Source: Marsupella aquatica (lineage: Eukaryota; Plantae; Marchantiophyta). Taken from it: a stretch of DNA of 64,000 bases. Numbering within the stretch: position 1 is the stretch's first letter; every line of letters starts with the position of its first letter. The position numbers and the translations under genes are program-made. Location of the stretch: assembly GCA_973895155.1 (NCBI GenBank), contig OZ316894.1, positions 11,005,874 through 11,069,873 on the forward strand, written 5' to 3'. The notes beneath the pieces are model-generated. The model was not told the DNA's origin and did no database searches. It saw only the letters and a list, made by a program, of their open reading frames with translations. Of the stretch, positions 1-64,000 are shown one piece after another.

Positions 1-1829
1 ATGTGTGATTACCAGCAGGGCCTTGATATCAACTGACATGAGGTTTGTTATTTGTTCATATCTTAATTACTCTTTGGCGCTTTCCCTTTCATTGACTTTT
101 GTAAGTAGTTGATAGCCCTGGTTCTGATCATATTTAAAGATAATGACATGCGTGTGGTAATAAACACTACCAATTTAATTACGGACCCCCATGGAAAGTT
201 ACTTCCAAATTCCTGGATGCACGTGCAGCCACATAAGCATGATTTGTCACAAACAATAACCATTAGAATGCAAGTAGAGCCAAAATTGACTATTTGTGTT
301 TGAGGCAAGGCAATGAAAAATAGTTAGACCCTGGAACTGTAAAAACAATCAAAAACTAAAAAGGATCATTTCAACTAAACAAAGAAAAGGTTTGAACAGG
401 GGTAAAATATAATAATCTTTGGATGAATTGTGATTGATATATCAGTGTTTTCTGGTAAACTGTTTCAATTTTCTATTTAATTTACTCATTTTTGAAATAA
501 TGACAAGTAGAAAAAAACTTGTCAACTACTCTAATATTTACCAAGGTAACATAAGAAACCCAAGAAACTTTCCAACTCTCTAACATCTACAAGGTAACTT
601 AAAAAACACTTTGGCTACTATGGATAGAGTTCAAGCAAAGGTAAGAAACACCATAACTACTACGGGTAGAGGAATACCAAGGGACTCTAAGACCTTTCAA
701 CTACTAAGGAAAAAATAATATTTTGCTGGAACTTGCTATATATAATGTTACAAGTGTATAGACATAGATATACTAAGGGAAACATTCTGTATAGAGTATT
801 ACCCTTGGCATTACCATGAATGTACTCCAACTTGTGTTCAATGAAATTATCCTAACTGCCTTTAAAATTCACTTCATTTAGAATCCTTCATTTAATCTTT
901 GTCCTCTCATTTATCTATTCCAATGTGCAACTCTTCATGACTCCAAATAGTTCAATAACAACAAACTTACATAACCAAGGGGTCCTCGAACTATACTCAG
1001 TTCATTTGATTCCAAACCATAAACTCTAAACCTTAAACCCCTTACATACTCCGGCCCTTTTGGTTATTGTGGCCCAGGGATAGCATGGTTATCAAGAACT
1101 ATAATACAAGGTTGCGCCAAAAAATGAAGTGGTCGTCATTCAAATATGTAGGGCACAAAAATTTAAAAGTTTGGTCAAAGATAAGTAATAAAGCCAAAGT
1201 GTGACTTGGGTTACCGTGACTCACACGAGACACCAACTAAAATAAGTGAAAAACTTTAACAATGCACGAGATCAAGGAGGATCCTCTACATGATACATGC
1301 AAGGAAGTATCATATATATTTAATATTGTGATGGAATATATTTTTGTTAGTTTTGTGTAATAGTGTAAGAAAAGTTTAATTAGTAACAGTATTTTAGTCA
1401 ATAGAGTAATTTCATACACTAATCAATAAAAAACTTTTCTCCCTATATTTGTGGTGATTTTTACACTCACTTGCACTGTCATTTTCAATGCCAAAAAACA
1501 AAAGCAATAAGACCCAAAGACATAGTGAAGCGCATGGCACAGGCGTTGAGGGGCACACTCGCAATATAGGGCAGCCCCTCACCCAGTATAGAGTGGTCGT
1601 CATTCAAATAGGCACCAATTTATAGAGTGGTCGTCATTCAAATGCAGGGACATTGTGGGTAAAAACACAAAACAAAATAGTTTGACTATTACAAAGACAA
1701 AGGAATAGGACCAAAAACACCATGCCACCCCTTGGATGCTGGCCATGACGATAGCATTGAGCCCGGGATCAAGCCGTGACAACCCTGACTCTTGGTCAAC
1801 TCGCTCCTTCCCTCCTTGAATTTTTAGTT

Positions 1830-2405
1830 CACAACATCTTTCCCATAACAACAGCTTCCAGGGTGAAACAATACTTATAACATCTTTTACTTCACAATAT
1901 CTTTGGCAAAATAACAGCTTTTTCTTAATGACATCTTTCACATAATGGCGTATTTGGAAAAATGACTTCTTTTTTTAATGACATCTTTTTATTTCATGAC
2001 ATCTTTCACATAAGAACATCTTGGGCGACACAACATCTTCTTTCTTAATGACATCTTTTGTGCAACGCACATGTGTTTTTCCTCAACGACATCTTTACTG
2101 ACACGACATTTTTTTTCTCAACAACTTCTTAGACGACACAACATCCTTTGTCTCAACAACTTCTTGGCCAAAATGACAAATGTTTTTCTCAATGACTTCT
2201 TAGCTGACACGACATCCTTTGTCTCAACAACTTCTTGACAGACACGGCATCTTTTTTCTCAATAACATCTTGGCCGACACAACATCGTTTTTCTCAACGA
2301 CCTCTTGGCCGATGCAACATCTTTTTTCTCTACAACCTCTTGGCCGACATGAAATATTTTTTCTCAACCACATCTTGGCCGACACAACATCTTTTGTGCA
2401 ACGCA
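1830..2405. repeat. Degenerate low-complexity tandem array of (GAC)ACAACATCTT(TT)-like units
   Basis: Dozens of ACATCTT, ACAACATCTT and TTGGCCGACAC units; a similar GACATCTT array lies at 37530-37990. Confidence 0.7.
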
Positions 2406-2490
2406 CAGGTATTGAGCTAGTTGTTAATAATACACACTTTGCATTTTTGGGAGTCATATGACATATCTCAAAAGGCATAAGGGACATAAA

Positions 2491-2856
2491 TATTAGGATT
2501 TACTCTTAGGTCTAGAGTAATGACTGTACCGTTGTTAGGGCTAACCTTAGGCGCAGACTAGGTTAGGTTTGTCATGTTGTGCACACACTATACCCAAGTG
2601 GTGTTTGCTTGGAGAGTAGGAACTCAGGCTCATTGTTACAGAGTCAGTTGAGAGATAGGGAGAGCTTGTGCTGTGGATGCTTGGTATGGCCAGTCGGCCT
2701 AGAGTGCAGTAAAGCTCTTGTGTGTTCCGGTGGATGTAGCCTCATACTGAGGTGAACCACATATCTCTCAATGTTGATACTTGTGTGTTGGATGGTTCAT
2801 GGGCTTGCCATAGTGATTATAGTCTATGCTCACTACAATAAGGCTCACCCTTAACA
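2491..2856 (+). mobile_element. Solo LTR, Copia-associated family
   Basis: Starts TATTAGG (TG mutated) and ends TTAACA, flanked by TAAA on both sides (2487-2490 and 2857-2860). Homologous along most of its length to the minus-strand LTR at 35803-36227, which starts TGTTAGG. Confidence 0.7.
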
Positions 2857-3699
2857 TAAACATTAGAATTATTAGACAAGAGTCCTTCCCGCATGGCTTT
2901 GTTAGTTTATACTTAGAGTAAAGCTTTGCTTGAAGCCTAAACCCTACTGATTTTTTCCCCACCTGAAATTTTCATGATCGCCTTTGCCCAAATCAACTAA
3001 GTAATTGTGCTTGCCTAAACCCATGAGAGAACGACGCTCCTGCTTGTTCCTGAAACCGACAAGAAAAAGCAACACTGGCACTTCACAGCACATCATGTCC
3101 CAACTTATCAACACTCTAAACTGATTGGAAAACATAATCCGTAATGTCTTCAAATCCTAACCAGGAAATTGAGTTAGTGTGACAACAGGAAATTGCGGTC
3201 CCACTGCATGTTCACAAATACATGGTCAAGCACACAAGGCAACTGTTGTGATGACAAGGTGGCATGGCAGGGACCTGTGCACTTTTGCCTTGTAGCAGAA
3301 CTGAGTGTACGGCTCATGAAGAGGGGCTTGATCAGAACAAAAAAGTTTCTAGGGGGGCTGATCAAGTAAAGTTATATTGTTAATAAGGACATATGAGAAC
3401 ATGAACCCAAATCATGGCATAACCCTATATTGCAATTGAGTCTACTTGAACCTGTCCATGAGTGCAAATAACTTGACCAAACCGTCAATTGCTTGGTTTT
3501 GGGCCGGCTAAAACTCTGAATATCGAGGATTACAAAAATGATGTGAAGACAATATGTGTGATGTCTTCAAACATTCATTGTTAAATTGTCCTCACCAAAC
3601 AATCGTGATCATGTTCATTGTTTCACATTTTGTCATGACAACTTCTGTCTGTCGTAAGGTTTGGGGGAATATATGGTAATGGAGGTTATTGGGAGACTG

Positions 3700-4770
3700 A
3701 GTGTCTTTTTTTCAGCATTTGCATGCTATCTAGGTGGCAGTATAATGTTGAGGTACACTTAGGGTTATCAGTGGTTGGAGAGGACAATGCCACTATGCAT
3801 TTATGCTAGCACAAGAAGCAAAGGCAACTATGCCACTATGCATTTATGCTAGCACTAGAAGCAAAGGCAACTCAGATTCAAAAGGGAAAACTTGTCAAGG
3901 ATTTTGAAGAATCTGACAGGTGTTTGGATTCTTGGTTGTCATTGATGGTTGTGTGCTATAAAGGCTGAGCACAAGTGTGCATATTTAGCAATGAAAATAT
4001 TTGTCGAAGAGGGAGATCTAGGAACAAATCTGTCCTTGGTGAAATGCACTGATGAAAATTCTCAACAAAGTAATGATGGACATGAAGGAAATAGCAACCA
4101 GTTTTACTACCTCTAAACTTCAAACAACTGAAAACCTAGCCCATATACAACTAAATACAAAACTAAATATGTCTTCAAACACAAAAGTAACCACAACTAC
4201 ATCTGGTGCCATACTTCTTACACCCAGATTGTGGGCGAACTGCTATCTTGCTACAATTGTAGTGTACCATGGGCTCATATCATAGGAAATTAGAGTTCAC
4301 CGTAATAAAATCTCATAGTAGTGCTCCTCATAATAACTATCTATGAGAAACTGTCAAAGGGGGTCATTTGGGTAACAAATGGACTTTGGGGGTTGATCAG
4401 GCAGTGTTGTTTGCAGGTCTATTAAGCATGTACCTCCAATTTTTTGTTACCACATAATTTGTACGTGGTTTCACTTTCAGCAGGTCATGGACTGTAGACT
4501 ATGATTATGGATTATAGCATAGAGAAAACTAGATTCCAATTGATGCACAATGGTTTTCCTTGAACAGAGCAGCATGGCACTATATTTGAATAGTGGGCCA
4601 TGTGGTGTTTAGTCAAAATAGTGCACTCGGGGAGTTATGTTTGAGTTTTGACTCTCTATTTGGCATTTGTTTGAGTTTGGGTGTTGTTCCAATTTGACTT
4701 GGTGAGATGGATTAAGGGTGTAATGGTAGGCATAAAAATTGATGTTTTAGAGAGCATAGTTAGAGTTCAA
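3700..4770 (+). mobile_element. Highly degenerate Copia RNase H/RT remnants
   Basis: Broken frames resemble the Copia RNase H end (MKIFVEEG..LVKCTDEN) and the RT DLGE motif near 4695. Includes a ~43-bp tandem duplication at 3788-3872. Confidence 0.35.
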
Positions 4771-5530
4771 GCGTCTTCTACCTCCAAACAATATTTTATC
4801 TCTAAAGGAATATGAGGCTAATTCAAACACTGAAATTACACAAGGACAGAGGACAAATTTGTTATAATTGAAAACACGACCACTCCCATTGCCAATTTTG
4901 GTTCTGGAAGGGCTGTCATTCTTGTGCGACGGCAAGCGAGCTTTGCTGTCCAACATGAATTGCCGCAAATTGAATTTCAGGGCACAATTGAATTTCATAG
5001 GGCGCAATACCATTGCTTCCCCATTAGACAGTCAAAGAAAGGTCATCCCTGTTGACGCTCCCTTTCCTTGCTCCCTTCCCCAACCTTTGCTGTTCATTTA
5101 CTGTTTGAAGGTGACCGTGCAGCTTGCTGTTCATGCTTGTCTAAAATGCTACTTCTCCTAGAGCCTCCACTAAATCACCTCTACTCTGGTCCCAATTGTG
5201 CTATACTGCATGGTGACATGTTGTTCTTGTATCACAATGACTCATGCTCTGACAACCACTCCATAAGAACCTCACAATGGTGTGCAGTCACAAGGGTCCG
5301 GTTAAGTATTTGACCCTTGCCTCTTTGACCCACACCACCCGAAACAAGCACTTTGTTTCAATCCATACAGCTGTCCCCAGCTTGCCGCTTACTCCCAATG
5401 CTCTGGTTACCCCTTCTAGTACCTCCTCTCCTTTCCCCGGGTAATGAAGTGCAAAATCCTAGGCTACCTTGGTGTGTGATTGACCTTGATTTGACCAAGG
5501 CTTCCCTACTACACCTATGTCACCTGTTTC

Positions 5531-5740
5531 TTTTTTTTTGCCTTGAAAACCGAAAGCAGGTCCATCCAATAGAGGATAGACGTCCTGCTTTGGAGCATGC
5601 ATTTCTATGTAGGGCAGCCACAAGGGGACAATACCCAGGGATCCCACAGGGACCAGACCAGGAGGGAGAGAGGATTAAACCAGAACCCAAAGTGGACAAC
5701 TAGGGCTCACGAGATAATCAATACTCCCACCACTACACCC
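5531..5740 (-). mobile_element. 5'-truncated SINE copy with poly(A) tail and 19-bp TSD
   Basis: TSD CACCTATGTCACCTGTTTC at 5512-5530 and 5741-5759; poly-T on + at 5531-5539. Body is homologous to 25640-25775. Confidence 0.85.
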
Positions 5741-8573
5741 CACCTATGTCACCTGTTTCCCATGCTTGAGGGTACAAACCACAAAAAAATAAAAAATCAA
5801 GAGGATGAGGGTATCTAAAAGTGTAAGGTACAAAGTAGGTTGAATGGGATGTCCTCTATGAAGTTGTTGTGAACAGACTGATAGGACAATCATCATAATG
5901 AGCACAACGGGGGAGACAGAGTGGTTTAAAAAACAGACTGAGAGTACACACGTCACAAACACTGGGACCCACTTCAATCCAGCTAGGATTGGTGAACTTC
6001 AACGCCAAGTGGCCTTATTTCTCTCATTGTGTAAAGGCCAAGAAGTGTCACTCACTTGAATCTTGTGGCTTGGATGAAATCTCATGGGGTCTTTACAACA
6101 ATGCGACGACGGAGATGTCTTTCCAGCCTTTGATTTAGGGTGACCGGTCATTGTTGTTTGTAGAAGACTTCTGGCAGCCGTTTCTGGTGTGCCTGAGCCT
6201 TCATTGCAGTTGGTGAGTCCTTATGAGTAAAGGCTAAATTGTGACTTATACACCCTTCTGGCCAAAGCTTAGAGCGCATCTCTGGAAATCACATTGCATT
6301 CAACGACCAGGCTTCTGGTTTGTCTCAGGTCTGGAAAACTAGATTTTAGGTTGAAAATGGCCCTGGAAAAGTCACTCTGTCCAGAAGCTTGTTCTCATGA
6401 AAGCACCCCTCAGTGTCCTCAGACGAGAGGCGTCCATCCTGTTCCTTGGTTCTTGTAGAAAGCCAGCCTGAAGCCCTCTATTTTGAGGGAAAATGAGCCC
6501 CATAGGTCTGGGACTACGTTCGGTGGAGGTTCGCACTGGCTTGTTCTTTCGGTCGGGACTAGGTTCGGCAGGGTCGGGACTCCGTTCATTGAGGGTTCGC
6601 ACTTGGTGTTCCTTTCGTGTCCCTAAAGTTTAGGGCACATAATAAGACAAGGCGTGGAGGGAATCGAGATTCGTATCCCAGGCTTGTGAAGTTGAAAAGT
6701 CAAATGTAGAGCAGAGAGCCAGAGAGAGACGAAAAGGCTTCACAACAATTCTCTTCGCTCTCCACCGTTTTTTCGAACACCGCATTGCTTTCCTGCGTTT
6801 CTTCATTGAAAGCGGTCAGTGAAAGAGAGCATCTCTGGAAATCGAATTTCCTTTTCTTGGTTGCCAACCAAAGACACTGAATACCGCGGCATTCTGCAGT
6901 GTTGCAGAACACAACTTCGAAACTCAGGTTCCTCTTTCACAGGTGTGTAAAGCAATGCTTTCTGTATGTGAGCTCTGGTAGATCCTCACAAGACGTTGTT
7001 GTCGAGCATCCGTGGATGACTATCTCGGGTTCTGTCGAGGTTCCCTGCACAAGAAACGAGACATCTCCATTGAATTATTCACTTCCTGGTTTGGAAAGAC
7101 TCTCGGAGTGAACAGAAGCTACGTCTCCCGAATACGTCATTTTGTATTTCAATTTGTATATGGCTGCCTTGGTCTTCTCCTTCACGTCTCAGCTTCTTTG
7201 AGCAATCGAAGCAGGCAGGCATCGATGCCAGTGATACCAGTGTTTCTCTATCCAGACTTACTCCTACGATCCTCTCTGTTAGTCTAAAATCGAGATCTTC
7301 GAGACTCATTGAGACCGCCCAGTAACAGTCCAAGAGAAAAAATAGTTGGTTCTCTGTAAGTGAGCATCACGTCCTCACAAACAGAGAAAACTTTTAGCAG
7401 CTTGATTCGTACTTCGACTTGCAAGTCTACAGTGTCAATGCTCAGTCGCGTACACCTGAAACAAGGAGAGACAGAGGCATCTCAGCTATGATGGTCAGGC
7501 CGAGCAGGAAGATGCTCGGGACTTTTACAATCCAGTCAGTTCAGCTTTCCCTCAACCCAGGGAGTAAGGCAAAAGGTAGAGAAGCCAGTTTGCTAATGCC
7601 CTGGTCTTCTTGAGTCAAAGCAGCAGTCACAGCAACGACTTCCTTCCTTTCTTTCCGTCGCTTCCAACGCCACACTTTCCCCCCCCAAACCAGCATCGCT
7701 ACCGTTTGGGACTTTGGGCAGTTTCATGAAAGCTTGCCCTGTCCCCACCACGTAGAACGAATTGCGTGTTTTCAGGCTGCCTTGGGAAGCGAAACCTAGG
7801 GCGTGTCACCTAAAAGATCGGGTACAGGGAAAAAGAGAGAGCTGGGTGTCAACAACGTCAAACCCCCCTAATCCCAAGGGGACGGTCTGCAGACTGCACT
7901 AGCGTTTTGATTTGTCTGCGCCATCCACTCACCTCAACTTCATGTGGGAGCCATCCGTGGACCAGTGTAGCAAGTGTCGCCAATCACCTCAACTCAGTGA
8001 CGAGCCATCCATGGACCAGTAGCAAGTGTCGGTCAGAAGTGTCTCGTCACAACACCTATCGCGACATCTGCGATCGCGTTTCGATTGGAATCGAACACTA
8101 TAGGAGCTTTAGCTCAAGATTGTTGGCGACTCGATGGCTCCATTTGTCTGTATGTCAAATACGAATGAGTTTGCTAGGACGAACGCTGGCGTTGTCTATG
8201 CTGAATCGGTGGCAGGAGCGAAATCGCCACGTCCCAAGTTCATTCTAGAACAGAAACGCATGGAACTGGTTTTGGAGCTACCTCGTCTAAGTGCTAACTT
8301 CGACGAGTCCGTACCTTGAGCGATGAGTGATGAGAATGAATTGAAATCGAAGACCGCGGGAACCCAACCCAATCGAGGAGTTTGTTCAGGCAACTGGAGC
8401 AGGGTAACGAAATTTGCCATAAATTGGCCTGATAGGAAAAAATCAGTGATAGAAATTTGCATAACTTTTGCCTTTTCGAGCCCCGACGAGGAGCATCGGA
8501 CAGGAAGACAGAAAGAGAGCACAAGAGAGAGAGCTCAAATTTCCAATGTTGTTGATGGGTTTCGACAGGATAG

Positions 8574-10933
8574 ATGGCGATGGAGTACCTGAAGACGATG
8601 AGAGGATGCGGGCCGATAATTGGATTGTTTGCCTTGTTACTGCTTGTGAACTCCTTCGCGCTATCTGAGGCTCAGACAGGTAAGCTTATACAATATCCAA
8701 GTCGAAGTTCAATTCAGGCATTGGACAAAAATAGCCTGTACAGCCTTCTCCGTCGGATTTGGCGAGGTGCTACGTGAACGAAATCTTCTGGTTTTTGCAT
8801 CTGTCTACATGGGCTGTTCACTTGTATTGCTTAAGAGGCAATCGCTTGTTCTGTAGGGAATGAATTGAGTCCCGGTCCCAAATCAAACACACTTTCTTCG
8901 GTCTTGTGAGTTCTACGAGTTTAGACCAGCAATGTTAATTTACTCAAGTGCGTTCTAAAGCTATGGCAGAGCCATGCGCACTCGTCAGCGTAGGTCGTTT
9001 ATGGACTATTATGGACTAGAGCTACTTAGAGCTACTTAGCTCTAACTGATTGTTATCACATAATTGGCTTTATGGAGTCAAACTCATGACCTTTTACCCG
9101 GATGGATTTCTTTAGATCCTTGCAAGGGCGTCAACTGTGGGAAGGGTCAATGTGTTGATGATCCTTCCCAGCTGCTGGTGGGATTCCGATGCAATTGCGA
9201 GACGGGGTGGTCACAAATCACCCCCATGTTTCCGGCTCTCCCCTGCTTCCTTCCTAATTGTAAGTATTCTTCCTCATTAGTTCGCTTCCATCTCGGGGTC
9301 AAGAATTCAAATTTTCTACTGTCGTTGTAGCGTTTCACTGAGCACGTTTATGTCTGAGAGGCGAGCGGCAGGGGCAAAATATTACTTGGGAGAGTAAAAT
9401 TTGAGCCTACGAAATTACATGATTAGTCGTAGGAAAAGTACAGGAGTTTTGTATGTTACGTTCACTCAGATTCATCCGCACGTAGGATCTTGAGCGATTT
9501 GATCCGCATGGTTGACTCATGGAAATTTTAATGTCATTTTCACGAGTGCTGGACGTTGTACCTTGAGCCTTGAGAGAAACAAGGAAATTTCTTGACGAAA
9601 TTTCGGATACCTCCATTTTTCTGATGATGGCAGGCACGTTGAATTTCACTTGTACTGGGTCTCCTGCCACTGCCCCTTCTCCAGCTCTAGCTGCTCCCGC
9701 AGGCTTCCTTCCTGCGCTTCCTCCCCTTGCCTCACTTAGCTGTAAGATAATTCCTCATCAACATTATTATCAATTTCTTTTTTCTTCGTTAGTTTTGAAG
9801 ATCTGGAAATTATCTTCTGTAGTTCAACGAGCATATGCATGGAAGCGGAGAGTTTGCTGTCGATTAGTTGCTCCTTTTGAAGCATAAGATTGCATGTATA
9901 TGCTTGGTGACTGTTCTATATGTGATGATTTATGCAGGGTGTGTGATCCCGGGCGTATGTGGGAGTGGGGAGTGTACCGAGGTCACATCCAATGTTTTTG
10001 GGGTACTGCCGTCTTATAAATGTGATTGTCATAAAGGCAGTTCCAATTTGTTAAATCAAACTACCGGACCATGTCTTCCAGACTGTAAGTCGGTCAGCCT
10101 GTAATGCTCTTGCTTTGTTTGTCCTAACAGTGCAGAGCCACTTTGTCTGCTGAACGTCGTAGGCTTTCTAATATGGCTTCAGTTCAAAATATTCAAGCGG
10201 GATGGAATTCATGGGACCTATCAATGATATAGATATCCAAAGATTTGATTTTGTTTCTTGTGCTTACTTTCCAGTCTGATGTACTTACAAGTGATAGGTG
10301 GATGCAGGTGGTGTGAGTGGATCCTGTGCCTCGTTAAACATCCCTCTTATCAGCAGTCCTCCATCATCCCAAAATGTTAGCACCAGTGGACCAGCTTCGA
10401 GTCCAAATGAAGGTTTTCCTCCTTCCCAAAATCCAAATCCAGTGTCAGATTCAGGTTTGTAGATTAGTCACCTGCTCTGGTGACTGTCATTTATGCTGTA
10501 TTAGCTGAATGGTGGACCAAAAAAGTACTTAAACCTGCTAATTCTGGTACAATAAGATCGTCTGTGATATCAACTTGCTGGCTCTGGGATGCCGCAAAGG
10601 CCTTGTATTTTCGATTCTTTGATCTGGAGTTGGGTTTCATGCATAACTGCGGAAACGCTCAAGCGTTTTCTCTATGAATTTTCAGTTGAAGGGCTCAGAA
10701 AGATGATACACTCGGGCTCTTAGAAGCTGAGGTTATGCAAAGCTGTAGATCAAAGGAGACCATTTTTGTGCTATTGTTGACACAAACTGCTTCTACTAAC
10801 TCAATCTCTGGTCGTTCCCCGTTTTGACGAAGGATCTTGGCATCGGATGTCTGCAGGTAATAGGCAAAGAAGTGTAGCCAGAGGGTTCACAGCTGCAATC
10901 TTTGTGACTTCACTGATGTGGCTATTGTTATAG
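8574..10933 (+). CDS. Secreted EGF-like-domain protein with predicted C-terminal GPI-anchor signal (242 aa; plant 'Notch-like/EGF' family)
   Basis: Exons 8574-8679, 9116-9259, 9634-9741, 9938-10084, 10308-10454, 10857-10933 are all GT-AG and join to a 729-nt open frame. Hydrophobic signal peptide, two EGF-like Cys modules (DPCKGVNCGKGQC..FRCNCETGW; VCGSGEC..YKCDCHKG), P/S-rich spacers and hydrophobic C-terminus (AAIFVTSLMWLLL*). Confidence 0.9.
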
Positions 10934-11478
10934 CTTGTGGAATCAGATTGCTAGTCTGTTGCCATCATACGCTATCTATATGCTCATAGTACCCGTGGAG
11001 CAAACTATGAGCTGAAATTAGGGGTCATCTCGAAGAACTTCCCATTCTTCGCTTACCTCAACTCGTAACAATACTTGAGGATTTACACGTAGATGATTAG
11101 AACCACAGAACAGAGCCATAATGCCGCACTGGGGACCCAATATTTCCCACAGTTTCTAACAGAGCAGCTTGTAAAGTCAACGTTATTGGTTTATAGCTTA
11201 TTTACAATATTTAAAGATCTAGCTTAATGTCCTTTCGATTGTTGAGGTACTTCCTAAGAATCAGCCTGGGCTTAACTGAAAAGAAGTCGTGTAAATCAGA
11301 TGCTATCTAAAATAGTTATTTCAATTTTTTGTAGTGGCACTACTGTAGTTAACTACTGGCAATCTATACAAGTGCTTGAAATTAATTTTGAACCTCACTA
11401 CAGTAGGAGAAAGGGAAAAGAGTGGAAATCAAACAATTATGACAAACGCGAGCCTCGTTTACTATCTTTATTCAAAAA

Positions 11479-12994
11479 TTAGTACATGGGTTATCAGCAC
11501 TTAACCCTCTTTAATGGTAAAACTTTGAACTCTCTTATCTGTTATTTCAGAAAATTTCAGAAATTGAGTCCAGGTTGGACCGCCAGGTTGGACAGGGCTC
11601 CAATGGATCACATTTTGGTGTTAATGGGATTTTGGGGTGATAATTTGATGATTATGAGTGCTAAAATAATTTTTAGATGATGGTACATAACCTGATGTTT
11701 ATGCGTTTTAAAATAATACTTAGTTTTAAAGTGATCTATGGGGGTTTCAAAGACCAAAATTGTGGTCCACGGGGGCTTCAAATTAGTTTTTCCAGGGGTA
11801 CAATGAAAACTAAATGTATTAATTAAACTCTATTGTGAGCTTTTGACCCGGTTTAACCTGATGGGCAAGTTGACGGCTTGCCGGGCATGTCAAACCGTCA
11901 AATGACGGCCCGAAAATGATCAATTTGACGGATATTCGGTAATATTCTCCCGAACTCACCCGGACTCCCCCGGACCCTTCCCGGACTCACCCGGTCCATT
12001 CCCGAACTCTTCCCGGACTCCCCCGGACCCTTCCTGGACCATTCCTGGACTCCCCCGGACCCCGGTTCGGGGTAGCAGCCGGTCGGGGCCGAGTTTGGGG
12101 TCGGGGCCCGGGGGAAGGGGGGGCGGGGTTCGGAGTTCGGGGTTTTGGGGAAAGGGGAAAGGGGTTCGGGGGCCGGGGAAAGGGGTCCGGGGGAAGGGGA
12201 AAGGGGGGCGGGGGAAGGGGAAAGGGGGAAGAGGAAAGGGGTTCGGGGAAATGGGACTTCCGGGGTTCGGGGAAAGGGGGCCGGGGAAAGGGGGCCGGGG
12301 GAAGGGGAAAGGCGTTCGGGGAAAGGGGGCTGGGGAAAGGGGTCCGGGGAAAGGGGAAAGGGGGCCGGGGAAACGGGGGCGGGGTTTGGGAAAAGGGGGG
12401 CCGCGACCCGAACCCTAATCCTCCGAGCCCCAGACCTGGATCCCGAGCCCTGGATCCCAAGCCTCCCCCAAACCCGGACCGCCGAACCCCCCACCCGGAC
12501 CGCCGAACCCCCCGGATCGGCTCCCCCGAACCCGGCCCCCGAACCCGAACCTGAACCTCCCGAACCCCCAAACCCCCTGGATCCCCCCCGAACCTCGCCC
12601 GAACTCCCCCGAAACCCGGCCCGGACCCAGTCCGATCATCTCCCAAACGTATCCCGGCCCGGACTGTTCCCGAACCGGGGTGCCGGGTTGCCGATTTGCC
12701 GGTGATTTTCCGCCAGTTTGACGGGCAAGGTCAAACCGGGGCTTTTGAGAAGTCTTGCATTTTGCCATGAATAAAGCAAAAGAATTTAAAAGCCTCCGAG
12801 CATGCGGTGCCAGTGGGCCCTATTACTCCATTCTCACCTGGCAGCTTTCTCAATCAGAAACGGGCATATGTGATGACACGTGGGGTTGGCCTGCATATGT
12901 GATGACACTTGGTCTGGGCTGGACTATACTTGCATGTGTGCTGGACACTTGGGGCTAACGGTACAGGGACAATCAGATTCGTACAATATATAGA
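11479..12994 (-). mobile_element. Non-autonomous Helitron
   Basis: On the minus strand: 5' A^TCTATATA at 12994; 3' hairpin GGGTTA-agtgctga-TAACC(C) followed by ATGTA-CTAA^T ending at 11479. Internal blocks are shared with 20620-21070. Confidence 0.6.
11847..12740. mobile_element. Non-autonomous TIR element (CCCGGTTT termini, 8-bp TSD) with G-run-rich interior
   Basis: Termini CCCGGTTTAACC...GGTCAAACCGGG; perfect TSD GCTTTTGA at 11839-11846 and 12741-12748; subterminal TTGACGG/TTGCCGG motifs. Confidence 0.85.
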
Positions 12995-14476
12995 TGATTA
13001 TCGAAAACCTGAGTCACACAGACAAGAAAAAGTAGTTCTCTTGTTGCCTGGAAAAAAAGCAGTGCTTATTTAAGGTTCTGATGCAAAACACTGATTTATC
13101 AATGTGTACATACTTTTAAGCATACAAATTGAAATAGAGATAAGATATTTAGGCCTCTGTACCCTTTGTAAGGGAAGACTGTTACTTAAACCACCACTGG
13201 CCATATACAAGGAGGAGTGTCCAAAATCTTTCACTTTTTCACATTTTTCTCCTGTACCCTGAGACTTTGCTCCACAATTTTGGGAAAAAACACTAAAAAT
13301 TGTGACATCTATGTAACCACATTTTTGTCTTGGCTAGTGGCTGTTTAAGGTTTTGTGCAGGACATGCATAATACTGATTGCCCTTGCGGTAGTATGTGAG
13401 TTTCTAGGGCCAACTGTGGGCAGGTAAATTTGCTGGCTTAAAGATTGTCCTCTGCAAGGTCTGCCTGACAGTTGTGCACAATTGTAGTGCAAGACACTCA
13501 CATATCCTCTACTAGTCTACTACTAAGCTGCTACAGCCCATTTTTAGGGCCAAAAACCTTACCCAAGAGTAGCTCATACGCTATACGCATTTAGCAAACA
13601 AATTAATTATGGAAAAAGCATGGTGTTGAGGCTTTGTCTCAAACTATTCAATCCCATGCACCACATTTTGACCTGGCCCTCTCTTAGAAGAATGTGGTTC
13701 TAATGGTGCTGGGTATCCAGAAACGATGAGGGGTGCATTGGAGGTGGCCACTCCTCCATTATGAGCCCCCCTGACCCCCTTGAAAAGAACTCCATGCCCC
13801 CCCCCCCCAAAAAAAAGAAAAAAAGAAAAAAAAAGAGAAAAGAAAGATGTCCCATTGCCCTCCTCCACACCTACCCCTGACATTCACTTGCCATTATATT
13901 GACCAGTTATCTTACAAAATGTCTTCCGTCTGCATTGGCGTGAGTTGTCCCTATGTCATACTTGCAATAAGCTACAGACTATAAATAGTTTAGAAAAGCA
14001 TAGGCACACAAGAGATACTAGCCGCAATCAGGTTGGCAAATTAATTCAAACCGATAAACTTGAGATATCTTGGTCACAAGAATCCCTCAGTCACCTCATG
14101 GAAGGTGATTGATTCCTTGTACTACCTTAGTTAAGAATCCCTTGGCCACCTCTCACAAGGTGTTTGATTCCTTAACCATATCCAGCAGGTACATCTTACT
14201 GTAGGCGTAGTTAGGTTCCCAATCATTCTCTATATTTTGGCTGTTATGTAGAATATTGTTCTTGATATATTCAAGAAAGCATTTAATGATCTCTTTTAGC
14301 TTTGTGACCCAAAATACCAATACCTAACAAAATAAAGAAATTCAACAGACTGTGCTCAGCCTTCACAATTGTAATCTAAACATGTGAAGTATGCAAGAAC
14401 CCGATCTGAAGAGCAAACTCATACACAAGGTTTAGAAAAGAGACCTGACTCGCAACCATTGATCCAAAGAAATTAA

Positions 14477-17400
14477 TTATTCTGCCTTTCCCATTCCCTT
14501 GAGCACGTATGGTTGAGGTGGCTTTACAGCTTTTCCAATCAAAATTACAAGAAGTGGCAAAATTGTCCCTGCATAATACATCCTATGATATGCCAATAAT
14601 GTGTCCTTAAATTTCAATAGCAAAAACCCAGCCCAAGAGTAGTGTAAAATAGATGAAGCATATGAGAATCCAATTGCCCACCCCAAAGCCTGCTTTACCA
14701 TACTCTGCAAGCTCCTGGGGACTTGAAGTTCCCATTTACTGCCAAGCACCCTGTTTGCACACATTGCAACAGTATCACTGGCAATCATCCTATTAACATT
14801 TCTAGTTTATCTCAAAATTCATGACTGGGACCAACAAGTCTCATTCTGCAGTTCTAAGCAAAATCTAGTTTGCCAAAAGAGGTGAAACTGGACTGAAAAC
14901 ATTAGAAATCTAACGTAGGGATAGACTGCAAGTGACACAAGCAAAACGCGTTGAAATGGATCAACCCGTTTGATCTATGACTCTGATGGACCAAGCACAT
15001 TTAAGTTTGAATCACAAAATGTGAGCATTCATACAAACGAAAGGTTTTCAATGAATAAATTTCAAGACCAGTCATGAGGATTTTGGCAGTCCCTAAATCT
15101 GGATTGTAAAACATTTTGGTCCAGACAATTTCAGTTCCTCCCTGGAGCAGACCCAATCCAAAAAAGTCATGAATTGGAAAAAGTCCTGGGGTTCTCCAAG
15201 AAAACAGATCAGTGCAGAAATTGCTAGAGGAAATTACCAGAAACTTAAAATGCGAGGAGGGCTGGTATTCACATCAGACGTCAGCCACAGCTGCCATTTG
15301 TATATGACTCTAGCCCCAGCAATCATGAGGGCAGAATGTACGAAGAACAAAAAGTAGCCAATGTACAATCCATGCCACACTGCTGCTACGACCTGGGTGG
15401 TCACAAGTTGGAAAAGTCCTCCTGTTCCAGCACATCTCTCAATTTACGTCAGACGAGAATGGAATGTGTTACTCACTTTCTGTAATACCTCGAAGTTTGT
15501 CATGCTTTGACCCTAGCGGTTCTCAGTAAGGCGCAGACCCAGTCTGTAGATCCTACTGAACTCATTACGATTCCAATCCTGCTCTCTGAAACCCCACGGA
15601 TTCTTCTTCTCAACTAAGCTTCAAATCTTATGAACTCACCAATTTTGTGTCAACGTCAGAAGGGTGAAAGACAAGCTCACCTCGCCCCATGCCTCCGGTT
15701 CCACTCAAAGGCTCATAGACGTAGTGCCGCAGCCAAAAGCCAACATGAATGTTCCAGTGAAGGGGAATTCGTGCCCCACTCTTGTTGAACTCAACGCGGA
15801 GAATGTCCACATTCCGCGCTTGATCCCACCTGGACTGTTTCGGCCTGGCTTCTTGGGTGTCCCAACCACTGAAGCCAAACCCTGAGAAAAGCCATCCAAA
15901 TTTTATGATGCGTATTTGTGGACAGTAATGACCTTGACACGATCAAGCATGCTGAGAAAAACTCGCCACTGACTTACAGTACTGTTCAATGGTTGTGGCA
16001 ATCTGTAAAGATTTGATCACTGTGTTCATGTTTTGGAGACATGCAGGGATTGCCAGACTTCAACTTTCGAACCCTTGCATGGAAGCTGATTGTTGTGCCA
16101 AAATTGATCAAAACAAGAGCAGAGTTGATCCATAAGGCATAGTACCTGATAAGATTAGCGATGCCTCAGAGATTGACCAGATGAAGTAGAACTTCCACCT
16201 GGCGGTGAATCCGCACATCCATAAGAACCCAAATGTCTTCCATCCAGACCAGGGTTGATCTGTATCTGCTAAAAATAAAAGGGTGCTGTTGAAATGTGGT
16301 CTGAGAGACACGTAGAAGCCCATGCTCACAAGGGATCTGGCCATTGCTTGGAGTGCTGGAATCAAATATGGTGGTGTATCTTCGCAGCTCCAAATGCTTT
16401 TGTTTTCTGTCCAATCGATATAACTCCTCAACTCATACACTGGACCTGCAAAAGTGGACCACATGAGTGAAAGCCTGCTTAGTGCATTTCCTTGCACAAC
16501 GAAAATATGTAGAATGATGATCAGTGACTGAGTTCTCTCTCTCAGGTCCGAGGAGGGAGAAAGAGTTACACAACTTAATAGAACAAATCAATCCATCAAT
16601 CTCTTTTCACGAGTTGTCAGATCATTATTTTTTGGTGACGATCACTTTTTAACCGTACCCTCGAGCTCTCTTTCCCAACGATGACCATAAAATAATGCAC
16701 AGCAAAAGTTGTGTGGGTAGAATGTCAAGAGTGACCCCTTTTCAAATGAGATCACATGAATGCTTGTCGTCCCTTTACATGGAATAAATCTTGATCAAGG
16801 AGAGTCTTCTCCATTACCAGCGAGATGAGTTCCACAGTTGAGGCAATAGCCCAAGTATGTGATGGGACTCGGGAGGTCGAAAACCCTGTACTGCTTTTGG
16901 GCAGGCCTGAGATTGTCCACACTTTCAATTAACAAGCCATCTTGATAGTTCATGGTTGCAGATATGACTTTGAGAGTGAGTACCATAAGAGCTCCTGTGG
17001 CATCGATTCCACCTTGCTTCCAAGACTCACCTGTGATTCAAACCCGAACCATCCAAGGTTAGCAATCAATCGTTGCCAATTTGTTGCAACTTCTCTGCCC
17101 CGCAGCAGAGTGTTGATTATCTCATGAAAACAGTAATAGAATTGGTGTGTTGGTTTGCCTTCTTCCATTTGACAATTTAAATTCTTGACTACAATCATTA
17201 AATGGCCAGTTTTTGCTTGTACTATTGAATTTTGTTGTCCACTTTGGACGAAGGGTAAGGAAACTGGTGATGGGGTTGTAATTAAGTTATTAGTTAGATA
17301 ATTAGACTTAAATTCAATTAATCTATTCAAATGGGATGGGATAAAACTGGAGTAATTCGAAAACAGTGCAAAAATTCCAGAGCAGTGGAGGCTCTAGACT

Positions 17401-18592
17401 GGAGGCTGGCTGTTACATAGCCTATCCTTGCAAATCTTTAGACTTAAATTCAAATAATGTACTAAAATGGAATTGGGCCAGATAGAGGCATTGAGTATGT
17501 GCCAATTAATAAAGTAGTGGAGACAGGAGGTTGCTAACTAAAGTACCCTAGCCTGTCTCGCAACAACACAAATCACCTCCCTTTGGGGGGCATTTTGTAA
17601 AATCTTTTTTGCTTTGCGTGGATACTGGCATTAACACGTTGAGGCTAGCATGAATGGCAAGAAGGTTGTTTTTTCTATTCACAATACTTTCATGTAAAAT
17701 TTGGATATTCTTGTTTAATTACGTTATAGTGCAAAGACAAGCTATTGCCCTAAACACATAGGGCAATACTGATTTTGAGAGAAACTAGATTGAATTCATG
17801 CGCAGCATGCCAACATGTATAGATTTCATCCGGGCAAAAGCCTTGTGCAGTAGCACAAAGTACTACAGTTGCATATCTGTGTGAATCATTAATTAGATAA
17901 TTAGAGTCAAATGCAAATAACCTATTCAATTGGGATGGGACTAGACTTGGGATGGGACTAGACATAATGATCCAAAAGAGGGAAAGCTTAGCTGACGAGG
18001 AAGCGCGAATTAACATAGTAGGAGAGGAGAGGAGAGGAGAGGAGAGGAGTGAAACAGAGCAGTGGCGAGAAACAGAGTCACCAGAGACAGAGAACAGAGT
18101 CACCAGAGACACAGAGGAAAGGAAAACAGAGAAGAGAAGAGAGGAAAAGTGGCGAGAAACAGAGTCACCAGAGACGAAGAGGAATGGAACCATAGAAGAG
18201 AAGAGAAACAGAGTAGTGGAGAGAGAGGGAGAGGAGAAGAGAAGAGGCGGACCGCTCATGAAGTAGACATGACATCCGAGAAGGAAGCCGAACGCCGAAA
18301 CGAAGGTGAGCTCCCCGCAGCGCCGGCGGCACAGCAGCATGCTCGCGTACGACATGGCGATGGGCGCGAGCAGCAGCAGATCGCTCCCAGGCGGAAGACC
18401 GTAGTGCGAGACCAGCGCTCCAGTGACGGCGGCGTACCAGTGCCGAGCTCGGGGCGCCTCTTTCGGCACCAACCGGCACCCCCACCCCAATGGTATTGTC
18501 GCGAGGAACGCAATCAGGAACCGCACCACCGGCACGGAGAGCCCTGACGCATCGGCCGCCCTCTCGATCACCGGCGACATCGTACTCATCAT
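14477..18592 (-). CDS. LPCAT: Membrane-bound O-acyltransferase (MBOAT), lysophospholipid acyltransferase LPCAT/LPLAT-like, 503 aa
   Basis: Exons 18592-18253, 17030-16818, 16445-16146, 15881-15681, 15421-15238, 14750-14477 are all GT-AG and join to a 1512-nt open frame. Motifs: GGIDATGALMVLTLKVIS, NYQDG, RWKFYFIWSISEA, WNIHVGFWLRHYVYE and catalytic-His AVWHG. Confidence 0.93.
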
Positions 18593-18596
18593 TCTT

Positions 18597-18635
18597 TCAA
18601 TTGGATTTTGGATTTTGGGCTCCACAACTCATCAT
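18597..18635 (-). promoter_or_regulatory. Candidate upstream ORF (MMSCGAQNPKSN*) ending 4 nt before the LPCAT start codon
   Basis: AAAATGATGAGT...TGA, then AAGA, then ATGATGAGT of the main ORF. Requires the TSS to lie upstream of 18635. Confidence 0.4.
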
Positions 18636-20619
18636 TTTCGTGGCAGAATGATCGAATCCCGCTCCCGCCCCTGCTTCTGATGGTGTAGTACCGCGTTTGA
18701 GGTCCGTCAGTAGGCAGGGAAAGTGTCGCTCCTCCTTGGGATTCTTCTGTTTCAGTTCTAAGTGAAGGAGTTGCGGAACTTTCGTGCCGCCAAGTCTTTG
18801 CAAGAACATGCCAGTGACCGGTGGCCAGGTGAGTTGCAAGATTTTCTCCCTTCCAGTCGTTCGAATCAGAGGATCCGAGGATGAGAGGACGATAGTGGTC
18901 AGGTGACTGCAAAATTATCACCAGCCAACATTTTGCTAGCGAGGTAGCGACATTTCGTAGGAGTGGTAACTAGTGAATAACTATCACCCTAACTCGTCAG
19001 AAACAGAGGCTCTGAACTCGGAAGCTCTGTGTCGGGAATAGAGTGACTATTGATGGGTCAATTTCCCTTTCTTGCTGTGCTTTCCATGGCCGAAATAGAG
19101 GATGGAGACATTGATAGTGGCGGGAATACTCCTCGCTTCCCTAGGCTTTTCCCACAGCTGTCATTAGTCTAGGAACAAGCCACAAGTTCCTTCAGAGGGC
19201 CTGAATACAATTCGAGTTCGAGATGGAACCTTTTAACGGGAGTCTGGGGTGGCTCAATAAAAGCCAGCAAATGCAAGGCGATTCAAGCATTGGAAAATAA
19301 GCTAGTTTTGGTCATAAGCTAGTATCGGTCAATGCAACGTGGGTAATGACGAAGAAATTACTGTATTCGACGAAAGCATTCCAGATGTGTTTCGCGAAAT
19401 CCGGCTGAAGGAGTACCAATGCTGGCTCTAGTCTCGGGGAGGTTCGCCGTGACATTTCCACATTCGAATTGTGAGGGCAGTAATGTTCGCTAATTTTCTA
19501 TCTATAACTTACATTTGCCCTCAGCCGAAAGTGAAGCGAAAGGAATTCTATCGGCTGGTCTGCAATTACTGAATAGAAACCACCCAGGCCTTTCTCTTCT
19601 TCTCCACCCGGCAATGTCACCCTCATTGAACAACTCCATCACGTTTTCCAACAGCCACAAGCTTCTACCAGACCGAGTCACGACCTCAACAGGTGCACCA
19701 TGAATGTCAAGACAGCTCACATACGCATCATCAGGACATCTCTACAGGTTCACGCTAGAAGTTCATTTGCAATTTGGAATGGTCCCTTATCCATTGTAGT
19801 CCAACCCGGGAGAATCCCTTGCGGAATCCTGATAATATCCTATTCGGGGTCCGATTTGCAAGGTCTGAAAATATCCACGCATGTTCGGATCTCAGTAATA
19901 TACTTCTTGGTTCGGTTAGGAATCAGGAGGCCGATCAACAGTCCTTTATGATTGTATCCGCAATGCCCTATTCGAAGGCTTGCAACACGTGATTGAGAGC
20001 AACTTCGGTGAGTCGACATCCAAGGAATCAATGTTTCTCGATAGGTGGCCCTGATTTGGAGTGGAATTCATGGTGAGCCCTAATCATTGGTTGCACTTGG
20101 TGGGGAGGATATATTCTGGAGGCAATTAGGAACCAGTTCTTTGACCAATCCATCTTTCGGCATATTTGAAATTCGTCTTTCTAAGATGAACTCGAAAGTG
20201 TCGTCTTCGAACGTCTTCAAAAGCACTTCGTATTTGGCAAACTAGCAAAAGATTTAAAGGATATCTCTTCGCTTGTAACGAAAGTCATCCATGTACCATA
20301 TCTGTTCATTCTCGCTACATTTTCTGAATGGGCATAGGTTTCCTCGGCCATGGCATAGATCCCGCAATGTGTTGGAAGGACTGAATCACTCCATTGCATC
20401 CTAGATTTCACAGAATCATTTATGATTTCGGTGGTTTAGAGATTTCAGAAAGTCCTAGTTGAATTCACTGGGCAGATGTGTCTGAGGCGATTTAGAACCA
20501 CTGAGAGAATTAAGTTCGGTGAAGAGTCATATTTGGTGAACAAATCATTCAGTGGTATGGTGTGCTTTACAGAACACAAAAAAACCGAGCCATGGTGGAC
20601 CACCATGTTGAACACAGTG

Positions 20620-21070
20620 CTCCCATGGACCACATTTTGGTGGTTCATGGGAGTTTGAGGCCCAGAGCTTGATGATCACATTTTGGTGGTCCATGTGAGT
20701 TTGAGTCCCAGATAGAAGAACACAATAAAAATTAATGTAATTAAATTTACCCTTAGGCAATCTGTAAACCCAAATATTTAATATTAACACAATGAAAATT
20801 AATCTAATGAAATTTACCCCTAGGCAATCTGTAAAGGAAAATTCAAAATGAGCTAAAAAATTATTGTTATTTTGATGAAAGTGTAGCTTATCTACTCCTC
20901 AGATGGAATATCCCCCAAAACTATAATGTATTTGAATATGAATATCTAGTTATTAAAATTAAACTCAAATTTTGGAGGCTTCAAAGGCCAACCTTGGGGT
21001 CCATCGGGTTTCAAATTGCATAACAAAGCCTTAATGCGTTTCACTTAAAATATGACTCCAGGGAAACTTC
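20620..21070. mobile_element. Degenerate fragment related to the 11479-12994 Helitron
   Basis: Shares the blocks GATCACATTTTGGTG and GG(C/T)TTCAAAG..GGTCCA..TTCAAATT with 11600-11790. Confidence 0.45.
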
Positions 21071-22130
21071 CAACGTTAGGTCTTATCCTGTTTGGAATGG
21101 ATTAGCATCATTCACTACTAAGTGAACCAGGGGTCAGCTTTCTGGTTGAAAAATCTGCATCATCAAGACATAGCAACCTTAGCAAATTAAACTGATGGAA
21201 GCCACACATGTAAAAAGCAGACAAAATAGGGGACAAAATAGGGGACAAAATAGGTCAGAATCCAGGATTGAACATGGACCTTAATCTCCCTATTCTATAA
21301 GCAATACTGTGCTAAAACTATCTAGAGCTACATAGTTTTGTTACTACCTTAAACCTGTTCTACTAGTACTAAATGAATAACAAAACACAGGGGCCTGAAA
21401 TGTAACTCTCCTAGCCCCTCCTTGTCCCTTACTGCCAATTGGGTTGTCAATTCATGAACCAGCCCTCGGTGTACATCTTTAATCAGTGTCACTTACACCT
21501 TTCCTGCATGATTTCTCCAATCTTTCCATACCCCCATTGCTCACCTGAATCCATCCTTTCTACATCCCTACCAATGTTCCTTTCATCAGTGAACATCCTT
21601 TCCTTCTCTTCTCATCCCGCATTGTGTCCTGTACACCCTATTCCCCACCAGGCAATTTTGCTCCATAATCAGATCGGCCATGATGTATTTCTTTTCTTGT
21701 TCTTTACCCGTATGGACACTGGCGGTGTCCCAGTCAGTTTTCTTAGTGGCTAAATTTTCGCTAGTTTCCACCTGTCTAAACAGTCTTCACTACGTTTGAC
21801 AAAACATCAGGCTAGCTTCTCTATCTACCAATAGCCAGTTTCCCAACTAGCCATAGACCCCATCAGCCAAAATCTAATGGTCTTCCCTAAATCTAGGGAT
21901 ACCTGACATTCAAAAATTACTCTAGCAAAAGTAGGTAAGGTGAATGTGTATTCGTAGCATCTTCACACTGACAAGGTGACATACTGACATGCATTCACCA
22001 AGCTAAAGTCACAAACCCTTTAAAATTACTCTCGTCCCAATGTGGATCTACAATCTAGACAAATAGGTTGGGCTATCGGTGGTGAGTCTCCCTGTCATAC
22101 TATTACTTGCAGATCAAAAAGCAACAGCTC

Positions 22131-22212
22131 TCCTATGTAGGGCAGCCCTACACAAGGGGACGATACCCAGAGCAGGACGGGCCTGCTTTGGGTTTTCAAG
22201 GCAAAAAAGAAG
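22131..22212 (+). mobile_element. Short SINE insertion with 5' inversion
   Basis: 3' tail CCTGCTTTGGGTTTTCAAGGCAAAAAA on +, with the upstream ~40 bp inverted relative to the 5531-5740 copy. TSD AAGCAA(C/T)AGCTC at 22119-22130 and 22213-22224. Confidence 0.75.
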
Positions 22213-25200
22213 AAGCAATAGCTCACTGGGCTGATACAGAACAATCAAATTTACAGTGGTATGGAAGATTCATCCAACCTGTGGGCACGTGCCAGAGTAC
22301 ACCATACTTATAGCATCAGAAAGGATAGTAATCCCTTTGAGGATATTGGAGATTTGAACTCATGTCCAAGACCGAAATTGTGACCCCACGAAAGACCCCC
22401 AACCTATTCATGTTGACGGTTGCTGGGAATTCATTTATTACTATCCCTTGAGTCCCACTCAGATGTTGCCCACCTGCCTGTTTCCATTTTGGGGCAAACA
22501 GGATGTTATTTTGCATCTTGCAGCTAGGAAAGATGCAAATAGTTTGCAACAAAATGCTTAGATGTTGCAGGCTTGCCTGTTTCCATTTGGTATTTTATTG
22601 CATCTTGCGCTTAGAAAATACACACAAAAAAAAAGGAAAACTCTCCAAAACTTGGATTGAACTCTAGCCCCAGCCCAAGTGGCAAGGAATGGAGGCCTTA
22701 CTAGATTGCTAGGCAATGGTATTTAGGAGTGCAGAGGGGGGAGGAGTGGCAGAGAGGGACGTCACATTTTTTCACAAAATATGGAAACATCAGGCCACCC
22801 TTCCTTTCCTTGTAGAAAGTCGAGGCTCAATGTTGACCTTGCAGTAGGGAGATCAAGCTGCTGCTTGTAGGGCAGCAAGGCAGCAAGACAAAGCACTGAT
22901 GCTGGGAGTGGCAGGGGGTAGCAAGGTCATGCAAAGTTGGGGCAGCGAGGACACGCAAAGCTGGGGAAGCGAGGTCCCTTTTTGAGTGCAATGTGCCCAC
23001 ATTGGGCATGTTTTCTGGTGAAAAAATGGGGAATGTTTGAAGGCTCCATGAGGGAGCCTGTGGATGCTGCAACCTTGCTGCCCAGAGGGCTGGGGCTGCC
23101 TATTGAGGGTCTAGTCTGGTTTGAGTGAGGGGCAGGGTGACGCTCAATTCAAATCCAGACACGTTTTGGACTGATGGATGACCCAAATTTAACCAGGGGT
23201 GGTTAACTAAACTGGATTCTGGAAAACAATGGTATTTCAGTCATTCAACTAAAAAACGTGGCATGTTGTGATATTTTTGACTGAAAAGGTAACAATCTAG
23301 TAAATATAATGTTCACAAAGAAATGAGATGTATAGAACTTGAACTTGTAGGCGCTGATATTTATAAAGGGTGCCCAATGTTGAATGTACAGTAAGAGTCA
23401 AAAGGGAGCACATTTAGTACTTTACTACCTGTACCTTTTTTGGGGGGTGGGAGAGGAAATCCTTCCTGAATCCTGACTACAACTGTACTTGATTGGAAGA
23501 ATCCCGAAAGTGAGACTCGACCGCCGACGACAGAGTGTGATAATTATCTACCTGCCAACGACAGTGTGATATCTACAGAAGAAATGTAGTTGTGATTGGA
23601 TTTCCTAAGATCTGTGGGCCCAACTTCGTGAAACTTTCACGTTACTATCTTTCCATCGACAGTCAACCAGAGTCACTGTTATTTTCTCAAATTTATTCTG
23701 AGGTCCATATTTCTTGCTCGCGATTCTTTGATTTCTTTGATAAAGGCGATTCGGTTTTTAGTCGTTGTAGGAAGATTGCGTTCCAGTGGCCCACGAGTGG
23801 AATTCCCATGGATTCCAGGAACGGCGAACAGCTCACTTTGAAACTCTGAAAGACACTCTCGCGGTTGATTCTCACTTTCATAAAACCAGAGCAATGTGAT
23901 CAATCTGTATGAACGGCAGCAAATGATGGTGTAGATATAGTAACAGGGCGTTCTCTGGCAAATCCCTATTCATGGCGAGATTGGCGATGATGAGGAACTT
24001 TGTGTACTGTCTGCAATCGAAATAGGTATGAGAAGTTTTTTTGCATAGATTTTGGCCCTTCCCGATTGCATCTGCGGAATTGGGCAAAAGCTCTTCTTCA
24101 ACTAAGAGACAACAATATTTTTGCGATGCTTTTCACTGCCAAACATGGAATAATTGGGGATAGCTTCCATCTCCTTTCCCACACGTGCAACCGACGTGGG
24201 ACAGACATCAGAAGATGTGTACTTTGGACTCTCTGGAGCAACAATAATTGTGAAGCATGGGTCCCAGGTGGACATCTGCTGGACCCATGCTTCCATTTTG
24301 ACTCTAGGCATCAGAATTTGCCAATTTGGTCTCTTGTGAGAGCCCCTAGCGGCCTAGCCGACTAGCCCTCTATATCCAAAGAAGGAAGAACGGTGTTTCG
24401 AACGCTGCTCACGGCAGATGACAATAGCACTTATACCCCAGTGTAGTGCTCTTGCCGACATTGGTCTCCCCTTCATTGGCTGTGGCTTCTTAGAGTTGCC
24501 CTCAGTGCTCCGTGCACTTGTACAGTGCGATGATTCGTTCCTACGGAGTCTCTTTCGTGCAATGGAAAACAGTAATAAGTTGTCACACCTCTGCCGGTGG
24601 AGTTCTGCTGGACAAAGACACTCCTCAAGTGATCTGTTGTAGACAGTGATGCAAGTGGGAAACGGTGCAATAATATCAAGAAACCAACATGACCTGGCTG
24701 GCTCACCCGACCAAATCGGCCGTGAAGAATTAGCCATGCTTGCACTCAATGTGAATTTTTTTAGCGATCCTTCTACAGAAAGGGCCAGTGGTGTAACGAT
24801 AGTTATATATGACCGGGCTGCTCCTTCACATCGGCTGTGACAAGATTTTACACGGAGTTCATGGTTTGTATCTTGCCTTGAGGTTTCTGTAACTGTGTGT
24901 GTGAGAGAGAGAGAGAGAGTGAGAGAGCGAGAACTCTAAGAATCTGTACAATATATTTGTCAAATTTAGTTTCTGAATGAAATTTTGTTGCCCCCAAAAA
25001 AGGAAAAGGCCCCGTGCACTTTACTCAGACTGATGAGAGGAGCCCGCCCCCAAATCCCGGGCGATAACCCACTAGGGATCGCGAGCAGAAGAACCGTGCA
25101 AAACAGATCATCAACAAACAAAGGGCCAGACATGAGAGATTATGGATTTCTTTTGTTGTGGAAAAAGGGGAGAGGAATTCTGTACGGTAGGCCCTATACT

Positions 25201-25524
25201 TTTTTGGCAGTGGGCTGACCTGTAGGCTGAATGCAATGCCCTTGTCTCTCGGGTTTGTCGACGTCGTTGGGACAGCGATTAGAGAATTGTTATCATCAGC
25301 AGCTTCGCAAATTATTGGAAGATTTGGTCATTTCGTTAGTGATTACTTGATTCAGTCTACGACTTGCCCAAATTTGTGTGGGGCCGGCAAACTACTTCTG
25401 TATGATGACTCCATTCATCCACATGTGAAGAATTACCGTGACAAATCAAACATTTTGGTTGAAACAGTTTTTCGTCCAAAACAAATGAAAAAGTCACTGT
25501 ACAAGAAAGCTTTTTCCAACCAAT

Positions 25525-25775
25525 TGGCTTAGGTCAATTGGCTAGGGGATTTGCCTGGAACTGAGAGGTCCCAGGTTCAATCCCCCCTTCACACACTGGG
25601 GTGTGGAGGGTATTTGTGTGTGGGTGGGATGGGTTTTGTGGGTAGTGGATTGGAGTTCTGATTATTTGCTCTGCCCCTGGTCGTCCACTTTGTGGTCCTG
25701 ATTTAATCCTCTCTCCTTCCTGGTGCAGTCCCTGTCAGATCCGTTGGGGCTCACCCTGGTCTGGGTTCCCTACAG
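25525..25775 (+). mobile_element. tRNA-derived SINE (head plus body, 3' tail missing)
   Basis: A-box-like TAGGTCAATTGG at 25530 and B-box GGTTCAATCC at 25574. Body is homologous to the reverse complement of 5605-5740. Confidence 0.7.
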
Positions 25776-27865
25776 AAAAACTGTCACATTGGGAAAAACT
25801 GTCACATTGGGATGGGGGGAGTCTAATTGTATTTCCTCCCCATTTCCGTTCAAGACAAAAAAAAGAAAGCTTTTTCCCGTTGGTTTCGTCAATGTCGTTT
25901 AGTCCACCACTGCTTTCGCGGCGCAATGAGTTCTTATCCTCACAACTCTTGTTTTCGAATGAGGTGTCGGGAAGGAGCGTCTCCACAGCATAATCAACCA
26001 ATACCTGACATGGACGATCTGCATGTCCCGGAAATGCCGGATCGAATTGCCAAGCTGAGATAATTTCGATTTGCATCGTCAGGAAAGAAATTATCCGTGC
26101 ATCGTCAGGAAAGTAAGCAGTAGGCTCTTTTGGTTCCATCTGCGGTGTGTGGTCGTAACTGGTAAGAGGTGCATCATCAGCAACGTATGTGAGTACCGAC
26201 ACCGTGAACGCTGAGACAAAAACCACAGAACAAAGCCAACGAAGCCAAGAGAGTAGGGTGGGGACTGCTGAACCTCGGAAAATCAGATCAAATACGATCT
26301 CAGATTTTCCATTCTGAAAAAGACCTTTTTAAATCCTTGTCGGCTGCCTTAAGAAATCTAGTTCCAGACAGTCAAATCAACACGACTTGAGAGCTGGCCA
26401 ATGGGAGTGGCGACTGTGGGTAATGAGTCTTCATCGAGCAGGTTCAATTATGTTTGCTACTGAGATCTGTAAACTGTTTTCGGTAAACCATTTGGCTGAT
26501 TACAATTTATAGCTGGGGAAACGGGAGGAATTGGGCAAGTAATCATTCTCACCACACTGCCAAAGAACCAAAAGTGCCAAACGTTTCGAGAAGTCAGGAG
26601 ACCCAATAGGGCCAAAACAATAGGGCCAAAACAATAGGGCAAAAAACAAGGAAAAACAAGGATCATCAAAGAGCGAGAAAGCCCACTTTTTCCTGCGAGA
26701 GGTACCTCTTGTGTCAAGACTCCAGAATCTTTGACCATTATACGACAGACCTGGCACGCGTATGGTGCACGACGTTGCAAAAAGCCGGGGGGCAAGCCTT
26801 TCTCCCGGTTTTAAGGTTCTGCAACGATGCAGACTCAACAGAAGGTATTTTTTTACAGTGGTGATTGAGCAGGTTCAGCCGCCGGGCAGATAATATTTGT
26901 GGCCAACAGTTACCTCCTGAGCTCGTACAATTGACCATGTGGATCTAGGAGTGAAATTCTACGTCTTGGAGAATGAAATATAAATCGTCTGCCAAAAGAT
27001 CTGAGTCATACAAGAGCACATAGAGATGTCATCGAATGCATCAAGGCTTGATCATGTGGCCAAGCTTATTATTAGTGAGGCCTGTAGTGGGCTTCAACAC
27101 AACAACGATTTGTGTGAGTGTAATGCAATCTACACACCTTCGAGAAGTAGTGTTATCATGCCAAGTCACAGAAATTATGAGAGAAACCTAAAACCAAGAA
27201 TCATGACCGGATAACAGAATCTCTAAGATGAGCTTTCGAATAAAAGCGTTGTTGACGCATAAGATATGAAAGTAGTCTGTGAATGGAGGAAATGCTCATG
27301 GAAAACCGCAAGAAAATGGGTTTCTCTCATTTTCTCATTCTCATTCTCTCATTTTCTTGAGGTTTTCAGTACATTCAGCGAAGAGCCGGTTTTCTCAGTC
27401 TCCTGGACGGATAAGAAGTTTTGACTTGCCCTAAGTAAGACATCTCGTCTTAAACTTTTACTACAGTTCCTCTTTCTAGATTTTTGGGATTTGCGGTTTG
27501 CACACTTCGTTAGAGTTTCGCGTCTGTCAGCTTTGGATTTTGTCTCCTATTTCTTTCTTTTTTGCCTCGAAAAAACTCAATGAAATCCATTCAAAAAGCC
27601 AGAATACCGAACGGGGGGCCCAAAAGGCAACCACCCGGAAGGACCAGAGGTCAAGGTGCCGGGGCTGGTGAAGAAGAAACCGAGTAAGAAGCCGTGCCTC
27701 AAAAAGGGCAACCAAACTAGAAATTTGGAAACTACTACAAGAGCAGCACACTCCCAAAGACCGGCCAGTGAACAGGGACCGGCGAGGTACTGAACAGTGG
27801 GTCCGTGAAAGAAAAACAATCAGTCTACCAGTAGTGCAGCTTCAAAACCCGAAGGATCCGTTGAT

Positions 27866-30800
27866 TCATGGAGGACGCGGAGGAACAGGTTGAACCTGAA
27901 GTGTGTCTTCATGAATTTGCCATAAGCCATCCCATGCACCAAATTCCCGGGCCAGGTCCTGTCGTGCATCCGCGAAGGTGGTCTTCCCTGACCGAATCCT
28001 GGCCCTATGTCTGGCCCAGTCACGTTTGAGGTAAATGCCAAGGCGTTGCCAGGCCTTCCTGATGACTCCGTGAGGATTTGGTGGTGTATGCTCAATAAAG
28101 TGTGTGCATCGGTCCTTCCAAATATTCCAGCAAATAATAGCCCTGAGAAGATGCCAGAGCTTTGCTGGAGTGTCCCACGTATCTGGAAGTTCAGCCCCGA
28201 CGAAAATGTGGACTGGTAGGAGGAGGATCCGTCCTGCTCCGTGAGAGAACGCGCAGTGTTGAAGAATGGATTGCACCAAGGTCCATATCCCCTGAGACAC
28301 AACACACTCCCAAATGCAATGAACGATGTCTTGGTGTTGGTTCAAACCGCATCTAGTGCACCATGTACTAGGATCAGTGGGTGGGAGACGAGGGAACCTC
28401 CAGTGCTGTGTTGCCGGGATGCGGTAAATGAGTTGCCACAGGTAGCAGCTTTCCCGAGCAGCACGAAAGGGGAGCCAGGTGCGTGTCCATAGTGTTCCAG
28501 GGTCAGGGGTCCAATTCAATCGAAGTGCCCATTTGTGCAAGGCCTTGTGGAGGATTCTAGGGGATCTCCCCTGGATTACCTGTAAATGAGCAGTGGATGT
28601 ATCCAGGAAAGGAAGGCCATCCTTCCACTCGTACTGGAGCAAGGGTGCCAGAAGGCTGATAGGCCTCACGATGTGAAGCATGAGGACCGTAGCAGCACTT
28701 GACTTCCTAACCAAAACCCTGTGCAGGAGTGCCTCCGGTGGTGGTGCAAAAGTGGCCATCTTGTGTAGACAGTTGTTGATGACTTGGAAGGTCCGTTTTG
28801 GTGCAGAGGTAGCCTGGGCGAATTGCCATTGGGTCGTAATGAGTTGCCTCGTGGTAGAGAACTCCCAGATGTACAGGTTGCCATTCGAAAGCCATGCTTC
28901 CATGAAAATTGGGAGTACTCCACTATGCTCATGGTGCAGTTCCGGAACACTCCTGAGATTGGCTATCATCTTCTGGTAAGCACGAGCACAATTCCGGGGT
29001 AGTAGTGCACTAGGCCCGTCCTCCCACCTCAGGAAGTGCCCCTATGCATCCAGGACATCTTGCATCAAATGAAAACCTGCCCTCCTAATTTTACGTTGTG
29101 GATTGCTGTGGCACTTCGCCCCACTAGAGTTGATATGGTTGAGATGAGGTCGCCATGGAGGGAGGTGCCTCCAACCTTCTAAGTGTCCAGGAGGTGTGGG
29201 CCTCAAATGTTTCTTGACGACATTCCATGCAGTGCAGACATTGATCCAGACCTGTGAACCATCCCGAGGGAGAGTATGGCAGTGAGAGAATGCCCACATA
29301 AAGTTGTCAGCTCCCCATTTTTGCAAAGAGAGTTTCCTAATCTCAAATTGAAGGAGTCGTCACAGGGGGTGATCTCCTTCCGCCAAAGCCCAAATTATGA
29401 AATTCCCAGCCAAAGCTATGAATTGTGCCACCAAGGAGATCAGTCCGAGTCCCCCGTGGCTCTTTGGCTTGGTGATAGTAGCAAAATCAACCCTGGCCTG
29501 AGCCTTAGTGTTCTGCCCCGCCCACACAAAGGCGGTAATCTTCTTTTGCAAGTTGTCTAGCGTGCTAAGCTGCCCAGCCCATATGGTAAGAGAGAACCAC
29601 ATAGTGCTCAGAACCAAGTGATTGGCCACAATGACCCGGGCGATCAGCGAGTCAGAGGTCTTATGGACTTGATCCAATCTTGACTCCAGCTTTTCAGATA
29701 GATAATGGACCATTTGATGTTCCGAAATGTGCTGCGCGATAGGAATCCCAAGGAGCTTAGTGGCACTGTGTTCATCTTCCCACCTCCAAGGTAGCCGCCT
29801 GAATTCAATTGGGATCCACCTTGGAGAAATGTATGCGGCCTTGGTTTTTTCCCAGGCGCAGAAAAGGCCGGAAGCCTTGCCGAAGAGGTCTAGAACCAGC
29901 TTGCTTCTATCAAGAAATTGTGTCATGGCCCGAATCAATAGAGCTAAGTCATCAGCAAAGAAATTATGAACATTGTGTACCCCCAGGTGTGGGATGTCGA
30001 CACCCTGAATGGAGCCCCTGCTGACTTCTCTGCTTAAGATGTTGCTAAGGGAGTCGATCGCGATAAGAAAAAGTAGAGGAGACAATGGACACCCCTGTCT
30101 CACCGAGCGAGCAAGGTTGAAAGGTGAGGCCATCCTCCCATTAATTAGCACTGCCGAAGATGCAGAGGCATGGGTGGCACTCAGAAAGCGCGTGAGCAGG
30201 CCGTTGAACCCCGTCTTCTCCAAGATTGACAGCAGGAAATGCCATTCAAGCTTGTCGAAGGCCTTGATGATGTCCAGCTTCAGTAGTATGTAATCCAAAC
30301 CGGATGTCTTAGCATGGTGCATTGTTTTGTTTAGAAGCATAAGAGAATGGTGGTCCATGTTGCGCCTTGGGAGGAAGGCAAATTGCTGAGGCGAGATGAA
30401 ACGCTATAAAATCGGAATGAGCCGCATCTGGAAAGCTTTAGCTCTGATCTTATGGGCTACATTCAACAACGTAATGGGGCGCTTATTGGTGAGGGATCTT
30501 TGGTCGTCTTTCTTTGGGAGGAGGACAATGAGGCCCCGGGTGATCTCGGGAGAGAAGTCCTCCTCGGCCAGGCCAAGTAAAAGTGCTCTGTGAAGCGATG
30601 GGCCCACCGTGTGCCAATTTGCCACGAAGAATTTGGCGGGGACCCCGTCTGGGCCAGGGCACTTATTGATTGCCAGTGCAGCTGCTGCTTTCCCAAGTTC
30701 TTCCACCATGAGGGGTGCATTGAGCAGATTCTGATCCTCCAACGTGATGCGCCTAGATTGTAACTCGAGGACCTGAGACACTTGTTCCCAGTTGAATCCA

Positions 30801-32230
30801 GCTGATTGTCCGAGGATGCCTTGGAAGAAGTTGGTAGCAGTGGCAGCCCAATCTTCCCACCCACTGATTGTCCGAGGATGCCTTGGAAGAACTTGGTAGC
30901 AGTGGCAGCCCAATCTTCCCACCCACTGACGATTTGTTCCTTGGGGGTAAGTAGATGGGTGATCTCCTTATTCATGGCCAGCCCCAAAAAGCTCCTAAAG
31001 AAGAGTTTGGAGCATTTATCACCCTCGCCAATCCACCTAGATTGAAGGATAAAATCCATCCATCGAACCTGTTCATCTTCAAATTCATGGATCAGGGTCT
31101 CCACATCCTTGAGGGACCTCTGATACACTGAATCCATTGGGTCTCTCTCCAATTGAAATTGAGCAAGGGCCAAGTTGCGACGAAGCAAAGTTTATTTCCT
31201 TCTACCTTCTCTTAATAGCTTTTCTCTTACCCCAGCATCGATCGATCTTCTGGGCCTTTTTAAGACACCGAATGAGAATGTTATCCACCTTCATGCCCCT
31301 GGCAGTACGAATTTCCTCCTCCTGCTCTCACATTAGTGAGATATGGTCCTGAAAGGCACAAATTTGTTGGTGATCGGCATTCATTCGATGCAGAGATGGT
31401 CTCTTGATGAGGCCCGTGGGTGTGAGCTGGGCAATTACCGGGGCATGATTGGATAATGTGATGTTGGGTAAGATGGTGGATGAAACATCAAATTTCTCCC
31501 TAGAAGCTCCCCTAGAGATATAAATGCGATCGAGCCTTCTCAGAACCCGATTGCTACCAGCTTGTACATGTTGCATGCCTGGGACATGTCGAAAGCTTCT
31601 CTTATTATCCCAATTGAATCTCAGGTGCCCTAGATGTTCCTGGAAAGTGTCAACCAGGTGCAAGCGTCGCTTAAGGTGGCGCCAGGCCCGTCCTTCGCTG
31701 CCCACAATAGTATTGCCGATGCACCCCCTATGGTCCGATTCCTGTTCAATCATGTTGAAATCCCCTAATAGAATCCAGGTGAAGGAGGGATCCAAACAAT
31801 TGAAAAGCGCCCTCCAAAGGTCCATCCATGCTCGAGCAGAGTTAGGAGCGTAAACCCCCAGAAACCCCACCTTACCCAATCCTGCATGAATCATGCAGCA
31901 CCATGCAGCCCGACCACCCTCCAAGACACCTTCAGAAATAACGTATTGATAAAGATCATTCTTTATGGCCAATGCCATGCCCCCCGAACCTGCCTCCACC
32001 CTGCTGTTGCGGACAGAATGTGCTCCATCCGCAGTGGGGGCACAAATCCAATGTGTTGTCCTCTAGACTTCACTCAATTTGAAGATTTGGCCAGCACGGA
32101 GTTTGTGCTCCTGAATGCACAGAATGTAAGGGGAACGTTGCAGCCCGTCCAGGATGAAGCGGGCTCATAGGCGCCTTGTGCGTGATGCCAAACCTCGTAG
32201 GTTGTAGGTCAGAATGGTGAGATTGGGCAT
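27866..32230 (-). pseudogene. LINE ORF2 (endonuclease, reverse transcriptase, zf-RVT), disrupted
   Basis: MPNLTILTYNLRG, GVYAPN, LLGDFN, RLDRIY, SNHAP (EN); KCPGPDG, KLDIIKAFD, VRQGCPLSP, FADD (RT); CTRCG..DIVHCIWEC (zf-RVT). Several frameshifts and stops. Confidence 0.92.
30802..30925. repeat. 62-bp tandem duplication inside LINE ORF2
   Basis: Units start at 30802 and 30864 and differ at one base; CTGA microhomology at the junction; causes a frameshift. Confidence 0.9.
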
Positions 32231-33884
32231 CGTCAGTCGGAGGGATCTTAAGGCAAGACGGAGTTTGATGTGTGGGTTCCAAAAGTCTTGGGCGTTTTGC
32301 TCGAGTGGGTATGTCACTAGGTGAGAGGGGCAATGGATCGGAGTCGGTCTTGGAGGATTCACGAGAAAAGGGGCGTTTTTGGATGGTGACGTTTGCCAAA
32401 TCAGTGGGAGGCTGGGGGGAGGCCAAATTTGATGGAGGGATCCCAGAGATGGAGTGAGTCACCTCAACAGCAATCGACATTGCCTCCACAACCAGAGTTG
32501 TTGACCCGGTCGCAAGGGTTGGTTTGACCACCCATACCAGCCTCGGAGGTTTTTGTGGATTGGGATGGGAATGTGCCGGACTGGCAATGGTAACAGGCTC
32601 TTTGGGTGTTGCCACCAAAATGGTGTGGCTAGTGTCGCCACTACCTGCTGGATGGTGTGATTGGGTCTCCCTTGGGCTACTTCGTGTGCCCTGAGGCGTA
32701 TCGGTGTTTGGATTGCCCAGCTGCCTCCGGGAATTCTTTGCAATCTTGTGATGGGTTTTGCGCTGGTTTTTGCGAGAAGAGTTGCCCAGGGGAGGTGGCT
32801 TGGTGGAGTCGTGAGTAGCCGAGGCTGCGGGGTTGTTGGTGCTCTTGGAGGCTTGTTCCGCTTCAAAATCCGTAGCCCTGTCCGCAAGGTGTTGAAGTTT
32901 AGCTTCCTCCCTCTGCTGTTGCTCTTCTGCACGATCCCTCCAGTAATCTGCCTCCGCTCTGGCCCGATTGGCTGCCTTGTGGGCCACTTCTTGACACTAT
33001 TGATACACCACAGCATCCAATCGGCCCTTTTTTTTGTCGTTTTGGATGACGCAATTGGATGCACCGCCTCTCCGCCTAAGGAGTTGAATTGTAGATTTTG
33101 ATCCTTGAAGAATTGTGGTCGTGGTAGCGGGCACTTTGAAGCAAAATGCCTGTAGGAAAAGCAAAAGTAGCAGCGAAGGTTTCTGCCGATGTAGTCAAAG
33201 TAAATGGTGGTGGTGCTAGGGCTGCTGAGTTGGAATTTACCGTATGCAGGGAACAACTTGAGAGTGGTTTCGACGATTGCAGAAATGTGGTGATTTTTGG
33301 TGCCAGGTGCTTGCTTAGCATGGATGAAACGTCCGATGGGGGCCACCACAAATTTGATGACTGTATTCATAAATCTTCGGGCTACCCTGCTTAATGTAGA
33401 CAGAGACCAGATGCTTGCAATCCGGTGTGTTGCATGGATCAAACTTAGGCGTGTAGTCATTGATGGCTGCAAAACGGTCCAGAGCTTTGAGAGGGGAGGC
33501 ATTGGTTAAGCTCTTTTTGACATGGTCCCCCACATTCGCGTCAAATTGAACCACAAATAGAGCCTGGGGCAGCTCGTCATGTAAGGACAGCTTAATTTCA
33601 TGCTCCTGATTGTATGCCGAGATCCAATCTTGGGCCAGGCGGGTGTCAAATTCAGATTTGAAACCAAGCACGACCTTGTTTCCATAAATCCGCTTAGTAC
33701 CAAGCTGAAGGACCTCCTTTGGAATGTCAAAAATCTCTTGAGTTAGGACGGTGGGTATGGAAGGAGTAAGTCTGGTCCCCAGTGTCTTGATCGGAGGGCA
33801 GCTCCGCGCATCATCTTCATGCCTTAAGTGCGTTGGATGAGTTGGTGTAGGCCGCTTAGAATGTCAAGATGAGCTGCTGGCCAT
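32070..33884 (-). pseudogene. LINE ORF1 (gag-like, zinc knuckle), disrupted
   Basis: ATG at 33884 and TGA at codon 7; CYFCFSYRHFASKC knuckle; frameshifts near 33345 and at the T-run near 33030. Confidence 0.75.
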
Positions 33885-35802
33885 ATCACCCTGCAGAAAG
33901 AATACGGACAATCCCAAGGAGTGGGGGATCCAAGTTGGTGCAAGTGCAACATCGTACAGGGTCAGCGCCAAATGTGCAGCGAAAATGCTCAATCCCAGAA
34001 TCCCAAGGTTCCCACAGAATTAGGAAGCCCAAGGTTCCCACAGAATCAGAAAGCCTAAAGATTGCTCGTCGGTATTACAATCTTCGTGCCAAGTCGCCCC
34101 CTCGTTGTGCTGGTGATGTTCGAGAAATGGTCACTGGGCTACTGGATTTTGAAAGCAGCCAAGTCTCCCACATTACGCCCTGCATCAATTGGAGAGTCTG
34201 ATGCTAGGATGCAGAATTCGCAACAATTTCCCAACTTGATGATCAAGTTCTTCGTAAAATGTTGAGATCAGACGAAAGGGGGGATGGAGAGAGTTAGGCG
34301 AGAGACCATCCGATGTGTGTAGGTGTGCATGCGTTACCGGAGTAATTTCTCAGCTAGCCGTTAATGAGAGACAAAGAGGGGATGAAAGTAAGCGAGCTGT
34401 TAAACGAGCTGTTAAGATAAGACAAGTGATTCCCGTGGTGGAGGACTGCCGACTTTGAATTATTAACCCAAACAGCAGGGAGGAAAAACCGGGAGTGGTA
34501 AGGTGTAAGTTTAAGTCACTCCCCCTCGGACCAGATCCACGGAATTACTTGTCCACCACAGCTGAAAATGTAAGTGTGACCTATCGCCTCACCGTCTGTC
34601 CTCTCACCTGTTTCCACGGAGCGCTACATCTTTTTGCCCCCCCCCGGCCCCCCACTTCCTCTGACAACAGCATAGACTGGGTCTGTCTCCTCTTTCTTCA
34701 TTGTATCTGTTTGGCCCTTTTTGTAGTTAAACAGCGTATATTGTACACGTCAAACACAACACAAAAGCACAGACTTAAGACTTTTCTTCACAGGGAGCTA
34801 AACCTTTTGTGAATAGAACGAAGACTTTATGTTCAACAAAACTCTGCAAAAATGCAAAAGGGTTTAAGGTTTTGAACTTAAATGGTCAAGCATCAAGAAT
34901 GCAAAAGTTACTAATCAAGCTCAAGCAAGCTAGCTTCTTCACGGATTTTGTGCTGCTCAACGAAACTGTCAGTCAAGACTGCAATTAAGATTGCTCTCAT
35001 GTGGCGGCTACAGTTCTGTGGTGTCTCTCACCAAAGTAGGCTCAAACAATTTACTTAAACAGGCGGCTCTCTATAAGTGCAAAATCTATAAGTGCAGAAC
35101 TACCTAACTGCAAGGCATCCCATTATTCCTCTTATTGTAACACTATTTTTGCACCTATGGTAAGAACTATTTCTAAATGACAACTGTATAACTTGTGCTA
35201 AACCCCTCATAAGTGTATATGTCTTATTGGTAAGTGCACAATCCCATCAAATTGCATATATTGATAAGTGCATGACCTCTTTTACTGGAGAGAAAATGCA
35301 ATCATGGAGTAGAACACCTAATGTTGGCAATGACAAACAATTTGGGTTGTGAGTCATGAAACTGCTTACTGATGGAGGGTGAACTCTTACCGATACCTGC
35401 ACATTTCTACAAATTGCGCTTCACGAGTGAACCATATAACCTATAATAATCGAGCTTGAGAGGGATGCTTCATGGGGAGTCCACAACTTCCCAACACTTT
35501 AGGTGACACAATAGTAGCTATCGAATGGTGATACACTCCCTCCCTGCCCAATTGTTGAGCAAATGACCGTTATTCAAAGACATCATGCACATCTGCAACG
35601 TCAAACAAACACACAAATAGTTGACTCAAGAGATACATGGTTTATTTTTCCAAAGGTTATATCCACAGGAATAGACAAGAAAGTTTTACTAAACTCTAAG
35701 CACTTTAGCCATACCAAGTCTCCACATATTAAGCTCTCAATGTCTTTTAGATTGTTGTGTAACAATGAGCATTGTTGTGTAACAGTGAGCTTCAGTTCCA
35801 CC

Positions 35803-37200
35803 CATTAACAAAGTAAGTCAGATTGTAAGTGCATAAAGTAGTATGTGGCGTATCTACCTTAACCAAGTGCCTGACTGTGGTTAGACTAACTATGATTACA
35901 TTATGATGGGCAAATACAACATTCACAATTCAACAACAAGCCCTTATCATCCAACACACAAATAATCAACATAGAGAGATTCGTGGTTCACCGCAACTGA
36001 GGCTACGTCCACATGAACACAAGAGAACTTTACTTCACTCTAAGCTTGTCGACCATACAAGATCGCCCTATCTCTCAATTGGCTTGATAACAATCGATCA
36101 GCCTGAGTTCCTTGTATCCAAACAAACATTGGTTGGGATATAGTGGGCACTTACGGTTAGCTAACCAAGTTTGCGACTCAAGTTATGATACAATCATAAC
36201 TCTAGACCAAAGAGTAGATGCCTAACATATTAGAACTCTAGACCCAAGAGTTAATTTCTAAGAAACTCCCCCTTGACTTTGGTCTAGAGGATCATAATCA
36301 CTACCTCCTATAGGATTTTTCAACGGGAAGTGTAGGAGAGAACCTCTATCAGATTTAACCTCTCTAATCTAGAGCCAAACGGTAGCCCAAACAAGATTAA
36401 GAGTTACCACCAAACTCCTAGGCAATAAGAAATTATGGACCACCAAATTCACAATCTATAATTATTGTTGTTGAGATCGTTGAGGGCCTCACTCCAAGGG
36501 GGGTCCCATGTCACGCACAAAGGTTTTGGAAAATAAACACCCTAAAGAATAGCTCATGGTTTTGGGGAATTAACATGAGCTATGCATGTTTGCAAGTAGT
36601 AGATTGCCAGCTTATGCACCCACCATCACGTCTGAAAACATATTCTATTGTCAATTTCCTTTGATCCAAACCTTGCCCATAGGCACAATAAACATAGTCA
36701 ATCAACAATTTGATATTGTTTGCATCAACCAAGAAACCAAAATTAACAATGATTGAAGATACATAAGAACCACTTCAATGCTTCCTATTGTACATTTCCC
36801 GGATTTGAAAGACCAAAAGTAACAATCTATTGTAATAACCAATCCCGCCATTTTTCATCCATAGTCTTCTTACAAAATTGAAAAAGGAGGGAACAATGCT
36901 CAGCCGTCAGATATTTTCTAGAATTAAGGCTCTTGGATTGAATAAGATGAGTACCTAAGATTGGTTCTAAGTTATAGTACAAGGTAAATATACTATGTGA
37001 TAGAGCACTTGAATGGGTTAGTTATTTTGTAGCTTGGCTTATAACACTTTTTGGCAAGGAGCATACAAGTGAAAGTAGATTATTTTATGGTCTACTTAGA
37101 GTACATTTTGGCATAGAACATTAAACTGAAAATAGATTGATTTGAGATAATGGGTTTTGGCCAGGACCCAGCAATAAGGGAAAGTAGAGTAGATTGACAT
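35803..37200 (-). mobile_element. Degenerate Copia element: LTR 36227-35803, PPT and RT/RNase H remnant
   Basis: LTR starts TGTTAGG at 36227. PPT AAGGGGGAG at 36274-36266 is followed by a second LTR start near 36263. YVFRRDGGCISWQS (Copia RNase H-like) near 36600-36645. Outer boundary is approximate. Confidence 0.65.
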
Positions 37201-37529
37201 TAAATTATTTTGGCTTGTGCTCTTAAAATGTAGATTCAATTGGAGGTTAATTGTCTTTTCTTGCCATTTTTTGACTCATTTAAAAATATTTTTGATGGTC
37301 TTAAGGGAAGAAAAAGGGGGAGGAAGGAGGAAGGAAGAGGCACTAGGAGGGCAAGAGGGGAAAGCAAGAAAAGAAAGGGAGAAGATGGGAGAGGTGGGAA
37401 ATAGGAAGGCTGGAAAAATTTGGGAAATGTTTTGGGTAAAAGAATAAACATGGGTAGTTATCTCGCATCTCCCATTTTTATGTGAAATGTATAGGTTATT
37501 AAACACCACCACAGCAACTTTACCTTACC

Positions 37530-37990
37530 TTGACATCTTTATCTCATCTTGTCATTTTTTCTCACATTAATATCTTTATCTCACAAGAACATCTTTTCTC
37601 ACATCTTGACATTTTTTCTCAACTTCTTTTTTCACCTAGCTTGACATCTTTCCTCAACTTGACATCTTTTCTTCAACTCGACATCTTGCCTTTTGCTCAC
37701 CTTGGCATCTTTATCTCACTACAATAGTTTTCTATCACCCTCAATGTCTTTTCTCTCCTCGACATCTTTTCCTCATCTTTACATCTTTTTTGCACCTTGC
37801 CATCTTTTCCCTCCTTGACCTCCTTTTCTCACCTTGACTTCTTTTCTTCACCTCAACATCTATTTTTCTCATTGACATATTTTTTCAGCTCAACATCTTT
37901 ACCTCACCTCTACATCTTGCCCTCTCCTTGATATCTTGCCCTCGTCTCAACATCTTTGCCTCTCCTCAATGTCTTGCTCTTACCTCAAAA
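37530..37990. repeat. Degenerate pyrimidine-rich (TT)GACATCTTT tandem array
   Basis: Repeated GACATCTT and CAACATCTT units. Confidence 0.65.
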
Positions 37991-38578
37991 TGTTTTGTGA
38001 AACACACAGACATTAGGCTAGTACACTTATGATACATGAGAACTCACTCCAATGCTTCTCACTAAATCTGACATACATCTATTCACTTTGCCTACTGTCA
38101 TGTCAATATCAGGTCTAGTGTAAGTTTTGAAATACATGATACTAGGTATTGCCTTACAATAATGAATCTTGGATATTAGCCTCCTCCATATAGCATCTGT
38201 GGGACATTAAGTTAGAAACGTTATTCGAAAGGGGTACTCATTGGCTTGTGACGATCCACATTGAACCTATCAATTACATTTACATCAATCATAGTTTAGG
38301 GATTTCCAAGTTCTTACTTAGGTCCTACCTTTGTGGGCCCTAAGTCCTTTATTTAAGCTCAACATCTAGCAGTGGCTGACTGAGTTTAACAATGTCAAAT
38401 CTATCTTTAACTTCACTGAAAATGCCATCCATATAATTAGAACAAAATAATTAGAACAATAATAAAATCACAGACCCTGAGGAATTTACAGCCCATTACC
38501 CACTCTTTGGGTTACCCTACTCCTCTTTGCTCTTAAGTGGCCAATAGGATGGGATTCACATGTAGTTTCTTTGGCTAC

Positions 38579-39237
38579 CCCGGTTTGAAGTGACGGGCAA
38601 CTTGCCGAGTTGCCCGCACGTAAACTCGGCATTTGCCGGACCAAAATGCCTCTATTTGACGCATATTCCATCTTATTCCCCGGCCCGGCCCAAACTCTTC
38701 CCGGCCTTGTCCTGGACGCTACCACCCTTCCCGGCAACCAGCCCGGCCCCTCCCCGGACCTGGCCAAACAGCAGCCGGGGGCGGGAAGGGGCAAGCCGGG
38801 TCCGGGTGGGAGGAGGGGAGGGGAGGGGAGGAGGGGAAGGTGAGGAGGGGAGGGGAGGAGGGGAAGGTGGGGAGGGGAGGGGAGGGGAGGGGAGGGGAGG
38901 GGAGGGCCGGGCCGGGTCCGGGTCCGGGTGAGGGGAGGGTGAGGAGGGCCGGGTGAGGAGGGGAGGCTGGGACTGGGAGCCGGGGGATGTCCGAGCCGGG
39001 ACCGCAGGCCGGGAGATGTGGGAGCAGGGACCGGGGGCCGGGGGATGTGCTCGGGCCAGGACCGGGGACCGGGGCCGGGACGGAGGAAACAAAAGGGAAA
39101 CGAGACCGGGTGATGGGGCCGGGAGGTCATGGCCGGGCCGGGCCGGGACCGGGGGATCGAGACCGGGAGAGGCCGGGTGTCGACTTGCCGGTTGACGGCC
39201 TCGGAAGGGTCTATTTGCCAGGCAAGTCCAAACCGGG
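38579..39237. mobile_element. Second CCCGGTTT-terminus, 8-bp-TSD non-autonomous TIR element with G-run-rich interior
   Basis: Termini CCCGGTTTGAAG...TCCAAACCGGG; TSD TTGGCTAC (38571-38578) and TTGGCTAG (38238+1000 = 39238-39245); interior (GGGGA)n. Confidence 0.8.
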
Positions 39238-39676
39238 TTGGCTAGTTACCCTTGGCGGCCTTCCCACTTGTAAATTGTTTAGTCTATTATATATTAATAT
39301 TTAATATTGATTTAAAGTTCACCAATAAAGTCAGAAAGAAATTTCTGTCTTGGCTAGATTCTCTAGGTACAAATAATGGCGCCCCTTCTCTGGCTGCAAT
39401 GTATCTTGTCATTTTCGATTTTTATTATTATTAATATGGGTTTTTTAAAGGCTAGCACAAAATCATGACCCTGGTGCTTATGCAGCCCAGCAGTTGTCGT
39501 GATGCCAAACATTTGTATTCCCAACACATTCTGTTCTAGTGCAATCAAGTAGGAGATCCAACCATTGCACAAAGGAGATCAGATGTTTGTAATATTATTA
39601 TTTAGTCGTCCTTTTCGGACGTCACCCACTCACACATCTGCGTGAATATCGATGAAAGGATCTTGAGAGGTACTCA

Positions 39677-40103
39677 GGGGGCTTTACAAGAACTTGGGGG
39701 CAGCCATTTCATTTTTTCTAAGTGAAAGATGCAATCCTAGCCATTCATATGTGGGAACTGGCCACACTTCACTTTACATGAACTTGGGGGCACAATGAAC
39801 CAAAAGCATTACCCAACCTAGTCATTTCTCATTACTTAACCTAGTCATCTGTCAGTGGGCCCCTTGTGGGTCCCTTTTTTTGCTGAGTTGTGCAAGCTTT
39901 TTTTTCAAAAACTTAGACCTCCTCTTGAGGTGGTCTAAAAACTTGGAGCAAACGGCCGCTTGGTTTCAGGGAATTGCATTGATTACTTCCATACCTGACA
40001 CATTTTGGCTCAGGCATTTTAACTTTTGTGGAAGGAAATGGCCATCAGCTTTGCTCTGGAGAGAGAGAGAGTGAATGGCCCCCACCTTCTTGTAAAGCCC
40101 CCC
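39677..40103. mobile_element. PIF/Harbinger (Tourist-like) MITE
   Basis: TIR GGGGGCTTTACAAGAA / TTCTTGTAAAGCCCCCC; 3-bp TSD TCA at 39674-39676 and 40104-40106. Confidence 0.8.
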
Positions 40104-40299
40104 TCACTAAGATAATTCATTTTGCTTTTGTCTCTTGAGATATCCGAGTCAGCTACAGTAGGTTTACTCACCAGAGATTTGGTTATTATAATTGACGACC
40201 TCCAACAATTGAAAGAGTGATTGAGATACTAATCTCAATTAAGACCCACCATTCATAATCAGATTCCACTATTAGAACCAGTGAATGAGATTCACCACG

Positions 40300-40637
40300 A
40301 AAGACAATCTCGAGGCTCATTAAGAGCCTCGGGTACACCTGCCCGCGCCTACTGCCCGCCCCGCTCACATTTTTTTCGAATTTTACTAGCATGAATGATC
40401 CCCACTTTTTGGGTGGGGTGAATGCTAAAAAGCATTCTTGGCATGCAGCAGGCTTTGAACCCGGGACCTCCAACTCCCCAACTGATCTGGGCTACTATTG
40501 AGCCCTTCCTCAATTCGTGATGAGGTACATTCGCGCCAGGTACTTAAACTGGAATCAGATACAACACATGCGGGCAGCAGGCAGCACTTACGGGGTAATC
40601 AATGCTAATCCGCATTGATTGCCCTCGAGATTGCCTT
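40300..40637. mobile_element. Candidate inverted-repeat-bounded element containing a tRNA-like B-box segment
   Basis: AAAGACAATCTCGAGG ... CCTCGAGATTGCCTTT; minus-strand GGTCCCGGGTTCAAAGCC near 40451-40468. No TSD found. Confidence 0.4.
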
Positions 40638-41459
40638 TTGTCCTTATTGAATGAGCTGCTTCCAATTAAGATCCACCATTAGTAACAAGAGGATGATTCG
40701 TACGGCACCTCCTAGATGAAGCAGGCTAGGGATTTGAACCTGGGACCACCTCGATATTTGTGACAAGAGGCTGGGCTGCCCCATATAATGGAAAATCTTG
40801 AAGAATATAGAAGATAGGCCCTTTGGATGAGACCTCATAATTTATATATAGTATGTTCATGTCACCTTGTGCGTAAATCTAAGTAAGTCCGACAATTAAG
40901 AATATAAACCAAATCACTTGGTTTATAAATAGTAAATATAATGTATTATTTTACATTTTGGTGTATGAATTGTACTAATTTGATGTAGATTTAACACGTG
41001 ATGTTCATGCCAGATCAACATGTTTCTTTTTTAGTTTTACATTGATATATAATTCATTTAATTCTTTATAATAAAAATAAATATATGTAAAGTATATGCC
41101 AAAAGTTTAATATCTGCTAATTAAGAGTGAGTGACATAACACACAAAAATGTACATACACATGCAAAAAAAATACATTATGACCAAGAAAATACAAAGAC
41201 AATAAAGAGTTATGCACATATAGTCGAATATATACACACTTTTTACAGAAAGGGACCAAACAGAGTACAAAAGAACAAACAAAAGAGGGTCCAAGTGGAC
41301 AAAACCAAATGTAAAAGAAGTGAGCAAAAGGGAACCCCTAAACACGAAGAAAGAGTAACTAAAAGTAAGAAAATGAGCAATAGAGAACACTTTAAAAACC
41401 AAGAAACATGAATCCAAACGGACCGAGGTCCTCATCATTCTTAACAAATGTGGCAAAAA

Positions 41460-42790
41460 GCTAATGGTCCACATCAAGTGTCAAAACTAGATCGGCCAGT
41501 GAGATTGGAACATCCTCTAGGGGAGCTAGCCACTGCGGGGGCACACTAGCACCCACTATAAGAGATCGATGATAGATGGCCCGAGCTTGAGCTTGCTGTA
41601 AGGTGACTGAAATGCGTTGGCAAAAGTGTGTGGTCAAAATAGATAGCGGGGTTTGGTGGGACCCATATGGCCATGAACATCCCGGGCAGCTTGCCAAAGA
41701 AGCCCATCAAACTGAGGATAAAGACACCCGAATATCTCTAGAGCAAGGGGGAGGAAGCTGTCGGATGAAGCTCGTGCAACATATTTGGCCTCCTTGGTTG
41801 TTGCCGCATGTGACGCTGCAGCCCCTGCCGTTGTTGCCGCTGTCCCAATGATGTCTTGCCGCAATGGGTTTGCCACCACTACATCTGCCAAAGTACGTTG
41901 ACCCTCATGGACCATGGTAAGATCCACCCATAACCGTTGTGATGCAAGCTGTGATGGAGGACCAGGTAACTCGAGTACCACCTCCTGCCGCACGCATACC
42001 AAAGAGAACCTGAGCAGTCACATCTCTCACAACGTCATGAACAATAATGGTTTCACCTCCCAAACTGCACCGAAGAAGATGGACACCTGTGGCATCACAA
42101 GGCTTCCCACAAATGCAAGAAGGAGGTAAACCTGCAAAAAGTGGGTGGGGCAGCCCCATACGAGGACACATGGTTGTGGAGAACTTCGCTAAAGACATCC
42201 GAAAATGAGGAATTGACTGGATTGGCCTGAAACCATTCTCTTGCCTCCTGCGCCCTTCCCCCTGGAAGAAAGAATCCGAGCTCGGTCCGTGTTAGGTGCC
42301 TTGGAGAGTATGCTGGAAAGGGTGAAAGCATGCATACACCCAGCGAGGTCTGGTGAAGACGGACAGGATCCAAGGATAAAAACTCCTGAAAAGAAGGTAA
42401 CGCAGCCCGAACGGGATCTGGTAATGATGACCGCGCCGCACGCAAATGAACCTGAAATGGGAGGGAACCCTCCTCTACCTCCATGAGAGATGAAAGTAAA
42501 AAAGGGCGATCTTCGGTAAGGAAACGATTGGCCAACAATGAGAAGGCGGCTGCCCACGCGCCCAAAAAGGCCAAAGGTGCAAGGCTCTCACTGGAAGTAA
42601 GCCCAAAACCACCCTGAGAAATAGGAAGACCGAGACCACGGAGACAAGAGCAACGTACCCGGCCCTAATAGAAAGGCCAGAGTCTCACGAATTGAGACAT
42701 CAAATGCTCGAAGGTGGAGACAATGATCCTCGGTAGGGGGATGCATCCTAGCCAGATAAGACGCACGAGGGTGGATGCACCTATAGTACA
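41460..42790 (-). mobile_element. 5'-truncated CRE-like non-LTR retrotransposon (zinc finger plus restriction-like endonuclease), frameshifted
   Basis: CICGKPCDATGVHLLRCSLGG..HDVVRD (CCHC), then RLWVDL..ADVVVANP..AATTKEAKY..FLPLALEIFG (PD-D/ExK-type RLE). An AT-rich 3' UTR probably extends to ~41120. Confidence 0.75.
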
Positions 42791-43550
42791 CATTTTCAAT
42801 TGTTTCTAAGTAATGACAGTCAATTCAATTAAAACCATAAATTTGGTTAGAAAAGATCACAGCCTGAGGAACTTAGTACACCAGTTCAAACTCATTTCTT
42901 TCATTCTCATTAAATACACTAAGGAGTGATTGAAAATCAAAGATTAAATATTTATGAGGGGAGACAAATACATTCAAAATATTCTAAGCTCACTAAAATT
43001 AAAAGGGGTCCAAAAGTTAATTCAAAATCAAATTAATACATATGATTCACCTTGTTAAGGCACATTACAATCAAAATACTGGACACAAAATATGAATAAG
43101 ACAAAATGTGAAAGGTGGATTCAGCATATTTAGCATATAGCAGCTTCATAATTTAATGTGGGTCAAAGGCTTATGCCAAAAACAAATTCTCTTTGCCATG
43201 CACAAAGTGAAAGAGCTGAAACACCATTGACGCAAGCAAAAAGCTAAATACCGGGCAACTCAAAATAGCGGGCTGGCTTCAACCCAAGAGTAGGTCATGA
43301 GAGCAAGTTAGGGTCAAGGAAGTCAAAAATCTTACAAATAAGTTGCTACAAGAAGCTTGAGTTTGAGTCTAGATTTTTAGAGTAAAATCTGTAGACAGTG
43401 ACTCTAGGGCCTCACCAAAATTCATGTGGATAAACAAAATCATGGAATGTTATGCATGTTGTAATGATGACCATGCATGACAATTCCTGTCATCATTTAT
43501 ATTAACATACAAAGAATGGGTTTCAGGTTCATAAAATAATATAGTAATGC

Positions 43551-43708
43551 ATTAGTAAAATATACTTAAATCACCAGAAGTATGCATTAGAATCTACATG
43601 AATGTGTCTGAACCCGAATGATAAACTAATACAGCAATTCATTAGTAAAATATACTTAAATCACCAGAAGTTTGCATTAGAATCTACATGAATGTGTCTG
43701 AACCCGAA
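43551..43708. repeat. Direct duplication of a 68-bp block (90-bp period)
   Basis: ATTAGTAAAATATACTTAAATCACCAGAAG...GAACCCGAA at 43551 and 43641. Confidence 0.85.
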
Positions 43709-44289
43709 AGATTAAAAATAAACCCCTACATCCATAACAGTACTAAACAATAGTTTCAGCAAATGCATGACTCCATTCATGTGTAGATTATCAAAACATG
43801 GTTCTCATATGAATACAATACTGATCCGAAGGTATTGACTGGCAGCCATATATCCGTGATTCAAGGATAGGTCTGGAAGAGACTCATGAGCCGGGGCCTG
43901 ATGAGGTTCGTGACCTATCATTGTACAATGAAGCTTGTTAAATCAGTTGATGTCTGTTTGGTAGACCTTTGTCTAATATGCTTCACTTTAAACGGAAAAA
44001 ATTCAAAAGTATTCCCTCCTCCATGGACTGGCTAATGATACAATTTAAAACTGAGAGAGAAACAAAAGCAAATTGACCAAAATATCTCTTGTTGGTAGTT
44101 TCATTGGCCAGATTTGTTAAATCTGATTGCTTGCTTATCAGGAAGATCTAAGGATCATTCAATATTATAGTAGAATATACTTTATGGGTCCCACTTTTTC
44201 TGTCCTACAATTTTCAGGGGCCAAGTGAGCTCTCAAACAATACACTAGAAAGTATAGCTCATTTTATCCCAGCCAAATAGCTAGATTCC

Positions 44290-44895
44290 ACCTCTCCAAA
44301 ATAAACTGCCTGGATCTCACAGTACATACTAAGTATTGGGGGGAGGGTGTTACAAGTGAAGGGCTTGTATCTGATATGAACAGCTTTCCACATAGTGATT
44401 CTCTCCTCCAAAATCAACGGCCTGATCTGACCCTGCATTGAACTAAAGAAAGGGGGGAGGGGTGTTACAGGTGAAGGGCTTTGAGTGATATGAACATGTT
44501 TCCCTATAGAGATCTATTCTCCAACATAAATGGCCTGTATATGACCGTACATAAACTAACAATTGGGAGGAAGGGTGTTACCAGGTGCAGGGCTTGTAAC
44601 TGATATGAAGAGGTTTTCCAAAGTGATCTACTATTCTCCAAAATCAACGGCCCGATCTGAATGTACATAGAACTAACGATTTGGGGGGGGAAGGGGTGTT
44701 ACCAGGCGAAGGGCATGTGACCTATATCAAGTGGTTTCCAAAATAGTTACCTATTCTCCAAAATCGACGGCCTAGATCTGACCGTAAGTACTGTTTCGGG
44801 AAGGGGGGTGTTACCAGGTGAAGGGCTTGCGACTGACATAAATTAGTGCCCATACAGTGATCTCTTCTTCAAAAATTAAACGGCCAGGATCTGAC
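44290..44895. repeat. Tandem array, ~115-bp unit, ~5.3 copies
   Basis: Recurrent TTCTCCAAAATCAACGGCC.GATCTGACC and GGGTGTTACCAGGTGAAGGGCTTG blocks. Confidence 0.85.
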
Positions 44896-47800
44896 CACCG
44901 ACGGATCTAACGGTCATTCTATAGTGTGGCCTTACAACACGCCAACTGGAACATAATTTGCGAAGCGGAGACTTTCAGACTCGCCATAATATAATTATGT
45001 GCCAACTGACCGGAAAATAAAAGGAAACATGGTTACGAAGTACAGTTCTGTTTGTACGCGGGGCAGAGGAGCGTACAGGGCAGGTTTATCCGGGCAGCAG
45101 TGGGCGTGTGCGGTCAACGGCACAATGGATCCCTTCGAACGCCGGCTTGGGGGGGTACTTAGAAGACGACGACGAGGAAGCAAAGGTCACCGCTTTGTAA
45201 TCTCCGGGCATGACGTGCCGGAATTCCGTGGAACAGCGTATCCGGGCGAGCACGTACATTGGATGAGCCCGAGCACTGCATGCGGCCGGGCAGCGCCGCA
45301 TCCATCCATTTTCGGTGAAAGATCTTTTTGAATCCCCCACCATCTCCCAAAGACAGTATACGATAAGTTTGGTCCAATGGGCAACACGGGGGGGACCAAA
45401 GGTCAGGAGGCCTAACAGAAGCGAGTAGGGTACGCGGCAGCGTATGTTTTAAGGATTTCACTTTTCGCGAGAGAGTATTGAATATAAAGTGTGTGAAAGA
45501 GAAGATATTCAAAAGATTCCCTATTCAATTATTTTCCAGACTGTTAGATCTCTCTACATCTAAGGTTGATCGTTAGATTTTGGTTAATGTGGCCTGTGAT
45601 TAGGTGGAACATTCCTTACTCGTACAGAAAAACAGTAGCGAATTTTAGCCAAAAGGGGGGGGGGGGGGGGAAGATTTTTGAGGAGGTGTAATTAGGCAAA
45701 TTTTTGCCACTTTAAAAAAATGGCGGGATCGAGACTACACTCGTCATAAGTTCTTGTTGAATTTCATTATTATTTTCACCAGGGCCACATCGATTCATCC
45801 ATTTGGAAGCAAACACTGGATGCATGCACGCAGCGTTCCATGCAGGGTTCCAGACATGCAGGGTTCCAGACTGAGTGTTGTGGGTAAGCAGCTAAAACAC
45901 ACAAATACAAAAGGGACAAGACACAAATATTGGTTTAGGCCCAACTTGCATGCATGGGGTCCTGAAGTATGTGGCCCTGAACTTCACAGATGCCAACATC
46001 TTCCGAGCATCTGAGTGTGCAAAATTTACATGCCTAAGCCCCCTCTTTTGCGTGCAAATATTACATGCCTGAACCTCTTCTTTTGCCAGGCCTGATGGCA
46101 ATATTTGTGGAGTCCTAAGGTCAAGGGCCAGGAACTTTCAGGCCCTTGATGTTCCGACAAAAGTAGACTTTGCAGGGCAGTAGATCCCTGTTGCCAATCC
46201 AGATGTGCCTTTTGCTAAGGATTTAGGGAGGGGTCTTGGTAACTGCACATCAAAATATGACATATACAATGTAGGACACCCCTGCATACTTGCATACTGT
46301 GATAATTCTAGTTTTTTCCTTTCAATCAATGAATGTAACCACATTTTGATGTATGATTACCTGCAGGGTTTAGAGAGTGCTAAGGGCTGCTTTCTTCAGG
46401 GTTGCCACATGGGAGTTGGGCCTTAGTTTACGCTCTAAGTGTAGGATCGCAAGAAGGTGACACCAGATCATGCACTTACCCAGGGTATGCTCTATCCAAC
46501 ACGTGGAGGAGTTCAGTCTATGGACTTCTAGGGAGTTTGGTTTATGCACTTCTCAACCTACAGAACTGCAGCACTTAGAAAGTAACTGATAAATGCATGT
46601 GTACCAAAAGAGACACACTTATATATCTGTCATTGAGTGAGGGCTGAGATGCACTTATGAAAACTGCACCAAAACATTCAGTTGCACCAAACAAGTCGTG
46701 AGAGCTTCTCCAGCAGTGCTTTGTTCTTGGGCTTGCAGCAGTTAGTTTATGGTAATTTAGGTAAATTTTCCCTGGCAACCTTCTCCAGCAGTGCCTCTCC
46801 CATGATTCAATGCGGTGACCATGACAATTCAACCTCACAACCTCAAAAAATTGGGGCAAGATTGAAATCTCAAGGTAGTGCCCCTCTGCCAACCTGCCAA
46901 TCAATAAGCTGTCACTGGGGCCCCCTTTCATGGCCGTCAAAATAGACAGTTTGCCGTGTATGAAGGGGCCAGCTAATGGGGTCCATGATCCATGGCCATC
47001 AACTCCACAGTTTAGCAGAGCACGGCCGCCAAACCAATAGAGATACACTTATTAGCGGACTACATGATCAGCATGCACTTATTTAACGGTGCAGTTAGAC
47101 ATGGTGGACTCTAGTCATTGGCGAGCAGGCACAAAAGATCTTGGCAGGGCAGTCCCCCGTCTGCTGCCCCTGCCCTGCCCTGCCCTGCCCTGCCCAGGGC
47201 TCGCTGACCGCCCATCAGCCTCCTGTAGTCCTGCGTCCCGATAATTATACAACAGTAGTATCTTGTCATCACTGCCCGAATGCCCGGCCCGTACTTCCCG
47301 GCCCGTACTTCCCGGCCCGCACTGTTCGCGATTCTGCCCGCAGAGAGAGAGCTGCCTGCCCGCCCGCATGCATGTCGTGGCAAACAAAAGCGTCGTCACA
47401 GTCATAAGCTCTTGAGGTCCCATCTCGTACTGCGCATGCGTCACTGCCCGGGGCACTTGCCCATGATGATCTCATCGATGTGCAAGGATTGCTGTGGGGC
47501 AGCTGCTGCTATTAATTAAATACACCCGAGAATAGCCGTGGATTCCGTGATCCATGTGCTGCCCCACCGTCGTTGTGGGGCACCGCACTGTATACGTACG
47601 CTCCGTACAAATCATATGCTACGTATGGTGAAAATCTAGGTACGTCCGATGTCACCCACATATCGTACGTACGGATAATCGCGGCCCAAAATATCTGACT
47701 CCAGATTGACTCTTTTAGCCTTTTAGCCTTTTAGCGTTTGTGGGGTGATTGATTACACGCAAAGTGCACACGGCACAACTACACTTTATGGGGCACTGAT

Positions 47801-50693
47801 ATTCTATTCTATTTTCGTTGATTTAGTATTAGTATTATTTTATTCTACCCTAATAGTTCACTGACCAGGAGAGAATGTTTGCTGCTGTATTTTTACTTTA
47901 ACAGCATTTCACGATAAATATGTGACAAAATAATGCATTGTTTTGCACCTCCAGATTTATTTTTTTAATTATGTTGACTACCCTTTGTTTGAACGTAAAC
48001 AGAGGTGACATTAGAGCCCCAGAGACTCTTCCTACCGGTTCTCCACTTCTACCCCAATTTAGTTATGGGTCACAGTGATAGTCGTGATAGTCTCGAGACC
48101 GTAGGACCTGAGTGACTTTGGATCATGTACGAAGGAGATCTTCTGGCAAGAAAGACTTTATATACTGCCCCAGACCAACAGCTTCGTAGCCTGATAATAA
48201 TGCAATGTTTGTGTGCTGAAAAAGTACCACCTTGGGATGCCACATTCTTTTGGGTGAGCCTCATCTTCTTCTTTTTTAGTTTTTTCTTCCTTGGACTTCT
48301 TCTGTTTGAATGCATACTTATTGACAGGAAAAAGCATTTTTTTGAAATAGATTTGGTGAGAAGATAACTGTGGTACACTTATTAGAGCACTCCATCGTCG
48401 TTCATATCACAGCAAGTCACTGTCGGTTTACTGCACTCACACGTGCATAGTGCCCCAAGAGTATAGGATGGTAATTGAGATGGCACTAGGCAAGAATCAT
48501 GAGAGTAGGACTTGTAGCCAGAATGATTTTCAGAGTAGTTGGCAAGATCTCAGATTTGTCCCTCTGAATTTTCAGGAAATCTCATCAATAGAAATAAACT
48601 TTGTCCCATGTCTGGAGTTCTGCAGAGCCTAAATCATTTTGACTAAGTTTTGTCCTTCCCGCTGGAATTCTCCATTAAGAGACCAGATCACTCTGTTGGA
48701 CTAATCTTAGTCTTTCCAGTGTGATTATATAGAGAGCTACAGTCACTTTAGGGTTAGATTCAAAGTCGATCCTCATCTAACTCTCGAGCCAGCAAATCAA
48801 TAAATTTAAACAAACCCTCGTCCTTCATGTGACATTCTTAATGGATCAAATCATTGTAGGTTTGGTTCAAAACATATTGTATCATGTCCAAGTCTCAGGA
48901 CATGAAATCTCGCATGTAATGCTTAGTTTTATTCTCTGAAGGGGCAGTGTCATTGCATTCGTCAAGTGAGATACATGAGGAGATTGAAGAGCATTGTGAG
49001 TATCGACTTTCAGTCTCGAATCTGCAAACAGAGGTTGAGAAAACAGTGAATAGACCATCACGTGAACAAGTCATATCATTCCTTGAATTATTGTTCTTAA
49101 TAGTAGCGTAAGATTCTTCATGAATAGCTCTCGACAGGGATCTCGAGTGATTCCGGGGAACTATTTCAAAACTTGCTGCAAAAGAAACTGTCAACCTGTT
49201 GTTTACAGCAAACATCAGCATGACAATGTTTGTTTATTGCTAGCGCATCACCCGTGCCTTTGGGATGTGTTCCGATGTGCTTCCTTGCGACCTTGCCTTT
49301 CATTTTTACAATAATGAATGGATTTCAACTGTCCAAGTCAAATGAAACCTCACCACATAATGCCCAATCTGAACTATATTACATATCTGGGATGATGATC
49401 TTCGTGTTGCCAGGATTCCAACCATCTCTTGGTCCACAGTTTTAGATACAATTGTGCCCAAAAAATCTTGTCCCCATATTTCCCGGGCGAGAGAGCAGTA
49501 TTATTTTGTCGGAAGTAGCCCACGATCCTCCCACTCGCCGAATTTGTTTCTCCCCTTGTTCTTGCCATCAAGCGCCTTGGTTTTGGAAAGTCAGTTCGCA
49601 ACAGGAAACAAGACTGTTACTGTACATGCATAGATTTTGACAGAATCCACTACAGTGCATTATTTTCTTTGCAGTTCTTTACGCACGTCCAACATAGCGT
49701 AGGGTGCATTCTGAGATTTGGACAGGCAGACAACAATGGCCAACTTTAGTCTACAGGGCGTGATAGATTTGACAGAATCTTGTAGATATTTCAGAATCCT
49801 CCAGACCGCCTCTAGAATTGCTGTTTATTTAAAGTCTATGCTTTCCATTTCTGTACTCTAGCTATGCTTGGAACAATCAGACCCCCCTGCCCGGCCTTCA
49901 TTTTACGTGCACAGAGATTTGGTATCTTGGCGGAAACATTTATTTTAAGCGAGCCCAGTTTATTTTATCCCGACCCGCATCCACTTGCTGCCAATTTGAA
50001 CTGGCTTGTCAGACCGCCGGTGTCAGGGATACACGGGGCAAGTGGCTTGGCTCCGGGCATTTCGGGCAGATCTTACCTTGTCTGTCCGACCAGATTCTTC
50101 CCAAAATCATGAGGGGTTCGTGACGTTTATTGTACTAGGGTAATTTTTAATCGGTCATGCTAACGCGTCCAGGTAACTTCACATCACGACAGCCAAATAA
50201 GTATTATTAAGAGTGACACTTAACAATACCACGCCCGTGACCAAAGATGTTTGGTTACAAAAGGCGAACTGTTACAAATGCTTCTCTTTAATATTGTACA
50301 CTCTATTTTTTAGAATAATATGCACAGAATTCTATGTGGAGAAATTGTATGCGCAGACAAAAGATTTGGAGGAATTTTCGGGCCCCCACCAGAAAACTGA
50401 ACTGAGCCAATAAACAAAATATTTGGGTTAATAGTGTGGAGTGACATAAGCTATTTTACATCGAAATTTTTAGCGCATCCAGCATGACTGCACAATCATG
50501 AAGACAGCCAAATAAGTATTTAGAGTGACACTAGTAATGTAAACAAACATTTTGGTTTATTATGACCGTATGGGAGGTTTTTCTTTTTTGCCCTGTAGCT
50601 AATGTTACCTTGTGTGAAACTGGAAAATTCTTAGGATATCCTTTGTCTAACTTTACTCTATGAACTTCTGACCTTTCAAACTCCCTCGATTAA

Positions 50694-50763
50694 GGGTGGC
50701 TTTACAAGAACTTGGGGGCAGCAATTCCTTATTTTCTAAGTGAGAGGTGCAATCCTAGCCATT
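50694..50763. mobile_element. Left end of a second Harbinger MITE copy, interrupted by the LINE
   Basis: TAA|GGGTGGCTTTACAAGAACTTGGGGGCAG...ATCCTAGCCATT matches 39677-39745, then stops at the LINE tail. Confidence 0.75.
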
Positions 50764-53700
50764 TTTTATTATTATTATTTTTTTCTTTTTTAGGAAGGCG
50801 ACAATGCGCAACTTTATTCAACGACACCCGCGGCGAAAACCAGCAAGAGGAGAAAAACAAGCCTGGAACCCAGGGTGCCTGAGAGCCCCCCCCCCCCCCC
50901 CAAGGCAAGAGCACCGGCCCCCAACGAGCCGCAGCAGAGAGGACCGGGCAGCAAGCCAGCAACAACAGACAAAGACCAGGACCCAGGGGAACCCAAGACA
51001 GCATCCAAGCCAAGGGGAACACGAAGGCCCACCAAGAGGCACACACCAAGGGCCCAAAGGGGATTCAGTGCAGGTCATCGGGCATAAGTGAACCAAGATC
51101 TAAAGTGCCAGCAAACGGAAGGCAAGTCAAAAGGACATTGATCCTGAAAACAAACTGGCAATTACCCCTCACAGGCACGAAAACCGTGAAGAGCAAAAGC
51201 ACCCCTCTAATGGTGGGGGACACAATGGAAGACATAGGTAGCAGAATCATTCAAGCACAAAGAACAACAACAGGATAGCCACTTCAAGGATTATTATGTT
51301 TGATGGTGCATCTATCAGTCATGTCAGTCAGGTCAATGAGTGTCCTGCTTAAGCTCCTAGTTTTTCTTGTCCCCTTAGTCCTTTGAAGGGTCGCATGGAC
51401 ACTGATGACAACCCCATGGAGGATAAGTTGCAGTGGGAATCTGGTGGCGGTGGCTTGGTATGTTCATTGGCTTCTTTCAGTCCAGATGCTAGTGATCATT
51501 TGATGCATCAGAAGAAGAAAGCCAGGGTCTTGCTTCTGTGAACGGATGGCAGTGTCCAACTTGCCAAAAAAAGAGCATCCAGCTGCTTTATTGAGCCTGG
51601 TTCCGACAGCCATTTGGTTGAGCTGAGTCCAGCGGGTTCTCAGCCTAGGACACTCGTAGAGCATATGCTCGATGGTCTCAATGTTGCCTTGACAAGCTGT
51701 GCAATGCCCATTGCTCATGTCCCATTTCATAGCTCTCAAGTTGGAGAAGAATCCAGCATTGAGGACTTTCCAGAAGTCCAGTTTAACTCTAGGAGAGGTC
51801 CAGCCAGTCCACAAGTGAATCCACCGTCTTCTCCAGGTCTCAGGTGTGTCCATTGAGTGCCATCTACGGTTGAGTTGTGCAGTAGGCATGGTGTGTTGTT
51901 GCATCATGAGAGCCCAAGTTTTAGTCTGGATGTTCCATCCTTTTTTTTCTCCTTTGGTCCATCTCCAAACCCATCCCTCTGCATTTCTCAATTTCACAAA
52001 AGCAACCCCACTAGATCGATGTAGCAGCTCCATGATCTGTGTCAGGAGCCCCAAAGCACGCCCCCTGGTAGTTCTAATCGATCCAATAATTTGTTCAATG
52101 GTCTTCCATCTATTCTCATGAGTGACCAAGTCTGCAACAGTGAGGATTTTCCTGGTCGCCAATAGGCTCTGGTATTCGCGTATCTCATGCTCTCTTGCAG
52201 TAATGTGGCTGTGAATCAAGAATAGAAGTTGATCAATGAAAATACTGGTAGGTATTTTTCCTGTGGCAGGCTCAAAGTATAGGTATCTGTGAGCGGATTC
52301 CCAGCCCCAAAGCATACAGTTTAGGGTAGGGGCCAGGGATACCTTCAGCTCAGGGTAAAGAAGAAGAGTTTCACTGGGATCCCAATGTTTGCGTTCTTTT
52401 TTGAGTGGGCCTTTCTGCACACCAATGCTAATCATAGTTCTCGCCATGCAAACCCAAGCAGTGTCAAAACCAGTGAGCAGCTTGGTGATACTTTGCATTT
52501 TGCAAACCTGGGATTGAAGATCAAAAGATCGAATGGCCAGTCCTCCCTCATCATAGGGTCTGGTGATGGTGTCCCAGGCAACTAGGGCTTTTTTATTTGC
52601 TCCGATGGTGTTTTTTCCCCACAGGAAGTTGCGACAGACCTTTTCAAGTTGCTGGTATCCAGTCTTCTGGATGTTGAGAAGCATCAGGTGATATACCGGA
52701 ATCGCCCTTAGAACATGCTTAAGAAGAACTAACCTGGCAGCTTGTGTAAGAGTCCTGTTAGTCCAATGCCTCAGTCTCTTGCAAACTTTGCCAAGAAGGA
52801 ACTCTGTTTCCTGAGAGGGCTTAATTCCATTCCCAATGGGGCAGCCCAGGTAGGTGATGATCTCTCCCTTGGCGGCAATGCGGCAGCCTGTTCTTGCAAT
52901 CCAGTCAGGTTGATCAGTGTGGTCAAGCTGAATGATTACAGATTTTTCAATGTTCAGAAGTGCCCCAGAGATTCTCTCGTACTTCTTCACGACACTGCAC
53001 GCAATAGCAAATTCGAGTTCAATGGCCTTAAGAAAAAGTCCCATATCATCGGCAAAGAGTTGGTGAAGAAGCTTCTTCTCAGTGCCAGTGTTGATTCCTT
53101 GAAGTTCTCCAGAATCAAGTTTAGCCTGAAGCAAACACATCAGTGGTTGAGTAGCAATGGCGAAAAGAAGTGAGGCTGCAGGGCAGCCTTGTCTAACTCC
53201 TCTCTCAAGTGGAATCTCTCTGGTGAAGCCTTCGTTAACATGAACCTTAGAGACAGCATTGATAACCAATCCTTTAATCAAGGAGATGAATTTAGGGTCA
53301 AAATTCATGTGCAAAAGGGTGTCCCAGAGGAAGGTATGATCAATCCCATCATAGGCTTTGGCAAAGTCCAATTTTAGAAAAACTGCGGGTTGCTGAGTGA
53401 TTTTGGTGAATTCTTGTCCCACTTTGAATGCCTGTACATTGTCCATAATGCTCCTACCAGCAATAAACCCAATCTGTTGAGAAGACACAAGTTTGGGCAC
53501 CACCTTCTTGAGTCTATTGGAGATGATCTTGGCTGCAATCTTATGTGTAATAGTAAGCATGGTTAGTGGCCTCCAGTTCTTGAGTAGCTGAGTATCTCCA
53601 TCCTTAGGAATGAGCTTAATTACTCCCGTTGACACTTTTGAAGTAAGTAATCCATCCCTCCAGAAGGCTTTGACCATGTTGCAGCAGTCCTCTTTCATCC

Positions 53701-54111
53701 ATTCCCAGCTTACTTGGAGAACTTCAGCAGTTACCCCATCTAGTCCAGGCGACTTGTTGGTTGGGAACTTTTGCACCACTGCTGTGATTTCAGTGTCACT
53801 AGGTTCACCAATTAGAGCCCTGTTATGCTCATCGTTGACTTTGTTGCGAATGAGAGACAACGCTTCAGCTCTCTCAGCTGAATTGTTGCTGACGTTTGCA
53901 TCTGCAGTGAATAAGGAAGAGTAGTACTCACTGGTTTTCTCTAGGATTTGTTTTTCATCATCTATCACACTGCCTTCATCTAGGGCAAGAAGCTTGATAG
54001 TTTCCCTGCATTGTTTGGCTTTCACTTGTAGGAAGAAATACCTTGATGGGGCATCACCAAGAGAAAGCCACCGAACTCTGCTGCGTCTGCGCCATATCTC
54101 AGCCTCTTTGA
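50762..54111 (-). mobile_element. L1-clade LINE (3' part), interrupted by the CACTA insertion at 54112
   Basis: A/AAT-rich tail at 50762-50791 preceded by AATAAA; long open RT frame; the sequence switches to a CACTA terminus at 54112. Confidence 0.9.
51464..54111 (-). pseudogene. LINE ORF2 RT plus zf-RVT portion (~880 aa open)
   Basis: KSPGLDG, WRPLTML, KLDFAKAYD, GVRQGCP, LFADD, YLGCP, CTACQ..ETIEHMLYEC. The N-terminal MALKCTSV of the ORF track is read from the CACTA terminus. Confidence 0.92.
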
Positions 54112-55084
54112 CACTAGTACATTTTAGGGCCATTATCCGATAGCTATTCCGTCGGATCCCTTCGGAAACTTCATTTCGGAAAAATCAACTATCCGATGTA
54201 ACCCGCTTCACAATATCCCATCCAATCCTCATCGAACATCAACCATCGGACTTACTTCGGACTTTCCGTTGCTGATGCCGACGGACTTTCCGATTCCAAC
54301 CCATTCGCAAACCTGCATATCCAATCCAATACTTATCGGACACCAACAAACACACGTACCTGTCTCAAAACGACCACTGTTCGATAGTAATGGTATGGGA
54401 TAGTTCCATAGTTTTTGCTACATACATTGCGATGCATGGAGTATCGGAGTTTACGATACGTTTAGTATCGGAGTTTGCCTCTGGAGAATTATCGGATGTT
54501 GCGTTAGACGTGGTATCGGATATTGCGATGTAATGAGGTTTGGAAAATCCAATGACGGTGCCATCGGACACATTGTTTTGATGTTTTGGTTTTGTTGGAG
54601 GGGTCCGATGCAAAAAGGATCGGATGCTGCGAAGGGGATTGAAACGGAAGGACCGATGAAGGTACGTGCAAACGAACATCATAACGGATGGCTTTGTTAC
54701 AATAGCTAGGGTTTCATGGGTGGTTATTTTGGGTTTGAGAACATCAACCAATATATTAGGGTCCAAAGGAGGCTCAAAACATGTGGTCAAAATCTCATAT
54801 TGAAAAAGGGGATGACCCCGATATGTACAGAATGGAATGGGCCTACCTAGTAGACCCATCTCGGCGACTGTTTGCTCCATGGGAACACCTAAATGGAGCA
54901 CTGAGTAGAGACTACACTCCATGGCACCTGCTAAGATCTAATCAAAGCTACCAGACCTACCTAAACGGCACTAACCTCTAAAAAGGTGTGTTCCATCCCT
55001 TCTTCTTCTTGTGGCGAGAGCAAAGCTGGGGAACAGGTGCGGGATCCACAACCGGTGGAGCCACCTGCTGACCAGATGGTGGGT

Positions 55085-57492
55085 CTAATCCTGTCCTACC
55101 CCCTGACCCACTAGATGCACCGCTAGGCACGGTAGAAGTCCCACCAACCCCTGACACAACAGAGTGAAAGGAGGCCTCGCCCCCCCGGCAGACCTACTAG
55201 AGTGATGAGAGGCTGCGGCTGCGGATGATGCATGTGGCCCATGCCGTGCTGTACTGCCACCTGACTCACGAGATAGTGCTAGACCCCTAGAGCCACCATC
55301 GTCCAAGTCACCACTGCCTTGACAAGGGGGGCTAGGTGCAGCAGATACTCCTCGATGAGGGGGGCTAGGTGCACCAGATACTCCTCGACGAGGGGGGTTA
55401 GGTGCAGAGCATACTCCTGAGCGATGGTGTGGGCCTGCACCACCTCTACTACCCCCTGAAGGCCCCGGCCTTGCAGCCCGCGATGCTCCCCGTGACTAAT
55501 GAGAGCTCACACCATCAATAGCATGTGACCCACCTCCCCTCCCTTCCAATGTGAGGGTAACATGAGGTATCTGGGCAGTAGGGGCAACTCTAGGAACAGT
55601 CTGGGCAACTATAGGAACAGCCCGGGAAACTCTAGGAATAGTCGCGGTAGCTCTAGGCTCCCTCTGCAACCCTGCCTCAGATGCTGAGTCCTCATCATCT
55701 GACTCCCCAGACCCCTCCTCCTCCTCCTGCACATTACAATTAATTAAAGTAAGGAACTTGGTCAAAACTCTACAAATGTAGCAATGCTCTAGCTAAGCAA
55801 AACATTGTCCCAACTTAGGTAGGGGGAGGAAACAATTACCTCTCCCAGCTCATCCTCAATCTGTCGCTTTAGAGCACAGGGTCCATCCCTTGCTGCTAGT
55901 TCCCTCTCTTTTGGATCAATGGGACGACCATACTCCCTCTCCTGACATTTCAAAATTAAAAGACCACTTCAGCACAATACATTTAGTTTCAACCATAAAA
56001 TCCACTCCCTATACCAAACTTCTCCCTCTCAAAACTCTATGCCTTCTATAACTTCTATAACTTACTTCACCCCTAGCAAATACTCTAAACCCTAAAAAAA
56101 TCACAAGTGAACTCAAGAAGGGGTCCATTCCGGAATTTCATGCAAGTCAAGCATCCCTATCCTATGCAATCAAAAAAACCCTAAACCCTGCCCGTTTTAA
56201 ACAAAATAAACCCAAATTCACTCGAAATATACTCATTCCGATGTAGCATCCGATGTGGATTCTATCGGACTGCTATCGGACCCCTCATCCGCTAAATTTG
56301 AATGTTACTATGTCCGATGCGGGTTCCGATGCGGGTTACAACGAACAAACATCGGACTTAACAGTCCCAAGAGCAAAACAAGGGGGATCGGAACGTGATA
56401 AAGCAAAACGGGACAACCAAAATGTTCACTCTTCGCAAGAGAAGTCAGGTGGTCAGGGAGAGGAGCAAGGGAGGAGGGAGCTAGGAGGGAGGAGGGAGGA
56501 GCCACTTACAAACTCGACCTTCAATCGATTGGAGCCACCTTGCCCCATCCGGTGAGTCACAATGGGCCTCTCTTCTACTCGCTTCAATGTTGCTATGATG
56601 TTTGCAGGAGGTTTTTGAAGTCTTGCTGCTTGAGCTGCCCACTGTCAAAGGTTCAGTTGGAGGGGGGCCATGTCAATATCCTCCCCGACAGCTCGCTTTT
56701 CTTCTGCAATCCTGATTTCATTGTCCCAATGTCGTCTCTTTAGCCAGGCTCGAACAGAGAGCTCCTCCTCAAGCCAAGCTATCCATGCATTCTGGGGAAT
56801 CACATCTGGACACTGGTGCTCCCTGACCACCTCTGCATCTATTGGCAAATCAGTAAGGTAATCCCTCATCTTCTCCCGCACATGATTCCTTGCATCTCAA
56901 ACAGAGGCTGAAATTCGACTGTTTAGAAATCTGTCTTCAAGGTGGGCTCCGTTCTTGAATCTTTCTTTGATCTGCTCCCGAACCCTGGTCCTCTCCTCCT
57001 CTGTTTTCTTACCCCAGTAGTCTAGTGGCCCAAAATTTGCCCTCACAACCTGCAAGAATTGGCTGCGGAACAAATTGTAGCTCCTAGGCATTGGAGCCCC
57101 ACCTGAATTGATAGCCAGCTCAGGTTGCAGAGCCCTCTCAGCCTCCCTTCGCCTTTGCTCCTCAACTCGCAGCCTCTCTGCCTCCCTAGCTTCTCTTCAA
57201 AGCTTTTCTCCCTTTTCTGAGGAGAGAGAGCCTCCTCACCATTTGCCCTAGCCCTCTCCGCCTCCTTTCTCTTCTTCCTTGCCTCTTTCTCTGTTGCGAG
57301 GCCTGCTGCAGCAACCTTCTCTGCCTCACCTTTTGAGGCATCAAGCAAAACCTGAAGCACCGGGACTACTCTTGCTGCATCCTCCACTGAAAGCCCTGCC
57401 TTGGCCACAAACAACTCCCTCATTATCTCCTCATATGGCCGGGATGGCCCAGCCCCGTCTCCCCCATCACCCGATCCTCCTTCCCCCACCAT
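55085..57492 (-). pseudogene. TnpA-like (En/Spm accessory) gene, 3 exons, mutated
   Basis: Exons ~57492-56510, 55941-55840 and 55726-~55085 with GT-AG junctions in phase 0. Coiled-coil N-terminus, CPDVIPQNAW and HRMGQGG motifs resembling CACTA TnpA-like proteins, P/S-rich tail with 33-bp repeats (55326-55420). Contains stops and frameshifts. Confidence 0.6.
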
Positions 57493-57849
57493 CTCTCCTC
57501 CTTCCCGAGCTCCTCCCCTCTCAGCCTTAGAAAATTTTCTGAAATGACTGATGTGCGAAGGAAGCCCCGTAGTGTGCGCCTTCGCAAGCGCATCGGGATT
57601 TACGGATTTCAAATTTTGAATCAAGTCCGATTGTTTTCGCTTCGGAACGTCCGTAGCGTATAGTATTGAATGTCAAATCGGACCTTCCGATGCATGTTGC
57701 ATCGGACCCCTCCTCCAGCTCGTTATTCCTCGCTTTTACGAAGTGTGATACGTTGGAAACGGTATCGGACCCCTCGTGTAATGTTATCGGATAGGGGGTT
57801 AAGGAGGGCTTATGTAGGGGTCATGTAGGTGTATGTGGGAAGGACCGGT

Positions 57850-58487
57850 GGCCTCATTCACAATTGGGTGTACCTCGCAGGAACCACTTTCAGGACTCAA
57901 AAACATGTTTTTTTAGTGAAAAATGACTTTCATAACATGAAAAAAGGTTCATCATGATTTTATCTCAAGACATTTAAGTCTAATTTTTTCACAATACTAT
58001 TTTACATGGTGTAACCTACCTCACCATGTAGATACATCAAGTTTTCAACTGTTTTAAGGGATCCTGTTATTGATGGTCCTAAATAAGCCAAAATTACTGA
58101 TTATTTTTGTCCTGTACATAAAGGTTTAGTGTGTGTCACTATTTAAGTCTTGAAATATAAGATTATGCTATTAGTATGCATGCTTTGGTAAAATATTATT
58201 GTCTAAAATGCATTTTTTAGAGTCCTTTTGAGTCCTGAAATGATGTGACCCGTTGCGTGACAAGTCCTTTTATCAATCTTTGAAGGACATATAAGGAGAG
58301 CTTCAAAGTCTCAAATGCTAGATAGTTTAATGAATGTTACCAACATATAGGATGTTTATTAAGTATAGTACATCAAATTTTCTATATCATCTCATTACAC
58401 CCTAAAAATGATATCCTAAAGCATAATAAACTATGGTCACTTTTGAGTGTGACGTTCCTTTTGGGTCCTCCAATTGTGAATGAGGCC
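57850..58487. mobile_element. MITE with 18-bp TIR and 4-bp TSD (Sola-like) nested in the CACTA
   Basis: TIR GGCCTCATTCACAATTGG / CCAATTGTGAATGAGGCC; TSD CGGT at 57846-57849 and 58488-58491; AT-rich interior. Confidence 0.85.
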
Positions 58488-59046
58488 CGGTTGTATTAAC
58501 ATTTAATCGTCATGTATGTTTGAATCAGGTTTTATAGGGCCATACATGTAGACACATACCGCAGGGGGTTGGCAACGGTGTCGTGGATGTGATATATCGA
58601 CCTTCTTGCAATTTTGGGGTTTGTACCTGAATCCAGATTTTTTTGTGATATACTTTGGTTATCCATGTTCAATTTGCTAATATTCGTTGGGTTTGATGTG
58701 CAGTACCTTGGTTTTGAAGGGGTGGTTAGGTTTTTGTATGGTTAGGCTATTTCAGGTTTGGCATGCAAGTTTTTATCATATGTGCTTGAGCTTGTTTTCT
58801 GCAATTGTAGATCATGCATGCTCATTATGAAAATGTCCACCTTGTAGAGATTCTGGATATCCCCACACTTTGTGTGTAGAGAATACGGCCTAGTAGGCAC
58901 GGCAGAGCGCGGGTATCATTGAGGTATAGCAAGTGTTGTATATATGTCTCTCATTCAATTGTTTTTCTAGACATAAATATTTGTTTTGCTGGTTTTTTTC
59001 TTTCATCCAACATATTGTCATGGTTGTATGATATATATGCAGATCG

Positions 59047-60349
59047 ATGTTTGCTTCCGATAGTTCCACGTCGGATTCAGACTCAGACACAAGCTCGTCT
59101 GAGGAGGAGGTTCCTCCACCCCCTCCTCCAGACCAACCTCGTGCTCGGCCACTAGGGTCCATACCTTGTTGGTGTGTGAGATGTAAGGGACTTGTGGTTC
59201 GACATGCCTGGGAGACTTGTGAGCACATCGAGAACTATGGTCGCCACAAGGGTGATACACTAGGGTATTTGCCTAGCCAGGTAATAAATACGTCCCTCCT
59301 TCATTCCATGAAATTCCAATAATTAGTCCACAAATGCTAAATTACTTTACATCTAAACAACAATTCATGTATTGATTTGTGTCAAATCATTGTTTGTTGA
59401 AATAGGTGCCTCGTAGACACCCACCTCCTCTGGTTGATAATGCTATGTGGTTGGAAGGGTTTCTAGCAAGGGCTAGTGAGTTGCTTGCATCTGCCCTTGC
59501 CCATCCACCTCTTAGTCCCCTTGCTCCTATCCCCACACATGCGCATGTAGACAAGGATGCACCGGTCTCTCGACCCGAGGAAATGGATACTAGGGTCCTA
59601 CGTACACGTTCACGGTCTCGCAGACATAGACAACAATCTGAACCGATGGATCAGGTAGAGAATCGGGAGGAGGCGTTACGTAGTGATCGACCACCCGGAA
59701 ATGGAGATTATATTTGTGTTGAGGGCCGGTTTGGACTATCTTATCTCACTGGTAGGGCTGCTGATGTTTGGAAGGACTTTTCTCCTAGTCTCTTCAAATT
59801 TCCAGATTTCATTCATACTGATGAACCAGTTGACATATGGGGTCGGCCTTGGATAGTGAAGGCATCCTCTATTGGTGCTGATATAGGATATGGTCTATAT
59901 GCTTTGGAGGACATTGTGGTCCCTCCAAAGCCATGGAGACGTGGATATGATGGAGAGCACCCTTCCCTTACATTGGGGCTGTATATAATGCAAAGAGTTT
60001 GAAGACTTTGTTGCGTCAGCACCCAAGCTGGGGGGTGTACGCCTTGAGGATGGACTCAGACCCAGATGAAGTTTTGACTAGGCCGTGGCATTGTAGGATG
60101 ATTGATGGTGACCCTATTCGGAATGGTAATTTAGCAGGGTACATCAATAGTACAACGGGTAGAGGTAGAGATTTTGAGGCTAATGTAGAGTGGATCCAAA
60201 TTTTTGGCCCTCCTAGAGATCCGTATTTTGTGAAACATATGGATGACCATATCATGACAGTAGCCATTAGGACTATTAGAGCCGGTGAGGAGATATTGTG
60301 TGAGTATGAGTGGGACGCCCCAAAATTGTCCCTACGTTGCCGTCCATGA
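59047..60349 (+). pseudogene. Transposase-associated-domain plus SET-domain gene inside the CACTA (one frameshift)
   Basis: Exon 59047-59280 (IPCWCVRCK..CEHIENYG, like the CACTA transposase-associated CxCxxC..H domain), GT-AG intron, exon from 59406. SET motifs: VKASSIGADIGYGLYALEDI, FPYIGAVY, IDGDPIRNGNLAGYINS, ANVEW, IMTVAIRTIRAGEEILCEY. A 1-nt frameshift lies at ~59955-59960. Confidence 0.85.
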
Positions 60350-60529
60350 TAGTATGTTGGACTTACATGCATGTAAATCTTACATTGAATTAATGAGATT
60401 CATGATGATTTATATATATATATATATATATATTGATGATTGTAATGAGATTAATGTTAATGAGATTGCATTGATGTTGTATGATAGAACTAATATGTAC
60501 AATCTGATATTGGGGTCATATCACAAGCT

Positions 60530-63500
60530 ATGCGACAACACATTGTTGAGGCCATGGTGGCCAACCATGGGCATGATGGAGGGATGCAGGAGGATGATGT
60601 ACAACATGAGGGTGATAATCCTACTCAAGCACATCTGGATGAGGAGAGGGCCATGGATGAGCTCATGGACCAATTTTATGATGATGATGTTGATATTGGT
60701 ATGGAGGATATGGGTACAACTGATGACAACACCACTCATCCAGGACCTTCTAGGGGGGGACAGAACAAGGATTGGGAGGAGGCTCAACGTCATGCTCGTA
60801 CTCGCATATTTGAGGGTAGCACCTTATCTCGGCTCTCCGCAATAATGTTGTTGCTGAATGTGCAGCAAAGACATGGGGCCAGCAACCTACTTTTGGATGA
60901 TGTTTTTCGTACCTTGCATGATCGTATTTTGCCACCAGGCAATACCATGCCAGCCTCTTGGAAGGAGGCAAAACAAGTGTTGAAGTCCATTGGCCTCAAG
61001 TATGTAGTGATACATGCATGTGTGAATGATTTCATTCTTTTTAGGGGGGAGCATGAGAATGCAACTGCATGTCCGAAGTGTGAGAAGCCGCGCTACCGTG
61101 ATGACATGTTGACAGGGAAGGTGCCTCAAAAGGTTATGTGATACTTTCCTCTCATCCCCCGATTGCGACATCAGTACCGTTGTGCAGAGTTAGCTTAGTA
61201 CATGGTATGGCACTCAAAGAATCGTTCTGATATGGCTACGAACTCTAGTGCCATGCGGATGATGGTTGACTCTCATGCCAATCGATTTGTTGAGGGCAGA
61301 TGGGGGGAGTTCAGCACTGAACCACGACATGTTCGACTTGGCTTGGCAGTTGATGGTATCAGCCCTTTTGCATTGGCGGGTAAAGCAAAACGATATTCAG
61401 TATGGCCAGTAGTTTTGACTAACTACAATATCCCTCCATGGATGGCCATGAAGAAAGGTCATTTACTGCTCTCCATGATCATTCCGGGTCCTAAGCAAGT
61501 AAAAAAGATTGACATCTACTTGCAACCATTGATTGATGAGCTTTTGCAATTGTGGAGAGGAGTGGATTGTTATGACGGACGTCGCAATACAGGAGGTGTA
61601 CCTCGCGCGTTTACCCTCAAGGCCATCCTTATGTGGACCATGCATGACCTACTAGGTATGACCTGATAAACCTTAGCTTATTTCCTTGATGTACTACCTT
61701 AAATTTAGTGTGCATTAACCTTATTTCATAATTGGTTGGTTGTATATGGGCTTGGTACAGGGTTTGGGTATATCTCTGGATTGCAAACATCAGGCTATCG
61801 AGCTTGCCCTTCATGCGGACCGGATTTGGAGGGAGTGGCAAGACGCAAGTCAAGTACTTTGCGTAAGATAGTTTACATTGGTCATACCAAATATCTTCCA
61901 GCAGACCATCCTTGGAGGAGTGATCATTTCTTGTATGACACTGATGAGGGCCAACCTGATACTCGTCCTCAACCTCAGCGAAAGGATCCAACATATTGGA
62001 GAGAGGTATGGGAGAGAGTTCAAGACCCTGATGATCCATTACAGTTTCTCCGATGTGGCATGACCCGTTTATCTGCATTGTCACAGTTGCCATATTGGTC
62101 AGAGATGCCCATTAATCACTTGTTGGATGCGATGCACATTGAGGGAAATGTGGGGAGATCATTGATTCATCATCTATATGGGGAGAAGAACCACAACTGG
62201 AGAGAAAGTTGTGAGGAGATGGGGATGCATGGTCTTTTGGGTTTTTGGCCATCTTTGGACCCCCCTGGTGATCCCCCTAGCATCCATCCTCCTTGGGTTT
62301 TGACCAGGGCAGAGCGCATAGAGTTTCGCAGACGGATTGGGTCAATGAGGTTTCCCACAGGTTATGGTGCCAATATTTGTAAGGCATTTGGGGGGGATGA
62401 TTCTCCAAAATGGCCATCGTACCTGAAAACACATGATTATCATCGGTTACTAGAACATGTCATTCCAGTTGCGATTATTGGATTGGGTAGTGAGGAACTT
62501 CGTGATGCTCTTTGGTCATTGGGCAAGTTTTTGAGATGGGTATGTCAGAAGGAGGTACCAGAGGATGACATTGTTGCGATGGAGATATTTGGAGTAGAGG
62601 TTGTTTGCAAGTTGGAGAAGGCACTTCCACCCTCATTCTTTGATGGTCAGGTTCATTTCCTCATACATTTAGTGCGTGAGGTAGCAATTGCAGGCCCGGT
62701 ACATTGTCGATGGATGTATTGGGTAGAGCGTTACATGGGGGTGATGAAGTCATATGTCTCTAATCGGGCTAGGGTGGAAGGTAGCATTGCAGAGCGTCAT
62801 CTTGGAGCAGAGAGTATGTTTTATTGTACAAACATAGTTGCCACGCTAGATCCAAGGGCACCTAGGGGATGGATAGATGAGGCGGCACGAGAGGCAGACT
62901 ATGAGGATGATAGACTCACTGGGGCATCAAGAGAGCATGGCTTAGGCTCAGCAGAGCGTTTGCAACTTACAACATTTATGTTGTATAACTCACCAGAGGT
63001 TGTAGGGGAGTGGACAACATTTTATGAGGAGAAGCAAAATAGTTGACAGCCACGGTTGTTTCCCAAGTTTCACCCATACATGAAATCAAAGTTGTTAGAA
63101 GTGGATGCCTTGGTGGGTACTGGAGACAGTATATTACATTACCCACAAGTGACTGATAAGCTTCGTACCTTGGTTCATGGTCCACTGCTTAAAGTCACGA
63201 CTTGGATGGCAATGTGGTCAAAGGGGAGACATTTCCGTGTGGAACGACTTGATGAGAAGAGAGTAGCTACACAAGATTGTGGGGTGATGGGTTGGTTCAC
63301 CCAGGATTCCCAGAGTAGCACGTCGGACATGAACCCCATTCGCTCCACCGTGGCCCATTATGGGAAGATTGATGAGATCCTGACAGTGAAGTACCATGCA
63401 CATACTAATTTGGAGGAGGTGGTATTTATGTGCAAATGGTTCAAGATGAATCTTGTAGGCAACAATCGAACATGTGAAGATGATGCGTGCGGATTTACCC

Positions 63501-63727
63501 GTTTGAAGACATCTGCAAATAGTGTCATTAGTTCCAATTGGAGGTCCTCAGATCCCTTTGCCTTCCCACATCACCTTGAGCAGTGCTTTTACCTACCCTA
63601 TCCAGATGACCCACATTGGTCCATTGTCATGCCATATATCCCTAGATCACGGTCTATAGTCCAAGAGAGACCCAATGTCGTTGTAGTGGAAGACAACGAC
63701 ATCCCCGACCCTCCACAAGCTAGTTAG
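60530..63727 (+). pseudogene. TnpD: CACTA transposase (TnpD/Tnp2 type), with in-frame stops
   Basis: IHACVND..LFRGE..CPKC..RY, PRHVRLGLAVDGISPF, YSVWPVVLTNYNIPPW, IDIYLQPLIDEL, ACPSC, HLLDAMHIEGNV, LKTHDYH, GPVHCRWMYWVERYM, YGKIDEIL, DPFAFP..QCFY. Intron 61656-61760; stops at 61139, 61196 and 63044. Confidence 0.95.
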
Positions 63728-64000
63728 TATATTTTGTATGTAGCTAGGCCCCCCCAACCACACCACCTTCATGTTTTTTTTAATCGGCAATATAAAAGTT
63801 GGCATCATTACTTCTTTAATTGTCATGGTATGCACATGCCCAAAATCTCTTGGTTATATATAGAAGTGTCCTTACTTTATATACCCTTCCTAAGAACCCC
63901 CTGCCTTATGTCCCATTGACCGTCCCATGAAAAAGCCATCGGATTTCCATCGCACCTTCTAAAAACAGAAACCAGACTTTCCGATACTCCCAACTAAGGA

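What the first reader, a model, noticed from the sequence alone, without database searches (positions are those of the whole stretch)
59047..60349. CACTA transposon encoding a SET-domain (lysine methyltransferase-fold) protein
Seen: all hallmark SET blocks in order (GxG 'IGYGLYA', 'FPYIGAVY', 'IDG..GNLAGYINS', 'AN', 'AIRTIRAGEEILCEY'), with no pre- or post-SET Cys clusters and Ser in place of the NH(S) His. The exon is spliced in frame to the element's own transposase-associated exon, so it looks like an integral gene rather than a loose captured fragment. Known: CACTAs usually carry TnpD/TnpA and sometimes ULP1; minimal stand-alone SETs (Chlorella virus vSET, bacterial effectors) methylate host histones; TE anti-silencing proteins exist (Spm TnpA, VANDAL VANC). 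Inference: a transposon-borne chromatin writer or decoy. I do not know of a described SET-carrying plant CACTA family but cannot check the literature. This copy has a 1-nt frameshift near 59957.
Basis: partly seen in the sequence, partly recalled or inferred. Interest (0 to 1): 0.92.

Follow-up and report, generated by a model that had tools for sequence, protein, structure and literature searches.

The report
Plant CACTA transposon carrying SET gene
A cut-and-paste jumping gene in a plant genome carries, directly in front of its transposase gene, its own conserved gene for a SET-fold protein that likely methylates lysines on chromatin; this copy is broken, and SET cargo is already known from other transposon groups.

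Summary
59951-60346 matches Pfam SET above the curated cut-off, and a model of an intact Calypogeia fissa homologue has the SET fold (Z about 11). The gene lies in a CACTA element (left end 54112) just upstream of TnpD. The 1-nt frameshift is at 59960-59962; many contigs in each of four runs lack it. It is not a recent loose capture: 49 non-redundant relatives (29-76% identity) keep GxG, Asn and the final Tyr, and SET adjoins TnpD sequence in three separate clades. Ser replaces His family-wide, which need not kill activity. Exon 1 may be shared by SET and TnpD through exon skipping (splice phases only; no RNA). Activity and substrate are untested. SET cargo is published for HarbingerS, MuDR, Helentrons and red-algal Plavaka (EnSpm superfamily); I found no paper on a land-plant CACTA case. 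This scan already reported the pairing three times in peat moss. Verdict: new variant of a known kind.

The parts
54109..54111 (.). TGA directly left of the element: candidate 3-bp target-site duplication (right copy lies outside the window)
   Evidence: not testable without the right end
54112..54700 (+). Left terminus (CACTAGTACATTTT...) and subterminal region with 12 TCCGAT motifs in both orientations
   Evidence: 44 motifs in the window against 19.6 expected, 0 of 100 shuffles reach it; 14 lie in 1-54111, 30 in the element
55000..57530 (-). Broken, divergently oriented second gene (coiled-coil-rich; candidate ORF2/TnpA analogue); exon limits approximate
   Evidence: no Pfam family, no Atlas hit at 0.9 or more; the stop at 56897 is absent from other copies
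56237..56392 (.). Internal cluster of 8 TCCGAT motifs
57626..57791 (.). Internal cluster of 6 TCCGAT motifs between the two divergent genes
57845..58487 (.). Nested MITE-like insert of about 642 bp with an 18-bp perfect inverted repeat
   Evidence: I9; contigs of runs X1, X3, X4 skip 57845-58486
59047..59280 (+). Exon 1: Ser/acidic tract, poly-Pro, CxCxxC..H..YGRH putative zinc-binding motif; ends in phase 0
   Evidence: no Pfam hit
59281..59405 (+). GT-AG intron, phase 0
   Evidence: same junction in P0001 and nearly the same in L001; a diverged contig keeps both exon sides with a different sequence between (record 13)
59406..60349 (+). Exon 2: variable Pro/Arg-rich linker, conserved N-terminal extension and SET domain (core about 59706-60325), stop at 60347-60349
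59960..59962 (+). 1-nt frameshift of this copy inside the SET domain
   Evidence: contigs of all four runs show one more base here
60488..63727 (+). TnpD-type transposase (Transposase_21, DUF4218, DUF4216) with candidate phase-0 acceptor at 60486-60487, an intron 61656-61760 and in-frame stops at 60491, 61139, 61196, 63044
63938..64000 (.). Start of the right subterminal region (2 TCCGAT motifs); the right terminus lies beyond the window
51464..54108 (-). LINE ORF2 (RT, zf-RVT) cut by the CACTA insertion; flank, not part of the element

Best explanation
This is a broken copy of a multi-copy plant CACTA transposon family that keeps a SET-fold gene directly upstream of its TnpD transposase, and intact copies likely make a small SAM-dependent lysine methyltransferase that would mark histones at the element's own copies to keep them transcribable or accessible. 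Shown: element end, SET match and fold, position next to TnpD, family-wide motif conservation, copies without the frameshift. Inferred from splice phases: one transcription unit in which exon 1 joins exon 2 to give the SET protein (about 390 aa) or skips to 60488 to give TnpD, so both proteins would share the putative zinc motif. Inferred from motifs: catalytic activity, and multiple methylation because the Phe/Tyr switch position holds small residues (switch rule recalled). Speculative: targeting through the shared zinc motif or the divergent ORF2 protein bound to the TCCGAT clusters, and an anti-silencing outcome by analogy with TnpA and VANC.
For: Pfam SET. Fold: Foldseek E 4e-7 to SETD8, VIA Z 11.5 with rmsd 2.8-3.0 over 123-135 residues to COMPASS and PRC2 SETs. 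In 49 non-redundant members: G193 48, G195 48, D266 49, N280 44, final Tyr 41 with 8 gaps and no substitution. SET core 68-77% identical to the C. fissa protein against 38% in the linker; pN 0.37-0.41 against pS 0.62-0.75 versus L001. All 5 stored proteins with a long tail after motif III run on into TnpD-like sequence, and C. fissa P0006 joins the same N-terminus to TnpD; these fall in three clades. Contigs of four runs cover SET and TnpD and lack the frameshift and the stop at 60491, which opens a phase-0 acceptor. LegAS4 has N-F-S at the NH(S) site and is described as an active H3K14 methyltransferase (abstract listing), so His is not obligatory.
Against: No activity, substrate or localisation data. 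Structural scores are tied across SET subfamilies with opposite effects on chromatin, so the activating direction is only an analogy. The family departs from the RFxNHS consensus at two sites (Arg to Gly 45 or Ala 4; His to Ser 47) and one clade has Gln for Asn (5 of 49); motif II Tyr is Phe in 12 of 49. 96 of the 101 family proteins give no genomic context; the fused proteins are gene predictions. The two family loci with DNA (L001, L002) show no TnpD, but they are only 2.0 and 1.1 kb. This copy is dead in both genes.
Confidence: 0.45

Rival explanations
1. The SET protein is an active methyltransferase whose substrate is not a histone: the element's own TnpD or ORF2 protein, or a host silencing factor.
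For: Minimal SET without pre/post-SET Cys clusters; SET7/9, recalled to act on non-histone substrates, scores as well as histone-specific enzymes (Z 11.4). A family-specific N-terminal extension and inserts could form a different substrate groove.
Against: No direct evidence. Published transposon SET cargo is interpreted as histone- or DNA-directed, itself untested.
Confidence: 0.2
2. The protein is a catalytically dead or weak SET acting as a reader or decoy that binds histone tails or sequesters a silencing complex.
For: His to Ser and Arg to Gly in motif III across the family; Asn to Gln in 5 of 49; motif II Tyr to Phe in 12 of 49.
Against: SAM-binding GxG, Asn and the final Tyr are kept at 29-76% overall identity; an active enzyme also lacks the His.
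Confidence: 0.15
3. The enzyme writes a repressive mark (H3K27- or H4K20-like) on its own element or on competitors and so restrains transposition.
For: Top Foldseek hits are SETD8 and PRC2 ties for the top VIA score; H3K27me3 marks transposons in some non-flowering lineages (abstract and passages of 10.1101/2022.10.24.513474).
Against: Scores are tied with H3K4 and H3K36 enzymes at 18-28% identity, so they carry no substrate information.
Confidence: 0.15
4. The SET exon is a neutrally carried host-gene fragment (Pack-CACTA-like capture).
For: This copy is frameshifted; no host genome was available to exclude a donor gene.
Against: Deep family with conserved motifs and exon structure, pN below pS, TnpD adjacency in three clades; no canonical host SET among the 60 hits of the exhaustive search.
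Confidence: 0.05

Closest known systems
Red-algal Plavaka elements (EnSpm/CACTA superfamily), accessory gene PAG2 (10.1101/2025.02.11.637652; passages read)
   Same: SET domain carried as a conserved accessory gene by an EnSpm-superfamily DNA transposon; proposed to modulate chromatin, untested.
   Different: PAG2 fuses SET to an N6-adenine DNA methylase within a three-gene cassette in the Plavaka lineage. Here the transposase is the plant Transposase_21 type with a CACTA end, the SET stands alone behind a putative zinc motif and may share exon 1 with TnpD. I had no PAG2 sequence, so homology was not tested.
HarbingerS and MuDR SET families of Phytophthora (Kojima and Jurka 2014, cited in PMC12730594; only the citing passage seen) and proto-Helentron-Pi SET (PMC4067079; passages)
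   Same: DNA transposons that incorporate a SET methyltransferase gene.
   Different: Other superfamilies, in oomycetes; the Helentron SET is 50% similar to Clr4, whereas this family has no close characterised relative.
Maize and Arabidopsis En/Spm: TnpD plus TnpA (PMC4158355 and 10.64898/2026.08.24.746577; passages)
   Same: CACTA end, TnpD-type transposase, second ORF; Arabidopsis Spm3 makes two products from one gene by alternative splicing and its TnpA has anti-silencing activity.
   Different: TnpA is described there as a DNA-binding regulator, not a SET enzyme; the second ORF here has no TnpA Pfam match; a third, SET-coding exon sits in front of TnpD.
Minimal SET lysine methyltransferases (SETD8, SET7/9, Legionella LegAS4/RomA, giant-virus SETs)
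   Same: SET fold without Cys clusters; GxG, YxG, GN...YIN, GEELxxxY motifs.
   Different: 16-29% identity in the structural alignments; family-specific N-terminal extension and inserts; GYINS instead of RFxNHS. No sign of a close viral or bacterial donor.

Membership tests
CACTA/EnSpm transposon | Terminus beginning CACTA | tested here: met
   CACTA at 54112, cutting a LINE ORF
CACTA/EnSpm transposon | Matching right TIR ending TAGTG and 3-bp TSD | not testable with these tools
   Right end lies beyond 64000; no genome held
CACTA/EnSpm transposon | Subterminal short repeats in both orientations (feature recalled) | tested here: met
   12 TCCGAT in 54112-54700; 44 in window against 19.6 expected
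CACTA/EnSpm transposon | TnpD-type transposase | tested here: met
   Transposase_21 E 1e-39, DUF4218 E 6e-30, DUF4216 E 3e-6 below cut-off; DDE residues not mapped individually
CACTA/EnSpm transposon | Second ORF (ORF2/TnpA) | tested here: inconclusive
   A broken divergent gene is present but matches no family
SET-domain lysine methyltransferase | SET profile match and fold | tested here: met
   the fold is from a predicted model of homologue P0001 (pLDDT 85-95 in much of the core)
SET-domain lysine methyltransferase | Motif I GxG, motif III Asn, motif IV GEELxxxY with final Tyr | tested here: met
   48, 48, 44 and 41 (8 gaps) of 49 non-redundant members
SET-domain lysine methyltransferase | Canonical RFxNHS (Arg and His) | tested here: not met
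   Gly/Ala and Ser; 0 of 49 have His. LegAS4 also lacks the His, so this lowers 'canonical', not 'active'
SET-domain lysine methyltransferase | SAM-dependent lysine methylation | not testable with these tools
   needs an assay
A named histone KMT subfamily (SETD8, MLL/Set1, E(z), Suv39, NSD/ASH1) | Subfamily flanking domains and preferential similarity | tested here: inconclusive
   No pre-SET, CXC, AWS or post-SET Pfam hit; Z 10.6-11.5 tied across subfamilies; best profile E 0.014
Plavaka PAG2 | SET fused to an N6-adenine methylase, with PAG1 and PAG3 | tested here: not met
   No methylase or 2OG-oxygenase Pfam hit in the element ORFs or 16 homologues scanned
Transposase-associated domain (PF13963; pattern recalled) | Pfam match of exon 1 | tested here: inconclusive
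   No hit at E up to 1 for window or L001 exon 1; a CxCxxC..H motif is conserved in 5 of the 6 sequences aligned, P0070 with the first Cys changed, P0001 starting after it

The most novel reading that the evidence does not exclude
An ancient lineage of land-plant CACTA transposons encodes, from the same alternatively spliced gene as its transposase, a previously undescribed SET subfamily (GYINS motif, own N-terminal extension) that writes a histone mark on its own copies: a plant transposon-borne histone writer and an enzymatic counterpart of the TnpA and VANC anti-silencing proteins.
Probability: 0.35. Interest if true: 0.85.

Novelty: new variant of a known kind. Interest (0 to 1): 0.6.

Why it matters
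The plant transposon anti-silencing proteins in the papers I read (VANC, TnpA) are sequence-specific regulators; a transposon-encoded histone methyltransferase in plants would be a different strategy. None of the SET cargoes in those papers is reported as assayed. This family is small, single-domain and has an intact named member (C. fissa CAM6082608.1), so the question whether transposon SETs are active, and on what, becomes directly testable in a plant lineage where repressive histone marks on transposons are under study.

Tried and rejected
No whole genome was held, so no copy census, donor search or right end. No RNA holder listed; this says nothing on expression. The variant table for the SET core alone could not be obtained, so there is no within-genome dN/dS; of the 40 best-supported differences shown (2287 not shown) only three fall in exon 2, all non-synonymous and in the linker. 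Search for longer fused proteins with alignment A3 found none among 6281 candidates, but it also missed P0061, so it is insensitive. Viral contigs: 0 of 45 pattern matches confirmed. GTDB genomes: 2 of 52, short weak matches only. Metagenome scan: 4 of 134, of which L003 and L004 are unrelated bacterial-type SETs. Sequence search of PDB: nothing at E 0.01 with A2, best 0.014 with A3. Substrate assignment from structure was rejected because scores tie. P0094 and P0103 were dropped as chance repeat hits; P0006 and P0047 lack the SET core. The tree root is unreliable (outgroup branch 4.3; weak deep support), so no origin or donor is claimed. The Atlas label 'Type III effector protein' is an automatic name and was not taken as evidence of transfer. 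The wide VIA search was never run. One paper search ('HarbingerS') returned only irrelevant papers. Look-ups of earlier findings by sequence and by place were blank.

Full report
1. The observation. Two overlapping + strand frames carry the SET motifs in order: 59406-60002 ends with GADIGYGLYALEDI, and 59951-60349 holds FPYIGAVY, IDGDP..GNLAGYINS, NVEW and IRAGEEILCEY. The second piece matches PF00856 above the curated cut-off (E 7e-6). Alignment with intact homologues places the break at 59960-59962, one base short. Exon 1 (59047-59280) and exon 2 (from 59406) are joined by a phase-0 GT-AG intron. The NCBI model of Calypogeia fissa P0001 (344 aa, 75% identical in the C-terminal piece) uses the same junction, and metagenome locus L001 (42-48% identical) has a phase-0 intron at nearly the same place.

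2. The element. CACTA starts at 54112 and interrupts a LINE ORF2. TCCGAT occurs 44 times in the window against 19.6 expected; 12 are in the first 590 bp of the element, 8 and 6 in two internal clusters, 2 near 64000. A TnpD-type transposase follows the SET stop after about 140 bp and has four in-frame stops. A broken gene on the other strand has no family match. The right end and TSD lie outside the window. The host is a plant, probably a bryophyte, judged only from the nearest named homologue and two Streptophyta Atlas clusters of 50 and 126 members at TM 0.73 and 0.71.

3. Other copies. Contigs of 4 of the 5 listed runs were laid (two studies, two coded organisms; one may be the source of the window). 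All 30 bins are covered in each. One more base at 59961 or 59962 is seen in 5, 6, 9 and 6 contigs of X1-X4, though not in all depth at that place; the stop at 60491 is replaced in all or most depth. One diverged 724-nt contig keeps both exon sides with other sequence between them, and a contig in X2 and X4 joins 60375 to 60470 with only 30 letters on the short side. Depth is no copy number.

4. The family. The exhaustive search gave 60 hits, 58 of them family members; 101 of 105 stored proteins match the profile. From 106 cores, 82 were at least 115 aa and 51 remained at 90% identity (49 family, 2 outgroup). Among the 49: G193 48, G195 48, motif II Tyr 36 (Phe 12), Y244 47, D266 49, N280 44 (Gln 5), S281 47 (His 0), E328 44 (5 gaps), final Tyr 41 (8 gaps); identity to the window 29-76%. 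Against P0001 the SET parts are 68% and 77% identical, the linker 38%; against L001 pN is 0.41 and 0.37, pS 0.62 and 0.75 (crude Nei-Gojobori). This is purifying selection on a deep family, not a fresh capture.

5. Linkage to TnpD. Five stored proteins have more than 85 residues after motif III; four match the window's TnpD start (E 1e-26, 9e-7, 0.01, 0.02 within that small set) and the fifth matches the tail of one of them. P0061 has SET plus Transposase_21. C. fissa P0006 joins the same N-terminus to the TnpD start. These are gene predictions and count only as adjacency. They fall in three clades with support 0.97-1.0, deep branches weak. The other 96 proteins give no context; L001 and L002 are too short to show TnpD.

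6. Gene structure. With the stop at 60491 absent in other copies, the TnpD frame opens back to an AG at 60486-60487 in phase 0, compatible with the exon-1 donor. Exon 1 could thus serve both products, as Arabidopsis Spm3 makes two products from one gene (passage). Other phase-0 AGs exist nearby and there is no RNA, so this is inference. Exon 1's Cys/His motif is conserved but has no Pfam hit.

7. Fold and activity. The AlphaFold model of P0001 (mean pLDDT 69.6, disordered N-terminus) matches SET domains by Foldseek (E 4e-7) and VIA (Z 10.6-11.5, tied across COMPASS, PRC2, SET7/9, SETD8, ASH1L). Viral SETs match no better. LegAS4 aligns with N-F-S at the GYINS site and is described as an H3K14 methyltransferase (search listing abstract), so the missing His does not imply a dead enzyme. 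I put activity in intact copies at about 0.8, a histone substrate at about 0.6 overall, and an anti-silencing role at 0.45.

8. What is known. PMC12730594 (passages and section 26) cites SET genes in HarbingerS and MuDR families of Phytophthora. PMC4067079 (passages) describes a SET in proto-Helentron-Pi. 10.1101/2025.02.11.637652 (passages) describes PAG2, a methylase-SET protein of red-algal Plavaka elements in the EnSpm/CACTA superfamily. PMC4158355 (passages) gave the CACTA criteria. 10.1101/2022.10.24.513474 was seen as listing abstract and two passages. Ten searches (seven aimed at SET in transposons or bryophyte CACTAs) listed no paper on a land-plant CACTA with SET; I judged most by title and abstract start, and Repbase Reports, subscription journals and bioRxiv supplements were not visible. 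Three earlier notes of this scan report the same pairing in peat moss; they are unchecked AI notes, pointed me to PAG2 and to the exon-within-transposase idea, and are not counted as support.

9. Verdict. A real, conserved SET gene of a plant CACTA lineage, here in a dead copy. New variant of a known kind; interest 0.6, because the concept has precedents but the plant case, the distinct SET subfamily and the possible shared exon are apparently undescribed and directly testable.

Noticed in passing
window 57845-58487: MITE-like insert of about 642 bp with an 18-bp perfect inverted repeat; contigs of three runs skip it and summed depth is about tenfold above neighbouring bins.
   Followed up: partly
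window 55000-57530 (-): Divergent, broken coiled-coil gene inside the element with no Pfam or Atlas family; candidate ORF2.
   Followed up: partly
P0073, P0080, P0084, P0062, P0093: One SET clade has Gln in place of the motif III Asn (GYIQS; P0080 GYNQS); possibly altered or inactive.
   Followed up: no
model m93db077cd3ca, residue 139: In several PRC2 rows the alignment starts at model residue 139 against EZH2 residue 109-110, the region I recall as the SET activation loop; the family's N-terminal extension may fill that place. Weak lead.
   Followed up: no
window 16100-18630 (-): Host-like MBOAT acyltransferase gene fragments (PF03062, E 3e-8).
   Followed up: no
window 27866-33863 (-): A second, broken LINE-like element (endonuclease and RT-like frames by eye).
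   Followed up: no
window 11900-12730 and 38486-39245: GC-rich low-complexity repeat tracts giving spurious overlapping ORFs.
   Followed up: no
window 55317-55418 and 55582-55657: Short tandem arrays (33-nt and 21-nt period, three copies each) inside the element's left arm.
   Followed up: no
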